NCBI GenBank assembly: GCA_021770445.1
Contig: JAETQY010000012.1
Coordinates: forward strand, 53,018 to 117,017
DNA length: 64,000 nucleotides
From: Bacillota bacterium
GTDB lineage: Bacteria; Bacillota; Clostridia; Oscillospirales; Oscillospiraceae
Reading direction: 5' to 3'
The notes beneath the pieces were generated by a model, which was given only the letters and a program-made list of their open reading frames with translations, was not told where the DNA came from and made no database searches. The number at the start of each line of letters is the position of its first letter. Within the stretch, counting starts at the first letter, position 1. The position numbers and the translations under genes were made by a program. Of the stretch, positions 1-64,000 are shown in pieces.

Positions 1-59
1 TTCAGGTCCACGGGGTGGAAAGAGAACCAGAAAGAACTTCCCTGTTTTGAACTGAAAGG

Positions 60-668
60 ATGGAAGATATGAATATTGTGTGTTTGGATATGGAGGGGGT
101 CCTGGTCCCGGAAATTTGGATTGCCTTCTCTGAGGAGAGCGGCATCCCCGAGCTGCGCCGCACCACCCGGGACGAGCCCGACTACGACAAGCTGATGAAG
201 TGGCGGCTGGGTATCTTGAAGGAGCACGGCCTGGGGTTGAAGGAGATTCAGGCGGTGATTGCCAAGATCGACCCTCTGCCCGGGGCAAAGGAGTTTCTGG
301 ACAAGCTCCGGTCCGAGACCCAGGTGGTCATTCTGAGCGATACCTTCGAGCAGTTCGCCAAGCCCCTGATGGAAAAGCTCAACTGGCCCACTATCTTCTG
401 CAACACCCTGGAGGTGGGGGAGAACGGGGAGATCACCGGCTACAAAATGCGGTGCGAGAAGTCCAAGCTGACCACGGTGAGGGCCCTCCAGTCCATGGGC
501 TACGACACCATCGCCGCCGGGGACAGCTTTAACGACCTGGCCATGATCCAGGCCAGCAAGGCGGGCTTCCTGTTCAAGTCCACCGAGGCCATCAAGGCCG
601 CCCACCCCGAGCTGCCCGCCTTTGAGGAATATGACGACCTGCTCCGCGCCATTGAGGGGGCTTTATAA
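60..668 (+). CDS. thrH: Phosphoserine phosphatase / homoserine phosphotransferase ThrH (HAD family)
   Basis: HAD motif I CLDMEGVLVPEIW and GDSFND motif; ~200 aa; true start may be ATG at 69. Confidence 0.9.
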   Translation: MEDMNIVCLDMEGVLVPEIWIAFSEESGIPELRRTTRDEPDYDKLMKWRLGILKEHGLGLKEIQAVIAKIDPLPGAKEFLDKLRSETQVVILSDTFEQFAKPLMEKLNWPTIFCNTLEVGENGEITGYKMRCEKSKLTTVRALQSMGYDTIAAGDSFNDLAMIQASKAGFLFKSTEAIKAAHPELPAFEEYDDLLRAIEGAL

Positions 669-1933
669 TGTCAAACTTATTTGAAAACCTGCCCTTCAAG
701 CCCGCGGACATTCTCCTGCCCCGGGACTGCGACCTGTCCCTGTGGTCGGTGGTGGCCTGCGACCAGTACACCTCCCAGCCTGAATACTGGCAGCGGGTGG
801 ACGAGCGGGTGGGACGCTCCCCCTCCACCTTCCGGCTGATCCTGCCCGAGAGCTGTCTGGAGGGCCCCAGCGTGGAGACCGACATTATGGAGGTCAACAA
901 CACCATGAGCCGCTACCTCCGGGAGGGCCGTTTTCAGGAGTACCCCGACGCCCTGATCTATGTGGAGCGCACCCTGGACAACGGCAAGGGCCGCCGGGGC
1001 CTGGTGGGCATGGTGGACCTGGAGCAGTACGACTATGAGCCGGGGATGGACTGCGCCGTCCGGGCCACTGAGGGGGTGGTCCTGTCCCGCATCCCGCCCC
1101 GGGTGGCGGTGCGGAAGAACGCCCCCATCGAGCTGCCCCACGCCATGCTGCTCAGTGACTGCGGGGACATTATGGAGCCCCTGACCGGCCAGACAGGAGA
1201 GATGGAGCTCCTCTACGACTTCGAGCTGATGGAGGGGGGCGGCCATGTGAAGGGCTGGCTGCTGACCCGGGCGCAGCAGGAGCAGATCGCCCAGGCCATC
1301 CGGAGGCGGAAGGAGTGGGCGGACCGGGAGCGGGACGGCCTGCTCTTCGTGGTGGGGGACGGCAACCACTCCCTGGCCGCGGCCAAGGAGTGCTACGAGC
1401 GCCGCAAGGGGCTCACCGACCCTGAGCAGTGGCCGGAGCTGCCCTCCCGGTACGCCCTGTGCGAGCTGGTGGACCTCCATGACGAGGGGGTGGCCTTTGA
1501 GCCCATCCACCGGGTGGTGTTTGGGGTGAAGCCGGAGGAACTGCTGGACGCCCTGATGAGCTATTACCCCTCTGCCGTCCAGGGCAGAGGGGAGGGGCAC
1601 ATCCTGCCCTTTGTTGTCAGCCGCTGGAGCCAGGGGGAGATCACGGTGACCAAGCCCCCAGCCCGGCTGCCTGTGGATACCCTCCAGCGTTTCCTGGACG
1701 ACTACACAGCCGCCCGCTCCAGGGTGCGGATCGACTACATCCACGGGGAGGCGGAGGCCCGGGCGCTGGCCGAAGAGCGGGAGGATGCCGTCGCCTTCCT
1801 TCTGCCTCCGCCCCACTGGCCGGAGCTGTTCGACGCCATTGTCCGGGATGGTCTCCTGCCCCGAAAGGCCTTCTCCGTCGGCCGAGCCCAGGACAAGCGG
1901 TTCTACTTAGAGGCGAGAAAGATCAGAAAATAA
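668..1933 (+). CDS. DUF1015-family protein
   Basis: Motifs WSVVACDQYTS, DGNHSLAAAK and PIHRVVF typical of DUF1015; coupled to thrH stop. Confidence 0.8.
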   Translation: MSNLFENLPFKPADILLPRDCDLSLWSVVACDQYTSQPEYWQRVDERVGRSPSTFRLILPESCLEGPSVETDIMEVNNTMSRYLREGRFQEYPDALIYVERTLDNGKGRRGLVGMVDLEQYDYEPGMDCAVRATEGVVLSRIPPRVAVRKNAPIELPHAMLLSDCGDIMEPLTGQTGEMELLYDFELMEGGGHVKGWLLTRAQQEQIAQAIRRRKEWADRERDGLLFVVGDGNHSLAAAKECYERRKGLTDPEQWPELPSRYALCELVDLHDEGVAFEPIHRVVFGVKPEELLDALMSYYPSAVQGRGEGHILPFVVSRWSQGEITVTKPPARLPVDTLQRFLDDYTAARSRVRIDYIHGEAEARALAEEREDAVAFLLPPPHWPELFDAIVRDGLLPRKAFSVGRAQDKRFYLEARKIRK

Positions 1934-1937
1934 GGAG

Positions 1938-2798
1938 GTGTCCGCCGTGCGGGTGGAGGCCCACGCAAAACTGAATCTGACCCTGGATGTGCTGGGAAAG
2001 CGCCCCGACGGGTACCACGACCTGCGGATGATTATGCAGTCGGTGGAGCTGGCCGACATCCTGGATTTGCGGTATGCCGACACGGGTGAGCTGCGGGTGA
2101 GCACCAACCTCCATTTTCTGCCCAACAACGAGAAAAACCTGGCCGCCCAGGCCGCTCTGCGGTGGTGGGAGGCCAGGGGACAGTCCCCTCAGGGGTTGGA
2201 TATCACCATTGAGAAGTATATCCCCGTCTGCGCTGGCCTGGGCGGGGGGAGCAGCGACGCTGCCGCCGTCCTCCGGGCGCTGAACCAGATGGAGGATCGG
2301 TACTATGATCCGGAGACATTGGCCGAGACCGGGGCGCTGGTGGGCTCTGACGTGCCCTACTGCGTCATCGGCGGTACCGCTCTGGCCGAGGGGAGGGGAG
2401 AAATCGTCACTTCTCTGCCCCCACTGCCCAAGTGCTGGGTAGTGCTGTGCAAGCCCGAGTTCTCCATCTCCACCCCAGCGCTGTTTGCCAAGATCGACAG
2501 TGTACGCCTGCGCTGCCGCCCCGACACCCAGGGGGCCATTGCCGCCCTGGAGGCGGGGGACCTCCACGGGGTGGCCCGGCGGATGTACAACGTCTTTGAG
2601 GACGCCCTGCCGGAGCGCCAGCACGCCCGAGTGAATGACATCAAGAATGTGCTGATCCAGTGCGGGGCCCTGGGGGCCAGCATGAGCGGCACCGGCCCCA
2701 CCGCCTTCGGGCTCTTCGACGACGAGGGCCTGGCCCGGGAGGCTCAGGAGCGGCTGGAGGAGTTCGGCGGCGAGGTTTTTTTGACACAGACGGTATAA
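1938..2798 (+). CDS. ispE: 4-diphosphocytidyl-2-C-methyl-D-erythritol kinase
   Basis: AKLNLTLDVLGKRPDGYHDL, AGLGGGSSDAA, GSDVP, MSGTGPT motifs. Confidence 0.95.
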   Translation: MSAVRVEAHAKLNLTLDVLGKRPDGYHDLRMIMQSVELADILDLRYADTGELRVSTNLHFLPNNEKNLAAQAALRWWEARGQSPQGLDITIEKYIPVCAGLGGGSSDAAAVLRALNQMEDRYYDPETLAETGALVGSDVPYCVIGGTALAEGRGEIVTSLPPLPKCWVVLCKPEFSISTPALFAKIDSVRLRCRPDTQGAIAALEAGDLHGVARRMYNVFEDALPERQHARVNDIKNVLIQCGALGASMSGTGPTAFGLFDDEGLAREAQERLEEFGGEVFLTQTV

Positions 2799-2813
2799 AA
2801 CAGCAGATAACGA

Positions 2814-2839
2814 AAGCACCGCACAGCCGTGCGGTGCTT
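2814..2839. terminator. Hairpin between convergent ispE and anti-sigma genes
   Basis: aagcaccgcac-agcc-gtgcggtgctt perfect 11-bp stem. Confidence 0.7.
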
Positions 2840-2843
2840 CGAT

Positions 2844-3536
2844 TTATCCCGCCGTTCTCTCCCAAAGGAGGACGGCGTTCTGGGCGGCTTGAGCAAATTC
2901 CGGGTCGGGTATCTGGGGCAGGTTAAGGTATTCCTCCTGGCTGGCCTCCAAATAATAAATGGCGTTGATATCCTGGGAGTCCGGGACTTGATAGTTGACG
3001 GTACAAAAATCAGTCATTTGGGAGTTTCCAATGCAAATATGACCTTCCTTGCCCAAGGGAGGGGTGGAAGCGGATTTAAGCGTCTGGGTGAAGCAGAAAT
3101 AGATGGCGTACCCGTCCTCTGTTTCCCGGAAAAACTCCCAAAAAGAGGCGTAATTATTTCCGTGGAAATAGAGGTCGAAGGCTTCGTCTACAGCAAGCTT
3201 GGCGGTGACCAGCCCCTCCCGATAGGGAATGGGTTTTTCCACGTCAGACGCGGCGGTCAGCGCGGCCAGAGCCACCAGAGCCGCCAGGACGACGGCCAGG
3301 ACAGAACGCCGGCGGCGTGCGGAGAATTTACGCTTTACGCCCCGGAGCACGTTTGCCTCCTGCTGGGCCTGCACCTGGATGTGTTCTGGTACTGCCGATT
3401 CCTGCCGCATCTTATCCAGAAGGGACCGGCAGGCGGGGCAGGTGGCCAGGTGTTCTTCTACGGCTTCGGCAGTTTCGTTGCTGCATACCTTGTCCAGATA
3501 AAGGGGCAGCAGGTCCTGAATAATGTTGCAGTTCAT
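2844..3536 (-). CDS. Anti-sigma factor (zf-HC2 domain, one TM helix, extracellular domain)
   Basis: CNIIQDLLPLYLD...HLATCPAC (HxxxCxxC), TM segment; overlaps ECF sigma stop. Confidence 0.9.
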   Translation of the reverse strand: MNCNIIQDLLPLYLDKVCSNETAEAVEEHLATCPACRSLLDKMRQESAVPEHIQVQAQQEANVLRGVKRKFSARRRRSVLAVVLAALVALAALTAASDVEKPIPYREGLVTAKLAVDEAFDLYFHGNNYASFWEFFRETEDGYAIYFCFTQTLKSASTPPLGKEGHICIGNSQMTDFCTVNYQVPDSQDINAIYYLEASQEEYLNLPQIPDPEFAQAAQNAVLLWERTAG

Positions 3537-4003
3537 TGTGTTTCCTCCTTTAGTTTCAGTTTAGCACGGTGATAGGTGACCCTGGCCCAGCTTTCCGATT
3601 TTCCAAAGAGCTCACCGATTTGGGCAAAGGACAGCTCCCCGAATATGCGAAGAGAAAAAACTTCCTTGTAAGGGTCAGGGAGCATATGGAGACGGCGGTG
3701 AAGGATCATAGCGGTGTCATGACGCAACAGAGCCTCCTCCGGGCTAGGGTGGGATGTCTGGTCTGTTTCAGATATTTGCTGGCGGCGCCGCTCCCGGCGC
3801 ATCTGGGAGAGATACAGGTTTTTCCCGATTTGGCACAACCATACTGACAGCTTACAGGTCCCTCGAAATGTTTCACTGCTTTGGATCGCGCGATAAAATG
3901 TCTCCTGTGTCAGCTCTTCAGCCAGAGTTTGTTCTCCACATAAGGCAAATAAGTATTTGTACACCCCGGGGAACTCTCTGGTGTACACTTCTTCAAAATC
4001 CAA
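3533..4003 (-). CDS. ECF RNA polymerase sigma factor
   Basis: AEELTQETF, WLCQIGKN, region 4 YKEVFSLRIFGELSFAQIG; likely TTG start at 4003 (ORF track starts 4027). Confidence 0.9.
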   Translation of the reverse strand: MDFEEVYTREFPGVYKYLFALCGEQTLAEELTQETFYRAIQSSETFRGTCKLSVWLCQIGKNLYLSQMRRERRRQQISETDQTSHPSPEEALLRHDTAMILHRRLHMLPDPYKEVFSLRIFGELSFAQIGELFGKSESWARVTYHRAKLKLKEETQ

Positions 4004-4030
4004 TCCCTTCTCACCTCCGTTCTGCATATA

Positions 4031-4056
4031 AGACGCGGCAAAGCCTAAATCGTTAC
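4031..4056 (-). promoter_or_regulatory. Putative ECF-type autoregulatory promoter
   Basis: Minus strand GTAAC-16 nt-CGTCT just upstream of the sigma gene, matching the general ECF AAC/CGT consensus. Confidence 0.55.
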
Positions 4057-4174
4057 AAATGAACTGTAAAATATTTTAGCATAGAGCTTTGGTTGATTGG
4101 ATTAAAATAATAAAAACTGTCCATACTGTAAGAAACTTACAGTGTGGGCGGTTTTTCCGCCCCGGGGAGGACAT

Positions 4175-4795
4175 ATGGACCGAAAATTGAAAACCTGGGA
4201 ACTGGCGCTGATGTGCGGCGTGTTGATTGCGGTGGTGGCGGGGAGCTGGCTGAGCCAGGAGCAGCAGGAGTTGGCCGGCAGCGTCATCCGCTTCCATGTC
4301 ATCGCCAACTCGAACAGCGAGGCGGACCAGGCGCTGAAGCTGGCGGTGCGGGACCGGGTGCTGGCCCAGGCGGAGGAGATCTACCCGGAAAACGCCACCC
4401 TGGAGGAGGCCCAGGCGGCGCTGGAAGGGCATTTGAACGTCCTGGCCGCCGCCGGCCGGGAGGTAGTGGAGGAACAGGGGTACGACTACCCGGTGACTGC
4501 CGCCCTGGAGGACTGCTGGTTCCCCACTAAGGAATATGAGGGCTTCGCCCTCCCCGCTGGAACCTACACCGCCCTCCGGGTGACCATCGGCGAGGGCAAG
4601 GGCCAGAACTGGTGGTGTGTGGCCTTCCCGCCCCTGTGTCTGGGGGCGGCCAGTGAGACGGTGGACCAGGCTCTGGAGGCGGGCCATTTCACCCCGGATC
4701 AGGGCGCCCTGGTGACGGGAGACGGCGAGGGCTATGTTCTCAAATTCAAGGCTATGGAGCTTCTGGGCGAGATACAGGGCTTCTTTGAGAAGTAG
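4175..4795 (+). CDS. spoIIR: Stage II sporulation protein R
   Basis: IRFHVIANSNSEADQALKLAVRD, FPTKEY, NWWCVAFPPLC. Confidence 0.92.
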   Translation: MDRKLKTWELALMCGVLIAVVAGSWLSQEQQELAGSVIRFHVIANSNSEADQALKLAVRDRVLAQAEEIYPENATLEEAQAALEGHLNVLAAAGREVVEEQGYDYPVTAALEDCWFPTKEYEGFALPAGTYTALRVTIGEGKGQNWWCVAFPPLCLGAASETVDQALEAGHFTPDQGALVTGDGEGYVLKFKAMELLGEIQGFFEK

Positions 4796-4855
4796 GGAGC
4801 GGTCTCTGCGCCGCCCCAGCGTACCATAATATTCCCCCTTTTCCCCGCATAGGAT

Positions 4856-5560
4856 GTGGAGGAGAAGGGGGAATCTGCATTGCTGGGGCAGCTGATCTTA
4901 ACGCCCGGGGGACGGGGAAAACTGGCCTCCGGGCGGCTCTACGGTCTGAACATCCTGCGGGCGGAGACTGACCCGGCCGGCTTCTGGGGGGAGCGTCGCC
5001 TGCGCCGGGCGGGGAAGGAACTGCGCCAGGGGGGTGTCCTTCGGGTGCTAGTCCCCGAGAGCTTCGACCACTGGTCCACCCTGGCCGCTTTGGGATTGCG
5101 GCCGGTGGAGGTGGAGACCTTTGTCCGGAACCAGTCGGCAACCCTGGCGCTGGAGCTGCTGAAGCGGCAGGACATCCCCCCCGACCGGGCCACCGTGGCC
5201 CTGCGGGGGGTGCGGGCGGACCGGGACATGGCCCGGACAGCGGCGGCGCTGTGCCGACAGGTGCGCAGCCTGGTGGTGGATGCCCCCCGGGGTGGGGAGG
5301 AGCTGGCCGCCTGGTTGCGGTGGGAGTTCGGCGTCCCCGTCCTGCCGCCAGGGGAGGGCTGTCATGCCGCCCTGCGTTTTCATCCGGACTGCCCCGGGAA
5401 CGAGGGAAATGCCCTGGAGCTGTACGGCCCCCGTCCCCGGCTGGCGGGGCTGACCCTCAGCGCGCCCCGACTGGAGGAGGGGGACCGAGAGGACCTGGCC
5501 CTCCTGTCTGTTCTGTGGGAGGGGGGAAAACTGGGACCCAAAGACATAAAAATCACTTGA
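4856..5560 (+). CDS. Hypothetical protein
   Basis: 234-aa ORF with host-like codon usage; no motif recognised; start uncertain. Confidence 0.6.
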   Translation: MEEKGESALLGQLILTPGGRGKLASGRLYGLNILRAETDPAGFWGERRLRRAGKELRQGGVLRVLVPESFDHWSTLAALGLRPVEVETFVRNQSATLALELLKRQDIPPDRATVALRGVRADRDMARTAAALCRQVRSLVVDAPRGGEELAAWLRWEFGVPVLPPGEGCHAALRFHPDCPGNEGNALELYGPRPRLAGLTLSAPRLEEGDREDLALLSVLWEGGKLGPKDIKIT

Positions 5561-5585
5561 CAGACGGGTTGGAAACACATATAAT
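5557..5585 (+). promoter_or_regulatory. Sigma-A promoter for greA-lysS
   Basis: TTGACA-17-TATAAT. Confidence 0.85.
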
Positions 5586-5668
5586 GGCACAGAATGTACG
5601 ACTATGCCCAATTTTACCCCTGTGGGGGCGGAGGGCGAATAGTCCGATGGAAAGGTGTGCGAAATTTC

Positions 5669-6142
5669 ATGGCGAAGGAATATAAGCTGAGTCCTCAGCG
5701 GCTCAAGGAGCTCCAGGACGAGATGACATACCTCAAGACGGTCCGGGAGAAGGAGGTGGCAGACCAGATTAAAGAGGCCCGGTCCTTCGGTGACCTGTCG
5801 GAAAACAGCGAGTACGACGAGGCGAAAAACGAGCAGGGCAAGCTCTACGCCCGCATGGGCGAGCTGGAGGAGATCCTGTCCAACTATGTGGTCATTGAGG
5901 AGGACGAGACCGACGGCGACTATGTCCGTCTGGGTTCCACCGTCACCGTGCTGGACAAGGAGTTCAACGAGGAGCTGGTCTATAAGATTGTGGGCTCCCA
6001 GGAGGCCGACCCCATGAGCGGGGCCATCTCGGAGGACTCTCCCTTCGGCAAGGCGCTGCTGGGCAAAAACGCCGGCGACGACGTCACCGTGGACGCCCCC
6101 GGCGGCCCGGTGGAGTATAAGCTGCTGAAGGTAGAGAGATAA
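5669..6142 (+). CDS. greA: Transcription elongation factor GreA
   Basis: ARSFGDLSENSEYDEAK, ISEDSPFGKALLG. Confidence 0.97.
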   Translation: MAKEYKLSPQRLKELQDEMTYLKTVREKEVADQIKEARSFGDLSENSEYDEAKNEQGKLYARMGELEEILSNYVVIEEDETDGDYVRLGSTVTVLDKEFNEELVYKIVGSQEADPMSGAISEDSPFGKALLGKNAGDDVTVDAPGGPVEYKLLKVER

Positions 6143-6154
6143 GGAGAAATTAAC

Positions 6155-7660
6155 ATGTCCGATAAAAATAATCAGACCGGCGCGTCAGAGCAGGAGAACC
6201 TGTCTCAGCTGCTCCAGATTCGCCGGGACAAGCTCAAGGAGCTCCAGGAGAGCGGGAACGACCCCTTCCAGATCACCCGCTATGTGGTGGACAACGACTC
6301 CGCCAACATCAAGGACAACTTCGACGCCCTGGAGGGGAAAGAGGTGTCCGTCGCCGGCCGGCTCATGTCCAAGCGGGGGATGGGGAAGGTGTCCTTCTGC
6401 GACTTGCAGGACAAGTCCGGCCGCATCCAGCTCTACGCCCGAAAGGACGAGATGGATGAGGAGGAGTACAATCGCTTCAAAAAGTACGACATCGGCGACA
6501 TTGTGGGCGTAAAGGGCGTGGTATTCCGCACCCAGCGGGGGGAGATGTCCGTCCGGGTGGTAAACGTGACCCTGCTCAGCAAGTCCCTGCTGCCCCTGCC
6601 CGAGAAGTTCCACGGCCTGACCAGCACCGAGCTGCGCTACCGCCAGCGGTATGTGGACCTGATTGTCAACCCGGAGGTGAAGCGCAACTTCATCATCCGC
6701 TCCAAATTTATTAAGCACGTCCGGGACTTTATGGATGGCCGGGGCTTTATGGAGGTGGAGACCCCCGTTTTGAACACCATCTCCGGCGGCGCCACCGCCC
6801 GGCCCTTCATCACCCACCACAACACCCTGGACATCGACATGTACATGCGCATCGCCACTGAGCTGCCCCTGAAGCGGCTCATCGTGGGCGGCATGGACCG
6901 GGTGTATGAGATCGGCCGCATCTTCCGCAATGAGGGCATGGACCCCAAGCACAATCCGGAGTTCACCACCATCGAGCTGTACCAGGCCTACGCCGACTTC
7001 AACGACATGATGGATCTGTTCGAGGATCTGCTCACCTCCGCCGCCCAGAAGATCCTGGGCACCTACCAGGTGGAGTGGCAGGGGGAGCAGATCGACCTGA
7101 CCCCCGGCTGGCCCCGTATGCCCATGCACGAGGCGGTAAAGCAGTACTGCGGCATCGACTTCATGGCCATCGACTCCGACGAGGAGGCGGTGGCGGCGGC
7201 CAAGTCCATCGGCGTGGAGCTGCCTGAGACGGCGGACAAGACCTGGGGCAACGCCCTGTATGAGTGCTTCGACCAGAAGGTGGAGGAGAAGCTGATCCAG
7301 CCCACCTTCATCACCATGCACCCGGTGGACGTGTCCCCCCTGGCCAAGCGCTCCCCCTCCGACCCCCGGCTCACCGAGCGGTTCGAGCTGTTCATCTGCC
7401 GCAGCGAGATGGGCAACGCCTTCTCCGAGCTCAACGACCCCATCGACCAGCGCCAGCGCTTCCAGAAGCAGGTGGAGCTGCGGGACAAGGGGGACGACGA
7501 GGCCGGTATGATGGACGAGGACTATGTGACCGCCCTGGAGTATGGCCTGCCCCCCACGGGCGGCCTGGGCATCGGCATCGACCGGTGTGTGATGATGCTC
7601 ACCAATTCCGACTCCATCCGGGAAGTGATCCTGTTCCCCACCATGAAGCCGTTGGATTGA
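6155..7660 (+). CDS. lysS: Lysine-tRNA ligase (class II)
   Basis: [41 protein letters not shown]. Confidence 0.98.
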
Positions 7661-7686
7661 GAAAGATTTCCTTTTTCAGCAAAAAG

Positions 7687-7716
7687 AGTGCGGTGACCAG
7701 CTCCGGTCGCCGCACT
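7687..7716. terminator. Hairpin between convergent lysS and methyltransferase
   Basis: agtgcggtgacc...ggtcgccgcact stem, A-run before and T-run after. Confidence 0.7.
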
Positions 7717-8346
7717 TTACCTATTTTTATCAATTTCAATGGTCAGGCCCGGCCTTCCCTGCTTTATCGTCTCCAGCAGCAGGAGGGAGGGGGAATGCTC
7801 CGGACTGTGGGAGACCAGCCGCATCCGCTTGGGCTCCAGACCATGGGCCCGGAGGGCGCAGATCACGTCGGCCAGCCGCTCCGGGCGGTGACACAGAGCG
7901 AAGCGGCCCCCGTTTTTCACCAGCCGGCCAGCGGCGGCGCACAGCTCCTCCAGGGAGCAGCACTCCTCACTCCGGGCCTGCCCGCCGCTCTTCCCGCTGC
8001 CCACGGGAAAGTAGGGCGGGTTGGAGATCACCAGGTCGAAGCTCCCCGGGGACAGGGGGGCGGTCCGCAGGTCGCCGGTGACGATTTCCCCAGAGAGCCG
8101 GTTGGCCGCCAGATTCTCCCGGGCAGTTTGGGCGGACAGAGGGTCCAGCTCGATCCCGGTGAGGTCCAGGCCCGATCCCCGGCCGGCCAGCAGCAGAAGA
8201 AGTACCCCGCTGCCTGTCCCCAGGTCGCACACCCGCCAGCCGGGCTTGACGGTGGAGAACTCCCCCAGCGCCAGGGCGTCGCCCCCCAGGGGAAAGACAC
8301 CCTCCCCCCAGCGCAGCGTGTAGGGTCCAAGCCATTCTGTCCTCAT
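7717..8346 (-). CDS. SAM-dependent methyltransferase, tRNA1(Val) A37 N6-methylase (TrmN6/YabB-like)
   Basis: CDLGTGSG, ISNPPYF, HRPERL motifs; adjacent to rsmI. Confidence 0.85.
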   Translation of the reverse strand: MRTEWLGPYTLRWGEGVFPLGGDALALGEFSTVKPGWRVCDLGTGSGVLLLLLAGRGSGLDLTGIELDPLSAQTARENLAANRLSGEIVTGDLRTAPLSPGSFDLVISNPPYFPVGSGKSGGQARSEECCSLEELCAAAGRLVKNGGRFALCHRPERLADVICALRAHGLEPKRMRLVSHSPEHSPSLLLLETIKQGRPGLTIEIDKNR

Positions 8347-8509
8347 GGTATGTCCTCCTTTTGCGGATCTCCTCACCCAAATAATGGAAAAAATATGGAT
8401 GTCACTGTCATTTGACGCACATATTCGCACAATTCACGGAAAAAGGATACCACATTTTTCCCGACTGTGCTATAATATGTAAAAAATTTCTGGAAAGGGG
8501 GCGGCGTCC

Positions 8510-9337
8510 TTGGCCGGCACCTTATTTCTGGTCCCCACCCCTATCGGCAATCTGAGGGATATCTCCCGGCGGATGGAGGAGACCCTGGAACAGGCGGACT
8601 TTATCGCCGCCGAGGATACCCGGGTGACGGTGAAGCTGCTCAACCACCTGGGGCTGAAGAAGCCCATGCTCACCTACCACCGGCACAACACGGACAGCGG
8701 GGGACAGGCCGTCATCGACCGCCTGCTGGCCGGGGAGAGCTGCGCCCTTGTCACTGACGCGGGTACCCCAGCCATTTCCGACCCAGGGGAGGAGCTGGTG
8801 GCCCGATGTGCGGAATTGGACATCCCCGTCTGTGCCATCCCAGGGCCCTGTGCCCTGGTCACCGCCCTGGCCGTCTCCGGCCAACCCACTAGCCGCTTCA
8901 CCTTCGAGGGCTTTCTGGCCATGAATAAAAAGAACCGCCGCGCCCACCTGGACGCCCTCCGGGGGGAGGAGCGGACCATGATCTTTTACGAGGCCCCCCA
9001 CAAGCTGGCGGCCACGTTGGCGGACCTGTCGGACGCCTTCGGGCCGGACCGGCCCCTCACCCTGTGCCGGGAGCTGACCAAGCTCCACGAGGAGGTCCGG
9101 CGTACCACCCTGGGTCAGGCGGCCACCTACTACCGGGAGAACGACCCCAAGGGAGAGTTTGTGCTGGTGGTTCGGGGGGCGGAGCCAGTGCAGGAGCAGG
9201 AGGCCAGTCTGGAGGACGGCATGGCCCTGGTGGACAAGCTGCGGGGAGGGGGTCTTTCCCTCCGGGACGCAGTGCGACAGGCCGCCGGAGAGCTGGGGCT
9301 GTCCCGGAAGCAGCTCTATGACCTGGCGGTGAGATAA
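8510..9337 (+). CDS. rsmI: 16S rRNA C1402 2'-O-methyltransferase
   Basis: LVPTPIGNL, AAEDTR, DAGTPAISDPG, YEAPH, RELTKLHEE. Confidence 0.96.
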   Translation: MAGTLFLVPTPIGNLRDISRRMEETLEQADFIAAEDTRVTVKLLNHLGLKKPMLTYHRHNTDSGGQAVIDRLLAGESCALVTDAGTPAISDPGEELVARCAELDIPVCAIPGPCALVTALAVSGQPTSRFTFEGFLAMNKKNRRAHLDALRGEERTMIFYEAPHKLAATLADLSDAFGPDRPLTLCRELTKLHEEVRRTTLGQAATYYRENDPKGEFVLVVRGAEPVQEQEASLEDGMALVDKLRGGGLSLRDAVRQAAGELGLSRKQLYDLAVR

Positions 9338-9443
9338 TTTGCACCCATTTTTCAAAAAATGGATAAAATAGAGAGATAAAGGTACTTGTATCCTCGCCCG
9401 CAGGGCGGGGATACGGGATTAAAAAGTGTCGAGGTGCTGTTCC

Positions 9444-10811
9444 ATGAATCGAAACATTGAGGACTATATCAAGCCGGGGGCCCGGGCCCATCTGGTAGGC
9501 GTAGGCGGGGTGTCTATGGCCCCCCTGGCCGAGGTGCTGAAGGGAAAAGGGGTGGATGTCACCGGTTCAGATATGAAGGAAAGTGAGGCGGTAGACCACC
9601 TCCGGTCCCTGGGCATCCCGGTGGTCATCGGCCACCTGCCCGAGAGCGTAGAGGGGGCGGGCTGTGTGATCCGTACCGCCGCTGTCCACAATGACAACCC
9701 GGAGATCGCCGCCGCTTTGGCTGCGGGCATCCCCGTCTTTGAGCGGGCCCAAGCCTGGGGGGCCATTATGCGCCATTATCAAAACGCTCTGTGTGTGGCG
9801 GGCACCCACGGCAAGACCACCACGACGTCCATGTGCACCCACATCTTTCTGGCCGCCGGACGGGACCCCTCGGTGATGATCGGGGGCACTTTGCCCATTT
9901 TGGGCTGCGGCCACCGGGTGGGGCATGGGGATACCATCATTGCCGAGTCCTGCGAATACTGCAACTCCTTCCTGTCCTTCGCCCCCACAGTGGCGGTAAT
10001 CCTCAATATAGAGCCTGACCACCTGGACTTTTTCAAGGACCTGGACGACATTAAAGCCTCCTTCCGGCGCTTTGCCCAGCTGGTGCCTTCCACCGGCAGC
10101 GTTATTGTCAACAACGACAACCCCGGGGCACGCTCCATTGCCTGCGGCCTGGACCCCTTCACCTTTGGTCTGGAGGAGGGGGCGGAGTGCACCGCGGCCA
10201 ATCTCACCTGGGAGCGGGGCCTGCCCACCTTCGACATTGTGGTTCACGGGGAGAAATACGCCCATGTGTCCCTCCGGGTGGGGGGAATCCACAACGTGTC
10301 CAACGCCCTGGCCGCCGCCTCTGCCGCCTATGTGCTGGGGGTGCCGGGAGCGGCGGTGGAGGAGGGGCTGGACGCCTTCACCGGCGCCGGCCGCCGGTTT
10401 GAGAGGAAGGGGACCTTCCACGGGGCCGACGTCTACGACGACTACGCCCACCACCCAGACGAGCTGCGGGCCCTGCTGACCATGGCCAGGACCCTGGGCT
10501 ACCAGAGGATCATCTGTGCCTTCCAGCCCCACACCTACACCCGTACTGCCGCCCTCTTCGACGATTTCGCGGAGGCGCTCAAGCTGGCTGACACGGCTGT
10601 TCTGGCCCCCATCTACGCCGCCCGGGAGACGGACGACCTGGGGATGTCCTCGGAGAAGCTGGCGGAAAAGATCCCGGGGGCGGTCAGCTGTGGGAGCCTG
10701 GAGGAGGTAACTGCCCAGCTGGCGGATATGGCCCAGCCCGGCGACCTGATCCTCACTGTGGGGGCAGGGGACATCTATCTGGCCGGAGAGGCGCTGGTCG
10801 AAAAGAGATAG
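9444..10811 (+). CDS. murC: UDP-N-acetylmuramate-L-alanine ligase
   Basis: GVGGVSM, AGTHGKTTT, DDYAHHP, FQPHTYTR, GAGDI. Confidence 0.95.
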   Translation: MNRNIEDYIKPGARAHLVGVGGVSMAPLAEVLKGKGVDVTGSDMKESEAVDHLRSLGIPVVIGHLPESVEGAGCVIRTAAVHNDNPEIAAALAAGIPVFERAQAWGAIMRHYQNALCVAGTHGKTTTTSMCTHIFLAAGRDPSVMIGGTLPILGCGHRVGHGDTIIAESCEYCNSFLSFAPTVAVILNIEPDHLDFFKDLDDIKASFRRFAQLVPSTGSVIVNNDNPGARSIACGLDPFTFGLEEGAECTAANLTWERGLPTFDIVVHGEKYAHVSLRVGGIHNVSNALAAASAAYVLGVPGAAVEEGLDAFTGAGRRFERKGTFHGADVYDDYAHHPDELRALLTMARTLGYQRIICAFQPHTYTRTAALFDDFAEALKLADTAVLAPIYAARETDDLGMSSEKLAEKIPGAVSCGSLEEVTAQLADMAQPGDLILTVGAGDIYLAGEALVEKR

Positions 10812-10904
10812 ATTTGAAAAAAGATTTTTCATATATCTTTACAAAAGGTATCCGGAGTGCTAAAATCAAAATAGAATATCTGACAAGCGGGGAGGGAGCG
10901 GAAC

Positions 10905-12701
10905 TTGAGGAAACATCAGAGCTCAAATCGTATGGCCGTCATCCTCACCGCGTGCGGCGGGGTGCTGCTGTTGATCCTGCTGGTGATGCTGATCGTGCGT
11001 TATCGGGCGGTGGAGACGGAGCTGGACCGGATGCTGGTAGAGAGCCTGACCGCCCATACGGAGGAGGCGGGCGAGGGGGCCGGCTATCTGCTCCACTACG
11101 CCGAGACTGTGCTGAAAAACACCAATCTCTTTATCACCGGGGAGGCCAAGGCCCCGGAAAAGAGCTGGGTGGAGCCTATGGTCCATACCTTCAACCTGGT
11201 GGATGACCGCATGGACCTGAGGTATCTGGACAAGACGGACCTGGCCGCCGCCTCCTGGGGGCGGGAGGACCCGGAGCTGTTGGGCCAGGTCCTCAGAGGA
11301 GAGGCCGTGGTCAGCGGCATTTTGAATGACACCGACCAGGGGGACTGCTACGTGGTGGCGGTCCGCCCGGTGAGGTGGAACGAACAGACGGTGGGGGCGC
11401 TGGTGGCCCGGGTAAACGCCGATACCTTGCTGCGCCAGGGGAAGCACTCCACATTTTTTCACAACGTTCACAGCGTGATCGCCGGAGAGGACGGCCGAAT
11501 TGTCTACGGCAGCAGCCTGGGCCTGCAAGGGCTCAGCCTGACCGATCTGGGGGCGGAGGACGGCCTGACCCAGCAGGAGAGCGAGGCCTTCAGCGCCGCC
11601 TATCAGGAACAGACCTCCGGCTCCTTCAGCTACGCCGTTGGGAAGGGACGGAACTACACCGCCTGGGCGCCGGTCTCCTACAACAACTGGCGGATCGTGC
11701 AGTTTTCCCTGTCTCCCAATGTGAACATTGAACGTACGTCGATGATGCAGACGGTGGTCATGCTGGTGAGCCTGGTGATATGCGCCGTTTTGGCGGCGCT
11801 GATGTGGCGCCAGCGGGCCAGAATGGCGAAGGAGCGTATGCGCTACGCCGTGCTGGCCGAGTTCAAGGACACGCTGCTGTTTGAGTACAACTGCGAGGAC
11901 GACAGCCTGGAGTTTACCTCCAACGCCCTAGATACACTGGAGATCGAGAATAGCCGAATATCGGGGGTCCTCATGGGGGACGGGAGCCTGTCCGTTTTCC
12001 ATCCGGAGGATGTGGTCAATGTACGGAACGCGCTGAAAAATGCGGTAAACATGCTCCCGGACCAGGTGGAGCACGATCGTATCCGTCTGAAAGGGCGGGA
12101 CGGGAACTACAGGTGGTACCGCAGTCAGTATAAGGCGGTCTTTGGCTCGGAGGACAGAGTGGTCCAGGTGATCGGGACGTTGACGGATATCAGCGTGCAG
12201 ATCGACCGGGAGAAGGAGCTGCGGGAGCAGGCCCGGCAGGACCCCCTTACAGGGCTGTATAACCGGGCGGGCGTCAAGATGATTAACGCCAGGCTGGAGC
12301 AGATCTCCCGGGGCGTGCTGTTTATGATGGACCTGGACGACTTTAAGTCCATTAACGACAATTACGGCCACGCCGCCGGCGACAAGCTACTTACTGCCAT
12401 CGGCAGGATCTTGACGGAGACCTTCCGTACCGACGATATTGTGGCCCGGGTGGGGGGAGACGAGTTTGTCGCCTTTCTGTCCGGCTCAGACAGCAAGATC
12501 ACCGCTGAGCAGAAGGGACAGGAGCTGCTGGAGCGGGTGCGGACGCTGCGGATCGAGGGAATCGACACGGTAGCCAGCGTCAGTATTGGCGCGGCCAGTG
12601 CCCCCGGCTGCGGACGGACCTACGAGGCCCTCAGCGCCGTGGCAGACGAGGCCCTGTACCAGGTGAAAAACCACGGAAAGGGCGGTTTCCTCCTGAAATA
12701 A
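10905..12701 (+). CDS. Membrane sensor diguanylate cyclase (extracellular sensor, PAS-like, GGDEF)
   Basis: Two TM helices, PAS-like FHPED...RWY, DPLTGLYNR, DLDDFKSIND, ARVGGDEF; RxxD I-site (RTDD) just upstream of GGDEF. Confidence 0.92.
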   Translation: MRKHQSSNRMAVILTACGGVLLLILLVMLIVRYRAVETELDRMLVESLTAHTEEAGEGAGYLLHYAETVLKNTNLFITGEAKAPEKSWVEPMVHTFNLVDDRMDLRYLDKTDLAAASWGREDPELLGQVLRGEAVVSGILNDTDQGDCYVVAVRPVRWNEQTVGALVARVNADTLLRQGKHSTFFHNVHSVIAGEDGRIVYGSSLGLQGLSLTDLGAEDGLTQQESEAFSAAYQEQTSGSFSYAVGKGRNYTAWAPVSYNNWRIVQFSLSPNVNIERTSMMQTVVMLVSLVICAVLAALMWRQRARMAKERMRYAVLAEFKDTLLFEYNCEDDSLEFTSNALDTLEIENSRISGVLMGDGSLSVFHPEDVVNVRNALKNAVNMLPDQVEHDRIRLKGRDGNYRWYRSQYKAVFGSEDRVVQVIGTLTDISVQIDREKELREQARQDPLTGLYNRAGVKMINARLEQISRGVLFMMDLDDFKSINDNYGHAAGDKLLTAIGRILTETFRTDDIVARVGGDEFVAFLSGSDSKITAEQKGQELLERVRTLRIEGIDTVASVSIGAASAPGCGRTYEALSAVADEALYQVKNHGKGGFLLK

Positions 12702-12735
12702 AAAAGATCCACCGGTCTGACCGGTGGATCTTTTT
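12701..12735. terminator. Bidirectional intrinsic terminator
   Basis: aaaaagatccaccgg-tctga-ccggtggatcttttt. Confidence 0.9.
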
Positions 12736-12750
12736 GTTATTGAGAAGCCT

Positions 12751-15063
12751 TTACATGGCCAGCAGCTCCAGCGTCTCTCCGTTGGAGACAGCCTTGAGCT
12801 GAGATACCGGCTCCTGCCAGCCCTCGATGAGCCGGACGGCGATGGCGTCCTCCAGCTCCTTCTGGATGAGACGGCGCAGGTTCCGGGCGCCGTAGGTGGC
12901 GGAGTAGGACTTTTTTACCAGGTAGTCCAGGAGGGTGTCGTCCCAGGTGAAGTTGATGTCCTTCTCCTTCAGGGTGCCCACTAGCTCCTTGAGCATGAGC
13001 ACGGCGATGCCCTTGAAGTTGTCCTCAGAGAGCTGGTTGAAGTAGACAATCTCGTCCACCCGGTTGATAAACTCGGGGCGGAGGAAGTCGTTGAGGGCTT
13101 TGATGGCCCGGTCCTTGCCCTGCTCGTTGGCGGTGCGGCCGAAGCCCACAGAGCCCACCTTGGTGCTGCTGCCGGCGTTGGTGGTCATGACGATGACGGT
13201 GTTTTCAAAGTTCACCACTCGGCCGTGGGCGTCGGTAATGCGGCCGTCGTCCAGCACCTGGAGGAGGATGTTCAGCACGTCAGGGTGGGCCTTCTCGATC
13301 TCATCGAAGAGGACCACGGAGTAGGGCTTGCGGCGAATCTTCTCGGTGAGCTGGCCCGCCTCATCATAGCCCACATAACCCGGAGGGGAGCCGATGATCC
13401 GGGAGACGGCGTGCTTCTCCATAAACTCGGACATATCCAGCCGGATGAGGGACTCGGGGGTGTCGAACAGGTCGGCAGCCAGCTGCTTGACCAGCTCGGT
13501 CTTGCCCACGCCGGTGGAGCCCACGAAGATAAAGGACACCGGCTTGCGCTTGGGGGAGATGCCCACCCGTCCCCGGCGGATGGCGGCGGAGACGGCTTTC
13601 ACCGCCTCGTCCTGGCCGATGACATGCTCCTCCAGCCGCTCCTCCAGCTTGGCCAGCCGCTGGAACTCCTGCTCCTGGATGCGGCTGGCGGGGATGTTGG
13701 TCCACAGCTCGATGACGTTGGCCAGGTGCTCCTGGGTGAGGGCGGGGTGGGCCTCGTTCTGCAGGCCCGTCTTCTCCTCCTCCAGCCGCAGCTCCATGCT
13801 CTTGATGTCGGCCAGCCGCTTGTAGGCGTCTTCGGTGGCGGCGGCCATCATGACCTCCTTCTCCTTGGCCAGGTCGGCCAGCTCCTTGTCCACCGCGTTG
13901 AGGCGGGCCAGGGCCTTGTTGTGGAGGTTCACGTTGGAGCAGGCCTCGTCGATGAGGTCGATGGCCTTGTCGGGCAGGTAGCGGTCGGTGATGTACCGCT
14001 CGCTCATGGTGACGGCCAGCCGGCACATGGCGGGGGAGACCTCCACCTGGTGGAAGCTCTCATAGTAGGGGGCGATACCCTCGATCACTTTCACGCTGTC
14101 CTCGATGGAGGGCTCCTCCACGATGACGGGCTGGAACCGCCGCTCCAGGGCGGTGTCCTTCTCAATGTGCTTGCGGTACTCGTTGAGGGTGGTGGCTCCG
14201 ATGACCTGGAGCTCCCCCCGGGACAGGGCGGGCTTGAGGATGTTGGCGGCGTTCATGGAGCCCTCGGCGTCGCCGGCGCCCACGATGGTGTGTACCTCGT
14301 CAATGACCAGGATGATGTTGCCCAGCTTGCGGATCTCCTCGATGAGGCCTTTCATCCGGCTCTCGAACTGGCCCCGGAACTGGGTGCCCGCCACCAGGGC
14401 GGTGAGGTCCAGCAGGTAGACCTCCTTCTCCAGCAGCTTGTAGGGCACGTCCTTGTTGGCGATGCGCTGGGCCAGCCCCTCGGCAATGGCCGTCTTGCCC
14501 ACGCCGGGCTCGCCGATGAGACAGGGATTGTTCTTCTGCCGGCGATTGAGGATCTGTACCACCCGCTCCAGCTCCCGCTCCCGGCCAATGAGCTTATCCA
14601 GCTTACCCTCCTGGGCTCGCTGGGTCAGGGAGATACAGTAGCTGTCCAGGAATTTCCGCTTGGTGGGCTTGGACTGACCTTTTTCGCTCCGGGGAGGCTG
14701 GGTAGAGCCCTCGCCAGAGGAGGGCTTCTCCGAAGAGGAGGAGCCGCCGCCAAAGAGCTGATTGAGGAAGGGGAAGGTGGCGGTGCGGCCGTCGTCCTCC
14801 TCGTCGTCCTCGTCCTTGGTGGGGGACATCATCCCCTCCATGCCCTCTGCGCCGCCGAAGGCGGACATCATCTCGGTGGTGAGGGTGTCCAGGTCCTCGT
14901 CGCTGATCCCCATCTTCTTCATCATGTCGTCGATGGGCTTGATACCCAGCTCCCGGGCGCACTTGAGGCACAGACCCTCGTTCTTGGAGGTGCCGCCCTC
15001 TAACTTCGTAATAAAGATGACCGCCACATTTTTGCCGCAGCGGCTGCACATGGTAGGCTGCAT
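12751..15063 (-). CDS. clpC: Clp protease ATP-binding subunit (ClpC/ClpE type, N-terminal Zn finger)
   Basis: Two AAA+ modules ([16 protein letters not shown]), IDLIDEA, RLDMSEF; N-terminal CxxC..CxxC rather than Clp-N repeats, so ClpE-like. Confidence 0.85.
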
Positions 15064-15159
15064 AGTAAATTCGCTCCTTTCGGGAAAAGTCCACGTTTGG
15101 GGAGATGGTACACCCTAATTATGAACTGGGTATGAACTTTTCCCTGAGAAATACAGGGT

Positions 15160-15855
15160 TTACAGGAAAAATGACAGAGGGTTGACGGAGGCGAAGAACT
15201 TGAGCAGATAGGAGCTCCCGATGGCTGCGGGAGGGATGTAGCTGTCCCGGAGCAGCCAGACGGCGATATACACGATCAGCGCCCCCTTGACCAGACCCAC
15301 GGCCCCGCCGCCCCAGGCGTTGACAGTGCTGAGGACGGGCAGCTTGGCCACTAGGTCCAGGGTGTGGCTGAGGAACCACCAGGCAATCAAAATGGCGAGG
15401 AAGGCCACGGCGAAGATTACCATCCGGGCGATCTGCACCGCCGCGTAGTGAGCCAGGGCCTGGGCTGCGTTGGTCGTGACCTCCGCCACGCCGCTGTCCA
15501 CCGCCTTCTGGAAAGCGTCGGCAAAGCCCTGGAACAGCTCGGTCTCTTTCAGATGCTCTATGACACCGGCCAGTGCCACCTCCTCCGGCGACTGAGCCAC
15601 TCCGCCGTCCACGGAGACAAATTCTGTGCTCTTGATGGCCTCGGTAAGGGATTCCTGAATGCGCTCCGCGACGATGGGTTCCACCGCCTTAGCCACCGGC
15701 TCGGCCAGGGCGTTGGAGAGGATGGAGGCCCCGATGAGGGCCACAAAGACGGCCAGCAGGGAGCACAGGGTGAGCACAAGGCCCTTTTTATAGCCCAGCC
15801 AGACAAAAAAGAGCAGGACTGCGGCGATGATGAGATCGTAAATGATGTAGTTCAT
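15160..15855 (-). CDS. CvpA-family membrane protein
   Basis: YDLII...GYKKGLV N-terminus; NAWGGGAVGLVKG. Confidence 0.75.
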   Translation of the reverse strand: MNYIIYDLIIAAVLLFFVWLGYKKGLVLTLCSLLAVFVALIGASILSNALAEPVAKAVEPIVAERIQESLTEAIKSTEFVSVDGGVAQSPEEVALAGVIEHLKETELFQGFADAFQKAVDSGVAEVTTNAAQALAHYAAVQIARMVIFAVAFLAILIAWWFLSHTLDLVAKLPVLSTVNAWGGGAVGLVKGALIVYIAVWLLRDSYIPPAAIGSSYLLKFFASVNPLSFFL

Positions 15856-15871
15856 GGGTCGTTCCTCCGAA

Positions 15872-17056
15872 TTATTGGGATGGCGGGATATATAACCAGG
15901 CCTGCTGGGCGTTGGCCAGCAAAGCGGAGCCATTAGGGGCCAGGTCCACATGCCGGGCGGCCTGGGGATTGTCCAAAACAGCGTAGGGGTCGGTCTCCTG
16001 GCCGTAAATGGTCAGGCGGCTGCCCGACAGCAGGGCGAAATATGTGCCGGCGGCGGAGTAGTCCAGCACCTGGCTGGCCAGGGGGATGGACCGGACGGCC
16101 TGGGTCGAACCGTCCACAATGACGGCCTGGGCGGCCCCGCCGGCCCGATAGGGGCCCTCCAGAAGGAGGGCAAAGCCCTCCCCCTCCAGAGAACAGCCCT
16201 TCAAATAGTTGGGTGTAAGGTAATAAGTATGGGTCTCTGTGCCGTCGGTGGGGACGGTGAGCAGCCGGTCCTCGCCCAGCACCCACAGCAGTCCCTCCTC
16301 ATAGTCCAGGTCCAGCACGGTGAGGGCCCCCAGCTCCACCTGGAGGGAGGGCTCTGTCTGGTCCAGGGGGTAGAGGAGCAGACGGCTGAAGAAATTCCCC
16401 TGCTCCTGGCCCATGGTAATCACGGCCACCGACTGGCCGTCGGGGGAGACGGCGGCGTCCACGGCAAAGACAGAGGACAGGCCGATGGTGATGACCTCCC
16501 GTCCTCGGCTGTTGTAGACGGTGACCGCCCCCTTGAAGCCGCTCTGCTGGGCGGTGACCGCCAGCCAGCCGCTGTCGTTGACCCGGGCGGAGAGAAGGTT
16601 GTTGCCCCCTGTCAGGGAGAGCTTAAAGCTCTCCTCCCCATTGCGGAAGACAAACAGGGACTGATTGCCTGCGTCGTAGGCCACGGCTGCCGTCCGGGAG
16701 GCGGACAACACGGGGTTCTCCACAGACAGTACCTCCTCCGCCAGGTGCTCTCCGTTTAGGCCGTAGTAGTGGGCGCCGGCGGCGGAGACTGTCACCGCCC
16801 CGCTGTCCAAATAGGCGATAGACAGCTTGTCGCCCCCGGCGTGGGTGAAGGGGGCGGCCTCGCCAGCTTCGTCGGTGGGCATGTCGCGGTAGGCCAGCCA
16901 CCGCTTCAGGGTGTCCACATTGAAGGTGTCCCGGTAGACCACTAGAGCCAGCGCCCCCAACACCAGGACCGCTGTGACTGCCAGGGCCAGCAGGCGAACA
17001 AGCATATTCGGTTTTTTGATCCGCTTGGGAGCGGGGGGCTTTTGATTCTCTTTCAT
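15872..17056 (-). CDS. Membrane-anchored beta-propeller-like protein (DUF5711-like)
   Basis: N-terminal TM, repeated beta-strand motifs; family name from recall. Confidence 0.65.
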   Translation of the reverse strand: MKENQKPPAPKRIKKPNMLVRLLALAVTAVLVLGALALVVYRDTFNVDTLKRWLAYRDMPTDEAGEAAPFTHAGGDKLSIAYLDSGAVTVSAAGAHYYGLNGEHLAEEVLSVENPVLSASRTAAVAYDAGNQSLFVFRNGEESFKLSLTGGNNLLSARVNDSGWLAVTAQQSGFKGAVTVYNSRGREVITIGLSSVFAVDAAVSPDGQSVAVITMGQEQGNFFSRLLLYPLDQTEPSLQVELGALTVLDLDYEEGLLWVLGEDRLLTVPTDGTETHTYYLTPNYLKGCSLEGEGFALLLEGPYRAGGAAQAVIVDGSTQAVRSIPLASQVLDYSAAGTYFALLSGSRLTIYGQETDPYAVLDNPQAARHVDLAPNGSALLANAQQAWLYIPPSQ

Positions 17057-17066
17057 ACTCTACTGA

Positions 17067-17816
17067 CTAAACGTCCTCTTCATACCATAATTTTGTCATA
17101 TACAGCCCGCCGGGGGGGACAGTGGGCCCGGCTAGGGTCCGGTTGCCCGAGTCCAGAATGGCGGGGATGTCCTCCGGTGCCAGCTTGCCCTCGGCGGCGT
17201 AAACGATGGTGCCTACCATGGCCCGGACCATGTTGTATAGAAAGCCGTTGGCGCACACCCGGCAGGAGATCAGGTCGCCGTCGCGCGCCACGTCAAAGTA
17301 GTACACCGTGCGTACGGTGGTCTTGGTCTCTGTCCCCACCGAGCGCACCGCCCGGAAGTCGTGGGTGCCTACAAACTGCTCCGCCGCCCGGGCCATAATT
17401 GCCTCGTCCAGGTGTTTGGGGTAGAACCAAGCCCGGTTGACATAAAACGGGTTGCCCAGCCGGGAGTTGTAAATTTTGTAGGTATACTCCTTTTTCAGAC
17501 AGGAGCCGATGGCGTTGAAGCCCTCGGGCACCTGAGTGGCCCTGACCACCACGATGTCGTCGGGGAGCCGGGTGTTTACCGCCAGGGGCAGCTTGTCCAG
17601 TGGAATGCGGGAGGTGGTGCGGAAGTTGGCCATATAGGTCTCCGCATGGACCCCGGCGTCGGTGCGCCCCGCCCCGGTGACACGTACCGGGTGGCCCACC
17701 GTGGCCGCCAGGGCCTTCTCCAGCGTCTCAGCCACCGAGATAGCGTTCTTCTGCACCTGCCAGCCGTGGTAGGCCGTGCCGTTGTACATCAACCTCAAAG
17801 CAACATTGCGTTCCAT
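17067..17816 (-). CDS. truA: tRNA pseudouridine(38-40) synthase
   Basis: YNGTAYHGWQ, GAGRTDAGVHA, NGFLYNMVR. Confidence 0.96.
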   Translation of the reverse strand: MERNVALRLMYNGTAYHGWQVQKNAISVAETLEKALAATVGHPVRVTGAGRTDAGVHAETYMANFRTTSRIPLDKLPLAVNTRLPDDIVVVRATQVPEGFNAIGSCLKKEYTYKIYNSRLGNPFYVNRAWFYPKHLDEAIMARAAEQFVGTHDFRAVRSVGTETKTTVRTVYYFDVARDGDLISCRVCANGFLYNMVRAMVGTIVYAAEGKLAPEDIPAILDSGNRTLAGPTVPPGGLYMTKLWYEEDV

Positions 17817-17817
17817 A

Positions 17818-18627
17818 TTACCACCCAAAATGTCCCAGCACCCCCACGCCCACAGTGATGGCCAGGAAGAGAAACAGGGTCACGTAGTCGGCCGCCTTAT
17901 ATCTCAGCTGGCGCAGGCGGGTGCGGCCCTCGCCGCCGTGGTAGCAGCGGCACTCCATGGCGGTGGCCAGTTCGTCGGCCCGGCGGAAGGCGGAGATGAA
18001 CAGGGGTACCAGCAGGGGCAGCAGGGCCTTGGCCCGCTGGATCAGGTTGCCGCTCTCGAAGTCGGCCCCCCGGGCCCGCTGGGCGGACATAATCTTGTCG
18101 GTCTCCTCAATAAGGGTGGGAATAAACCGCAGGGCAATGGACATCATCATGGCCAGCTCATGGACGGGCACCTTGAGCTTTTTCAGCGGCCCCATCAGGG
18201 ACTCCAGCCCATCGGTAAGCAGGATGGGGGAGGTGGTGTAGGTGAGCAGGAAGGTTCCGGCAATGAGCATCATGATCCGAATAACCATAAAGAAGGCCCG
18301 GTACACCCCCTCCAGGGTGATGGTAAAGATCCAGAAGTGGACCAGTACCGTATTGCCGGGGGTGTAGAACAGGTTGAGCACTGCGGTAAAGACCACGATA
18401 AACAGCACCGGCTTCAAGCCCCGAAAGACGGACTTGGGGGGCACTTTTGAGACGGCGATAGACCCGGCCAGCACGAAGAACATAACGGCGTAGGTGACGA
18501 ACCAGCTGGCCAGGAACAGGGCCACGATATAGAGCACCACGCAGATCAGCTTGGTGCGGGGGTCCAGGCGGTGGACAATAGAATTTCCCGGGAAATACTG
18601 CCCCAGGGTGATATCCTTCAGCGCCAT
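17818..18627 (-). CDS. ecfT: ECF transporter transmembrane component
   Basis: LGQYFPGNS..HRLDPRTK, ALRFIPTL, AQRARG, AMECRCY. Confidence 0.93.
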   Translation of the reverse strand: MALKDITLGQYFPGNSIVHRLDPRTKLICVVLYIVALFLASWFVTYAVMFFVLAGSIAVSKVPPKSVFRGLKPVLFIVVFTAVLNLFYTPGNTVLVHFWIFTITLEGVYRAFFMVIRIMMLIAGTFLLTYTTSPILLTDGLESLMGPLKKLKVPVHELAMMMSIALRFIPTLIEETDKIMSAQRARGADFESGNLIQRAKALLPLLVPLFISAFRRADELATAMECRCYHGGEGRTRLRQLRYKAADYVTLFLFLAITVGVGVLGHFGW

Positions 18628-19491
18628 TCAGTCCACCCCCTTTTTCAGCTTTTCCAGGACGGCGGCCTTGGCCTGGTCCAGGGTGTAGACGGACGGGTCA
18701 ATGTCCACCCCCATGGCGCGCAGGCGGTGGAACACCCGGGTGAGCTGGGGCACGCCCAGGCCCATCTGCTCCAGCTCGTCCCCGTGCTGGAAGACCTCCC
18801 GAGGGGCGCCCTGGAAGGGAATCTTGCCGTCGTTGACGGCCACCAGCCGGTCCACCGACCGGGCCACCTCCTCCATGGAGTGGGACACCAGGATGATGGT
18901 GGCGTTGTGGGCCTGGTGGTACTCCCGGATGTTGCCCAGAATGGACTCCACCCCCTCCGGGTCCAGCCCGGCGGTGGGCTCGTCCAGGATGAGCACCTTG
19001 GGCTCCATGGCGATCACCCCGGCGATGGCCACCCGGCGCTTCTGACCGCCGGACAGCTCAAAGGGGGACTTGTCCAGCTGGTCGTCCCGCAGGCCTACGA
19101 AGTAGGCCGCCGACCGCACCCGGCGGTCGATCTCCTTCTCGTCCAGCCCCATGTTCTTGGGGCCGAAGGAGATGTCCTTGTATACCGTCTCCTCAAAGAG
19201 CTGGTACTCCGGGTACTGGAACACCAGCCCCACCTGGAAGCGGGTCTTTTTGGTGATCTTGGGGTCGGACCAGATATCCACATCCTGGAACAGCACCGTC
19301 CCCGAGGTGGGCTTGAGCAGGGCGTTGAGGTGCTGGATCAGGGTGGACTTGCCCGACCCGGTGTGGCCGATGATACCCAGGTACTCCCCAGGGTAGGCGC
19401 GGAGATCCACGCCGTCCAGCGCCGTGTGCTCAAAGGGCGTCCCGGCGGAGTAGATATGGGTGAGGTTTTTAGTTTCGATAATAGGTTCCAT
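18628..19491 (-). CDS. ecfA2: ECF transporter ATPase A2
   Basis: GHTGSGKST, FQYPEYQLFEE, LSGGQKRR. Confidence 0.93.
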   Translation of the reverse strand: MEPIIETKNLTHIYSAGTPFEHTALDGVDLRAYPGEYLGIIGHTGSGKSTLIQHLNALLKPTSGTVLFQDVDIWSDPKITKKTRFQVGLVFQYPEYQLFEETVYKDISFGPKNMGLDEKEIDRRVRSAAYFVGLRDDQLDKSPFELSGGQKRRVAIAGVIAMEPKVLILDEPTAGLDPEGVESILGNIREYHQAHNATIILVSHSMEEVARSVDRLVAVNDGKIPFQGAPREVFQHGDELEQMGLGVPQLTRVFHRLRAMGVDIDPSVYTLDQAKAAVLEKLKKGVD

Positions 19492-19570
19492 GGATGGTAC
19501 ATCCTTTATATTTGGTACACGCCCAAGGGGTCGCGTCCGAGAGGCTTCCCCTAAAAGGGAAGCCTTTTGC

Positions 19571-20419
19571 CTATTTCAGCAGTTGATACAGCGCCTGGGC
19601 GCACTCCTCGTCGGAGAGGGCGTCTAAGGGGACGTCATATCCCTCCTGACGCAGCTCCCAGAGGAGCTGGGTCGTCTGGGGGACGGTGAGGCCCACCTGG
19701 CGCAGCTCCTCCACCCGGGAGAAGACCGCTTTCGGCGTGTCGTCGGCCACCACCCTGCCCTTGGACATGACGATGAGGCGGTCGGCCTGGGCGGCCTCGT
19801 CCATGTGGTGGGTAATGAGGACCACCGTTACCCCCCGCTCCCGGTTGAGCGTCTTGATGGTGTTCAGCACATCCCGGCGGCCGATGGGGTCCAGCATGGC
19901 GGTGGGCTCGTCCAGCACGATGCACCGGGGCCGCATGGCGATCACGCCCGCGATGGCCACCCGCTGCTTCTGGCCGCCGGAGAGAAGGTGGGGGGCGTGC
20001 TCCCGGTAGCCGTACATGCCCACGGCTTTGAGGGCGTCGTCCACCCGTTGGCGAATCTCAGCCGGGGGAACCCCCAGGTTCTCTGGGGCGAAGGCCACGT
20101 CCTCCTCCACCACGTTGGCTACGATCTGGTTGTCCGGGTTCTGGAACACCATGCCCACCGCCCGGCGGATGTCAAGGAGCCGGTCCTCGTCGGAGGTGTC
20201 GATGCCATTCACGTACACCGTTCCCCCGGAGGGCAGGAGGATGGCGTTCATGTGCTTGGCCAGGGTGGACTTGCCGCAGCCGTTGTGGCCCAGTACGGCC
20301 ACAAAGGAGCCCTCCGCAATATCCAGGCTCACGCCGTCCAGCACCACCGGGGTGGTTCCCTCCTCGGGGGCGGGATAGGAGAAGTGTAAATCTTCGGTTT
20401 TGATGATGGTATGATTCAT
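19571..20419 (-). CDS. ecfA1: ECF transporter ATPase A1
   Basis: [24 protein letters not shown]; start MNHTII at 20419. Confidence 0.93.
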
Positions 20420-20436
20420 AAAAACCACCTGAATGT

Positions 20437-21300
20437 TCAATCTTTTGTCCACCGCCCTGTAGCCCCGCAGGGGAGGGCCAGGCCGGACTGGGTGACGGGC
20501 AGGCCTAGCTCGTCGGAGACGGTATGCCCGCCGAACTTTTTGGAGATCAAGGTCTCCAGAATGTAGGTGACCACGCTGGGGGCCAGGCCGGTGGTGTAGG
20601 AGTTGAGGATAACAAATAGGGGGTCGTCGGACAGCACGCCGCTCACCAGCTCCACAAAGGGGTAGAGGTTTTCCTCCAGCTTCCACACCTCGCCGGTGGG
20701 GCCCCGGCCGTAGGAGGGGGGGTCCATGATGATGGCGTCGTACCTCCGCCCCCGGCGGATCTCCCGCTCCACGAACTTGGCGCAGTCGTCCACGATCCAG
20801 CGGATGGGGGCCTCCTCCAGCCCGGAGCTCTTGGCGTTCTCCCGGGCCCACTGGACCATCCCCCGGGCGGCGTCCACATGGCACACGCTGGCCCCGGCAG
20901 CGGCGCAGGCCACTGTGGCCCCGCCGGTGTAGGCGAAGAGGTTCAATACGCTCACCGGCCGACCTGCACTGCGAATCTGCTTCTGGGCGAAGTCCCAGTT
21001 GGCCGCCTGCTCGGGGAAGAGGCCGGTGTGCTTGAAGTTCATGGGCTTGATGTTGAAGGTGAGGGCCCCGTAGGACACCGTCCACCGTTCGGGCATGGAT
21101 TTGTTGACCCACTGGCCGCCCCCGGTGGAGGAGCGGGCGTACCGTCCAGCGTTTTTCTTCCAGCCCGGGTGGGAGCGGGGGGTGTTCCAGATGGCCTGGG
21201 GGTCGGGCCGGACCAGGAGCTGGTCCCCCCAGCGTTCCAGTTTCTCTCCACGGCCGCAGTCGATAAGCTCATAGTCGGTCCAATTGTCGGACAGCCACAT
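20437..21300 (-). CDS. Class I SAM-dependent methyltransferase (RlmI/RlmK-like)
   Basis: [23 protein letters not shown]. Confidence 0.85.
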
Positions 21301-21487
21301 AACCGAAATACCCCCAATATATTCTAAAACCAGAATAGTATATCATTTCCAGGGCGTTCCGTCAATAAATACAAGGGATTTTACGGGAATGACAGAGAAG
21401 TGATTGTATTTTACGGCTGGCTGTGATAAAATACCTCAAAGAGCGACAGAATACCCGGCCAAACCGGCCGATTGAGAGGTGCGAAAG

Positions 21488-22225
21488 ATGGATCATCCCT
21501 TCCGTTCCGCCGCAGTGGGCGGCTTCAATAAGCAGGATGTGCTTACCTTTCTGGAGGAGCAGTCCAAACAGGCAGCCCAGGCCCAGCAGCAGCTCCAGGA
21601 ACAGCTGGAGGGGGCAAATCGTCAGATCGAGACCCTCCGCCAGGAGGGGGAGGAGCTGCGTCGCCGGCTGGAGGAGGCCCAGCGGGAGCTGGAGACCGCC
21701 CGTCAGGGCCGGGACAGCCTGAACGCCCAGCTGGAGGAGGCCGGCCGGGAGCTGGCCGCCAGCCGGGGGGAGACGGACAGGGTACGACATGAACTGGAGG
21801 AGGCCGTCCGGGACCGGGACGGGGCCCGCGCCCAGCGGGACAGGCTCCAGGCCAGGCTGGACGGCGTGCTGCCCGACGCCCAGGCCTACGTTCAGATCAA
21901 GGAGCGCACCGCCGGGGTGGAGCTGGACGCCCACCGCCGGGCCCAGACCATCCAGGAGAAGGCGGAGCGGGATGCCGAGCGGGTGCGCCGCCAGCTGGAG
22001 CAGTGGCTGGAGCGGATGGAGAAGGAGTACGACGCCATGCGGGGCGAGGTGGAGATCACCGTGTCCCACGCGGCCAGCGAGCTGGACCGGGTGCGGGCCG
22101 GGCTGAACCGGATCACCCAGCTGGTAGACGCCCAGGAGGGTGCGCTGGAGGGGATCGCCAAGGCCTACAGCGAGACTGCTGGCCCCAAGATTGAGGCCCC
22201 CATGCCCATCCCAGAGGAGGAATAA
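21488..22225 (+). CDS. Coiled-coil protein with DivIVA-like N-terminus
   Basis: FRSAAVGGFNKQDVLTFLE resembles the DivIVA/GpsB N-motif; long heptad region. Confidence 0.6.
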   Translation: MDHPFRSAAVGGFNKQDVLTFLEEQSKQAAQAQQQLQEQLEGANRQIETLRQEGEELRRRLEEAQRELETARQGRDSLNAQLEEAGRELAASRGETDRVRHELEEAVRDRDGARAQRDRLQARLDGVLPDAQAYVQIKERTAGVELDAHRRAQTIQEKAERDAERVRRQLEQWLERMEKEYDAMRGEVEITVSHAASELDRVRAGLNRITQLVDAQEGALEGIAKAYSETAGPKIEAPMPIPEEE

Positions 22226-22254
22226 TTGACAAGACAGCGCCTGTCCTCTATACT
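22226..22254 (+). promoter_or_regulatory. Sigma-A promoter of the small peptide gene, overlapped by a 15-bp inverted repeat (22234-22269)
   Basis: TTGACA-17-TATACT; acagcgcctgtcctc-TATACT-gaggacaggcgctgt. Confidence 0.8.
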
Positions 22255-22309
22255 GAGGACAGGCGCTGTTGCAAATGGCGGTTAGCCACTCCCTTACAGA
22301 GAGGGGGTG

Positions 22310-22411
22310 ATGCGGTTGGATGACGGGCGCTGGACGAAAGTCCTGCGTTTCGTGGTGTGTGTGATTATTACAGCTCTGCTGTTGATACTTACAGCCCCAA
22401 ACGCGTGTTAG
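22310..22411 (+). CDS. 33-aa single-TM peptide, putative type I toxin (MRLDDGRWTKVLRFVVCVIITALLLILTAPNAC)
   Basis: Translated by hand (below ORF-track cutoff); strong SD gagggggtg; hydrophobic helix; opposed by a convergent promoter. Confidence 0.75.
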   Translation: MRLDDGRWTKVLRFVVCVIITALLLILTAPNAC

Positions 22412-22489
22412 CCGCCCGGCTCGCCCCGGACGGCTAACAGATTTCTGTTAAAAGCGACGGGCTAACCGCTATGCAGCAGCGCCTTTTAC
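22400..22489 (-). ncRNA. Putative cis-antisense antitoxin RNA
   Basis: Starts after TTGACA-16-TATAAT (22523-22496), no ORF, ends at hairpin 22407-22438 overlapping the toxin stop codon; ends approximate. Confidence 0.65.
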
Positions 22490-22495
22490 ATGTTT

Positions 22496-22523
22496 ATTAT
22501 AGCATCTTTGTACGGGTTGTCAA
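22496..22523 (-). promoter_or_regulatory. Consensus sigma-A promoter for antisense RNA
   Basis: Minus strand TTGACA-16-TATAAT. Confidence 0.8.
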
Positions 22524-22638
22524 GAGATTTGCGGTAATTACTTGAAACAAGTTTTTTTACAACTTGATTCAAGTTAAAAACAAGATAATCGACATGGAAT
22601 TGGGATACCATACATCCAGATAAAATTTTGGATGGTGG

Positions 22639-22821
22639 TTGACCTTGAAACGAGATAAGCATTTGGGTATTACGATCAGCGGTGAACATCATGGAAAGCT
22701 GGTCTATATTGCGGAGTATGAGGGCCGCTCCATGAGCGGGCAGATCCTATACCTGATCCAGAAGTGCATCCGGGAATTCGAGAAGGAGCACGGCCCCATC
22801 CCAGAGGACGAGCTGAAATGA
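22639..22821 (+). CDS. Small ribbon-helix-helix (Arc-like) DNA-binding protein
   Basis: Strand HLGITI, helix HHGKLVYIAEYEG, RSMSGQILYLIQ (RS..GQI pattern of Arc/RHH); start may be TTG 22645. Confidence 0.65.
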   Translation: MTLKRDKHLGITISGEHHGKLVYIAEYEGRSMSGQILYLIQKCIREFEKEHGPIPEDELK

Positions 22822-23516
22822 GGGTGCGGGAAAAGGTGCTGGATCTGCTCTTTCCGCCCAAGTGCCCCTACTGCCAGCAGATTCTGGAGGACCCCCGGGC
22901 AACTGTGTGCCCGGACTGCCAGCCCAGGCTGCCCTGGCTGGAGGGGAAGGCGGGGGAGCGGAGGATCGACTTTGCTGACGGCTGCTTTTCCCCTCTGGCC
23001 TACCGGGATGCGGTGCCCGGGGCGGTCCACCGGTACAAGTTCAGCCGGGTGCGGGCCTTGGGGAAGCCCCTGGCTGCCCTGATGGCCCAGTGTCTCAGTG
23101 ACCGGCTGCCAGAGGGAGCGGACCTCATCACCTGGGCGCCCCTGTCGAAGAAGCGGCTGCGGGAGCGGGGCTTTGACCAGGCGGAGCTGTTGGCCCGGGA
23201 GGTGGGGCGGCTGCTGTCCATTCCGGCGGCGCCTGCCCTGGAAAAGACGAGAAACACCAGCCCCCAGTCGGAGCTGGAGGAAGAGAGCGCCCGCCGGGCC
23301 AACGCCCGGGGGGCCTATGCCCTGCTGCCCGGGGCGGACCTGACGGGCAGGCGGGTGGTGCTGGTGGACGACGTGGTCACCTCGGGCTCCACCCTCAGCG
23401 AGTGCGCCGCCTTGCTGCGCCAGGGGGGTGCGGCGCAGGTGTACTGTCTCACCCTGGCCCGGGCCAGAGAAGACGGGGAAGAAAAAAAGACGAAAATTGT
23501 AGGAAAAAACGGTTGA
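22818..23516 (+). CDS. comF: ComF-family protein (double Zn ribbon + phosphoribosyltransferase)
   Basis: LFPPKCPYC..CPDC, RGFDQAELLA, LVDDVVTSGSTL. Confidence 0.9.
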   Translation: MRVREKVLDLLFPPKCPYCQQILEDPRATVCPDCQPRLPWLEGKAGERRIDFADGCFSPLAYRDAVPGAVHRYKFSRVRALGKPLAALMAQCLSDRLPEGADLITWAPLSKKRLRERGFDQAELLAREVGRLLSIPAAPALEKTRNTSPQSELEEESARRANARGAYALLPGADLTGRRVVLVDDVVTSGSTLSECAALLRQGGAAQVYCLTLARAREDGEEKKTKIVGKNG

Positions 23517-23603
23517 AAAGCGGCCACGCTCAGGTTATAATAAAAAATGGCATCTAAGAGCCGCCCTATCAGGGCGGCCACAAAATAATGAATAAAATAT
23601 AAG

Positions 23604-24647
23604 GTGGAACAAATCATGGGTTTCTTCAGTAAAGATATCGGCATCGACCTGGGCACCGCCTCGGTCCTGGTATATATCCGCAACAAAGGCGTGGTCCTGC
23701 GGGAGCCCTCCGTGGTGGCCATGGACAAGAACACCGGCAAGCTGCTCAAGGTGGGCACCGAGGCCCAGGCCATGCTGGGCCGCACCCCCGGCAACATCGT
23801 GGCCATGCGCCCCCTGCGGGAGGGCGTCATCTCCGACTACGACATGACCGAGCGGATGCTGAAGGAGTTTATGAAGAAGGTCACCTCCTTCTCCCTGTTC
23901 AAGCCCCGCCTGCTGATCTGCGTGCCCTCGGGCATCACTGAGGTGGAGGAGCGCGCGGTGGTGGACGCCGGCATCCAGGCGGGCGCCCGCCGGGCCTACC
24001 TCATCGAGGAGCCGGTGGCCGCCGCCATCGGCGCGGGCATCGACATCACCAAGCCCGACGGCCACATGGTGGTGGACATCGGCGGCGGCACCGCCGACAT
24101 CGCCGTCATCTCCCTGGGCGGGGTAGTGGAGTCCGCCTCCATCAAGGTGGCGGGCGACAAGTTTGACGAGGCTGTGGTGAAGTATATCCGCCGCAAGCAC
24201 AACGTCCTCATCGGCGACCGCACCGCCGAGGAGCTGAAGATGAGCATCGGCTGCGTCTTCCCCCGGCCGGAGGAGGTCTCCATGGAGATCAAGGGCCGGT
24301 GCCTGATGACCGGCCTGCCCCGGGTGTTTAACGTCACCTCCAGCGAGATGATTGAGGCCTTTGAGGAGACCTCCGGCTCCATCCTGGAGGCTATCCACGG
24401 CGTGCTGGAGCGCACGCCCCCCGAGCTGGTGGCCGATATCTCCACCAACGGTATTGTCATGACAGGCGGCGGCTCCCTGCTGTGGGGCTTCGATAAGCTG
24501 GTCCAGTCCCACACAGGCATCGAGACCCACGTGGCTGACGACGCCATCTCCTGCGTGGCCTACGGCACCGGCAAGAGCCTGGACAGCCTGGACCAGATGC
24601 AGGACGGCACCATGAACCTGTCCCGCCGCAAGCAGATGAATTATTAA
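23604..24647 (+). CDS. mreB: Rod shape-determining actin homologue MreB/Mbl
   Basis: IGIDLGTA, IEEPVAAAIGAG, VDIGGGT, GGGSLL. Confidence 0.95.
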   Translation: MEQIMGFFSKDIGIDLGTASVLVYIRNKGVVLREPSVVAMDKNTGKLLKVGTEAQAMLGRTPGNIVAMRPLREGVISDYDMTERMLKEFMKKVTSFSLFKPRLLICVPSGITEVEERAVVDAGIQAGARRAYLIEEPVAAAIGAGIDITKPDGHMVVDIGGGTADIAVISLGGVVESASIKVAGDKFDEAVVKYIRRKHNVLIGDRTAEELKMSIGCVFPRPEEVSMEIKGRCLMTGLPRVFNVTSSEMIEAFEETSGSILEAIHGVLERTPPELVADISTNGIVMTGGGSLLWGFDKLVQSHTGIETHVADDAISCVAYGTGKSLDSLDQMQDGTMNLSRRKQMNY

Positions 24648-24650
24648 AGG

Positions 24651-24679
24651 AAACAGCCGGCCTCTGGCCGGCTGTTTTT
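24651..24679 (+). terminator. Intrinsic terminator after mreB
   Basis: aaacagccggcc-tct-ggccggctgttttt. Confidence 0.85.
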
Positions 24680-24695
24680 CAGAAGGAGGACCGCT

Positions 24696-25520
24696 ATGGA
24701 GACCATACAAGACCTTTTAAAGACGGCAGGGAGCGCCCTGGGGATGGAAAATCTCACCCTGTGGTCGCTGCTGCGGGTGGCGGTGATGGTGCTGGTAGGC
24801 TGGCTAGTCATCCGGCTACTGCTGAAAATGGCGGACCGGCTGCTGGAACGAAGCAGAGGGCTGTCGGCCATCAAGGTGTACATCAGGTCCGCGCTACGGA
24901 TCTTTCTCTGGTTCCTGCTGGTCCTGATGCTGGCCGGAACCCTGGGCATCGAGGTGACCTCCATCATCGCTATGCTCAGCGTAGTGGGCCTGGCGGTGTC
25001 CCTGGCCCTACAGAATACCCTGTCCAACCTGGCAGGGGGGCTGGTGCTGCTGGTGACCAAGCCCTTCGCTGTGGGGGACTATGTGGAGGCCGACGGCATC
25101 AGTGGTACCGTCGCTAAGCTGGACCTGGCCTACACCACCTTTGTTACCCCGGACAACAAGGAAATCTTTGTGCCCAACAGCCAGCTCTCGGCGGCTAAGA
25201 TCATCAACTACAACGCCCTGGGAAAGCGGCGGATGGACCTGAACTTCACGGCCTCCTACGACGCCCCTACCGCCCAAGTCCGCGCAGCCATTGAGGAGGC
25301 CCTGGCCGCTATCCCCGGCATCCTGGACGACCCGGCCCCGGCGGTCTATGTTTCGGAGTACCAGTCCAGCAGCATCCAGTACCTGGTCCGCCTGTGGACC
25401 CCCTCCGGGGACTACTGGGATGTGTACTATGCCCTGCTGGAGGGGGTGCGGGAGGCCTTCGCCCGCCACGGGGTGGAGATGACCTACGACCACCTCAACG
25501 TGCATCTCGTGGAGAAATAA
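24696..25520 (+). CDS. mscS: Small-conductance mechanosensitive channel
   Basis: GLAVSLALQNTLSNLAGG, KPFAVGDYV, VPNSQL. Confidence 0.9.
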   Translation: METIQDLLKTAGSALGMENLTLWSLLRVAVMVLVGWLVIRLLLKMADRLLERSRGLSAIKVYIRSALRIFLWFLLVLMLAGTLGIEVTSIIAMLSVVGLAVSLALQNTLSNLAGGLVLLVTKPFAVGDYVEADGISGTVAKLDLAYTTFVTPDNKEIFVPNSQLSAAKIINYNALGKRRMDLNFTASYDAPTAQVRAAIEEALAAIPGILDDPAPAVYVSEYQSSSIQYLVRLWTPSGDYWDVYYALLEGVREAFARHGVEMTYDHLNVHLVEK

Positions 25521-25843
25521 TCAGGGCATAGCCAGCCCGTGGAGAAAGCCGTCCAGCCGGGGGGAGAGGACCTCGCCGCCCACCACAGTATTTTTGCAGA
25601 TGAGCAGGTTGACCTGGACCCCTGTCTCGCCGGTGGGGTAGTTGAAAATTTCATAGGTGTACCGCTTCACCCGCTTGCCGGCGTACTTTTGCAGGTCGAA
25701 GCCCTGGCCGTTTTGGAGGGCCAGGCCTCCCGGCCGATGGCCTGGCCGAAGTTCAGGGCGATGGCGCAGCAGCACAGCAGGGCCGCCACCGCGACCCCCA
25801 GCGACAGCTTCCGTTTGGGCATTTTTGCAGTCACGATCAACAC
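25521..25843 (-). pseudogene. DUF4830-family gene with internal deletion and frameshift near 25724
   Basis: N-terminus VLIVTAKMPKRKLSLG..TM in one frame; conserved C-terminus LALQNGQGFDLQKYAGKRVKRYTY..GFLHG in another; joined length is much shorter than I recall for the family. Confidence 0.7.
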
Positions 25844-25919
25844 AGCGCATATCTCCTTCCGTCGGGTATGTTTTACCCTATGCGGAGAGAGTTGGAAATA
25901 TGAATGGCGGGGGGAGAGC

Positions 25920-26639
25920 ATGGAGCGGATCGACAAGCTGCTCAGCGCCACCGGGCGGTGGAGCCGGAAAGAAGTAAAGGAGCTGGTCCGGCAGGGCCGG
26001 GTGCTGGCGGACGGGCGGGCCGTCCAAAAGCCGGAGGAGAAGGCGGACCCGGAGACGGTCTGTCTCACAGTGGATGGGGGAGCGGTGGACTGCGCCCCCT
26101 TTGTCTATGTGATGCTCCACAAGCCGGAGGGGCTGCTCTCCGCCACAGAGGACAAAAGCCAGCCCACGGTGCTGGACCTGCTCCCGCCCGAGCTGAGGAG
26201 GCGGGGCCTGTTCCCGGTGGGCCGGCTGGACAAGGACACCACCGGTCTGCTGCTCCTCACTGACGACGGGGCGCTGGCCCACGGGCTGCTCTCCCCGAAA
26301 AAGCATGTGGACAAGGTCTACCGGGCGGAGGTGGACGGGCGTGTGGACGGCGAAGATGTGGCCGCCCTGGCTGCCGGGATGACGCTGGGGGACGGGACGG
26401 TCTGCCTGCCCGCCGGTCTGGAGCCTCTGGGAGACGGGAGCGCCTGCCTGGTCACCCTGCGGGAGGGCAAGTACCACCAGGTGAAGCGGATGCTGGCCGC
26501 CCGGGGCAAGCCGGTGCGCTCCCTCCACCGGCTGAGGATGGGCCCCCTGGTCCTGGACGAGGGCCTGGAGGCGGGAAAATGGCGGTTTTTGACGGCGCCG
26601 GAGAGAGAGCGGCTGAAAGAGGGAAGAGGCGCCTTATAA
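25920..26639 (+). CDS. RsuA-family pseudouridine synthase
   Basis: S4 domain ERIDKLL, HKPEG, PVGRLDKDTTGLLLLT, EGKYHQVKRM. Confidence 0.92.
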   Translation: MERIDKLLSATGRWSRKEVKELVRQGRVLADGRAVQKPEEKADPETVCLTVDGGAVDCAPFVYVMLHKPEGLLSATEDKSQPTVLDLLPPELRRRGLFPVGRLDKDTTGLLLLTDDGALAHGLLSPKKHVDKVYRAEVDGRVDGEDVAALAAGMTLGDGTVCLPAGLEPLGDGSACLVTLREGKYHQVKRMLAARGKPVRSLHRLRMGPLVLDEGLEAGKWRFLTAPERERLKEGRGAL

Positions 26640-26751
26640 AAATTGGGCAAACTGAACAAAAAAATGAAAAAAAACCTTGCCAAACTGAAAGACAGTCGGT
26701 ATAATGGGTACACAGGCAGAAAAAATGTAAAAGATGTAGGAGGGATTCGCT

Positions 26752-27843
26752 GTGTCAAGCAGGATGTTCCAAGGTGTCGTACTCCAAATGAAAGATAACA
26801 TCAGCCGCACGGTGGGAGTAATAGACGCAGAGGGGATCGTAGTCGCGTGCAGCGAACTGACCTGCATCGGCGAGCACTGGTCCGGAGCGGCGGCTGCCAT
26901 CAACAGTGCGGAGAATAACCTGGCCCGATTCGAGGGCCGCACCTTCAAGCCTCTGACGGGCTGGGGGGCTCAGTTCGACTATGCCGCCTTCGTCAAGGGC
27001 GAGGACGAGATGGCCGCCTCCCTGTGCGCCATGGCCGTGGTGGCCTTCAACGGCGCCAAGACCTACTATGAGGAGAAGCACGACAAGGCCACCTTTGTCA
27101 AAAACATCATCTCCGACAATATCCTGCTGGGGGATATCTATACCCAGGCCAAGGAGCTCCACTTTGTCTCCGAGGTGCCCCGGGCCGCCTTCCTGGTCCG
27201 GCAGCTGGGCCCCGGCGACGTGTCGGCCATCGACGTGATCCAGAACCTGTTCCCGGACAAGCAGACCGACTTTGTCATCTCCATCAACGAGACCGACGTG
27301 GCCCTTATCAAGCAGCTGCCCGAGGGGGCGGACGCCAAGGACCTGGGCAAGATTGCCAAGCAGATCGTCACCGCCGTCACCCAGGAGCTGGGGGTCAAGG
27401 TGGTGGTGGGCATCGGCACCATCGTGCCCCACATCCGGGACCTGGCCCGGGCCTACAAGGAGGCCGGGGTGGCCATCGACGTGGGCAAGGTGTTCGATAC
27501 GGAAAAGACCGTCATCAACTACGAGAACCTGGGCATCGGCCGGCTGATTTATCAGCTGCCCACCATCCTGTGCCAGATGTTCCTCCAGGAGGTCTTTAAA
27601 AAGAGCCCCATCGATGCCCTGGACCAGGAGACCCTGCTCACCATCAACAAGTTCTTTGAGAACAACCTGAACGTGTCCGAGACCGCCCGGAAGCTGTTTG
27701 TCCACCGGAACACCCTGGTCTACCGGCTGGAGAAGATCAAGAAGCTCACCGGCCTGGACCTGCGGGAGTTCGACGACGCCATCACCTTCAAGGTGGCCCT
27801 GATGGTCAAGAAGTACCTCATCTCCCGGGGCATCGAGTCCTGA
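26752..27843 (+). CDS. CdaR/PucR-family transcriptional regulator
   Basis: C-terminal NLNVSETARKLFVHRNTLVYRLEKI. Confidence 0.9.
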   Translation: MSSRMFQGVVLQMKDNISRTVGVIDAEGIVVACSELTCIGEHWSGAAAAINSAENNLARFEGRTFKPLTGWGAQFDYAAFVKGEDEMAASLCAMAVVAFNGAKTYYEEKHDKATFVKNIISDNILLGDIYTQAKELHFVSEVPRAAFLVRQLGPGDVSAIDVIQNLFPDKQTDFVISINETDVALIKQLPEGADAKDLGKIAKQIVTAVTQELGVKVVVGIGTIVPHIRDLARAYKEAGVAIDVGKVFDTEKTVINYENLGIGRLIYQLPTILCQMFLQEVFKKSPIDALDQETLLTINKFFENNLNVSETARKLFVHRNTLVYRLEKIKKLTGLDLREFDDAITFKVALMVKKYLISRGIES

Positions 27844-27857
27844 AGCAAGACAGAGAG

Positions 27858-27892
27858 ACCGCCCCGCGCCGTTGAAGCGCGAGGCGGTTTTT
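27858..27892 (+). terminator. Intrinsic terminator
   Basis: accgcc-ccgcgc...gcgcg-aggcggt followed by T-run. Confidence 0.7.
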
Positions 27893-27898
27893 GTGCGG

Positions 27899-29569
27899 TC
27901 AGACGAGGTAGCAGCCGCCGCCGATGAACTCCCGCATGAGGGAGGTTCTGGGGACGTCGTCGGCGGGGATGGGCAGGAAGTAGTTGAGGAATTTCAGCAG
28001 CCGCTTGGCCTCGATATACTCCTCGCTGTCCCGGGGGACGCCGAAGAGTAGAGGCTGGACATAGGGCTTTAGCAGGGCGGTCTCGTAGATCAGCGCCGAG
28101 TTGAAGACCATGTCAGCGCTGTCCTGATAGGGGAAGATGTTGTTCTCCTCCCCCCGCCGGACGGAGGGCCACATCTTGATGGTGGCCTGGGCGCTGTGGC
28201 CCCGGGTTCGGGCGTCCCGCTCGATGCGCCGCAGCAGGCGGGCGTCGGTGGTGGGGATGCGGTTGTGGTCGTCGATGTTCAGGGTGGTCAGGCAGCTGAT
28301 ATAGATTTTATACTTGCTCTCCCGGGGCAGGGCGTGGGTGAACTGGTCGTTGAGGCAGTGGATGCCCTCGATGACCAGCACGTCCCCCTCACCTAAGGTG
28401 AGGAAATTGCCGTTGTACTCCCGCCGGCCCTTCTTGAAGTTGAAGGTGGGCAGCTCCACCGTCTCGCCGTTCAGCAGGCGGACCATGTCCGTGTTGAACT
28501 GCTCCACGTCCATGGCGCCCAGGCCCTCAAAGTCGTAGTTGCCGTTTTCGTCCCGGGGGGTGTCCTCCCGGTTGACGAAGTAGTTGTCGGTGGCGATGGG
28601 GTGGGGCCGCAGGCCGCAGGCCGTCAATTGGGTGGACAGCCGGTGGGAGAAGGTGGTCTTGCCCGAGGAGGAGGGCCCGGCGATCATCACGAAGCGGACC
28701 TCCTTCCGGGAGGCGATCTCGGCGGCGATGTCGCCGATCTTCTTCTCCATCATGGCCTCGTGGGCCAGGATCAGCGGGGTGACGCCCCCCCGGGAGACGG
28801 TGGTGTTCAACTCGGCCACATTGGAGGCGTTTAGAGCCTGAGAGCGGAGGGCGGACTGGCGCAGCTCCTGGAACACCTTGATGGACGGCTTGAACTCGCC
28901 CAGCTGGTTGGGGTCCTTCTGGGTGGGCAGGCGGAGGATGAAGCCGTTTTCAAACAGTTCCAGCTTAAAGCACCGGATATAGCCGGTGTCGGGGGCCATG
29001 TAGCCGTAGAAATAGTCCACAAAGCCGTCCAGGGAGTAGATATTGACCCGGGAGTTGATCCGGAAGCTGAGCAGATCGGCCTTGTGGACCAGCCCGGCCT
29101 GGCGGAACAGCTCCATGGCGTCGTCAGTGGCCACGGACTTCTTCTCGATGGGCAGGGCCTGGGCGGACAGCTCCCGCATCCGCGCCTCCACCCGGTCCAG
29201 GAGGTTCTGGTCCAGGGTAAAGTTACCCCTGGCCAGGCAGAACAGGGCGCTGCTCAGAGAGTACTCCACCGAGACCCGCTCTACGTTTTCCCGGCCGGCC
29301 ACGTCGTAGAAGGCCTTCAGCATGAGAAGGACCGCGCTGCGCTCATAGGTCTGGATGCCCGGCTTGTCCCGGGCGGTGACCATTTTCAGAGAGCAGTCCC
29401 GATCCAGGGTCTTGTGCAGCTCACAGAGCTTTCCGTCCCGGTTGACCAGCAAAATGTCATAGGGGTAACGGCTCTGAAAATCAGCCGCAACGGTCCGATA
29501 GGGCGTCCCACTGGGGTAGGTGCGCTCCTCCCCCTCCACGGTGACCTTTACCATTTTCCTTTCCTCCAT
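27899..29569 (-). CDS. Uridine/nucleoside kinase with ThrRS-like N-terminal domain
   Basis: IAGPSSSGKTT, IEGIH, RRIERD..RG; TGS/ThrRS-like N-terminal half. Confidence 0.88.
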   Translation of the reverse strand: MEERKMVKVTVEGEERTYPSGTPYRTVAADFQSRYPYDILLVNRDGKLCELHKTLDRDCSLKMVTARDKPGIQTYERSAVLLMLKAFYDVAGRENVERVSVEYSLSSALFCLARGNFTLDQNLLDRVEARMRELSAQALPIEKKSVATDDAMELFRQAGLVHKADLLSFRINSRVNIYSLDGFVDYFYGYMAPDTGYIRCFKLELFENGFILRLPTQKDPNQLGEFKPSIKVFQELRQSALRSQALNASNVAELNTTVSRGGVTPLILAHEAMMEKKIGDIAAEIASRKEVRFVMIAGPSSSGKTTFSHRLSTQLTACGLRPHPIATDNYFVNREDTPRDENGNYDFEGLGAMDVEQFNTDMVRLLNGETVELPTFNFKKGRREYNGNFLTLGEGDVLVIEGIHCLNDQFTHALPRESKYKIYISCLTTLNIDDHNRIPTTDARLLRRIERDARTRGHSAQATIKMWPSVRRGEENNIFPYQDSADMVFNSALIYETALLKPYVQPLLFGVPRDSEEYIEAKRLLKFLNYFLPIPADDVPRTSLMREFIGGGCYLV

Positions 29570-29600
29570 AAAATCGGCCTCCTGTTCTGTAAAATGATGG

Positions 29601-30899
29601 TTATTTGTTTAACGCGGCGTTCTGAAGGGCGTCAAAGGACGCCATGCACTCGTCCACGGTGGCGCCGCCCAGAAGCTGGCGCACAATGAGGCAGGTGTTG
29701 CCCCACTGCTCCACGTTCATCCCCGCGTTGGAGCCCAGCACATAGACCCCCTCCTCGATCCGGTCGTTGAGAGGCCGCAGCGCGGGAACACAGTCCACCT
29801 TCACGTTTTTGGAGGGGGAGATCACCCGGTTGGTCTCAGAGAAGAGCTGGAGGGCCTCGTCAGAGGTGATGACCTCCATCACCCGCATAGCGTCCTCGGC
29901 GTGCTCAGCCTGAGCGCCCACGGCCCAGCCGGTCATGGGCATCACCGGCATCCTACCCCGGTGGGTGGGGAAGCCGATGACCTGCATCTCAAAATCCGTC
30001 TTGCCGTAGGCGGTCTCGGTGTTGGCCGCCCCCCAGTAGGCCATGACGATGGGGGTCTTGCCCGCCAGAAAATCGGGGCCCTCTCCCTCGATAGCCTCAC
30101 TGACCAGGGCCTTTTGGGCGTCAATGTAGCCGTTGTCAATGAGGGTCTGGAGAAACTCAAAGCCGGGGCGCATGTAGTCGCTGTACCTGGCCTCGCCGCT
30201 GTTGAGGGCGGCGATCTCCGCCTGGGTATTCCCGCCGTTGTACAGGTCGGCGTAGGCAATGGCGAGCACAAAGGTCTCTAGCCACCAGCGGTTGGCCCCG
30301 ATGGGGGTCTCGATCCCATTCTCCTGGAATACCCGGCAGCACCCCAGAAATTCCTCTGGGGTGTTGGGCAGGTCCAGGCCGTACTGCTTAAACAGGTCCA
30401 CGTTGACGAACAGGCCGTAGGCCACCACCTCCTGGGGAATGGCCACCAGCTTGCCGTCCACCGTGTTGGCCACGCGGATGATCTCCCGCAGGTTCTTGGT
30501 GCTGTCCAGCCCGGACAGGTCCATCAGCAGCCCCTCCGTACCCAGAGCCAGGACGGTATCCGGGTTGAGCAGATACAGGTCGTCCATGTTGTTCCGGGCC
30601 CGGTCCAGGGCCACATCATCATAGGTTTTGTCCTGATAGTCCTCTGCGGTGTAGGTCCAGTAGTCCACCGTGACCCCCAGCCGCTCCTCCGCCATGGCGA
30701 TGGTCAGGTCGGCGGCGGTGCGGGCCACGTTCTCCGCGTTGGGGTCGCTCTTTTCCATGGGGCTGAACAGGTTGACCACCCGCTTCGTTTCCTCGTCCTG
30801 GGAGATCAGGTTCTTGGGGTCCTCATGGCCGCCGCAGGAGACCAGCGCCAGGAGGGCCGCCGCCAGACAGACGGCAATCCATTTTTTCATACCGCTCAT
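29601..30899 (-). CDS. Extracellular solute-binding lipoprotein
   Basis: Lipobox LVSC; DGKLVAIP, GLFVNVDLFKQYG; no permease genes adjacent. Confidence 0.85.
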   Translation of the reverse strand: MSGMKKWIAVCLAAALLALVSCGGHEDPKNLISQDEETKRVVNLFSPMEKSDPNAENVARTAADLTIAMAEERLGVTVDYWTYTAEDYQDKTYDDVALDRARNNMDDLYLLNPDTVLALGTEGLLMDLSGLDSTKNLREIIRVANTVDGKLVAIPQEVVAYGLFVNVDLFKQYGLDLPNTPEEFLGCCRVFQENGIETPIGANRWWLETFVLAIAYADLYNGGNTQAEIAALNSGEARYSDYMRPGFEFLQTLIDNGYIDAQKALVSEAIEGEGPDFLAGKTPIVMAYWGAANTETAYGKTDFEMQVIGFPTHRGRMPVMPMTGWAVGAQAEHAEDAMRVMEVITSDEALQLFSETNRVISPSKNVKVDCVPALRPLNDRIEEGVYVLGSNAGMNVEQWGNTCLIVRQLLGGATVDECMASFDALQNAALNK

Positions 30900-33091
30900 A
30901 GGCTTTCCTTTCCTCTGCTGAATTGTCCGATGGTTTTTTTCAAAAGCTCCATGTTCAGGGGCTTGGGCACATGGGCGTCCATGCCCGCGGCCAGGGCGGC
31001 CTTTTCGTCCTCGGCGAAGGCGTTGGCCGTCATGGCGATGATGGGGATGGTCCTCGCATCCTCCCTGTCCAGGGCCCGGATGGCTCGGGCGGCCTCGTGG
31101 CCGTTCATCACGGGCATTTGGACGTCCATCAGGATGGCGTCGAACTCACCTGGCGCCGAAGCCTGGAAGCGCTCCACCGCCAGCTGGCCGTTGACCGCGA
31201 TCTCGCAGGTGGCTCCCTCGATCTCCAAAAGCTCCGACAGGATCTCACCGTTGATGTCGTTGTCCTCGGCGGCCAGGAAATGCATCCCCGTCAGGTCGGC
31301 AGCCTCCTCCGGCTCCGCCTCGGCGTGCCCGGTGGCCCCGCCCTTCGGTGTCTCCACCACCCGCAGCTCCAGGTCTACCCGGAACAGCGAGCCCTTGTCG
31401 ATCTGGCTGAACACCTCGATGGTGCCGCCCATCAGTTCCACAATGTTCTTGGTGATGGCCATGCCCAGTCCGGTGCCCTGTACCTTGTTGGTGGTGCTGT
31501 TCTCCGCCCGGGTAAAGGCGTCAAAGATGGTCTCCAGATACTCCGGCGTCATGCCGTAGCCGTCGTCCTCCACCTCGATGCGGATGTGCTCATACTGGCT
31601 GGAGCGCTGCTTGAGGGCGGTGACGCGAAACCAGATATTGCCCCCCTCGGGGGTGTACTTCACCGCGTTGGACAGCAGGTTAATCAAAATCTGGTTGAGG
31701 CGAGTCTCGTCCCCCACTAGGTATTCGTGGCGGACTCCCGTTACCTCCAGGTGGAACTGCTGCCCCTTAGCCTTAGCCATGGGCTGGATGATGGCGTCCA
31801 CCGAGGAGAGCACATCCTCCAGGGCGAACTCCTCCAGGTTGAGCACCACTTTTCCGCTTTCGATCTTGGAGATATCCAGGACGTCGTTAATCAAACTGAG
31901 CAGATGCTGTCCGGAGGCGGTGATCTTTTTGGTGTACTCCCGCACCTTGGCGGGATTCTCCGCGTCACGGTCCAGCAGCGTGGTAAAGCCCAGTACCGCG
32001 TTCATAGGGGTACGGATGTCGTGGGACATGTTGGACAGGAAGGTGGTCTTGGATTCGCTGGCAATCTGGGCGGCCCGGAGGGCCTGGGCCAGCTGCCGGT
32101 TGTGGAGCTGCCGCTCCTCCTCCTGCTCCCTGCGCAGCTTTTCCTGCTGCCTCCAGTTCAGGTAGTACAGGGCGATACACAGGAAAAAGGCGGCCAGCAG
32201 CGAGGCCACGACGACCATAATGTTCTGGTTGACGGTCCGTCCCTCCTGCTGGATGGACTCCACTGGCACATAGCCCACCAGGAAGATCGTGCCGTCGTTC
32301 ACCGCCCACATATAGTTGAGAGCGTGTACCTCCCGGATGTTGTGGTAAAACATGGCGTCCCGGCCCTCCTGAAGACAGCTCTCCACCTCCGCCCGGATCT
32401 CCGGATCCTGGATGTTGTTGGCCCGGTAGAAGTCCGTCAGGTTCAGGTGGCCCGCGCTGCGCTGGCCCATCCCCTTGGGCTTCAGGACAAATCGCTGGCT
32501 CTGGGCGTCCATGATGTACAGCGACGCCTGCCGGTCGTAAAACCCGTCGTTGGGCAGGGACTGGTCGATGGCGTCGTAAATGTACTCGGCGTAGAGGGTC
32601 CCGATCTCCTGGCCGTCCCGCTCCACAGGGCATTTTACGGTGTAGGCCCAGGTGCCCATGTGGTTCACGTAGGACTGGGAGACGGGCATCCCCGAGATCG
32701 TTCCCCCCGCGGAGAAGTCCAGGCCCTCCTCGGTAAACCGCTCTTCGGCGTTGGAGACCCCCTCCGTCTCCCCGGCGAGGATCAGCGACAGCTTGGCCAT
32801 GGTCCGATTCTTCTCGTAGGCGCGGATATAGGCCACCGGGTCGTCTGCGCAGGCGACCTCCCGGGCGATCAGCTCCTGGAACTCGGCCTCGCTGCGCAGG
32901 ATGGCCTCGATGGTACTCTGGATCAGGTCTAGGCTCTCGCTCAGGTTCTGGATGGCGGAGGCGGACATCTCTTTGGATATTTTCTGAGATACGGAAAAAA
33001 CAACTGCTCCAAAAACGCTGAAAATCAGGATAATGGAGAGGAGCAGGGAGAGCCCTCTCTGGTTTTCCTGTTTGGTTGACGTTTCTTTCAT
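30896..33091 (-). CDS. Hybrid sensor histidine kinase/response regulator
   Basis: FLSNMSHDIRTPMN, NLLSNAVKY, GTGLGMAI, receiver LMDVQMP. Confidence 0.95.
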   Translation of the reverse strand: MKETSTKQENQRGLSLLLSIILIFSVFGAVVFSVSQKISKEMSASAIQNLSESLDLIQSTIEAILRSEAEFQELIAREVACADDPVAYIRAYEKNRTMAKLSLILAGETEGVSNAEERFTEEGLDFSAGGTISGMPVSQSYVNHMGTWAYTVKCPVERDGQEIGTLYAEYIYDAIDQSLPNDGFYDRQASLYIMDAQSQRFVLKPKGMGQRSAGHLNLTDFYRANNIQDPEIRAEVESCLQEGRDAMFYHNIREVHALNYMWAVNDGTIFLVGYVPVESIQQEGRTVNQNIMVVVASLLAAFFLCIALYYLNWRQQEKLRREQEEERQLHNRQLAQALRAAQIASESKTTFLSNMSHDIRTPMNAVLGFTTLLDRDAENPAKVREYTKKITASGQHLLSLINDVLDISKIESGKVVLNLEEFALEDVLSSVDAIIQPMAKAKGQQFHLEVTGVRHEYLVGDETRLNQILINLLSNAVKYTPEGGNIWFRVTALKQRSSQYEHIRIEVEDDGYGMTPEYLETIFDAFTRAENSTTNKVQGTGLGMAITKNIVELMGGTIEVFSQIDKGSLFRVDLELRVVETPKGGATGHAEAEPEEAADLTGMHFLAAEDNDINGEILSELLEIEGATCEIAVNGQLAVERFQASAPGEFDAILMDVQMPVMNGHEAARAIRALDREDARTIPIIAMTANAFAEDEKAALAAGMDAHVPKPLNMELLKKTIGQFSRGKESL

Positions 33092-33182
33092 CGCAACTCC
33101 CCATTTCCGGCAGTATGGGAGAATATTTTGCCCATAGAGAATACCTGGAAGATAAAAGCGGACCCCTTGATCCACTGTATTT

Positions 33183-33212
33183 ATTATACTATTCCTTCCC
33201 GTTGAGTGTCAA
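33183..33212 (-). promoter_or_regulatory. Sigma-A promoter of the hybrid kinase
   Basis: Minus strand TTGACA-18-TATAAT. Confidence 0.75.
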
Positions 33213-33318
33213 TAGATGTTAGGGGTGTGCAGGAAAATACATGGCCGGCCACTCCAGTCGTTTATGGCGGGAGAAGGGGCCGTTTTAGATGTGGAGTATC
33301 TTCCCTATGGACCAAATG

Positions 33319-33343
33319 AAAAACCCCCGGCAGGAGCCGGGGG
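33319..33343 (-). terminator. Terminator of ABC/SLH operon
   Basis: cccccggc-tcct-gccggggg followed by TTTTT on the minus strand. Confidence 0.75.
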
Positions 33344-33350
33344 CAGCAAT

Positions 33351-35204
33351 TTATTTGATGACGATGACCCGGACCCGGCCTCCGTCGGCCTCCGCCTTGT
33401 CGTACCAGGCGGTGAGGGAGGCCTGGCTCTCCTCCGCCCTGGCCAGGCTGGACAGGAAATACTGGCCGCCGCGCTGCTCATAGACGGCCACATTGTCGGA
33501 CAGGGTGTACCTCTGGCTGCCTGCCACGAACTGGCTGCCCACGAGCTGCCCGGCCTTGGCCGGGGTGAGGGGATAGAGCCGGTCGGGGTTGGCCGGGTCG
33601 CCCAGGATGCGGACAGGCCCGCCAGTAGCCGGGAAGCGGGTGGTGCCGGAGAAGGCATAGCCCACACCGCCCACGTCGTACTGGTAGGTGCAGAACCGGC
33701 TCATCCCCTCGCCCGTCTCCTCAAAACGGGTGATGATGCCGTACTGGTAAGCGTCGCCGGTGACGTCGTTGAGGATTAGGGTCTCAATCTCCCCCTGGGG
33801 ATTGAGGGAGTAGTATTTGATCTCGCCGCGGTCCAGGCTCAGGCCGGCCAGGCGGCTGGGGTAGATGACCGCGCCCCGGCCATCGCTCACATCCAGGATC
33901 TCCGCCCCCTGGGCAAAGGTGTACTTGTCCAGCCTGGTACCCTCCTTGTTCACCTTGCCGGACAGGGAGGCATTGCCCAGGCCCCGGAGAGTGACCTGGC
34001 CGCCCTGAGCGGCCACGGTGGCCCGGACTAGAGAGCCCGTTTTATAGCTGCCCTGTACCTGGTACTGGTAGGTCTGGCCGTCGGTGGCCAGCAGGGTGAC
34101 GGCCTGGGCGGTGTAGGTGCCGCCGGAGCCGTCAGGGTAGGAGGACTTCTCCACCGCTGTTACCACGCCCACCTTCTCTCCGGCGCTGGCGGACACGTCA
34201 GCCACGGAGGCCACGCCGCCGCTTCGTCCCAGCAGAAGGGTGACGGTGTCCCCCAGGTGGTACTGGCCCAGGTCGGACAGGGCGTAGGCGGCGGAAGAGG
34301 TTTCGATGGGATAGGTGCGGCCCGCCACCGTCACCGAGGTGGGCTCCGCCCGGTCAGGGGCGATGGCCTGGATAGGTCCGGTGGCCTTTTTGGCGTAGGC
34401 CCAGACGGTGCCCATGGAGGCGTTCCAGTAGACGATGTCGTAGTTCTGGATAGCGGAGGCAGTCACCAGGCTGCCGTTTCGGTAGACCTTGCTGGGGGAG
34501 AAGGGGAGGGAGGACCGCCAGCCGCTCTGGGCGACGATGGGTCCCTCCATCTGGCCGTTGATGAGGGAGACCAGGTCCGGCTTGCCCGAGGCGTCCAGGC
34601 TGTGGCCCAGCTGCTGGATGTAGGGGGCCCCCTCCTTGGTTTTGGCGGAGAGCAGGTTATAGAACAGAAACACCGCGTCCTGCCGGGTGAGGGGGGAGGA
34701 GGCGTTCACAGCCGTCACCCCCCGGTCCAGCTTCAGGCTGCGGTACATGGCCAGCTGGCCGGTGGGGTAGGAGCCGGAGAAGTCGCCGGGGCCGTAGCCC
34801 AGCAGGGACAGGACCATGGAGGAAGCCTCAGCCAGGCTGATCTCCCGGCCGGGACGGAAGGTGCCGTCACTGAAGGCGGTGACCAGCCCCCGGCTCACTG
34901 CCGCCTCCACATAGCCGGAGGCCCAGTGGCTCCGGGGCACGTCGGGGTAGGGGGAGGTAGCCGCCTGACCCACCCCGTCGCCAACCGGGGTGGCCTTCAC
35001 AGCCATGGTGACAAACTCGGCCCGGGTCACCTTCTGGGACAGCTTCAGGTCACCGCTGCCGTCCCCGTTCACAATGCCCAGGGCGGTCACCGCCTGGACG
35101 GCCTCGTCCAGGTCGGCGGCGTTTCCCGCCGCCGAGGCGGGCAGAGCCAGCGCAAGGGTGAGGCAGACCGCCAGTGTGGCGGCAATGGTGCGTTTTATCT
35201 TCAT
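33351..35204 (-). CDS. S-layer homology domain secreted protein
   Basis: Signal peptide; SLH motifs KVTRAEF, YPDVPRSHWASGY, GTFRPG, LTRQDA. Confidence 0.85.
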   Translation of the reverse strand: MKIKRTIAATLAVCLTLALALPASAAGNAADLDEAVQAVTALGIVNGDGSGDLKLSQKVTRAEFVTMAVKATPVGDGVGQAATSPYPDVPRSHWASGYVEAAVSRGLVTAFSDGTFRPGREISLAEASSMVLSLLGYGPGDFSGSYPTGQLAMYRSLKLDRGVTAVNASSPLTRQDAVFLFYNLLSAKTKEGAPYIQQLGHSLDASGKPDLVSLINGQMEGPIVAQSGWRSSLPFSPSKVYRNGSLVTASAIQNYDIVYWNASMGTVWAYAKKATGPIQAIAPDRAEPTSVTVAGRTYPIETSSAAYALSDLGQYHLGDTVTLLLGRSGGVASVADVSASAGEKVGVVTAVEKSSYPDGSGGTYTAQAVTLLATDGQTYQYQVQGSYKTGSLVRATVAAQGGQVTLRGLGNASLSGKVNKEGTRLDKYTFAQGAEILDVSDGRGAVIYPSRLAGLSLDRGEIKYYSLNPQGEIETLILNDVTGDAYQYGIITRFEETGEGMSRFCTYQYDVGGVGYAFSGTTRFPATGGPVRILGDPANPDRLYPLTPAKAGQLVGSQFVAGSQRYTLSDNVAVYEQRGGQYFLSSLARAEESQASLTAWYDKAEADGGRVRVIVIK

Positions 35205-35222
35205 ATGGCACATTCCTTTCCT

Positions 35223-36470
35223 TTAATCGTATCTCAAAGCGTCGATGGGGTTCAATTTGGCCGCCTTGTTGGCGGGCAGGTAGCCGAAGAGGATGCCGAT
35301 GCCCACCGAAACGCCGAAGCTGAGTAGGATGGCCCCCATGGTGGGGGTGGCGTTGAAGGTGATGCCGCTGGTGCCCAGGCTGGCTACCAGCATGCCGCCC
35401 AGCAGGGCCTCCAGCAGCTTGGCCAGCAGACAGCCAAAGCCGATGCCCAGCAGCCCGCCGATGGCGGAGGTGGTGCCCGCCTCGATGACGAACTGGCTGC
35501 GGATGTCCCGCCGCTTGGCTCCCAGGGACTTGCGTACGCCGATCTCCCTTGTGCGCTCGGTGACGGACACCAGCATGATGTTCATAATCCCGATACCGCC
35601 CACCAGCAGGGAAATGGCGGCGATGGCTACCAGCACCCCCATGGCCACCCCCATCATGCCGTTAATCATGTTGGCCTGCTCCGCCATGGTGGTGATGTAA
35701 AAGTAATCATACATCCCATCCTCCACCCGGTAAAATCTGTTGAGATAGGCCTCAATGACCCGCTTGGCGGCGTCGGCGGTCTCCCCGGAGGTGCTGGTAA
35801 AGATGAACAGGCCCGCCCAACGGTCGCCAATGATCTCCATGGCGGTGGTGTAGGGGAGGTATATCTGGTCGTCCTGAGTGCCGGGGAGCATCTCCAGCTC
35901 GGCGTTGCGCTTGAGCACCCCGATTACTGTCAGGACCCGGCCGTTGATGGAGAGGGTCTTGCCCAAGGCGTCGCCGTGAAAGGCCTCCTGCTCCAGATAG
36001 GCCCCGATGACGCAGACGGCCTCCCGGCGCTCCACATCCAGGTAGCTGAAAAAGCGGCCCTTGGCCAACTGCTCACCGTCCATGGTGTAGTTGGTGGCTG
36101 AGTTATACATAATCTCACTGACGCCGTACACCTGGGTCCGGTCATACTTTTCGTCCCCGTGGCGGACCACGCCGTTGGGGCTGACATAGGGGGACACACC
36201 GGTGAGGACGTCCGGATTTTGCTCTACCAGGTCATAGAAATCATCCGCATCGGGCATCACGTCTCCTGTATACCACAGCTGTAGCTGGATCATGTTGATG
36301 CCCATTTTGTCGATCTGCTGCTGGACCATGCCGGTGAGGCCGTTGCCCAGGGACAAAATCACAATGACCGCCCCCACGCCGATGATGATGCCCAGCATGG
36401 TGAGCAGAGCCCGCATCTTGCTGGTGGTGAGGGACTTGATGGCCAGGCGGAAGGACTGTGTAAAGTTCAC
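35223..36470 (-). CDS. ABC transporter permease (MacB/FtsX-like)
   Basis: LTMLGIIIGV, GGIGIMNIMLVSVTERTREIG, NPIDALR. Confidence 0.93.
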   Translation of the reverse strand: MNFTQSFRLAIKSLTTSKMRALLTMLGIIIGVGAVIVILSLGNGLTGMVQQQIDKMGINMIQLQLWYTGDVMPDADDFYDLVEQNPDVLTGVSPYVSPNGVVRHGDEKYDRTQVYGVSEIMYNSATNYTMDGEQLAKGRFFSYLDVERREAVCVIGAYLEQEAFHGDALGKTLSINGRVLTVIGVLKRNAELEMLPGTQDDQIYLPYTTAMEIIGDRWAGLFIFTSTSGETADAAKRVIEAYLNRFYRVEDGMYDYFYITTMAEQANMINGMMGVAMGVLVAIAAISLLVGGIGIMNIMLVSVTERTREIGVRKSLGAKRRDIRSQFVIEAGTTSAIGGLLGIGFGCLLAKLLEALLGGMLVASLGTSGITFNATPTMGAILLSFGVSVGIGILFGYLPANKAAKLNPIDALRYD

Positions 36471-37213
36471 GCGCCCACCTCCTCGTCTTTCTCGTCCTCG
36501 CCGTGGGGCTGGACCACCGCCCGGGGGTCGTGGGCGTCCCCGTCGTAGATGATCTTCCCGTCCTGGAGGCGGACAATGCGGTCGGCCTTTACGGCGATGG
36601 AGTTGTCGTGGGTGATCAGGACCACCGTGTCCCCCTCCCGGTTGAGCTGCTTGAGAAATTTCAGCACCTCCCGGCCGGTGCGGGAGTCCAGGGCGCCGGT
36701 TGGCTCGTCGGCCAGAATTACCGAGGGCGTCCCCGCCAGGGCCCGGGCGATGGACACCCGCTGCTGCTGGCCGCCGGACAGCTGGGAGGGCAGGTTTTTC
36801 GCCTTGTCCCGCAGCCCCACCCGCTCCAGGGATTGAAGGGCCCGCTCCCGCCGCTCCTCGCCGGGCACCCCGGCGTAGAGGAGGGGCAGCTCCACATTCT
36901 CCAGCACGGTGAGCTTGGGGATCAGGTTGTACTGCTGAAAGATGAACCCCAGCATTTTATTGCGAATTTCGGCCTGCTGGTCGTCGCCCATGGTGGACAC
37001 GTCCACGCCCCCCAGGTGGTAGGTGCCCGAGGTGGGCACATCCAGACAGCCGATGATATTCATGGCGGTGGATTTGCCCGAGCCGGAGGAGCCCACGATG
37101 GCCACGAACTCCCCCTGGTCGATGGTCAGATCGACGCCGTCCAGGGCGTGGACGGTCTCTGAGCCCATCTGGTATATCTTAAAGACGTTTTTTAATTCAA
37201 TAAGGTGTTCCAA
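36467..37213 (-). CDS. ABC transporter ATP-binding protein (MacB/LolD-like)
   Basis: GSSGSGKST, LSGGQQQRV, ADEPTGALD. Confidence 0.95.
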   Translation of the reverse strand: MEHLIELKNVFKIYQMGSETVHALDGVDLTIDQGEFVAIVGSSGSGKSTAMNIIGCLDVPTSGTYHLGGVDVSTMGDDQQAEIRNKMLGFIFQQYNLIPKLTVLENVELPLLYAGVPGEERRERALQSLERVGLRDKAKNLPSQLSGGQQQRVSIARALAGTPSVILADEPTGALDSRTGREVLKFLKQLNREGDTVVLITHDNSIAVKADRIVRLQDGKIIYDGDAHDPRAVVQPHGEDEKDEEVGA

Positions 37214-37228
37214 GGCTCATCGACCTCC

Positions 37229-38878
37229 CTAGTACACGACGGCGCCGCTGCCAGCAGCTCCCGCGTCCATACCGGTCTGGGCAGGCACCAGGACAGTCTC
37301 CCCCTCGCTCAGGCCGGAGGTGATTTCCACATAGGTGCCGTCGCCGCCGCCCAGGGTGACGGTGCGCTCCTCGGTCTTGGTGGGGTCCACTACGGTGGTC
37401 CCGTCGGGGGACAGGCAGCCCTCCAAGGGGACCAGTACCGTATCCCCCCGCTGGACCGCCGCCGCCGGGATAGACAGGGCGTTTTTCACCTGCTCCACAA
37501 TGATGTCGGCGGACACGTTCATCCCTGGGTTCAGCCCGCCGTAGTCCTCCAGCAGGATGGTGGCGGGGTAGGTGGTGAAGCCGTTAGTGGTGGTGCCGTT
37601 GATGCTCACCCGGTCCACCTTGCCCTGGAAGACCTGGCCGGGGATGGCGTCGGCGGTGATGTCCACCGTCTGGCCTTCCTGAATTTTGCTCAGGTCCAGC
37701 TCACTGATGTTCATCTCCAGCTTCAGGTAGCTCAGGTCGTAGATGACGGCCAGAGAGCCGGACTCGATGTTGTTTACGTTGTCCCCGGCCTTGATGTTTT
37801 TCTCAATGACGGTGCCCGAGATGGGGGCAGTGATGGTGTAGTTCTCCAGGGAGTCCTGGGCCCGCTGGAGGGAGAGTTTTGCGTTCTCCAGGGCGATGGA
37901 CAGGTCCTCTAGGGAGCTCTGGGCAGCCGTCCCGCCCAGGGTGGCCAGGGCGGAGCCCCCGGACACCTTGCTGCCGGCGGTGACATTCACGGCTACCACC
38001 TCGCCGCTGGCCTGGGCCACCACCGTCTGGCGCAGAGCCTCCTCAAAGCTGGCGCTGCCGGCGCAGGCGATGTCCCCCACAGTGGCGGTGGCGGAGTTGG
38101 CGGCAGTGAGGGCACCGGGGTTGTTCACCCGGATTTTTACATTCCGGATCAGGGCGCCCCCTGCCCCCACCAGCTCAGCGGAGGACACAGACTCCACCGT
38201 GCCGGTGAGGGCCTCCATGGTGCCGGCGACGGTCACCTGGGCGGACTGACCGGCCCGGATGTTCTGGGCATCGGCGGAGTGGAAGGGGAGGACCGCCGTC
38301 AGGGTGGAGGTGTCGGCGATCTCGGCGATGGGGGTGCCGGGGGAGACCAGGTCCCCCTTCTGGACCAGCACCTGCTGGACCACTCCGGCCCCGCCCGCCC
38401 GGACAGTGAGGTTAGAGGCCAGGTCGTCGTAGCTCTTCTGGGCCTGGCGGACAGACAGCTCCGCCTGTTGGATGCTCATTTCCGCGTCCTTGGCGTCCAG
38501 GCGGTAGAGCAGCTGTCCCTTCTCCACCCGGTCGCCCACCTCAAAGGGGGCCTCCAGTACCTCGCCGGTGACCAGGGGCTTGAGGTAGTAGGAGTCTATG
38601 GGGGTGACGGTGCCCGTGCCCGATACCCCGACGGTCAGATCCCGGCGCTGGACGGTGTCCGGGGTGTACTGTCCCATGGCGGGGACGCCGCCTCCCTGAC
38701 CGGGACGAATCAGGAACCAGTAGGCGCCCAGGGACACGGCGGCCAAAATGGCGATCCTGCGCACCCACTTCTTCCGTTTTGGGGGCAGGTGGAGGGCAGG
38801 AAGTTTCCGTTTTGGCTTTTGATCCGCCTGAGCGAGCTGGGCGGTTGTCTCTCTAGTTGGTGTCTGAGTGGTTTCCAT
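37229..38878 (-). CDS. Membrane-fusion / efflux adaptor subunit (MacA-like)
   Basis: N-terminal TM, VEKGQLLYRLD lipoyl half, ITAPISGTVI; real start METTQ at 38878. Confidence 0.88.
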   Translation of the reverse strand: METTQTPTRETTAQLAQADQKPKRKLPALHLPPKRKKWVRRIAILAAVSLGAYWFLIRPGQGGGVPAMGQYTPDTVQRRDLTVGVSGTGTVTPIDSYYLKPLVTGEVLEAPFEVGDRVEKGQLLYRLDAKDAEMSIQQAELSVRQAQKSYDDLASNLTVRAGGAGVVQQVLVQKGDLVSPGTPIAEIADTSTLTAVLPFHSADAQNIRAGQSAQVTVAGTMEALTGTVESVSSAELVGAGGALIRNVKIRVNNPGALTAANSATATVGDIACAGSASFEEALRQTVVAQASGEVVAVNVTAGSKVSGGSALATLGGTAAQSSLEDLSIALENAKLSLQRAQDSLENYTITAPISGTVIEKNIKAGDNVNNIESGSLAVIYDLSYLKLEMNISELDLSKIQEGQTVDITADAIPGQVFQGKVDRVSINGTTTNGFTTYPATILLEDYGGLNPGMNVSADIIVEQVKNALSIPAAAVQRGDTVLVPLEGCLSPDGTTVVDPTKTEERTVTLGGGDGTYVEITSGLSEGETVLVPAQTGMDAGAAGSGAVVY

Positions 38879-39178
38879 AGTGTTCCTCCTTGATTTGGCG
38901 GCGGAAAATGTCGCCTTTATATACGCCGGTATCCCGGTCTTTTTCACAGGGGTATTGTAGCGGAAGAATCTTACATTTCTCAGAAGAAAAGTTAAAAGTT
39001 TCATTAAAAATTTCCAGGTCCTACTGTACTGCTGTAGAGTAAAGACAGCAGTAAAGAAAAGGGTAAAGATTTGGGAAAAATTTTGATGTCTGCCCTTGAC
39101 TTGGACCACCGTACACCTTCCTCCTAGTGGAAAGTCAAGGGGAAATTGAAAAAAACCGGAAGATGGGCACAGTTGCTC

Positions 39179-39207
39179 TTGAGAAATGGAGGGCGCTATG
39201 CTACAAT
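39179..39207 (+). promoter_or_regulatory. Promoter of ychF
   Basis: TTGAGA-17-TACAAT with extended TG; SD aggaggag follows. Confidence 0.7.
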
Positions 39208-39249
39208 AGGACACGCTTATTGGTAAGTTTTAAAATCAGGAGGAGAACT

Positions 39250-39267
39250 ATGAAATTAGGAATCGTA
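39250..39267 (+). pseudogene. ychF: 5' stub of ychF (MKLGIV) cut at the element junction; stub frame stops at 39297
   Basis: Promoter + SD + ATG AAA TTA GGA ATC GTA; clostridial YchF starts MKLGIVGLPNVGKS; only 6 codons match. Confidence 0.65.
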
Positions 39268-39309
39268 AGATACTCTCCCGGTTTTGTAATTCTATAAATC
39301 CCAATAAAC

Positions 39310-39401
39310 CCTGATATATCAAGGCTTTGACGAATTAGTACAAGTATAAAGGTCTATGCAATTCCATACATCTACATGCCAAAATGGTGTAGAAATGGTG
39401 T
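39310..39401. repeat. Attachment-arm-like motifs
   Basis: Palindrome tgatatatca (39312-39321); direct repeat aaatggtgt at 39382 and 39393 (11-bp period). Confidence 0.5.
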
Positions 39402-39468
39402 GGTAGATATGGACCAATGTTAACCGAGAAAGAACCGATGCAGTACTTTCCCATAATTACGAAAATTG

Positions 39469-39513
39469 AGCAGTAGCTGGTGCAAAAGACAAATTGCACC
39501 AGCTACTGCTTTT
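39469..39513 (+). terminator. Perfect 17-bp hairpin with T-run
   Basis: agcagtagctggtgcaa-aagacaaa-ttgcaccagctactgct-ttt. Confidence 0.8.
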
Positions 39514-39543
39514 ACATACAACTAAAATAAAGGAGTAGGTCAT

Positions 39544-39764
39544 ATGAGAGAAGGCATTTTAATTCCTGATATGCAAACTGGTCGTGCGGATATCCGCTTT
39601 AGTAGCGATGACTGCTACGGGGGCCTCCACTGCGGCACTACAAGGATATCTGGTTAAATGAACAGTGGGTACCCACCCGCATTGAGATGAACAGCAGCGG
39701 CTGGTACCTGGTCGGTGTTCAAGTCGAAACGCTGTGGGGGCAGAGGGTACGCATCCGCTGGTGA
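39544..39764 (+). pseudogene. DUF5348-like small protein, frameshifted near 39640
   Basis: MREGILIPDMQTGRADIRF..YGGLHCG then frame change to DIWLNEQWVPTRIEM...WYLVG; SD aaggag. Confidence 0.7.
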
Positions 39765-39895
39765 TCAGACGGCGATACTTTCCAAAGCCGACTACAAAGC
39801 CGTCAACTTTGCGGACGCTATTCCGGTATCATGGAGACAGGGCATCACATCATCGTCAGTCAACAGCACAGGCATCCGGTCATGGACATGGATGA
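39702..39895 (+). repeat. 194-bp direct repeat copy 1 (DUF5348 3' end + SRAP 3' remnant)
   Basis: About 19 mismatches against 41026-41219 by manual alignment (~90% identity). Confidence 0.9.
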
Positions 39896-39935
39896 CATTA
39901 CCTTTCTCACAAGACCCATATTATTGGATGGTTCG

Positions 39936-40880
39936 TTACACAGGTGCAGTATCATCCACGGCTGACATAGGTATGGGCATGACCCACAACTCCATGTAAG
40001 CTGCGCCTTCTGTGTCCCGATAATACTTTTCAGCCGAAAACGGTGCGGTCGTAAAATTATGCTGGGGCAGCCATGTGCCAAAGAGATACCGACTGGCCTG
40101 GTTCAAAGCAGCTGTCACTAATATCTCAAAATTTTCTGCCTCCACTTTACACACGGTATACTCACCAGCGGGCAGCTCCCGCTTAACCATACCGTCTGTG
40201 AACGAGGACGGATCATTTTCCAACAGTCCACCTGCAAAGTACTGGAAGGTTCCCAATTTGGGATCTGCGGAATGAGACATCCCCAGCTCCGCGCCTGCAT
40301 GGACACCTGGAGCGATAGAACCTCGTTCGGTATGATACCGGCGCCAGAGCTGGCCGGGGATGTCCACGCCAGTGCTCTCGCCAGCCGGTGTCTGTGCGGC
40401 AATACTGACTGCGGTTTCAAAACCGATATAGGTTTCCGGAGCAATCAGGGTTTTCCGTTCAATCTCCAGGACAATATCGCCCACTACCAGTGGGACACCC
40501 TCACCGATCAGCACATAGTTCGCAGAGACCTCTGGACGGTCAAATGTGTTGAGCATAGGGAGCGTCCTTCGATACTCTTCCGGAGTAATTGCGTAGGTAT
40601 CTTTGAAGGCTCTTGTAAAATTGGCGTGGCTGGAAAAACCGTAGTCCATGGCCACATCAAGAATCCTCCGCTTAGTATCCCGCAATGCGTCAGCCGCTCT
40701 GGCCAGCCGGCGGAGCTTGATATACTCCTGAACCGGCTTGTGTACCAAGCGTTTGAACAGACGCTGGAAGTAGAACGGGGAGAGGGCGGTTGCATCGGCC
40801 AGCGCCTCTATCTTGACCTCTTCCTCCAGGTGCTCCTCAATAAAGTCTAAAGAGCGTTCGATTGTTTCCCATGCGTGCAT
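39936..40880 (-). CDS. AraC-family regulator with C-terminal GyrI-like effector domain
   Basis: LSPFYFQRLFK, DVAMDYGFSSHANFTRAFK; RELPAGEYTV, WLPQHN, MELWVMP. Confidence 0.92.
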   Translation of the reverse strand: MHAWETIERSLDFIEEHLEEEVKIEALADATALSPFYFQRLFKRLVHKPVQEYIKLRRLARAADALRDTKRRILDVAMDYGFSSHANFTRAFKDTYAITPEEYRRTLPMLNTFDRPEVSANYVLIGEGVPLVVGDIVLEIERKTLIAPETYIGFETAVSIAAQTPAGESTGVDIPGQLWRRYHTERGSIAPGVHAGAELGMSHSADPKLGTFQYFAGGLLENDPSSFTDGMVKRELPAGEYTVCKVEAENFEILVTAALNQASRYLFGTWLPQHNFTTAPFSAEKYYRDTEGAAYMELWVMPIPMSAVDDTAPV

Positions 40881-41025
40881 GTGGCACCTCCTGTGTTTGA
40901 TGGCACTATCATAGCATGTGCTATTGTGGTCCGCTTCTCACACGGTGCCCTTTTATCGCTTGGGAAGGAGCCCCAGCAAGGACTTCAGGAATGAAAGTTA
41001 GAAAATGGTAATAGACTGTACTCTT

Positions 41026-41219
41026 TGGTACCTGGTCGGCGTTCAAATCGAGACACTGTGGGGACAGAGGGTGCGCATCCGCTGGTGATCAGACAGCGAT
41101 GCCCTCCAAAGCCGGCTGCAAAGCTGTCAACTTTGTGGACGCCATTCCGGTATCATGGAGCCAGGGCATCACTTCATCGTCAGTCAGCAGTACAGGCATC
41201 CGGTCATGGACATGGATGA
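41026..41219 (+). repeat. 194-bp direct repeat copy 2
   Basis: Includes the 3' end of the intact SRAP gene and a DUF5348 3' fragment. Confidence 0.9.
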
Positions 41220-41655
41220 TGGTATCATTGGGGGCGGTGGTTAGAACAACAAACCGCTCCTCGCCCTGAAAGACATTCCAAAGCCCAGCCAGATAAAGCC
41301 TGTCCTGCCCTGGCAGCCGAAAATGGTATTTTCTTTTTTGACTGTCCCATTCGTAGAAGCCGGTTGTAGGCACGATGCACCGGCGCTCTAACACAGAGCG
41401 GCGGAACATCGGTTTATCCAACGCTGTCTCACCTCTGGCATTGATGATAACCCCCTTGCCCTTGAAACTGGGGAACCCCCAGATCATTGGCTTGGGGGTC
41501 ATTTTTTGTCCGTCTAGGAGCAGGATGGGGGCAGCGTTGGTGGGGAATATCTCCCCGGTGTGGATACTGGCAGCCCCAAACCGGGCCTGTACCTCGGCTA
41601 CGATCTGGGCAATCTCTTTGGACTGGTCGGGCGCTAAGCTGTATCTTCCGCACAT
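41089..41655 (-). CDS. SOS response-associated peptidase (SRAP, YedK/HMCES family)
   Basis: N-terminal MCGRY with catalytic Cys2, INARGET, GFYEW, HDRMPVLL. Confidence 0.93.
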   Translation of the reverse strand: MCGRYSLAPDQSKEIAQIVAEVQARFGAASIHTGEIFPTNAAPILLLDGQKMTPKPMIWGFPSFKGKGVIINARGETALDKPMFRRSVLERRCIVPTTGFYEWDSQKRKYHFRLPGQDRLYLAGLWNVFQGEERFVVLTTAPNDTIIHVHDRMPVLLTDDEVMPWLHDTGMASTKLTALQPALEGIAV

Positions 41656-41708
41656 AGCCGTGACTCCTTTCGGGGATGAAGGCCAGACTGCCCTCATATA
41701 CTGAGAGC

Positions 41709-42962
41709 ATGAAGCCTGTAATATTGCACTCGGATATGAACAACTTTTATGCCAGCGTGGAGATTCTGTACGACCCCACGCTGCGGGACAAGCCTGTGGC
41801 GGTTGCCGGAGACGAGGAGGCACGTCACGGTATTGTGCTGGCCAAAAACGATATCGCCAAACGGTTCGGCATCCGCACCGGCCAAGTGCTGTGGGAAGCC
41901 CGCCAGCAATGTCCGGGTCTGGTCTGCGTACCAGCCCATTACGAGCGATACCTCGCGTTTTCCGCCCAGGCCAGAGACATTTATACCAGCTATACAGATC
42001 AGGTGGAACCGTTCGGCCTGGACGAGTGTTGGCTGGATGTCACCGGCTCTGTGGGGCTGTTTGGGGACGGCCCGGCCATAGCGGACGATATCCGGCGACG
42101 CATCCGGCGGGAACTGGGGCTGACGGTGTCGGTGGGCGTGTCGTTCAATAAAGTATTTGCCAAATTGGGTTCAGATATGAAGAAGCCCGACGCTACCACG
42201 GTCATCACCCCGGAAAACTACCGGGAGAGGGCCTGGAGTCTTCCGGTAAGCGACCTGCTCTATGTAGGTCCGGCCACCACCCGGAAACTGAATCAGTACG
42301 GGATTACCACCATTGGGGAGTTGGCCAGGGCCAATCTGGATCTTTTGTACTGGCTGCTGGGCAAGAACGGTATCATGCTCCACCAGTTTGCCAATGGGCA
42401 GGATCATTCCGGTGTTCGACGTTACTATGCGGTCCCACCCATGAAGAGCATCGGCAATTCCACTACCGCGCCCCGGGATCTGGTCAGCGAGGATGATGTA
42501 AAGATCACCCTTATGGCACTGTGTGAAAGCGTAGGTGCCCGGCTCCGGGAGCAAAACTGTCTTTGCTCCACCGTTGCGCTGGGTATCCGGGATAACCGCC
42601 TGCTGTCCTATGATCGGCAGGCCAAGCTGCCCTATCCCACGGCAAATACGCTGGATATCTGGGATGCGGCCATAGAACTGTTCCGGCGGCACCATACCGG
42701 CGGAGAACCTGTGCGCAGCTTGTCAGTGAAGGCCAGCGGGCTGACCCCGGCAGACGGCATTGTGCAGCTGTCCTTGTTCCCGGAGGAACAAAAAGCCCAG
42801 CGCCGGTCCGACATTGACCGGACGCTGGACAAGATTCGAGGCAAGTATGGGTATCACAGTATCCGCCGGGCAATCGCGTTGGTGGACCCGGCTCTGGATT
42901 TGGACACAAAGGAAGAGCATATTATCCACCCCATCGGTTTCCTGGGAACGCACAGTGGGTAG
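41709..42962 (+). CDS. dinB: Y-family DNA polymerase (DinB/UmuC-like)
   Basis: ILHSDMNNFYASVE, FGLDECWLDV, AKLGSDMKKPD, VGPAT. Confidence 0.92.
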   Translation: MKPVILHSDMNNFYASVEILYDPTLRDKPVAVAGDEEARHGIVLAKNDIAKRFGIRTGQVLWEARQQCPGLVCVPAHYERYLAFSAQARDIYTSYTDQVEPFGLDECWLDVTGSVGLFGDGPAIADDIRRRIRRELGLTVSVGVSFNKVFAKLGSDMKKPDATTVITPENYRERAWSLPVSDLLYVGPATTRKLNQYGITTIGELARANLDLLYWLLGKNGIMLHQFANGQDHSGVRRYYAVPPMKSIGNSTTAPRDLVSEDDVKITLMALCESVGARLREQNCLCSTVALGIRDNRLLSYDRQAKLPYPTANTLDIWDAAIELFRRHHTGGEPVRSLSVKASGLTPADGIVQLSLFPEEQKAQRRSDIDRTLDKIRGKYGYHSIRRAIALVDPALDLDTKEEHIIHPIGFLGTHSG

Positions 42963-42979
42963 TCAGCATTACAAATTCG

Positions 42980-44296
42980 TTAACTCAGTATTTTCTTGTT
43001 GCGGCACAGTAACGTGACTTTATCTCTGCTAACACCAATACGGGTTAACAGACAGCAATAAACCAGCCCCTGGAGTAGGTACGCAGTTGCGGCAATCTCT
43101 TGATTCAATACCCTATATGAACCATGGGTTATGTCATTTCGATATTTCACAAAAGATCTGATATCCTCATCACTTAAAGACATAGCGGTTTGATTTAATA
43201 TATTCATCTCGGTGCCATATTGGTGATAAAGAGAACAAATTCTATCACTTGCACTCATTGTCCAGTGCTTAATACTGTTATAGATCAAATCATATGTTTT
43301 ATCAGAAAGATGTTCAGGACCTTTTCGATGCGTCTTTATAAGAGATTTTACAGATTGGATAAGTTGTTGTAAATTTTCTTCTTCTGATTGGTTTTGGCCT
43401 TTACAGAAAGATAATTCACATTCCAATGATGAGCAAATCAGCCGCACCTTATCGTTTGTTATTAAGCTGAAATCTTTCCTTGAATTGGGTAAAAAGCCAA
43501 TCTCGTAAGATGGCGCTGCATCTTTGCTATTAAAGACCATGCTGAAAAGGTTAGGAGTGGCTGTATCTAAATCGTAAAATGTAATACATCTCATAAAGTC
43601 CTTTGAAACAGGTGCGGTTTCTTCTTTAAGAAAGAGTTGTAGCTTTGAAAGACCAGGTTCGTTGTGCAGTAAGTAAATTTCATCAAAAGTGACATTTCCA
43701 CGGCCCACCATAATTGATAATGCAGTTTTTACTTTCCAAACATATTTGAATGCTTCTTCTAATGATTGCGGTCTACTAAATTTGAGCTGCATATCCACAT
43801 CATTATTAGTAAGACTTACACCTGTTGTCCCAGAGTTGCGCCTGATCCATGATCCAATAATCAACTCACATTCACACTCATCTTCAATTCCAAAAGTCCA
43901 CCGCTTATGTGTATTTTGGCAGTGTACCAGAATATCACCATTGTCCTCCTCTTCAAGTTTCAGTGCATCACAAAAGAAAAGGCTGTTTAGTACTCCACCT
44001 GTAAATTCAATAGAATCAAAGCTATCCCACTTTGCACCAAGCGCATTTTCAACCGCAATTAGATAGGCGTTGGTTTTTAATGACTTTACGCCGGAAAAAG
44101 ACGGCATACTATCGCCTTTATAAATTGCGATGCTATTAAATCCAAATGTTTGCCCAAAAAGGAAATGCCCATCTAACTGTATTTCAGAATAATTCGGTTC
44201 CATAAAAGTTACAGTATAGTCATCGAGATAGAAATTAAATTTTTGGTCATCCTTGCAATAAATAATTCCGGTTCGAGGACAATTCTTGTCTTTCAT
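42980..44296 (-). CDS. ApeA-like HEPN-domain protein (putative anti-phage RNase)
   Basis: C-terminal RNDITH (Rx4H) at 43124-43141; beta-rich N-terminus; markedly AT-rich. Confidence 0.75.
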   Translation of the reverse strand: MKDKNCPRTGIIYCKDDQKFNFYLDDYTVTFMEPNYSEIQLDGHFLFGQTFGFNSIAIYKGDSMPSFSGVKSLKTNAYLIAVENALGAKWDSFDSIEFTGGVLNSLFFCDALKLEEEDNGDILVHCQNTHKRWTFGIEDECECELIIGSWIRRNSGTTGVSLTNNDVDMQLKFSRPQSLEEAFKYVWKVKTALSIMVGRGNVTFDEIYLLHNEPGLSKLQLFLKEETAPVSKDFMRCITFYDLDTATPNLFSMVFNSKDAAPSYEIGFLPNSRKDFSLITNDKVRLICSSLECELSFCKGQNQSEEENLQQLIQSVKSLIKTHRKGPEHLSDKTYDLIYNSIKHWTMSASDRICSLYHQYGTEMNILNQTAMSLSDEDIRSFVKYRNDITHGSYRVLNQEIAATAYLLQGLVYCCLLTRIGVSRDKVTLLCRNKKILS

Positions 44297-44340
44297 AGAA
44301 TTCAAATTCCTTTCCTCTTTTTAATATTTTTGCGAGCATT

Positions 44341-45168
44341 TCAGCAGTTGCCGGTGTAGACATATGAAAGATACTCCTGCGACGCCTCAGCAAGCCGGTA
44401 GACCTGCTCCACGGAGGTCGGCGGCCGATCCGTCATCTGATACCGGGGAAAGAACCGGGACAGATGCAGAGGGATTTCAGGGCTGATTGCGGCCAGCCAC
44501 TGTGCCAGCTCCCGGATTTCTTCCGCGCCATCGTTTTCTCCGGGGATCAGCAGCGTGGTCACCTCCACATGGCACTGCTCCGCTGCCAGAGCGATGGATC
44601 GCTTGACGGTTTCCAGGTCTCCGCCTAGCCTCCGATACCACTCCGGGGTAAAGCCCTTCAGGTCGATGTTGGCGGCGTCGATCAGGGGCAGCAGCGCCCG
44701 CCAGGGACCCTCCTCAATGGTGCCGTTGGTGACCAGCACGTTGACCATCCCCTGTTCACGGACCAGCCCGGCACAGTCCCGGACGTACTCATAGCTCACC
44801 AGCGGCTCGTTGTAAGTGTAGGCCACTCCGATATTCCCCCGGGCACGCAGCTCCGCCGCCTTGCTGGCCAGCTGCGCCGGAGACACCTCCACTGTCTGAA
44901 TTTCCGTTTCCCCGGCCATGGAAATCTCATGGTTCTGGCAGAAGGGGCAGCGCAGGTTGCAGCCGAAGCTGCCCACAGAGAGGATCAGACTGCCGGGATG
45001 GAAACGGCGCAGAGGCTTTTTCTCGATGGGGTCCAGGGCCAGGCTCGTCAGCTTTCCATAGTTCAGCGGCACAACAGCCCCATTCCGGCAGGTCCTGGCC
45101 TTGCAGAAGCCGGTCTGGCCTTCTTCCAGACGGCAATGATGGAAACAAAGCTCACAGGTCACGCTCAT
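44341..45168 (-). CDS. amrS: AmmeMemoRadiSam radical SAM enzyme
   Basis: CELCFHHC..C, ALDPIEKKPL..F.PG, GCNLRCPFCQN (CxxxCxxC), YTYNEP, YVYTGN. Confidence 0.9.
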   Translation of the reverse strand: MSVTCELCFHHCRLEEGQTGFCKARTCRNGAVVPLNYGKLTSLALDPIEKKPLRRFHPGSLILSVGSFGCNLRCPFCQNHEISMAGETEIQTVEVSPAQLASKAAELRARGNIGVAYTYNEPLVSYEYVRDCAGLVREQGMVNVLVTNGTIEEGPWRALLPLIDAANIDLKGFTPEWYRRLGGDLETVKRSIALAAEQCHVEVTTLLIPGENDGAEEIRELAQWLAAISPEIPLHLSRFFPRYQMTDRPPTSVEQVYRLAEASQEYLSYVYTGNC

Positions 45169-46553
45169 GTGTGCCGCACCACCTCGAATCGCTCCAGGGT
45201 ATAATGCTCCCGGGAGCTGATACCGCCCTTCTGGCGTGCGATATCAATTTGCTGCTCCACGGTATCCACGCCCTCTAGGTCAGGCAGGAGCAGCCCCCTG
45301 CGGCCGCCGCAGGACACGATCACGCCGTACCGCTTCACATCCAGCCGGTCAGGGGAGTCGATTGGCTCCGGCTGGCCTAGCACGTCCACGCTGTACTCCA
45401 GACTGTCCAGCTCATGTATGCCCACCGGCGGGAACCGTGGGTCACGGGAGCAGGCGGAAACGGCGTTTTGAACGATCTCCCAGGCAACGCTTTCGGTGGT
45501 GGGGCTGGTGGTGCCGATGCAGCCCCGCAGCTGGCCGTGGGTGTGGAGGGAGACAAAGGCCCCGGCAGCCCGTTCGGTCATCTCACCGGGCAGGCCATCT
45601 GGCAGACGCTCCAGACGTTTTCCTGTCTTGACATAGGTCTCCAGGGACAGGCGGGCCAGCCGTACCCAGGGATCCTCGGCGGCCTTCCGCTCTGACAGCC
45701 GGGCCTGTTCCAGCTCCTCACACTGATTCCCGAACCGGCGACCCTCGTCCGGGCCGGTGACGGTGAAGGTGGCCACACCGTACCCCACGCCGAAGGTTCC
45801 CTCATAGCTAAGCAACTTGGGGGACACCGCCAAACCGTCCAGCGCCCCGGCCATGATCTGGAAGGAGCGCAGGCCGCACTCCGCCGCCCGGTCACAGAGG
45901 CCAGCGTCCATGGTGAGGAATTGGAGGAAATCCCCGTCCGCCATGGCCTGGGTCACCCGGCGGTCAAAGACAGGACCCTCCGGGGCATAGCCGTAGGGAC
46001 CGTCCTCCTTCAGCTTGTGGGACAAGTCCCCACTGGCCACAAACACCGCCCGGCGGCCCAGAGTGTCCACAGCCCGAGCGATGCACTGGCCCAGCCGGTA
46101 GTGCTCCAGTGGGGAGAAGCCGGACAGTCCGATCCGCAGAATGGGGCAGTTGCCCCCTGCCTCCCGGAGAAAGTACAGAGGGAGGAAGGTCCCGTGGTCC
46201 AGGGAGGGGTCTTTTTCCCCCAGAGTCCCGGCCTGGATTCCGACCGCCTCCGCCTGGCGGACAAGCTCCTGCCGCAGTTCGGCGTCATATACCACCTCCA
46301 GCTTGGTCTGGGACGCACCGAAGGCGGACATATCGCCCGATGCGCCCTTGCCGGGGGAGATGTGGAAGTAGTCTGCATACATGACAGTATGGGGGGAGGT
46401 GACGATCAGCACCTCCGGCGACCATGCTGCCGCCTGCTTCGCGGCGGCGCGATAGGCGTCGATGGTGCCCTGGACCTCCGCTTCCCGCCCACGGCCCACA
46501 GTGTGAATAATAATGGGCGGATGGGGGACAAGAATGGCTCCTACGATTGGCAT
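45165..46553 (-). CDS. amrA: AmrB (Memo/LigB-like) - AmrA (AMMECR1) fusion
   Basis: PHPPII, DHG, ASGDLSH, AECGLRS, TFGVGY; then GAFVSL..GQLRGCIGT, DPRFPP, GLLLPDL, QIDIARQKG. Confidence 0.88.
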   Translation of the reverse strand: MPIVGAILVPHPPIIIHTVGRGREAEVQGTIDAYRAAAKQAAAWSPEVLIVTSPHTVMYADYFHISPGKGASGDMSAFGASQTKLEVVYDAELRQELVRQAEAVGIQAGTLGEKDPSLDHGTFLPLYFLREAGGNCPILRIGLSGFSPLEHYRLGQCIARAVDTLGRRAVFVASGDLSHKLKEDGPYGYAPEGPVFDRRVTQAMADGDFLQFLTMDAGLCDRAAECGLRSFQIMAGALDGLAVSPKLLSYEGTFGVGYGVATFTVTGPDEGRRFGNQCEELEQARLSERKAAEDPWVRLARLSLETYVKTGKRLERLPDGLPGEMTERAAGAFVSLHTHGQLRGCIGTTSPTTESVAWEIVQNAVSACSRDPRFPPVGIHELDSLEYSVDVLGQPEPIDSPDRLDVKRYGVIVSCGGRRGLLLPDLEGVDTVEQQIDIARQKGGISSREHYTLERFEVVRHT

Positions 46554-47272
46554 GAAGTTCCCTCCTTATGCAGGCCGTCCAACCGAAGAATCCAGGCCTC
46601 CGGGACGGTAGATTCAATCAGTGTACGGTTCAAATTGTACCAACTGCCGCACTTGTCCAGAATGATGGCGTCTGCGGTGACCACTCGCTCCATGCGGGAG
46701 AGCAGGCCGTCTACGCTGGGATGCAGCTCCACCTGGACCTTCACCGAACGATTTTCTGCCTGCTCCAACAGCAGCGCCCGGAGGCGTCCAGAGTTGGATA
46801 CCTGCTGATCCAGGTAGAACAGAGCCCTTTGTACGCCGAGCGTTTCAAGCCGGGCGAGCAGCAGCTCCACCGCCTGTACGGTCTTGTCCACGATGCGGTA
46901 ACTGCCCCGCAGTCCGGCAAGGTCCCGGATGGTGCCGTCCATCCCCTCCAGCAGCAGGGAGCCGGACAGGGCCACCTCCAGGGTGATAATCGCATTGAAA
47001 CCGTCCAATACCAGGGAGTCCGGCGCTTGGAGCAATTCTTTTTGCTTCCGGGCCTGCACAGCGCTGGCCGTCGAAACTATTCGGGCCAGAGCCAGCCGTT
47101 GGCGCTCTGAAAGCAGATGATGATTACCTACGAAGGTGGAGGCGGATTTTGTGTCATAGCCGCGTTCCATCAGGAAGACCAGCTCCTGAGCGGCGGCACT
47201 CAATTTTTCGATGGCTTTGGGCCCAAACTCAACGGTATCTTTCGGTACATAACCACGTCTGACGACTTCCAT
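46541..47272 (-). CDS. DUF434-family protein with PIN/NYN-like acidic motifs
   Basis: RRG..P.D, VGNHHLLSERQRLALAR, LDGFNAIITLE, DGTIRDLAGLRGSY, ADAIILD. Confidence 0.8.
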   Translation of the reverse strand: MEVVRRGYVPKDTVEFGPKAIEKLSAAAQELVFLMERGYDTKSASTFVGNHHLLSERQRLALARIVSTASAVQARKQKELLQAPDSLVLDGFNAIITLEVALSGSLLLEGMDGTIRDLAGLRGSYRIVDKTVQAVELLLARLETLGVQRALFYLDQQVSNSGRLRALLLEQAENRSVKVQVELHPSVDGLLSRMERVVTADAIILDKCGSWYNLNRTLIESTVPEAWILRLDGLHKEGTSCQS

Positions 47273-47279
47273 AGCATCC

Positions 47280-47435
47280 TCACTCGTCCCAAAGATTCGT
47301 CTCCGTGCGCTGCTCGAACTCCTGAATCTCCTCCTGTGTCGCCTTGCGGATGCTCTCTTTTCCACAGTCCGGACACTGCTTGACAGGTGATGCCCTGTAG
47401 AAGAGGAAGTGGCAGCTATCACACGCATATACCAT
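47280..47435 (-). CDS. 51-aa zinc-ribbon protein
   Basis: YACDSCHF..CPDCGK; 7 bp upstream of the DUF434 start. Confidence 0.75.
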   Translation of the reverse strand: MVYACDSCHFLFYRASPVKQCPDCGKESIRKATQEEIQEFEQRTETNLWDE

Positions 47436-47464
47436 TTTTCTTCGCCTCGCTTTCGTACTCACTC

Positions 47465-47494
47465 AGTTTAGCACATGGCATGGAATTTTTCAAT
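47465..47494 (-). promoter_or_regulatory. Putative promoter of the Zn-ribbon to HEPN operon
   Basis: Minus strand TTGAAA-18-(TG)cTAAACT. Confidence 0.5.
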
Positions 47495-47602
47495 TCAGAG
47501 CAAACAAGCAAACGCGGATAAAGCATAAAGACAAACTCTTTTTTATTAGATCGAACTGTGCTACAATGACTTGTATGTTCTGTAGAAAAGAGGTATAGGA
47601 TT

Positions 47603-48694
47603 ATGAAAGTACACTATAGACTCATAATCAACGAAGAACCCAAGAATTGCCATCCATACACATACAGATATGGCCCAACATCAGGGATTGAACTTAGCGT
47701 TGGAGAGCAAGCGGTCTTATTGGAGTTCAATATGACTGTTTCAAAACAGTTTGATGATATTGTATCAATGAAGGTTCAGCTTATTCCGGATGCAATGAGG
47801 AAAGCATATCTCATTCATGCGTTGAAACAGGATACTGGATTAGCTATCGAAAAAATCACCGTATTTATTGGTGATGAGTCACGCACTTATAGCAAAAGCA
47901 AAGATTCTCCACATTTCCCGTTTGTGTTTTCTATGATATCGTGTGAGAATTTGAACTTGGGAAGCGCTTGGAACAACTCAGATATGTTATCTGAGATATT
48001 TCATATTGTAAAAACCGATGCGGATAAAGACTATAGATTTGCGGCTCTGTATTCTTATCTTTCCTCAATAGGACGCCCGTATGAAATCGACAAATTTTCT
48101 TGTCTATGGACTTCCATGAACGCGCTCTACAATAATATCGCAAAACTCTATATGGCTGAGGTTGAGAAGAACCATCCTATCCAGAAGGTTGACAAAATAC
48201 TTGGAAATGACAGCGGATCCATTGGTGCGCTAATGAATATTCTGGGCTGTGGAAAAAGCAAGCCAATAAGAAGTAAACAAACAGAATATAAAATTGAGTA
48301 CGCTCAGGTTGGGGATTGTCTACAATCACTGTCTCCAGAAGAAATAGAGAGCCTATACGGCCTGTTGTCTCAAGAAAAAACTCGGCCACGAGCTGACGGA
48401 TTGAGCAAAAATCTAAAGCCGATCAATACTTTGGCTCAGAAGTTGTCCATTACTCCATACGGCCTGTTGCTGCTTGAATACCCCTATCATTGGCGGTGCA
48501 GGTATTTCCATGGCAATCGGGCAACGATTCTATTCAGTGCCTACAATGACCGAGAATTATCAATTCTTCGGACGCTCAACTACTTTCTGTCTGAATTTTT
48601 GCGCAACGAAATTCCACTGCTGTTTTCAAAGGAATATTTCGACCAAGCGAAGTACAACACAATATACAAATACTGTCACCCAAGCAAATCATAG
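47603..48694 (+). CDS. AT-rich HEPN-like protein
   Basis: FSCLWTSMNALY and YHWRCRYFHGN (Rx4H at 48494-48511); extended -10 TGcTACAAT upstream. Confidence 0.65.
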   Translation: MKVHYRLIINEEPKNCHPYTYRYGPTSGIELSVGEQAVLLEFNMTVSKQFDDIVSMKVQLIPDAMRKAYLIHALKQDTGLAIEKITVFIGDESRTYSKSKDSPHFPFVFSMISCENLNLGSAWNNSDMLSEIFHIVKTDADKDYRFAALYSYLSSIGRPYEIDKFSCLWTSMNALYNNIAKLYMAEVEKNHPIQKVDKILGNDSGSIGALMNILGCGKSKPIRSKQTEYKIEYAQVGDCLQSLSPEEIESLYGLLSQEKTRPRADGLSKNLKPINTLAQKLSITPYGLLLLEYPYHWRCRYFHGNRATILFSAYNDRELSILRTLNYFLSEFLRNEIPLLFSKEYFDQAKYNTIYKYCHPSKS

Positions 48695-48790
48695 TACACT
48701 AATAACCATAGTAATGATTGAACAGCATCCGGTATGCAAGATAGGCGTACCAGATGCTGTTTTATCAAATTAAGAGAGGAGGCCGCGCCA

Positions 48791-49882
48791 ATGAAATGCC
48801 TGCTGAAGTACCAGTGGGTCAAACTCCCCCGCAGTCAAATGCCGGCAGGCAAGGGTGTCATGGGTGCCTGGGCGCGGCTGGCCTCCCGTGCAGCCTTCCG
48901 CAACGGACAAGCTCATTACTATAAATATGTCAATCAAGTTACCATTGGTTCCTGGTCGGGCGGTATCGTGGGGCTCAAGAGCATCTTGGGCGTCAAGAAG
49001 CGGAACAAGACCCTGGGGCTGATGGACAAGCTGGCCCGACTGGGCTACATAGATTACGAACTGGATCCAAAGACGAAGAAACTCACCTATCAAATCAAGG
49101 ATTGGGTGGTCCAATGCTCCGGCGAGCCCTGCATGGGCACCGAAGCTGTCTACGCCACCCAGGGGTATGGCTTCCTGTGCCTGCCCCGGAATATTACCCA
49201 GCGCCTCGCAGAGGCGCATTATCAATTTGATGAGGCAGACGCATGGCTGGATCTCTGGTGCCACACAGTATGGCAGGAGCCCGGCAATGCGTTTTCTCAT
49301 ATGGCGCCGGCCGTCCAGTTTGGAAAATACGGCGCCGTTTTGACCCTGGAGACCCTTGGCCACCGTTGGGGATGGGAGAAGACGAAGGTCTGGCGCTTTT
49401 TCAAAAAGTATGCGGATGCCTTCCCGCTGCAAAAGCTGCCAGGCTCTTTCGGCTGTCTAATCTTCAACACCGGCTACCCTGCAGGGACCTCTTTTACTGT
49501 GCCAGAGCCTGCACAAGTCAAACGCATTTTAGGGGAAATACGCATTTGGGGCGGAAATACGCACAACAAAGGCAGTAGCGACCATGAGCGGGTGAACTGT
49601 TGGATCACATGGTACAGCCGCAAGGTCATACCGCATATCCCACAGGCGCAGGCCGCCCCAGCAGCGGAGTCGTGTCGTGTTGCGGTTTCGGGCCGCTTTA
49701 TTACGCGCGCGTATTTTTCTCTGTGTAGGTATTGTAAGAGTTTCAAAGAGGACTGCCAGAGTATAGAGGGAATATCCCCGGCCAAATTTGAACTTTTGCC
49801 CAGGGCCGGTCCCAGAACTGGCCCGCCAACCGATACAGGAGGCATTGAATATGGAACATATGAAGGAATCCCGCTTTGGTGA
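48791..49882 (+). CDS. ICE protein with two phage-replication-initiator-like winged-helix domains
   Basis: QWVKLPRS and GFLCLPRNI..FDEADAWLDL..LGHRWGWEKTKVWRFF resemble the GWIKLHR..AWIDL..LA.RWGWS..KV.RF pattern. Confidence 0.6.
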   Translation: MKCLLKYQWVKLPRSQMPAGKGVMGAWARLASRAAFRNGQAHYYKYVNQVTIGSWSGGIVGLKSILGVKKRNKTLGLMDKLARLGYIDYELDPKTKKLTYQIKDWVVQCSGEPCMGTEAVYATQGYGFLCLPRNITQRLAEAHYQFDEADAWLDLWCHTVWQEPGNAFSHMAPAVQFGKYGAVLTLETLGHRWGWEKTKVWRFFKKYADAFPLQKLPGSFGCLIFNTGYPAGTSFTVPEPAQVKRILGEIRIWGGNTHNKGSSDHERVNCWITWYSRKVIPHIPQAQAAPAAESCRVAVSGRFITRAYFSLCRYCKSFKEDCQSIEGISPAKFELLPRAGPRTGPPTDTGGIEYGTYEGIPLW

Positions 49883-50480
49883 TCAGGCTGGAAAAGACAC
49901 ATCTGCACAGGCGGAACAGATACTCTCTCTGTTGGAGAGGCGAGGTATTGTGGAAGATCAGAGCATTACCAACAAAAGGGCTCGGGAGGCAGAACAGGAA
50001 CTGCGCCGCAATATGTATCACAATACCCAGATGATGCTCAAGCATTACCGCGACATCGTTTGGGCGTTGGAATGCTTCCCGCAGCAGGTAGCAGAGGAGT
50101 TAGACCGCCCCTTACATGATCTGGATGCACTCCTCAGCGCGGTGGATACGCAGATAGCGATGGGCAATGCAAAGCTGGAACAGCGTATGATCGGCATCCA
50201 GAAATCCCGACTGTTGCTGGACCGGATCAATGACGCCCTGACCGTACTGCGCCACAAGCCGGGCAACGGAGAAATGATGTATGATATCATTTTTCAGACC
50301 TTCATTACTCCGGATAAGCTCACCCACCAGGATATCCTGTATCGACTGAACATCTCGGACCGGCACTATTACCGTCTGCGTCAACAGGCCGTCAATATCT
50401 TGTCGATCCGTCTTTGGACAGCGCCGGCAGGTTGCCTGGATGCTTGGTTGGAATTGCTCACTTTGCTGGAGGGCGATTGA
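49848..50480 (+). CDS. RinA/ArpU-like transcriptional regulator
   Basis: Helical protein ending in sigma-region-4-like HTH LNISDRHYYRLRQQAV. Confidence 0.6.
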   Translation, partial: NMEHMKESRFGDQAGKDTSAQAEQILSLLERRGIVEDQSITNKRAREAEQELRRNMYHNTQMMLKHYRDIVWALECFPQQVAEELDRPLHDLDALLSAVDTQIAMGNAKLEQRMIGIQKSRLLLDRINDALTVLRHKPGNGEMMYDIIFQTFITPDKLTHQDILYRLNISDRHYYRLRQQAVNILSIRLWTAPAGCLDAWLELLTLLEGD

Positions 50481-50521
50481 TGGCAGGTTTTATGGCAGAT
50501 AAAATGGCAGAAAATTGGCAG
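50481..50521 (+). repeat. Four tandem TGGCAG motifs at 12/12/11-bp spacing
   Basis: TGGCAG at 50481, 50493, 50505, 50516; more copies near 50584 and 50610. Confidence 0.85.
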
Positions 50522-50610
50522 AGTTTCCGCCGATGACATGGCGATGAAAATATGGTATTCTGTTATCGTCCAAAACTGGGCGATGGCAGTACGCCGCTTT
50601 CGACGCGAAT

Positions 50611-50646
50611 GGCAGCAGTTCGCTTCGGGAGCGGTTTTTTGCTGCC
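50611..50646 (+). promoter_or_regulatory. Leader hairpin upstream of conjugation operon
   Basis: ggcagca...tgctgcc outer stem enclosing cgct/agcg stem plus T6. Confidence 0.5.
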
Positions 50647-50674
50647 AAATTTCATATGAAAGGAGAATCCCAAT

Positions 50675-51049
50675 ATGGCGCAAAATCAAAAGAAGCCGCG
50701 GGAACATCTATCTCTGCGGCTTCAACGCTGGTTTCAAGGGGCGGCAAGCACCTGCTATATGATGGTTCTGTTCGCACCTTCAGCGGCAGCGGCAGACACC
50801 ATCTGGAGCCGGTTTTCCACCATCATGGCGGACGTGTACGGCGAGTTGGTGGGGATCAGTACCATCGTGGCTGTGACCGCGGCGTCCGTCGCTCTGCTGG
50901 TGCGGATGATCTCCCGCAATGAGCGGGCCGTATCCGAGGCCACCAGCTGGCTCAAGCGGATCGTCGTCACCTGGGTTGTACTCAACACCTTGGGCTTTGC
51001 TGTGGCATATCTGCAGCCGCTAATCCAGGGTGGGCAGTATACGCCCTAA
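50675..51049 (+). CDS. VirB2/TrbC-like pilin
   Basis: Signal-like N-terminus, two hydrophobic helices with a charged loop, WLKRIVVTWVVLNTLG; first gene of the tra operon. Confidence 0.65.
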   Translation: MAQNQKKPREHLSLRLQRWFQGAASTCYMMVLFAPSAAAADTIWSRFSTIMADVYGELVGISTIVAVTAASVALLVRMISRNERAVSEATSWLKRIVVTWVVLNTLGFAVAYLQPLIQGGQYTP

Positions 51050-51069
51050 GAAAGAAGGAGGACACCAAC

Positions 51070-52050
51070 ATGAAGAGAACATTAACAGCTCTCATAGCAG
51101 CGGTACTGCTCATTGCCGCATTAGCCCTTCCGGTGGCGGCGGCAGATTGGTCGGATCCGGACGCATTGCTTCCGGTAGACATCATTCTCAACCAAGAGGC
51201 GCTTGAAATCCGGAAGGTCTATGACCTCTCGCCCACTACAGACCCATCTACCCTCCCCCGGGAAAGCTTTGATCGGGATGGCTGCCGATATGAGTGCTCC
51301 GATATCCTCCGTGAGGTGGTTATCGGCTCAGAGACGCAGAAGGTGACCCAGACCGAAACCGTGGAAAGCGACAATAAAAATATGGAGACAATCCTGGGCC
51401 TGCTGCCCCAGGAGAAGGTTGTTACTACGGAAGACGGATTTGAGGGAACATTGTATCTCAATTTGGACTCTATCCACACAGAGCCGTCTGGATACGGCAG
51501 CAAAACCAGTCCTGTTACTGCTACCCGGCGCTATCCGAATTTGGCCAGTGCCGACACCAACCATCTGCCTAAAACCATCACAGAAGGTGGGAGAACACTG
51601 AACCTTCAGGGCGTTGAATGGCAGACCGATAACACTTACAATGCCAACGATTACGAAATTGGAGATCGTTTTACTGCAATCTGCACTTATGGCGGTTCCA
51701 AAACTGTCAGCTATGTAAAGGGCTACACCACAACTGCTGATTATGTTGGTGATGCCTATCGCACTGGCGTGACAGTAATTCGTTACACTGTCATTTTTAC
51801 CGGGACACCTGTTCCCACAGCGGAACCGAACATACCCCCTGAGCCTGATGGAGAGAAGCAGGGAGGTTCGGAAACATGGATCCTTATCCCCGCCGTCTTG
51901 GCCGCACTTTGTGTCGGTGCGGGCGGCGCCTATTATTGGACAAAACGAAAGGAGCGTTTATCCTATGAAGAGACTGTTCACAACAGCGGTGATGACGCTG
52001 ATGATGGTGCTGACGATGGCGGTGGCCCCGGCTCAGGCACTGGAGTATGA
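51070..52050 (+). CDS. Secreted protein with C-terminal membrane anchor
   Basis: Signal peptide; Pro-rich linker; TM WILIPAVLAALCVGAGGAYYW then KRK. Confidence 0.75.
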   Translation: MKRTLTALIAAVLLIAALALPVAAADWSDPDALLPVDIILNQEALEIRKVYDLSPTTDPSTLPRESFDRDGCRYECSDILREVVIGSETQKVTQTETVESDNKNMETILGLLPQEKVVTTEDGFEGTLYLNLDSIHTEPSGYGSKTSPVTATRRYPNLASADTNHLPKTITEGGRTLNLQGVEWQTDNTYNANDYEIGDRFTAICTYGGSKTVSYVKGYTTTADYVGDAYRTGVTVIRYTVIFTGTPVPTAEPNIPPEPDGEKQGGSETWILIPAVLAALCVGAGGAYYWTKRKERLSYEETVHNSGDDADDGADDGGGPGSGTGV

Positions 52051-52813
52051 TGTGGAGGAACCTGAAGAGGGTATGTTTGCCCCCTCTTCTTCTGTTGAGC
52101 AGGTGACTGTTGTGGGTGGCGGGCCTACTGAGCAGAGCAATATCGACCGCAGCAAAAACACCTCTCTTGCCCCGCCTTCCTTTGGCAGTCCTGACTCCTA
52201 CCAGTCCGGAACCGGCCAGGTCCTGATTCCCCAAGTTTCCTACAGCAATTACAACAGTACTGCCGGCGGAAGTGTCAACATCAACGGAGCTAGTATCGTG
52301 GGCAACTCCGCTGGTACTGCCGGAGATTTCTACGTCCCGCCTGCTTCGCTTGGAAGCTCTTCCGCTTCCGATGTGATCACTTCGACTACGGGTGAGAATA
52401 AGTTTACGCTTCCAGACGGACTCTACTACTCAGACGGAAGCCTTGGCCGGTTGAAGATCTCCAAGCTGGGCCTTGATGTCAAAGTTTACGAAGATGAAAG
52501 CCTGGAGAATCTTGCAAAGGGTGCCGGACATTTCAAATCCACCTCCTGCTGGGATGGGAATGTCGGAATCGCCGGACACAATCGGGGTGTTACCAATCAT
52601 TTTGGAAAAATCCATACCCTCGTAGCCGGCGATAAGATCGTCTATACTACACAGCTCGGAACCAGAACCTATGAGGTCTTCTATGTTGGCCAGATCAGCG
52701 AAACGGATTTTTCCCGTTTGGATCGGACAAGTGAGAACATCATCACACTGATTACCTGTGTCAGGGATGTCCGGGATATGCGTTGGTGTGTCCAGGCCCG
52801 CGAAATTTCGTAA
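51965..52813 (+). CDS. Sortase (class D-like)
   Basis: LAKGAGH, IAGHNRG, ITLITCV and RWCVQA catalytic H/C/R. Confidence 0.88.
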   Translation: MKRLFTTAVMTLMMVLTMAVAPAQALEYDVEEPEEGMFAPSSSVEQVTVVGGGPTEQSNIDRSKNTSLAPPSFGSPDSYQSGTGQVLIPQVSYSNYNSTAGGSVNINGASIVGNSAGTAGDFYVPPASLGSSSASDVITSTTGENKFTLPDGLYYSDGSLGRLKISKLGLDVKVYEDESLENLAKGAGHFKSTSCWDGNVGIAGHNRGVTNHFGKIHTLVAGDKIVYTTQLGTRTYEVFYVGQISETDFSRLDRTSENIITLITCVRDVRDMRWCVQAREIS

Positions 52814-52880
52814 CTGACCGTTGCAAATAACCCCTATATGTGGTGTAATAAAATCAAATAAACCACAAGGGGGTATTTGC

Positions 52881-54224
52881 ATGAAACAGCTCACTTTAGT
52901 TGGACTCTGCCTTGTTGTTTCCCTATCCATGTCCGCCCCTGCCTTCGCTGCAGAACAACCAGCAGAAATTGAAGCAGCGGGGCAGTATCTGCATGATCAG
53001 GGTATCTATCTTGGGGATAGCTCCGGCAATCTTATGTTGGATAAAGGGCTGACCCGTGCCGAGATGGCCGCTGTCCTTACCCGGCTTCATGGGGAGGGTG
53101 AGGTCAACCCCGATCACTACAGTTGGGCCTGCTACTTTACTGACGTACCTGACTGGGCCAAATCCTATGTCGGCTACTGTGTCGCCAATCTGCTGGTATC
53201 CGGTTATGACGCATCCCGCTATGGCCCCAATGATATGGTTACCCCAGCCATGGCCAGTACGGTGGTACTCCGATGTTGCGGCTATGGAGGCGGCGAAGGC
53301 AGCGCATGGACCTACGGAACCGCCAGTCAGTATGCCGCCAGCCTGGGACTGATTAGCCAATCCACCGCTCAGGCGCCTATCATCACCCGCGGTGAGATGG
53401 CTGTGCTGATCAGTCGGGCCTGGGAACAGGAGGAAGGGGTGCCGGGTAAGCCAGCACTTCAGCCCGAGGGCAACGGTACGATGCAGGAATACACAATCAG
53501 TGTAACCCACTGGAGCAGAGAAGATTTTTCCCAGGACGCCAACCCGGACGTGTTCACCGCTACCTATGACCGGGCGCTCTACAACACCATCCGTCAGACA
53601 CTGGTGGACGGCACCAGCGTCACCGCCCCCGCCTATACAATGGTGGGAAATAACCGATACAGTGATGTCAAGAATCTACTGACCCGGATGGAAGGCGTCA
53701 TGCGCTATGAGCACTATGTCCCGGAGAACTTTTCCGACTACTGGCAATACCTGGATTATTTTGCTGTGTCCGCCACTATGCCGGAGAACTATCAAGCGCC
53801 CCTTGACTTTATCCAGCCCGTTATCGCGAAAGCGGTGAAAATGGATACGGACAGCGAAAAGGTGGAGTACCTGAACGACTACCTATGTACCTTGCTGACC
53901 TATGAGAACAGTAAAACAGCGGGTATCACCGACACCTTTGCCCAGCATACCGGGGAGCTTCAAGCGGCCTGCGGCTCCTACGCCAGAGCGTTCAAGTTTC
54001 TGTGCGGAGCGGCCGACATCCCCTGTTTTACCATCAGCACCAGCAGCCACACCTGGAACATGGTCTATGTGGACGGCCAGTGGCTCCATGTGGACGTTTC
54101 CCTGAACGACCTGACAAGCAGCCATTCCATGCTGCTTCGGGAGACCTACCCCAACCACCCAGACCGAGCGCCGGAGCAGACGGCTTTCCTAAAAGAGCTG
54201 CTTGTTCCTAACAGTACAAAGTAA
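52881..54224 (+). CDS. SLH-domain protein with transglutaminase-like C-terminal domain
   Basis: LTRAEMA, FTDVPDWAKSY, ITRGEMA; ACGSYARAF, HTWNMV, WLHVDV (Cys-His-Asp triad). Confidence 0.85.
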   Translation: MKQLTLVGLCLVVSLSMSAPAFAAEQPAEIEAAGQYLHDQGIYLGDSSGNLMLDKGLTRAEMAAVLTRLHGEGEVNPDHYSWACYFTDVPDWAKSYVGYCVANLLVSGYDASRYGPNDMVTPAMASTVVLRCCGYGGGEGSAWTYGTASQYAASLGLISQSTAQAPIITRGEMAVLISRAWEQEEGVPGKPALQPEGNGTMQEYTISVTHWSREDFSQDANPDVFTATYDRALYNTIRQTLVDGTSVTAPAYTMVGNNRYSDVKNLLTRMEGVMRYEHYVPENFSDYWQYLDYFAVSATMPENYQAPLDFIQPVIAKAVKMDTDSEKVEYLNDYLCTLLTYENSKTAGITDTFAQHTGELQAACGSYARAFKFLCGAADIPCFTISTSSHTWNMVYVDGQWLHVDVSLNDLTSSHSMLLRETYPNHPDRAPEQTAFLKELLVPNSTK

Positions 54225-54248
54225 CACAACCAAACACCCGCATCGGAT

Positions 54249-54280
54249 AGGCAGACTGTGAAAACAGCCTGCCTTTTCTT
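54249..54280 (+). terminator. Intra-operon intrinsic terminator
   Basis: aggcagactgt-gaaa-acagcctgcct-tttctt. Confidence 0.7.
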
Positions 54281-54304
54281 ATGCCCGGAAAGAAAGGAGA
54301 ACCC

Positions 54305-57300
54305 ATGAAACACAAGCATTTCAACCGCCTGCTGTCCATGTTGCTGGTGGTGGCCACGTTGTTCGGCATCCTCGCTGTTCCCGCCAGCGCTGCGTCCCTG
54401 GAAAACAGCGGTACCGTCACCATCCAGCAGGCCGGGTACGGCAAGTACCTGTCCAAAAGTACGGGCGGCACCATCGGCGGCGGCTATTGGAAATACACCA
54501 GCAACGACGGCCTGACCGGTACCGCGTACTGTGTCAACCACGGGCTGAAAGGGGTATCTCCCTCTAAAGCCCTGACTATTCAGCCCTATAACCGTAATCC
54601 GCAGACGATGGGTGTGTTCGCAAGCGGCTACCCCAACAGGACGCTGGAGCAATTCAAAGAGTTGCACCAGGGAGATGTGCGGGGTGTGAACGCGCTGACC
54701 GAGGACGAGTACAAGTACGCCACGCAATTGGCAATTTGGGCCTCCTGTGGTCAGCTCGCCATCCCCGGCACATCCTTTACGGCGGGCCGTGATACCCTCG
54801 CTGTACCCACTGCAGACGCACAGAAAATCCGCATCTTTGACAGTGCCAAGGCTATGGTGAATCTTGCCCAGCATTGGACAAAGAACCTCTATACCGGTCT
54901 GTCCATCCGGGCTGAGGAGAATAGGGATGTTCGCGGCGTTGAGGTGGTTAATGAGTATGGACTGGAGGGCGCAGCCAAGGACGGTACAGACGGCATCAAG
55001 CTGGAGCGCATCAACGGCAAGGAGTATTATACCCGCGTGATGTATGTGGCCTCTGCTACCTCCACCTGGATCGACGAGCGCAAGACTAAGGTGTACTCCA
55101 CCGACGCCCCTGCCGGTACAATCTTTGTGGCGGAGAACAATTCTCCCCTGGAAACGGTGCAGGAGAACGGGGCCACCTGCTATCTGGTGGATACCAGCAA
55201 AGCCCATAATACCAATCTCAACTCCAACGGTGAGGAGTACTACGGGGCTTTTAAGGTGTGCATCCCTGTGGATAACGCCGCTGAGGAGGGCAATTTTACT
55301 GTGAAGGCCACGGGCGGTGTGGCGCAGTATAACCTTTTCTTGGCCTACAACCCCGCCGCCTCGGAGCAGTCCTATATTATCTCCGACCCTGGCTATACCA
55401 CTCTGGAGGCCCAGGCACCGTTCAAATGGAGCGGTACGAAGGGACCTGACACCGCCAGCCTGCAGCTGGTAAAGGCCGGGGCAGGCGGTGCCCCCCTGGA
55501 GGGGGCCGAGTTCACCCTGACCGGCAATAACGGCACCACCGTCACCGGCACCACAGACCGAAACGGGCAGATTGTCTGGACAGGCCTCCCCTCTGACGAG
55601 AAATTTACCTTGACGGAGACAAGCGCCCCGGAGGGTTACCAGATTATCGCCCCCATGAACATCACCCTCACCCCTGGCCGCACCGAGTATGTGACCGTGA
55701 CAGACGAGACCAATAAGGGTTTCACTATTAAAAAAGTGGATGCCCAGAACAAAGGCAGTCTGCAGGGGGCTGTGTTTCGCTTTGAGCAGATCGACGGCTC
55801 TTATATGACCACTGGCATCACCGGTTTTGACGGCACTATCTCTTTTCAGGGCGACGAGCTGCCCTACGGCTCATATCGCATTACAGAGCAGACACCGCCG
55901 GATGGCTATGTGAAGTCCACCCGTGTAGAAACAGTGGAATGGGACGGCACCAAGGATGTTCTTATCACCTGGGAGAATGTGCGGGACATCAGCCTGACCA
56001 TTCTGAAGGTGGACGAGCAGACAGGTGTTTCCCTGGCGGACGCCACCTTTGATGTGTATGCGGATGGCAAACTCATTACATCCGTCACCACCAACGACAA
56101 CGGCGAGGCCCGCGTGACCGGCATCCGCAAGGAAGCCTATATTGAAATCGTGGAAACCGCCGCCCCCGCCGGGTACGTGCTGGACAAAACGCCCCATGGC
56201 ATCCACATCGATCCGTATAACCCGGCTACGGAGGATGATCCCGTACTGACCGTCACCAACCGGGCGCGGCCCGCCCTGCGTATTCTGAAGTACGACCTGA
56301 CCAGCAATTCCCCCATGCCTGATGTGACCTTTGAGGTCTGGCATGACGGCGACCTGTTCGGGGAGTACACCACCAACGCCAGCGGCGAGATTTTCCTGTA
56401 TGACCTGGAACCGGGTACCTATCTTGTGAAAGAGGTAGCAACGGATGACGCCCATGTGGTGAACAGCACCCCCCAGCAGATTGAGTTGAAGGCCGGTGAA
56501 ACGCAGACGCGGGAACTGGTCTTTTTCAATTCCCTGAAGCCGGGCATCCATCTGGTAAAGGTGGACAGCGTGACGATGAAATCCCTGCCCAACGTCCGCT
56601 TTGAGTTCAAGCTGGTGGGCGGCTCCTATCGTCAGGAGTTCACCACCGATATTAACGGCGAGATTGACCTGTCTAAGCTGACCCCCGGCGCATATGAAGT
56701 TCGGGAGCTGGAGGCCCCGGAGGGCTACCTGGTGGACGACGCTGTGCGCGTGGTGCAGGTGAACCCGGACGAAAACGCCAACTTTGTGTTTACCAACACC
56801 CCCAAGCCCGCCCTGCGCCTTATCAAGACCAGCTCGGACGGCACCCGGCTGGGCGGCGTCCATTTCCGCATCGCCCGCATTGAGGACGGCACCCATTACC
56901 TTGACCGTATCACTGACCAGGACGGCGAGATCAACATCGCCAAGCTGGAACCCGGCGTGTACTCCATCAAGGAAACGGCCACCGTTGCCGACCACATTCT
57001 GGACTTGCAGGAGTATCATGTGGAGCTGTTTCCGGGCCAGACCAGCACCATCACCATTGAGAATCAGAAGCGGCCCAACCTCATTGTCTACAAAAAGGAT
57101 GCAGACACCGGCAAGCCCATCCCCGATACGGTTTTCACCGTCCGGGCGGCGGATGGACACAGTGTAGACGAAATCAAGACGGACGCCAACGGCAGGGCCA
57201 CCCTGTCCAATCTCCTGCCCGGAGTGTACGAGGTGAGCGAGAAGTCCGTCCCAGCCCCCTGGCTCATGGACGCGCCCAGCCAGCTTGTGACCCTTTACCC

Positions 57301-60300
57301 CAACCGCGACCACACCATCTATTTTGAGAACCACAAGAAACCCACCCTGACCGTGAACAAGGTGGACAGCATCACCGGCAGTCCCATCAAGGGGGCCAAG
57401 TTTGAGGTTTGGTACGGCTCCAATAACACGACCACCGGGGAGCTGAACAGCCTGGGTACCTTTTACTCTGACGCTAATGGCCAGTTCTTTGTTGACCTGC
57501 TGCGGGACGGCTGGTACAAGGTGACGGAGCTGGAACCTGCCGCAGGGTACACCATCAAGCAACCCGCCACCCAGGAATTCTATATCAAGGGCGGTGAGAG
57601 CAAGGTCGTCACCTTTGAGAACGTACCCAAGAACGCGATTATCGTTGAAAAGTACGACAGCGTGACCGGCGCAGCCCTGCCCGGCTGTACGTTCCAGTTG
57701 CGCTACCTGGGTGGCACTTCCGGCACGGGCGGCACCGTCATCGGCACCAAAACAACCGGGAGTAATGGCACCGCCATGTGGACGGGGCTGAATCCCGGCG
57801 CTTATGTGCTGGAGGAGGTAGACGCTGCGGATGGGTACAACATCATCCAGTCCTCCGAGACTATCATGCTGGCCAACAGCGGTGAACAGAGCGTTGTCAC
57901 TGTCAGATTTACCAATGCCCCGGACGGAATTTTGCTCATTCGCAAAGTCTGTGCAACCAACCCCAGTGTAACTCTCCAAAACGCTGAGTTCAAGGTGCTG
58001 TATGCGGACGGCACCGTTGTGGGCGACAGCAACGGCATTTTCAGGACGGACGAGAACGGCGAAATCCGTATCACCGGCCTGACCCCCGGCAAGAGCGTGG
58101 TGGTAACGGAAACACGTGCCCCCGCTGGCTTTATCCTAGACACGCAGAGCCAGACCGTCCAAATTAAGGAGGGGCGCACCGTGTCCCTCACGTTCAAGAA
58201 CCAGCCGAAAGGGGCCATCATCATCCAGAAGCGGGACAGCCAGACCAATGAAGCGCTGCCCGGTGCGGAGTTCAGAATCACGACCGCCGCAGGGTGCGAA
58301 GTGGGCCTGGACGGTACCATTGGATCGTCTACTTTGACCCAGAATGGCATTTTCACCACCGATGCCCAGGGCGAAATCAAGATCACCAACCTTGCCCCCG
58401 GCGCTTATGTGATCAACGAGATCAAGGCCCCGGACGGCGGGTATGTCATCGACACGCCCTCCACCAATGTGGTCATCGGGCAGGGCGGAGACACGCAGAC
58501 TGTCATCATCAAAAATACCCGCAAGGGCGGCCTGATCATTGAGAAATACGACAGCGTGACCAAGCAGCCCCTCTCCGGCGCACAGTTTAAGGTGATGACC
58601 GCCAACGGGGAACTGACCCCGGACAACGAGGGCCTCACCTCCTCCAACGGCCTCTACACCACCGATATCAATGGGCAGATCGTCCTGTCCAAACTGCTCC
58701 CCGGCACCTATGTTGTGTCTGAGGAAAAAGCGCCGGACAATTACCGCAAGGACCCCACCCCCCAGACCGTGGTGGTCAACGCCGGGGACACCCAGACCAT
58801 CCGGTTTTATGATGACCCGCTCTGCACTCTGACGATCCTGAAGCGGGATGCTGTGACCAAGAAGCCCCTGAAGGGTGCTGAGTTTATGGTACGGGACAGC
58901 TCCGGTCATGTGATCGGCCCCAACAACGGCCTCTACACCACCGGCACGGATGGTACCGTCACCGTCACCGGGCTGGCCCCCAATTCCACCGTGGTCGTCT
59001 CTGAGAAAAAAGCCCCCAAGGGCTACATCCTCGATGAAACGCCCAAGAGCATCGTGGTACGCACCGGCGTGGCCAACAGCCTGATTTTTGACGATGAACC
59101 CGGCACTACGCTGATCATTCGCAAGTTTATCGAGGGAACTGAGAACGAGCCGCTGTCCGGTGTGGCCTTTAAGGTTGTGGACGGCAATGGCGGCGCTATC
59201 GGTCCTGATGATGGCGTGTATTACACTGACAAAGCGGGAGAGATCGTGCTGGAGGGCATCGAACCCGGCACCACCGTGAAGGTACGGGAGATCAAGACGG
59301 TCGATGGCTTCGTGCTGGATGGGACGCCCCAGGACATTCTCATCAAGGGCGGCGAAGTGCAGCAGCTCACGTTTTGGAACAAGCGGGCCGGGACCCTGGT
59401 CATCCAAAAGAAAGACAGGTGGCCAAGGAGGTCAAGCCCGCCCCCGGCTACGTCATCGACCAGAGTACCCAGACCCAGACCGTCACGGTGAATCCTCTGG
59501 ACACGCAGACCCTGACCTTCCTGAATGAACCCCTGTGCAGCCTGACGCTGACCAAGCTGGACTCCGTCACCGGCAAGCCCATCCCCGGCACCGAGTTCAC
59601 GGTAAAGGACGGTAACGGCACAGTGCTGGGCCGCTATACCACCGGCAAAGATGGGACTGTCGTTGTGACGGGCCTCGTTCCTGGCAGCACTGTGGTCGTG
59701 GTTGAGACGAAAGTCCCCAGCGGCTACGTTCTCAACAGTACACCTCAGACCATCATCGTCAAAAACGGGTCAAATACTGTGAGCAGCGGGACCGTAGACG
59801 GCACCACCAATCCTGGTGGCGGCACCAACGGCGGCAACGATCTCACTTTTGAGAATGATCCCAAGACCCGGCTGATCATCGAAAAGTACATTACCGGCAC
59901 CACCACGCCTCTGAAGGGGGTGGCCTTCCTGGTCACTGAGTCCAACGGTAAAGTGCTGGGGCCCAACAACGGCGAGTATGTGACGGACGAAAATGGCCGG
60001 ATCGTAATCGAGGGCCTGGAACCAGGCGTGACCATCATCGCAAAGGAGATCCGGGGCTTGGATGGCTACGTTTTGGATTCCACCCCCAAGTCCATCCAGA
60101 TTAAGGTGGGGGACGCCCAGACGCTTAAATTCTACAACGCCCCTGTGGGTGGTTTGGAGCTGATTAAAGTCTCCGAGAGCAACAAGAGTCAGCGTATCCC
60201 CAACACTACTTTTGAGCTCCGCCGCATGGACGGCGGGCTGGTGGATACGGTGACCACCGATAAGAACGGCCGGGTCCATGTCTCCCTGGATGCCGGGGAC

Positions 60301-61527
60301 TACTACGCGGTGGAAATTGAGGCAGCGGAAGGTTTCAAGATCGACAGCACCCCCCATTATTTCACTGTTAAGGACAATGCGACTACCACCCTTACAGTAA
60401 CGAATAAAGCGTTTTCCGGGCTTGTGATCCATAAGATCGACAGCGTCACTGGCAAGGGCATCTATGGCGTCAGCTTCCTGATCTATGACAGCAGCCAGAA
60501 ACCCATCGACCAGGTGACGACTGACCAAAACGGCTACATTTACCTGGACAGCCTGGATTTCTCCGGCAAAATCTATGTGCGCGAGATGGAGAATAAGGGC
60601 TACATTGCAGATACCCAGCTCAAGACCTTCTACATCAAGCCCGGCGAGACCACGGAAATCACATGGAAGAACACGCCAATCATGGGTCAGATCCAGATTT
60701 GGAAGAAGTCCGCTGACGATAACCCCATCAACGGGTTCCCCGCCGGCACGCCGCTGGAGGGCGCTGTATTTGAGATCTATGACAAGGCCAACCGCCTGGT
60801 GGATACGGTCAAGAGCGATAAGAACGGTCTGGCAGCCTCTAAGCTGCTGCCGCTGGAGCGATACACCGTGAAAGAGGTCACAGCGCCGCCCTATTACGCC
60901 ATCAACAACGAGGCGGTCACTGTCTATCTGGAGCATGAGGGCCAGATTGTGCAGATCGAGGTGCGCGACACCAGCGTTTTCACCAATGTATCCGTCCATA
61001 AGAGCGGCTATAAGGAAGTCGTTCCCGGGCAGTCCATCCGCTATCAGTTCTCAGACATCGCCAATAATTCCACAGTCCCTCTGGACAATTTTTATTGGCG
61101 GGACACGCTGCCCACCGATGCGGTCCGACTGGACAAAATCATCACCGGTACCTGGACGGGCCGGCTCAGCTACAAGATCGTCTATCGGACCAACGCCAGC
61201 AGCGAGTACCGCACCCTGGCCGACAACCTGAACACGTCCAAGAGCTACACACTGGACGCATCCGCCGCAGCGCTGGGGCTGGCCAACAATGAGTATGTCA
61301 CTGAGGTCATGTTCCTCTTTGGCCGTGTGCCCTCTGGGTTCACACAGCTGCAGGCGCCTTCCATCTACTGCAAAGTTCTGCCGGGATTGGCCCACGAATA
61401 TCGGTTTGCCAATAAGACTGATGTGGGCGGAATCTGGCAGGGCAACTGGGTCATGGCTGTGGATCGCTGGGTAACCATCGTCTATAACAAGACCACCACA
61501 CCCACACTGCCCCGCACTGGGTATTGA
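54305..61527 (+). pseudogene. Giant adhesin (thioester domain + ~20 SpaA/prealbumin-like repeats + LPRTG), split by a frameshifting deletion at 59418/59419
   Basis: ORF1 54305-59491, ORF2 continues in another frame to 61527; repeat 15 has its start (LVIQKKD) fused to its end (VAKEVKPAPGY) with the middle missing. Confidence 0.85.
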
Positions 61528-61543
61528 TTCCCTAACCACCCCT

Positions 61544-61574
61544 GGCGGGGACGGCCAATCTGGCCGTCCCCGCC
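61544..61574 (+). other. GC-rich 14-bp hairpin between adhesin and virB6 (no U-tract)
   Basis: ggcggggacggcca-atc-tggccgtccccgcc. Confidence 0.7.
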
Positions 61575-61594
61575 GTCCCATGAGGTAACTGAAT

Positions 61595-64000
61595 ATGCTA
61601 GATTGGATATTTGAAGGTATCGCAAACTGGGTCGCCAGCATCATGACCCAATTGATGGATGCTGTATCCGGCCTCTTTCTGGATGCTCTGGGCACCGATA
61701 TGACAGCGATGGAGGAGTATTTTCCCTTTGTTGTCAGCGCATATAACATCATCCAATATACCGCCTGGGCCATTCTGTTCCTGACAGTAGTATGGCAGCT
61801 CTTCCGAGCGTTTGGAGGTCCGCTTACTGAGGCCGAAAACCCCTGGCACTTACTGATTCGAGGCGGCATTTTTGCTGTACTCATTGCTTATTCCAAGCCT
61901 GTGTTCAGTATGGCGCTGGATATTGCGAGAGCACCCTATCTTGCGCTTATGGACTCTGCTATGGACCCTGGCGATTTTACCTTCGCAGGAATTGAGCAGG
62001 CGCTGAGCAACGGGCTGGTCACCTTTGTGTCGATGGCATCGGTCGTTGGTCTGCTGCTGCTTATCATTATGATGATAGCATTGGCATGGAACTATTTTAA
62101 GCTCCTGTTGGAGACAGTAGAACGTTATGTCCTGGTGGGGGTTCTTTGCTATACTTCACCATTGGCCTACTCAATGGGCGCCTCCAAGGCAACCTCCCGC
62201 GTATTTCAGTCGTGGTGCCGCATGGTGGGCTCTCAGCTGCTCCTGCTGGTACTCAACGTATGGTTCCTGCGCGCTTTCAGCTCCTCTGTTGGGCAATTTG
62301 TCGCAAATGGAGGAGCGCTGACTACTGGCAGAGGCAGTATTTTTCTGTGGTTGTTCTGCGCGTTGGCGTTATTGAAAATAGCCCAAAAGTGTGACAGCCA
62401 CCTGGCAGCACTGGGCCTTTCCGTTGCTCAGACCGGCAGCAGCATGGGTATGGAAATGCTGATGGCAGCCCGTATCATTACTGGATTTTCCAAAGGCGGC
62501 GGGCAAAATGCTTCTTCGGCATTCAGCGGGGCCGGACGCAGCGCTTCCGGGGCGGCTGGGACCGCTTCTGGCGCAGGCGGCATCCTTTCCGGTTTTGCAA
62601 ACCGCTATAAACCAAACAGCTTTGTTCGAGACGCAGTCGTGGATGGCGGTTCCCGTATGGGTGCAGGTGGCAGCGTTGGTTTTGTAGGCCGGGCTTTTGG
62701 CGGCATAGCTGCCCGCAATGGCGCCACACTGACTTCCGATTCCATTGCTTCTGTGGCCAACAAACCGGCCAAATTCTCAGGGACAATTGCCGGTGAGATT
62801 GCAGATCGAAGCCTGCCCACCTATATGCCGCAGCTTGCAAATGGGCCGGCCGCAGGTATGACATATTCTAATACGCAGATTACTGGAGGGCACATTAATA
62901 CTACCGCCACCGGTCCGGACGGCAAGCAAGCCAATGTGGAATTGTTCAACTCCTCGCAGTATGACAGGCCGGATACACCGCATACTGTCGTGAACGCCGC
63001 AGATGGGAGCCAGTGGTATCAGGTTGCGTCTGGTGAAGGCATGGGTGCATTCTATGCTCCTCCCACCTTTACCGGCGATCAGTCTGAAAGCGCCCAAGTC
63101 TCCGAGGCATTCCCCAATGCACCCGAGGGCACGCTGCTGCGCCAGTCTGGCGAAGGCACACTGGAGGCCAGTTATCCGGACGGCAGCAACGCCACATGGT
63201 ACAGCAGTGCTCATTATCAGGAGCCAGATGCCCCCCATGAGACGATTCAAGGTGCCAACGGTTTGGATTGGTATGCCATGACGCCTCATGCCGCTGCACC
63301 GCAATTTGACACTGGCAGTGAAACGGAATCTTCCATCAAGCCGGAGACGGGCGTCGGTTCAGGCGGGAACGCTTCGGGTACTCCTGTCAGCTCCAATGGC
63401 GCTGGGGCGCCCGTTAGTCCCCCTGCTGGCGGTATTCCAGGTGAGCCAGCCTTCAACGTTTCCGCCAATATTCCTGTTGGTGGCACAATCGATTCGATGC
63501 CTGGAGTTTCCGGCGGCATAGGTGAAATGCCGTCTGCAGCATCTCACGAAGGTGGCTTCTCAAGTGTGCCCGTCAGCGATGCAGGCACCAATATTCCATC
63601 CGGAGGTGCCTCCATACCTGATTCGTCCGCATTCAGCAAAGGGCAGGCTGATGCCCCATGCGAAACAGGAAATATCGCAGCTTACAACCAAGCACTGTTC
63701 GGGCAGTTTATGCCAGGATATGAGCGCCCAGTGGTTTCTATTGACAGCTCTAGGGCTGAAGACGGTATTCTGGAAGTGCGCCATGAGGATGGATCCGGAA
63801 CGGCCTTCTATGACCGAACTATGTATCAGCCTCCCAGAGGAGATCACCATGTCTTTGAAGACAGCCGCGGCGGCCAGTGGTATGCAATCCCCGGGACGCC
63901 TGCGGTGGAGCGGCAGCCAGTCTACCAGGATGGTAAGCCTGTTTATGAGGGGGATGAATTGAAAACTATCAATGTAGAAACTGTCCGCTATAAAACAACA
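61595..64000 (+). CDS. VirB6/TrbL-like conjugal transfer membrane protein with long C-terminal extension (runs off window)
   Basis: Not in ORF track, which fits a frame with no stop inside the window. Hand translation: MLDWIFEGIANW.., several TMs, LLETVERYVLVGVLCYTSPLAYSMGAS.ATSRVFQSWCRM, then Gly-rich and repeat regions; first ~900 nt and window end translated, middle spot-checked. Confidence 0.8.
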   Translation, partial: MLDWIFEGIANWVASIMTQLMDAVSGLFLDALGTDMTAMEEYFPFVVSAYNIIQYTAWAILFLTVVWQLFRAFGGPLTEAENPWHLLIRGGIFAVLIAYSKPVFSMALDIARAPYLALMDSAMDPGDFTFAGIEQALSNGLVTFVSMASVVGLLLLIIMMIALAWNYFKLLLETVERYVLVGVLCYTSPLAYSMGASKATSRVFQSWCRMVGSQLLLLVLNVWFLRAFSSSVGQFVANGGALTTGRGSIFLWLFCALALLKIAQKCDSHLAALGLSVAQTGSSMGMEMLMAARIITGFSKGGGQNASSAFSGAGRSASGAAGTASGAGGILSGFANRYKPNSFVRDAVVDGGSRMGAGGSVGFVGRAFGGIAARNGATLTSDSIASVANKPAKFSGTIAGEIADRSLPTYMPQLANGPAAGMTYSNTQITGGHINTTATGPDGKQANVELFNSSQYDRPDTPHTVVNAADGSQWYQVASGEGMGAFYAPPTFTGDQSESAQVSEAFPNAPEGTLLRQSGEGTLEASYPDGSNATWYSSAHYQEPDAPHETIQGANGLDWYAMTPHAAAPQFDTGSETESSIKPETGVGSGGNASGTPVSSNGAGAPVSPPAGGIPGEPAFNVSANIPVGGTIDSMPGVSGGIGEMPSAASHEGGFSSVPVSDAGTNIPSGGASIPDSSAFSKGQADAPCETGNIAAYNQALFGQFMPGYERPVVSIDSSRAEDGILEVRHEDGSGTAFYDRTMYQPPRGDHHVFEDSRGGQWYAIPGTPAVERQPVYQDGKPVYEGDELKTINVETVRYKTT

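Follow-up and report, generated by a model that had tools for sequence, protein, structure and literature searches.

Organization of the Locus

In the genome of a rodent-gut Oscillospiraceae bacterium, a stretch of some 300 bases amid cell-division genes has the anatomy of a toxin gene paired with an antisense RNA (coordinates are those of the window, i.e., the whole 64,000-nt stretch of DNA that was analysed). Its upstream neighbour is a DivIVA-like coiled-coil gene (21479-22225), and on its other flank stands an RHH-comF-mreB gene group. The sense promoter, which would drive the toxin mRNA, occupies 22226-22254 on the plus strand and consists of a TTGACA box (22226-22231), a 17-nt spacer and a TATACT box (22249-22254). 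An earlier reading made from the sequence only (hereafter the sequence-only reading) had called a consensus promoter at these positions, and our consensus scan agrees, with 11 of 12 positions matching; transcription of the toxin mRNA is predicted to start at ~22261. A sense promoter scoring at least 10/12 is found at the same relative position in 85 of the 93 family units scanned, with a -10 box that is more variable across the family (TATAAT, TATGAT, TATACT or TAGAAT). Promoter-like sites are frequent in this region, five being found in 3 kb compared to 0.9 ± 0.8 in shuffled sequence.

The same synteny (DivIVA-like gene, module, RHH-comF-mreB) was recovered in at least 10 loci, which upholds the proposal that the window's copy belongs to the core chromosome. 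The module is absent from the syntenic site of a close relative (genome G021), where the RHH genes come straight after the DivIVA-like gene, a TTGACA box and a palindrome, and it can therefore be regarded as a discrete and dispensable unit. The palindrome in question, a perfect 15-bp one at 22234-22269 (not assigned to a strand), spans the -10 box of the sense promoter in the window, and its 3' half forms the 5' end of the toxin mRNA. It is probably the terminator of the upstream DivIVA-like gene. It occurs only in the syntenic orthologues, is kept in G021 and is lacking from paralogues elsewhere, and because of this confinement we rejected it as a family-wide feature. The paralogues at other sites have ordinary genes as neighbours, such as uvrA, a merR-family regulator or a spoU-type methylase gene. 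No copy was found in the plasmid collection searched, and the single match in the phage collection was an UNVERIFIED faecal scaffold; as the neighbours on that scaffold (a LysM-like gene and a transporter) look bacterial rather than phage-like, carriage by phage was rejected.

RNA Structure and Coding Evidence

The predicted toxin mRNA (~230 nt, 22261-22490, plus strand) is supported by its fold and by metatranscriptome coverage. It folds at -120.5 kcal/mol (z = -8.3), a value that none of 200 shuffled sequences equalled, and is closed by a helix of ~27 bp between its two ends. The 5' arm of this closing helix (22261-22287, plus strand) is made up of segments P1 (22261-22273) and P2 (22277-22287), which pair with 22472-22484 and 22460-22470, respectively, in the 3' arm (22460-22484, plus strand), itself followed by TTTTAC. 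A long-range pairing of 10 nt had been claimed in the sequence-only reading, between gcggttagcc (22278-22287) and ggctaaccgc (22460-22469); the two are exact reverse complements, and the pairing is real and forms the central part of the much longer helix. Next to the 5' arm lies a hairpin that sequesters the Shine-Dalgarno sequence (22287-22309, plus strand), in which CACTCCCTT (22287-22295) pairs with GAGGGGGTG (22301-22309). The minimum-energy fold of the 230-nt RNA contains this pairing, CACUCCCUU (22287-22295) being matched there with the Shine-Dalgarno sequence GAGGGGGUG (22301-22309), so that the proposed sequestration holds in that fold. The mean unpaired probability of the Shine-Dalgarno sequence is 0.25 over 40 units folded singly and 0.05 in the window's copy. 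A GC-rich hairpin, P4 (22406-22439, plus strand; arms 22406-22419 and 22426-22439), encloses the Cys and stop codons, where a stop-codon hairpin had been placed at 22407-22438. With its sequestered Shine-Dalgarno sequence and long-distance pairing, the molecule has, by fold and covariation, the structure restraining translation that is looked for in a type I toxin mRNA. Neither deletion of the 3' arm nor masking of the antisense target in silico frees the Shine-Dalgarno sequence, which stays paired in both cases, and for this reason we dropped a hok-like activation through 3' trimming or antisense binding.

The structure is strongly supported by comparison. An alignment of 80 units, mutually less than 90% identical, was used to count pairs directly at 44 specified pairs (the 3'-end model, by comparison, is built on sequence only). 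Standard pairs fill 93.7% of the cells at these 44 pairs; shifting the 3' partner by 1-3 columns lowers this share to 30-46%. Changes on both sides were found in 26 pairs and amount to 202 cells, compared to 68 ± 10 in shuffles (0/500 as high). When switches were counted on a tree built without the paired columns being tested, independent changes from one Watson-Crick pair to another numbered 7-13 per pair in P1, 7-8 in P2 and 5 in P4. The P4 stop hairpin is paired in 99.8% of cells, and where the stop codon has become TGA instead of TAG, the facing arm carries the compensating change, as it does for a TAA stop in one faecal scaffold. The many G-U pairs of P2 would be A-C mismatches on the other strand, so the closing helix belongs to the plus-strand RNA. 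Lack of conserved pairing in homologues had been named as one of the observations that would speak against the proposal; across these 80 diverged relatives the pairing is conserved and covaries. One further helix, P3, in which the start codon would pair with the end of the ORF (RNAalifold; GC 43, UA 32), is unproven, with only 2 events on the tree.

The plus-strand ORF at 22310-22411, described earlier as one of 33 aa, encodes MRLDDGRWTKVLRFVVCVIITALLLILTAPNAC. The frame itself is present as described, but the start of the family aligns to TTG 22316 rather than to ATG 22310, giving a peptide of 31 aa (22316-22411, plus strand, stop codon TAG at 22409-22411) in place of 33. TTG 22316 stands at the usual distance of 6 nt from the Shine-Dalgarno sequence, and ATG 22310 is a local extra that abuts it. 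The peptide has a basic N-terminus, one predicted transmembrane segment and a C-terminal Ala-Cys. Type I toxin mRNAs are defined as 150-400 nt long and as encoding a small (20-60 aa) hydrophobic protein (PMC8594479), and the predicted RNA of ~230 nt with its hydrophobic product of 31-33 aa falls within both ranges. Constraint on the protein is only moderate (dN/dS ~0.55), with codon position 2 the least variable. All 49 aligned peptides end in Ala-Cys. In the Ala codon the third base is variable, in the Cys codon the unpaired T is constant, and Cys codons that end in C instead of T are matched by a compensating base in the opposite hairpin arm. This combination of synonymous variation, a fixed T and compensation shows that the protein is under constraint as well as the RNA.

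Such coding evidence bears directly on whether the locus could be a non-coding structured RNA, or else a leader or terminator acting in cis to control, for example, read-through into the RHH-comF operon, with the ORF incidental to it. Of the 80 units, 78 have an uninterrupted frame between aligned start and aligned stop (starts: ATG 72, TTG 5, GTG 3; stops: TAG 74, TGA 6), the start, Shine-Dalgarno sequence and stop are conserved, indels within the ORF are of 3, 6 or 9 nt, i.e., multiples of three, and the synonymous changes in the Ala codon sit beside an invariant Cys, none of which suits a non-coding RNA, even though the very strong, covarying structure does, as does the presence of the G021 -35 box and palindrome directly upstream of the RHH genes. 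The paralogues, moreover, adjoin unrelated genes, no Rfam family was matched and a leader would have no use for a convergent consensus promoter, and we therefore hold this explanation to be highly improbable. Chance is, in the light of the comparative data, a very unlikely origin for the features listed above.

The Facing Promoter and Its Predicted Transcript

The promoter of the putative antitoxin RNA faces the toxin gene on the minus strand (22496-22523), with TTGACA at 22523-22518, a 16-nt spacer and TATAAT at 22501-22496. It matches the consensus at 12 of 12 positions and carries a TG extension in addition, so that the convergent TTGACA-16-TATAAT promoter of the sequence-only reading is present exactly as claimed. 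Members retrieved on the 17-nt stop-hairpin core alone, irrespective of any antisense promoter, contain an exact ATTATA-N15-19-TGTCAA at the expected distance in 76 of 91 cases. The -10 box lies 5-12 nt past the 3' arm of the closing helix, and neither the spacer of the promoter nor the DNA beyond its -35 box is conserved. Among the ORFs of the window there is no minus-strand gene downstream that this promoter could serve. Family-wide, the antisense promoter is nearer to consensus than the sense promoter. In type I systems the antitoxin is usually in excess over the toxin, and a stronger antisense promoter opposite a more variable sense promoter fits this.

The antisense RNA is predicted to span 22398-22489 on the minus strand, its 5' end being set from the -10 box and its 3' end lying at ~22398 or as far away as the palindrome near 22228. 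On the minus strand, P4 is a candidate terminator for this RNA, followed by a weak U-tract (CGCGUUUGGGG in the window's copy; 3-5 U in 12 nt family-wide), and a second terminator-like site is found at the promoter palindrome. Whatever is transcribed from the antisense promoter has its complement in three parts of the unit, namely the 3' arm, the spacer that varies most and the stop hairpin. Being complementary to the 3' arm, the antisense RNA would begin with ~27 nt that resemble the 5' arm of the mRNA itself, a near-repeat that can be seen by comparing AGGCGCTGCTGCATAGCGGTTAGCCC with AGGCGCTGTTGCAAATGGCGGTTAGCCA. The 3'-end sequence model also matches the 5' end of the unit on the opposite strand.

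Gut metatranscriptome data were consistent with a transcription unit of the dimensions of the predicted mRNA. Eight RNA runs on gut samples, from rodents and others, contain contigs that span ~22270-22486 and gave no coverage in 22100-22267 or 22499-22580. One of the RNA contigs is 100% identical to the window over 22270-22462, and in one run a fragment end joined to adapter was found at 22458. The data are assembler contigs that carry no direction and in which the two strands are merged; strand-blind as they are, they put expression of the unit above that of its neighbours. For the G009 paralogue, the best runs cover the entire region and are uninformative on the limits of the unit.

Distribution and Novelty of the Family

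BLAST searches in the window's genus recovered six syntenic orthologues of 86-90% identity, together with many partial matches at other sites, which are spread over 13 of 37 genomes in the genus, sometimes in tandem and often several to a genome. The tblastn comparison that had been suggested as a check of the peptide was run, and the matches encode related peptides ending in ...PKAC, ...PNAC, ...IDAC or ...IKAC. Scanning one genome per species for the 17-nt stop-hairpin core yielded more than 119 loci. Those that also have the second half of the hairpin belong to Oscillospiraceae and Acutalibacter, and ~100 related units were collected in all; the Oscillospiraceae carriers include Oscillibacter, Lawsonibacter, Pseudoflavonifractor, Flavonifractor, Flintibacter, Colidextribacter, Neglectibacter and many mouse-gut MAGs. 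A match was found in 14 of the 121 genera sampled from the window's family, the strict pattern occurs in 2/401 genomes of the order, and elsewhere in the class the distribution is sporadic (2/250 genomes). These counts indicate a genuine family, though one of narrow and patchy phylogenetic range.

A patchy, multi-copy distribution of this kind, together with presence/absence polymorphism, might be expected of a small non-autonomous mobile element, the ends of which (promoter plus arm) would form an imperfect inverted repeat of ~60 bp; the element would be absent from the syntenic site in G021, and the match of the 3'-end sequence model to the opposite strand of the 5' end would reflect that repeat. 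The copies are, however, diverged, nearly all being less than 90% identical even within one genome, no transposase or target duplication was seen, and an inverted repeat follows necessarily from facing promoters and complementary arms. G021 also keeps the left promoter and arm, which argues for an internal deletion rather than a clean excision. We give this explanation next to no weight, and a mobile unit would in any case be compatible with the module also being a toxin-antitoxin pair.

The sequence-only reading had found no named family for the peptide, and this was borne out in every database searched, for protein and RNA alike. Searches of Pfam and NCBIfam with the window's peptide and five relatives returned 0 families at E <= 1, and the six peptides were unmatched by the models of Fst, Ldr, Hok/Gef, TisB, Ibs, ShoB, TxpA, the holin-like toxin and others, as well as by PADLOC and PHROGs. 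Rfam, which includes 13 type I families among its antitoxin RNAs (PMC8594479), gave no relevant match at E <= 10 on window positions 21000-24000 and none at E <= 0.1 on five related loci. Exact look-ups in a collection of 15 billion proteins found 9 of 10 peptides absent and the tenth present without a name, and a profile search of 1.84 billion representatives returned 135 clusters, all of them unnamed. Literature searches with the genus names, T1TAdb and the peptide motifs recovered no description of the family, the motifs giving nothing but noise, and no paper was found that ties type I systems to these genera.

Relationship to Known Type I Systems

Among the systems nearest in kind are those of Bacillus subtilis (bsrG/SR4, bsrE/SR5, txpA/RatA and yonT/SR6), which encode a small hydrophobic peptide toxin, the toxicity of the present peptide being suggested by analogy. 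In bsrG the Shine-Dalgarno sequence is partly or fully sequestered, which is a further likeness to this locus, and the duplexes formed by bsrG/SR4 and txpA/RatA lead to mRNA decay by RNase III. The locus differs from bsrG-type systems in that the antisense target is one arm of an end-to-end mRNA helix of ~27 bp, in that the peptide ends in an invariant Ala-Cys and not in a charged tail, and in that the window's copy occupies a conserved chromosomal site and not a prophage. In one Gram-positive group of type I systems, the antisense RNA extends over the 3' end of the mRNA and the last part of the ORF (PMC8594479). As in TxpA/RatA, BsrG/E/H, YonT and SprG, the antisense gene here is convergent and on the 3' side, with a predicted overlap (22398-22489) that includes the Cys and stop codons; this likeness is one of arrangement only, the locus falling outside the group by sequence.

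With hok and aapA1 the locus shares the 5'-3' clamp only, which is supported here by fold and covariation. In hok/Sok of plasmid R1 and aapA1/IsoA1 of Helicobacter pylori, 5'-3' pairing and a sequestered Shine-Dalgarno sequence keep the full-length mRNA inert. The hok/Sok and AapA/IsoA antisense RNAs bind the 5' or translation-initiation region, whereas the one predicted here covers the 3' arm, and the hok/AapA mRNAs are activated by 3' trimming, whereas truncation of the present mRNA at its 3' end in silico leaves the Shine-Dalgarno sequence paired. The 5' targeting and 3' processing that would mark a member of the hok/AapA group are thus not what we find, and the hok/AapA peptides, from Gram-negative hosts, are unrelated to this one.

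The only clostridial type I systems studied experimentally are CD2517.1/RCd8, CD2907.1/RCd9 and CD0956.2/RCd10 of Clostridioides difficile (PMC6563280). They too consist of convergent, overlapping genes, and their toxins had escaped annotation and were homologous to no family known before (PMC6563280). The C. difficile toxins have 50-53 aa, a hydrophobic N-terminus and a lysine-rich C-terminus and are encoded near CRISPR arrays or in prophages, whereas the present peptide has 31 aa, a basic N-terminus and a C-terminal Ala-Cys. Other loci with the same scaffold in this genome do encode a hydrophobic stretch with a Lys-rich C-terminus, as the C. difficile toxins have. The par locus of Enterococcus faecalis (fst RNA I/RNA II) is likewise convergent, encodes a membrane peptide of ~33 aa and relies on intramolecular structure to limit translation. 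The par RNAs, unlike those predicted here, have one bidirectional terminator in common and make contact by way of 5' direct repeats that lie outside the region of overlap (PMC8594479), and the present peptide has no Fst-family match and its RNAs no match among the Rfam antitoxin RNAs. The locus unites a predicted 3'-overlapping antisense RNA and a 5'-3' mRNA clamp, two devices known from different lineages.

A Probable Type I Toxin-Antitoxin-Like Module

In our view the locus is likely to be a type I toxin-antitoxin-like module that is carried on the chromosome and represents a hitherto undescribed family. This is also what the sequence-only reading had suggested, i.e., a type I locus and perhaps a new family, and with a conserved ORF, both promoters and covarying pairing it has withstood all the tests run, the toxicity of the peptide and the pathway of mRNA decay being proposed by analogy with studied systems.

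A conserved ORF, a conserved mRNA structure and two promoters do not in themselves prove toxicity, and the peptide might instead be a non-toxic small membrane protein, such as a regulator or one component of a membrane complex, with a cis-antisense RNA adjusting its expression and no addiction or toxin module involved. An invariant C-terminal Ala-Cys does suggest a specific molecular interaction, and the window's copy does lie in a conserved cell-division and cell-shape neighbourhood, as such a protein might. A protein of this kind would be expected to keep a fixed partner, whereas the copies are diverged, occur in tandem arrays and are scattered over several neighbourhoods (UvrA, a MerR-family regulator, a SpoU methylase), and the presence or absence of the module differs between close relatives. 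The same RNA scaffold also bears unrelated hydrophobic peptides in the same genome, and heavy translational silencing is typical of toxic peptides, all of which makes the non-toxic alternative unlikely.

If the locus is a type I toxin-antitoxin-like module, a mechanism can be proposed. The clamped mRNA with its buried Shine-Dalgarno sequence would be stable and poorly translated. The minus-strand promoter would give an antisense RNA with full complementarity to the final ~90 nt of the mRNA, which would nucleate probably at the loop of the stop hairpin or at the variable spacer. It would then compete with the 5' arm of the mRNA, because its first ~27 nt are a near-copy of that arm, displace it and open the end-to-end clamp. 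By analogy with bsrG/SR4 and txpA/RatA, the resulting duplex of ~90 bp would lead to decay of the mRNA, probably by RNase III, and the Shine-Dalgarno hairpin would meanwhile hold translation low. Should the unstable antisense RNA be lost, residual translation of the stable clamped mRNA would follow, and the peptide, by analogy with known systems, would insert into the membrane and harm the cell. An antisense RNA of this kind would have to compete with the mRNA's own 5' end, a prediction open to direct test, and the family offers ~100 natural variants of both predicted RNAs and of the peptide. Type I systems are badly under-annotated beyond a few model organisms, and the family provides a well-defined, covariation-supported example in abundant gut commensals (Oscillospiraceae, Acutalibacter), the loci and relatives of which need annotation lest they pass for empty intergenic DNA. 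The scaffold might also be put to use as a compact RNA-controlled expression switch for Clostridia.

More tentatively, the locus may be one cargo of a modular RNA chassis, in which the antitoxin RNA mimics the 5' arm of the mRNA and displaces it from its partner strand, thereby unclamping the ends, which would be a new logic of control; we put this forward as a possibility that is on balance doubtful. The chassis would consist of the sense promoter, a 5' arm GCGCUG..GGCGGUYRGCC, the Shine-Dalgarno hairpin, the stop-codon hairpin, a 3' arm GGGCURACCG..CAGCGCC and the facing consensus promoter. If this is true, the RNA scaffold and not the toxin would be the heritable unit of these type I systems. 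The scaffold is found with other peptides at five more sites of this genome and, within the class, in one other family. Within this one genome it carries at least three unrelated peptides, which are recognized by an Ala-Cys end, by a hydrophobic stretch with a KK/KKK tail and by a KVKxxNRH motif. In the Ala-Cys peptides, the invariant and predicted extracytoplasmic C-terminal Cys would point to a disulfide-dependent action.

Recurrence of the scaffold with different peptides

The arrangement seen in the putative type I toxin-antitoxin module of the window (22226-22523), a sense promoter, 5' arm, stop-codon hairpin, 3' arm and facing consensus antisense promoter, is not confined to this locus. 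Five additional loci of the same genome carry the same 3' arm together with a facing consensus promoter, and in four of these the 5' arm and the stop-codon hairpin were also seen, while their small peptides differ from that of the window module. These loci lie on contigs C66 (approximately 13427-13740, plus strand; peptide MVTYSDMFTYSLVIIGIIGLFIAANKKK), C72 (approximately 53470-53790, plus strand; MSTSEVLQLCLVIIGVCGLFIQGKKK), C22 (approximately 59190-59520, minus strand; MSAGDIIALHLLIIAAITLGITIGRHLKK), C1 (approximately 34935-35220, plus strand; MSINITVIFCGYTITLKVKKDNRHSAK) and C68 (approximately 154484-154680, minus strand), where a locus of the C1 type survives in truncated form. In the C1 locus the sequence of the outer helix (P1; 22261-22273 and 22472-22484 in the window) has changed with its complementarity kept. 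The four scaffold peptides that were scanned against Pfam (those of C66, C72 and C1 and a related peptide from locus L020) gave no match.

The same scaffold is also found in a genome from another family of the same class (G744, locus L170), here with the peptide MLTYSDLFQFCLVIIGIIGLFFQAKKK. When 250 genomes from across the class were sampled, only 2 matched a sequence-only model built from the 3' end of the family units, the relatives of the window module; the distribution of the scaffold is therefore sporadic, and it may have spread horizontally.

Presence and absence of the module in relatives

Comparison of locus L021 (G021; 1481-1600) with L151 shows that the module, approximately 250 bp, is absent in a close relative, where a DivIVA-like gene is followed by a TTGACA box, a palindrome in which the -10 box is degenerate, and then directly by two RHH (ribbon-helix-helix) genes. 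The gap runs from just 3' of the P1 5' arm to just beyond the antisense -35 box.

A further family member, MGRGNALRFLLCLVIVLVVMTYIAPKAC, is encoded on MT836974.1 (4976-5213; L157 3001-3238). The record is a human faecal scaffold labelled as an unverified bacteriophage, but the ORFs flanking this member are bacterial-looking. Its stop codon is TAA, and the hairpin, GTTAACC/GGTTAAC, carries the compensating change. In G034, a tandem pair of family units is adjoined by a T-box leader (114.6 bits; L023 1032-1267, minus strand), which is unrelated to the toxin-antitoxin finding.

Downstream RHH-comF region

Downstream of the module lies a gene for a 60-aa protein (22639-22821), assigned as RHH on a weak RHH_5 match and tandemly duplicated in several relatives. 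Its end overlaps, via ATGA, the probable true start of a ComF-like gene (22818-23516), and it is part of the comF operon, outside the toxin-antitoxin module. The interval separating the antisense promoter from the RHH gene includes an AT-rich stretch (22540-22583; GC about 0.37), found also in L016. It contains two inverted repeats that overlap each other (ACTTGAAACAAGTT / AACTTGATTCAAGT) and is possibly an operator for the RHH protein.

Alternative pairing and an RNA fragment end

In most family units the 3' arm of the stop-codon hairpin (GCUAAC) has a potential alternative partner in a short GUUAGC-like segment just downstream; arm and segment together fall within 22431-22455 in the window (columns 346-385 of family alignment A1). 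The longest stem averages 5.9 in the family units vs 4.2 +/- 0.1 in shuffles, and covariation is seen in GUCAAC variants; in the copy of the window itself the pairing is weak. One of the two RNAs may thus form this hairpin transiently or as an alternative fold. A piece of a contig from RNA run X31 stops at 22458, beyond which it reads into Illumina adapter, so a short RNA fragment ended here, within the region of predicted overlap between sense and antisense RNAs. This position could be a processing site, but the contig is undirected and the run contains a relative with two mismatches.

Follow-up and report, generated by a model that had tools for sequence, protein, structure and literature searches.

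What switches on the conjugation operon in the 64-kb window (the whole stretch of DNA analysed here)? The question is raised by four TGGCAG boxes that lie between a pair of overlapping genes, here called P1 and P2, and the first gene of the transfer operon (Table 1). The original prediction offered two answers: a phage late-gene switch co-opted for conjugation, or repeats that serve as iterons of an origin for the excised element.

Table 1. Features at the head of the transfer operon (positions in the window)
Feature	Position	Strand	Basis or remark
Hairpin with T-rich tail	48715..48767	+	directly 5′ of the P1 RBS
P1, 363-aa basic (pI 9.4), Cys-rich (11 Cys) protein	48791..49882	+	ORF and RBS
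P2, 209-aa all-helical acidic regulator (pI 5.8)	49851..50480	+	ORF, profiles
TGGCAG direct-repeat array, four boxes	50481..50521	+	sequence; candidate P2 sites
Predicted sigma-A promoter	50533..50561	+	conserved block in all relatives
Second -10-like hexamer TATCGT (pattern TAnnnT)	50564..50569	+	by eye; 8 bp downstream of the -10
Structured leader	50567..50655	+	folding and covariation
VirB2/TrbC-like 124-aa membrane protein, first transfer-operon gene	50675..51049	+	RBS AAAGGAG 50659-65

A repeat array in front of the transfer operon

The four boxes were found as first described, directly after a stop codon and before the VirB2-like gene. They occupy 50481-86, 50493-98, 50505-10 and 50516-21 (spacing 12, 12 and 11 bp), the first starting one base past the P2 stop codon TGA (50478-80), and about 190 bp separate the array from the VirB2/TrbC-like gene downstream. 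The cluster is far beyond chance, the expectation for four TGGCAG in 41 bp being about 2e-5 per 64-kb strand, and it is the only one of its kind in the genome, with no cluster of three TGGCA elsewhere in the whole 2.64-Mb assembly. Two additional copies, at 50584 and 50610, lie outside the array and belong to the base stem and loop of the leader hairpin described below.

The original prediction turned on whether the repeats are conserved in related ICEs, and they are. The module, consisting of P1, P2, repeats, promoter, leader and VirB2-like gene, is kept in about 28 Oscillospiraceae loci (Flavonifractor, Pseudoflavonifractor, Oscillibacter and others). TGGCAG is present as three to four copies in these relatives, and the VirB2-like gene follows directly; its product in the window matches Pfam TrbC at E 0.0075, below the cut-off. 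Across the P2 clade, the last repeat and the -10 are 39-41 bp apart, and three diverged modules read by eye have 39-40 bp. Diverged members of the family occur in 16 of 121 Oscillospiraceae genomes; direct repeats with a sequence of their own (TGGCAC, TGGGAC, GGGCA, CGCCA, GTGCAA or CCGAC) come immediately behind the stop codon, and in nearly all members a TRTG-extended -10 promoter and a leader hairpin are next.

On a Vescimonas plasmid, an insertion parts the regulator genes from the repeats, while repeats, promoter and leader remain with the transfer operon. A reading of UGGCAG as a protein-binding RNA array in the 3′ UTR of the regulator mRNA was rejected because the Vescimonas array travels with the promoter and not with that mRNA. 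An antisense terminator-like hairpin at 50517-31 was also discarded, as it is not conserved in relatives.

The P2 and P1 proteins

The P2 gene, originally placed at 49848, starts at ATG 49851 behind the RBS ACAGGAGG and overlaps the end of P1 by 32 nt; translational coupling of the two genes is therefore suggested. By profile comparison, P2 is a relative of PHROG 1558 (phrog_1558, E 9.1e-14, residues 22-189 on profile positions 7-169 of 178), which is annotated 'unknown function'. The P2 family lies outside the coverage of Pfam and NCBIfam. All 1400 homologues of P2 are unnamed, the superfamily profile covers 2971 representative clusters (about 3000 at 50% identity) and the matches in phage databases are exclusively to unannotated faecal virome contigs.

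Membership of P2 in the RinA/ArpU group, as first proposed, was not borne out. The matches to ArpU TIGR01637 (E 0.015, 15.5 bits) and to DUF1492 (PF07374; E 1.8e-3, 18.8 bits) fall below the curated cut-offs of 43.1 and 21.5, respectively, and the protein is acidic and 209 aa long rather than small and basic; P2 and its family relatives range from acidic to neutral (pI 5.2-8.3). DUF1492 is matched by 16 of 24 P2-family members at E ≤ 0.05. The sigma-4-like HTH that had been read at the C-terminus persists in a weaker form: the sub-threshold matches of P2 (DUF1492, ArpU, phrog_248 and phrog_36) all cover residues ~145-188, and point to such a domain there, while Sigma70_r4 (PF04545) gave no match. 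The Q families PF06530 and PF03589 did not match P2 either. The AlphaFold2 model of P2 is mediocre (pLDDT 66). Foldseek of this model against the PDB gave helical-bundle noise and nothing significant, and the best BFVD folds were small phage proteins labelled 'ECF sigma factor', 'transcriptional activator' and 'DUF1492', all non-significant at E ≥ 0.025. No Q protein appeared in the PDB sequence or fold searches for P2, and querying PDB sequences with profiles built for P1, for P2 and for the P2 superfamily yielded nothing meaningful.

Prophage copies of the module are located directly upstream of terminase, portal and head genes. One such paralogue, encoded in the window's own genome (phrog_1558, E 6.6e-55), directly precedes ParB-like, terminase, portal and head genes; it also matches the 'Q-like antiterminator' phrog_79 (3e-5) and, at 16.3 bits versus a cut-off of 26, PF06530 (0.009). 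Diverged paralogues of P2 on elements match phrog_1558 at E 1e-8 to 5e-11. P2, the element paralogues and the prophage paralogue all match nearly the whole profile, the element-borne branch being much farther from it than the prophage members. P2-type genes head a transfer operon in elements and a packaging/head module in prophages, and repeats, promoter and leader follow in both. This common layout is comparative evidence for the co-option of a late-gene switch that had been predicted. A search of the literature for regulators of the ArpU or DUF1492 type on conjugative elements returned no such paper among the top-ranked results listed.

P1 has 1368 homologues, all unnamed and without Pfam matches, and itself matched nothing in Pfam (even at E ≤ 1), NCBIfam or PHROGs. 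Its AlphaFold2 model is poor (mean pLDDT 51, with residues 106-129, 159-185 and 209-363 mostly below 50), and contains one winged helix modelled with confidence (residues ~20-102) and a second, weaker region that is HTH-like (~137-206). The two copies of a motif set noted originally in P1 are thus borne out only in part; the two halves have no similarity by BLASTP. P1 had also been likened to phage replication initiators. Foldseek, the check suggested at the time, returned generic winged helices, e.g. MarR and PF0095 (E ≥ 0.04), with no initiator signature, and no initiator or replisome-organiser model was matched, which leaves a specific initiator character unsupported. The hairpin directly upstream of P1 (Table 1) is probably the terminator of an inserted gene (47603-48694) and leaves no space for a separate P1 promoter.

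We propose that the TGGCAG boxes are the binding sites of P2. Prophage-type members have kept the repeats and lack P1, and the repeats therefore track P2. By eye, the repeats have a GGCA core where the HTH helix has R(T/H)xY(R/K), and both diverge together. An alternative that we judge unlikely is that P1 reads the repeats and P2 only contacts RNA polymerase, in the manner of GafY/GafZ. P1 is the basic partner (pI 9.4 vs. 5.8 for P2), one winged helix at least is modelled with confidence, paralogues of P1 match MarR_2 and HTH_36 in their second domain, and the two genes overlap and co-occur in most element-type loci. Since P1 is basic and would have two winged-helix-type domains, one molecule could span two adjacent boxes, and GafY plus GafZ provide a precedent for an activator working with an antiterminator (PMC11150451). 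Against this, not only the prophage-type members but also one element-type locus (L047) have repeats with no detectable P1-like gene, and the repeat sequence appears, by eye, to follow the HTH helix of P2.

Promoter and structured leader

Neither a promoter nor a structured, terminator-like leader figured in the original prediction; both alter the likely mechanism. The predicted promoter, ATGACA-17-TATGgTATTCT, has its -35 at 50533-38, a 17-bp spacer, a -16 TATG at 50551-54 and its -10 (TATTCT) at 50556-61, with a predicted transcription start near 50568. The array is located 17 bp upstream of this sigma-A-type promoter, the box centres falling at about -84.5, -72.5, -60.5 and -49.5 from the predicted start. 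TRTG-extended -10 promoters occupy the equivalent place in diverged lineages. The second -10-like hexamer (Table 1) is possibly a sigma-dependent, promoter-proximal pause element of the kind that Q-type systems have, or an overlapping -10; most lineages have a TAnnnT hexamer 8-15 bp downstream of the -10, seen by eye, at a variable position and possibly by chance.

Two other promoter assignments were considered. An ECF-sigma-type promoter, AAA-N16-CGTC, was rejected because CGTC is absent from this place in diverged modules, while the sigma-A-type -35/TRTG/-10 elements fit all of them. A promoter 3′ of the leader hairpin, as mapped for RinA/terS, was rejected because only ~20 nt separate the hairpin from the RBS.

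The leader, of about 100 nt, lies between the promoter and the VirB2-like gene. It comprises a 5′ hairpin at 50567-82 (GUCCA/UGGGC, loop AAAC), a base stem pairing GGCAG (50585-89) with CUGCC (50642-46), and a long hairpin at 50593-50635 with a U-run at 50635-40 (MFE -49.6 kcal/mol, z -4.6). The same architecture recurs in each relative when folded alone, and a covariance model, R1, matches all P2-clade loci that retain the leader stretch. In this alignment, 92.9% of cells are paired and both sides change in 20 of 28 pairs; none of 500 shuffles was as good, and slid controls reached 29-43%. The G-U pairs are consistent with an RNA transcribed from the + strand. An Rfam scan of 47300-51200 gave nothing but chance-level microRNA matches, far below gathering scores.

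The long hairpin and its U-run look like an intrinsic terminator or attenuator. The U-run is interrupted in one subclade (L019-L025) and absent from a prophage leader (L038), so termination may not be the conserved role of the hairpin. It might instead be a DNA-level element (a single-strand origin or oriT-type structure), an mRNA stabiliser or an RNase III site. This would accommodate a hairpin that is long, strand-specific and covarying, as well as the weak U-run in L019-L025, and conjugative elements do need single-strand origins. We nevertheless consider it quite improbable: the hairpin sits between the promoter and the first RBS of the operon, a U-run follows it in most lineages, and at this place ordinary terminator hairpins are seen in prophage relatives, for which no need of an origin of that sort is expected. 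This alternative bears on the hairpin alone and does not affect how the repeats are interpreted.

A proposed late-gene switch reused for conjugation

Our preferred reading, to which we give a probability of about 70%, is that the module is a phage late-gene switch reused for conjugation, in which P2, bound to the repeats, switches the operon on either as an activator or as a promoter-loaded antiterminator. The module would be the regulatory head of a conjugation operon (type IV secretion plus adhesin) derived from the late switch of Firmicutes temperate phages. P2, probably in several copies, would sit on the TGGCAG repeats, which shortly precede the -35 of a sigma-A promoter close to consensus. 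The transcript would open with the leader, and because of the hairpin and U-run, RNA polymerase would have to pass a terminator-like structure to reach the VirB2-like gene. P1 may be a partner specific to the element, translated from the overlapping message that it shares with P2 and acting as a co-regulator or a sensor. From the observed repeats, their conservation and positional constraint, the promoter-like and leader elements, and the relationships and synteny of the family, we infer which protein binds what and how it acts.

Two further explanations of the repeats are much less likely. That they are replication-origin iterons of the excised element, with P1 as initiator, we regard as very improbable. 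The repeats do adjoin the gene of a protein with two winged-helix-type domains, and P1 paralogues have weak PHROG matches to DnaD-like/replication-initiation families (E 6e-4 to 1e-2, in the HTH only); P1 itself, however, is matched by no family library. The spacing to the promoter is fixed, an insertion that parts the repeats from P1 and P2 leaves them with the transfer-operon promoter, and the same layout precedes head genes in prophages without P1. Plasmid iterons are usually about 17-22 bp, whereas these repeats are only 6-7 bp at 11-12 bp spacing. Just as remote is the idea that the repeats have nothing to do with P2 and that they, or 11-bp pairs of them, form a sigma-54-type promoter (GG-N10-GC) or a host-factor site: TGGCAG-N5-TGGCAG does resemble the sigma-54 consensus TGGCAC-N5-TTGCA and the host genome encodes RpoN, but there is no enhancer-binding ATPase gene nearby, the repeats come in three to four copies instead of one, the GG/GC pattern is missing from the repeats of sister lineages that share this architecture (TGGGAC, CCGAC, GTGCAA), and a distinct, conserved promoter of sigma-A type lies at a constant distance downstream.

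Within the preferred reading, two modes of action can be distinguished. In the first, P2 on the repeats may recruit RNA polymerase, as reported for the Ltr and Alt late activators; we put this forward tentatively, at somewhat less than an even chance. [quoted passage not shown] As with P2, the Ltr and Alt regulators are the last gene before a long late operon, lineage-specific direct repeats start immediately after the coding sequence, the DNA-reading part is a C-terminal HTH, and the regulator is separated from the first late gene by a terminator. Ltr proteins differ in being small and basic, at ~100-140 aa (PMC3753634), in their target, which for P2 would be a conjugation operon, and in lacking an overlapping second gene such as P1. 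The geometry also differs from that of RinA: the repeats here lie at -47 to -87 of a near-consensus promoter upstream of the hairpin, whereas for RinA the mapped start precedes terS by 23 bp and binding requires sequences >155 bp upstream of that start.

In the second mode, to which we give the same chance, P2 would load onto polymerase at the promoter and read through the leader terminator, like lambda Q, AlpA and GafZ. The order of regulator gene, DNA element at a strong promoter, leader terminator and long late or transfer operon is that of the Q proteins of lambda, 21 and 82 (PR′, tR′), of AlpA of Pseudomonas aeruginosa and of GafZ, with GafY, of the Caulobacter gene transfer agent. From sequence prediction and covariation, a Q-type layout appears to be present across lineages, with putative binding repeats next to an extended -10 promoter close to consensus and, in the leader, a hairpin with U-run, and P1/P2 resembles GafY/GafZ as a two-protein system. 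The near-consensus promoters, the covarying hairpin and U-run, the weak Q-like matches of the prophage paralogue and the binding of Q21 to a direct repeat of two subsites (10.1101/651190) all speak for antitermination. P2 has no significant sequence or fold similarity to Q or AlpA structures, and the P2-clade sites lie upstream of the -35, at -47 to -87, which is farther out than the loading sites known for Q or AlpA. The lambda Q site, for comparison, is between the -35 and the -10. No further strong or convincing terminators were found in the next 13 kb (50.7-64 kb), and processive antitermination is therefore not obviously needed.

A terminator near the start also guards the conjugation operons of pLS20 (conAn1/conAn2) and Tn916 (T1 plus canT RNA; PMC8191782, PMC11658703), an arrangement that fits the insulation of transfer genes from stray transcription. 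Promoter-loaded antitermination would likewise insulate the transfer genes here from upstream read-through. In pLS20 and Tn916, a large cis-acting RNA (conAn2, canT) is employed, either alone or together with a small processivity protein, and numerous internal terminators are bypassed, whereas the leader here is ~100 nt with one hairpin and no Rfam match, and is preceded by DNA repeats and the gene of a putatively sigma-4-like protein.

A broader proposal, which we think rather doubtful, is that the P2/PHROG-1558 superfamily represents a new class of Firmicutes antiterminators, sigma-4-like and promoter-loaded, that resembles lambda Q in function and is unrelated to it in sequence. It would serve late genes in prophages and transfer genes in conjugative elements, with the leader (5′ hairpin, GGCAG/CUGCC clamp and terminator) as the cognate RNA element and P1 as the element-specific partner that links the switch to a signal.

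Conjugative elements of gut Clostridia move genes among abundant commensals. The module provides a concrete candidate control point for switching on their transfer, made up of one protein family, a repeat array, a promoter and a leader, that is conserved in many Oscillospiraceae elements and common to their prophages. It would give a working function to a large family that is absent from Pfam and NCBIfam and 'unknown' in PHROGs, and prompts one to ask if some Gram-positive 'late activators' in fact work by antitermination. The repeat-promoter-leader cassette could mark the starts of transfer operons in annotation, and could serve as an inducible genetic part in these hard-to-handle bacteria.

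The junction between P2 and the VirB2-like gene

P1 and P2, the two genes that head the predicted transfer operon, overlap by 32 nt; the start of P2, placed at 49848 in the original prediction, was moved to the ATG at 49851, which has a ribosome-binding site ahead of it. The array of four TGGCAG direct repeats after the P2 stop codon proved to be real: four such boxes in 41 bp are expected by chance about 2e-5 times per strand, and a search of the 2.64-Mb assembly for three TGGCR boxes with 5-7 nt gaps returned three TGGCA boxes at this site alone, with two TGGCG-type, GC-rich matches elsewhere. The array thus points to a single target. The ATGGCAG 7-mer is not over-represented window-wide (11 copies vs. 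12.5 expected), and five of the 11 are packed into 136 bp at this junction. TGGCAG also occurs a fifth and a sixth time, outside the upstream array: at 50584 it forms the 5′ arm of the base stem, and at 50610 the hairpin loop, of the leader, the predicted structured RNA ahead of the VirB2-like gene.

Features of the P1-P2 region and the start of the transfer operon
Feature	Position	Strand	Size	Remarks
Zn-ribbon gene	47280-47462	minus	60 aa	in most relatives conserved next to P1, in divergent orientation
AT-rich gene	47603-48694		363 aa	inserted between Zn-ribbon gene and P1; no family match
Terminator-like hairpin of AT-rich inserted gene	48715-48767			ends ~20 nt before P1 ribosome-binding site
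P1	48791-49882	+	363 aa	
P2	49851-50480	+	209 aa	ATG 49851 with ACAGGAGG ribosome-binding site
TGGCAG boxes	50481, 50493, 50505, 50516			directly after P2 TGA
Predicted sigma-A-type promoter	-35 at 50533-50538			17 bp after last box; -35 ATGACA, 17-bp spacer, TATGgTATTCT
Predicted transcription start	near 50568			
Predicted leader fold	long inner hairpin 50593-50635		~100 nt	5′ hairpin GUCCA-AAAC-UGGGC; base stem GGCAG/CUGCC; UUUUUU after long inner hairpin
VirB2/TrbC-like gene	start 50675		124 aa	AAAGGAG ribosome-binding site ~20 nt beyond leader hairpin; Pfam TrbC E 0.0075, under cut-off

The putative promoter joins the Gram-positive '-16' TRTG motif to an extended -10 (50556-50561), and the box centres lie at -84.5, -72.5, -60.5 and -49.5 relative to the predicted start. 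The leader fold has a minimum free energy of -49.6 kcal/mol (z = -4.6). There is no space for a promoter between hairpin and ribosome-binding site, so that polymerase must, on the predicted layout, traverse the hairpin before the transfer genes. All three elements, promoter, start site and terminator, are predicted, and their conservation supports the assignment. A second -10-like TAnnnT hexamer occurs at 50564-50569 and, in most lineages, 8-15 bp past the -10 (L022, L031, L033, L038, L054 equivalents); its sequence is TTGTAAAAT in two prophage lineages, ~13-14 bp past the -10, the position expected of a sigma-dependent pause element.

Because of the position of the terminator-like hairpin just before P1, transcription of P1 and P2 in the window element apparently depends on polymerase reading through that hairpin. 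In most relatives the gap from the Zn-ribbon gene to P1 is only ~75-85 bp. Relatives have in this gap a hairpin that is conserved, GCCTCGCTTTCGTG...CACGGAGCGGGGC, with TTTTTT after it, just before the P1 ribosome-binding site (L002 2866-2940, L006 2865-2940 and equivalents). The regulator operon of these relatives would thus also begin with a terminator-like structure, and some G-T pairs suggest that it may form in + strand RNA.

The same layout in conjugative elements and prophages

Scanning a single genome of each species gave 30 loci encoding P2 relatives, all in Oscillospiraceae and allies (Flavonifractor, Pseudoflavonifractor, Oscillibacter, 'Clostridiales bacterium CCNA10' and many metagenome-assembled genomes). 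The order P1, P2, VirB2-like gene and next gene is kept in nearly all loci long enough to show it. The repeats are themselves conserved, the intergenic region retaining three to four WTGGCAR boxes 11-12 bp apart, the block GATGACA...AAATGTGnTATnnT and the motif CGTCCAAAAsTGG; the leader hairpin has a quite different sequence, with a T-run after it. In 'Candidatus Pseudobutyricicoccus lothianensis' (L016 4625-4873) the promoter block AAGGGAAACGCAAATATGGTATTCTTGTATCGTCCAAAACTGGGCTGACGGCAAAGC is tandemly duplicated, giving two promoters and two 5′ hairpins ahead of one long hairpin. Another locus (L017 4628-4880) keeps P1 and P2, followed by unrelated sequence without boxes or VirB2-like gene; the element seems to have been truncated or rearranged.

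In Pseudoflavonifractor capillosus ATCC 29799, two diverged P1-P2 modules stand back to back, one on each strand (L022 1-4630), a sign that two conjugative elements may adjoin or be nested there. In the second module (24% and 31% identity for the P1-like and P2-like proteins), the boxes at the stop codon are TTGGCAC and TTGGCGC, with TTGAGC-17-TGtTAGACT, CCCAAAACTG and GGGCAG-hairpin-UUUU-GCUGCCC. On another contig of the window's own genome (G000 C31, ~14000-27000; L033, L039, L057), the sequence after a P2 paralogue (PHROG 1558, E 6.6e-55) contains a TGGCA box, TTTACA-17-TGgTAGTAT and a leader terminator, downstream of which lie ParB-like, terminase large subunit, portal, head morphogenesis, protease and major head genes; the locus marks where early genes give way to late ones in a prophage.

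PHROG-1558 relatives are present in 16 of 121 genomes of the bacterial family. The direct repeats differ from lineage to lineage (TGGCAG, TGGCAC, TGGGAC, GGGCA, CGCCA, GTGCAA or CCGAC; 2-5 copies, 10-13 bp spacing) and start at the stop codon or right beside it, followed in nearly all by a TRTG-extended -10 promoter, usually with a good -35, and then by at least one leader hairpin, in most cases ending in a U-run. By automatic, rough repeat detection, the last repeat lies 38-41 bp from the -10 in the P2 clade and, shorter by roughly one repeat unit, 28-30 bp in most other lineages, three L022-type loci falling outside both clusters. A further branch (L051-L053, E 1e-12 to 1e-18 vs. P2) combines CCGAC/CCTAC-type repeats with small sigma-4-like proteins encoded downstream, and lacks a P1-like gene in the ~1.4 kb upstream in loci that reach so far; a different kind of mobile element seems to carry it.

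P1, P2 and the reading of the repeats

None of the 1400 close homologues of P2 is named or has a Pfam domain; its superfamily profile reached 2971 clusters (50% identity) at E <= 1e-3 and 1562 at E <= 1e-10. P2 matches phrog_1558 over nearly its full length (E 9e-14). Its C-terminal HTH alone matches DUF1492 (1.8e-3), ArpU (0.015) and PHROG 'transcriptional activator/regulator' families (1e-4 to 6e-4), all below curated cut-offs, and the prophage paralogue weakly matches the 'Q-like antiterminator' phrog_79 (3e-5), PF06530 (0.009, over almost the whole profile) and Sigma70_r4 (0.016). The all-helical AlphaFold2 model of P2 (pLDDT 66) found no match in the PDB; its BFVD matches (E 0.025-0.3, none significant) share a consistent theme, being small phage proteins named as ECF sigma factor, transcriptional activator, DUF1492 and sigma-70 region 4.

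P1 has 1368 homologues, all unnamed, and matched no entry in the family libraries. Its model contains a confident winged helix (residues ~20-102), with Foldseek matches to MarR-type and tandem-winged-helix proteins (E >= 0.04). The second domain of its paralogues matches MarR_2, HTH_36 and IclR HTH models, and weakly DnaD-like and initiator PHROGs over ~40-120 residues around the HTH. The description of P1 as initiator-like therefore reduces to 'winged helix'.

Repeats are present in prophage-type members, where the P1-like gene is absent from the ~1.5 kb upstream examined, and at L047, an element-type locus likewise without P1. By eye, the repeat core is GGCA wherever the P2 HTH retains R(T/H)xY(R/K)xxxxA, and differs where the helix differs (e.g. 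L049, L051-53). Together these comparisons point to P2 as the probable reader of the repeats. Charge is a caveat, P2 and its relatives being acidic to neutral (pI 5.2-8.3) vs. a basic P1 (9.4); that P1 reads the repeats instead is unlikely.

A probable phage late switch reused for conjugation

A covariance model of the leader, built on six close sequences, gave full-length matches at every P2-clade locus retaining the stretch. In the alignment, which was fitted to the model so that pairing counts lean towards it, 92.9% of cells pair and both sides have changed in 20 of 28 pairs (94.6% and 18 of 28 without mirror-strand rows); 0 of 500 shuffles reached the observed values, and slid partners gave 29-43% pairing. 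Single-sequence folds gave the long hairpin in each case and the 5′ hairpin in all but two. Frequent G-U pairs fit a structure that would form in the + strand transcript. We consider it improbable that the hairpin is a DNA-level element or mere stabiliser, a reading that bears on the hairpin alone.

On a Vescimonas plasmid, a 2.4-kb insertion parts the overlapping P1-like and P2-like genes from the repeats, and CTGGCAC, TTGCCAC and TTGGCAC boxes, an extended -10 promoter, the GCUCAAAACU motif and a hairpin remain before 'fimbrial protein' and PrgI-family transfer genes. Since the repeats stayed with the promoter, it is the operon's promoter that they belong to, not the regulator gene's 3′ end or a P1-tied origin; that they are origin iterons, as first offered as an option, is scarcely credible. 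No better placed is a sigma-54 promoter, or an array without link to P2: box pairs 11 bp apart imitate GG-N10-GC (TGGCAG-AAAAT-TGGCAG at 50505-50521 mimics the -24/-12 pattern) and the host has rpoN (contig C60), but the pattern is missing from the repeats of sister lineages.

The best-supported explanation is the one first put forward, a phage late switch reused for conjugation, since prophage cousins hold the same genomic position and the logic is that of phage late-gene activators: the Ltr proteins (RinA, ArpU, LtrA-C) bind direct repeats just distal to their own genes and upstream of terS (PMC3753634), and Alt of TP901-1 binds repeats from -76 to -32 (as cited in PMC3152322). We put the probability that P2-family proteins act through the repeats on the promoter-leader unit at about 0.7. 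Within this figure, P2 might simply activate from the repeats, or might load at the promoter for antitermination; we give each somewhat less than an even chance. The upstream position of the sites fits plain activation. Against antitermination, P2-clade sites lie farther upstream than those at which such proteins are known to load, one subclade has a break in the U-run and one prophage leader has no U-run, and no further terminators were found in the next 13 kb.

In favour of antitermination, promoters in many lineages appear near-consensus, a terminator-like hairpin under apparent selection follows the promoter almost everywhere, and there are the weak Q-like profile matches; Q21 also reads a direct repeat (10.1101/651190), like the predicted P2 site. 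A terminator downstream of the promoter would also make sense if it could be passed only by polymerase that had started at this promoter and been modified there; transfer genes would then be shielded from read-through coming from outside, as has been shown for Tn916 and pLS20 (PMC11658703, PMC8191782).
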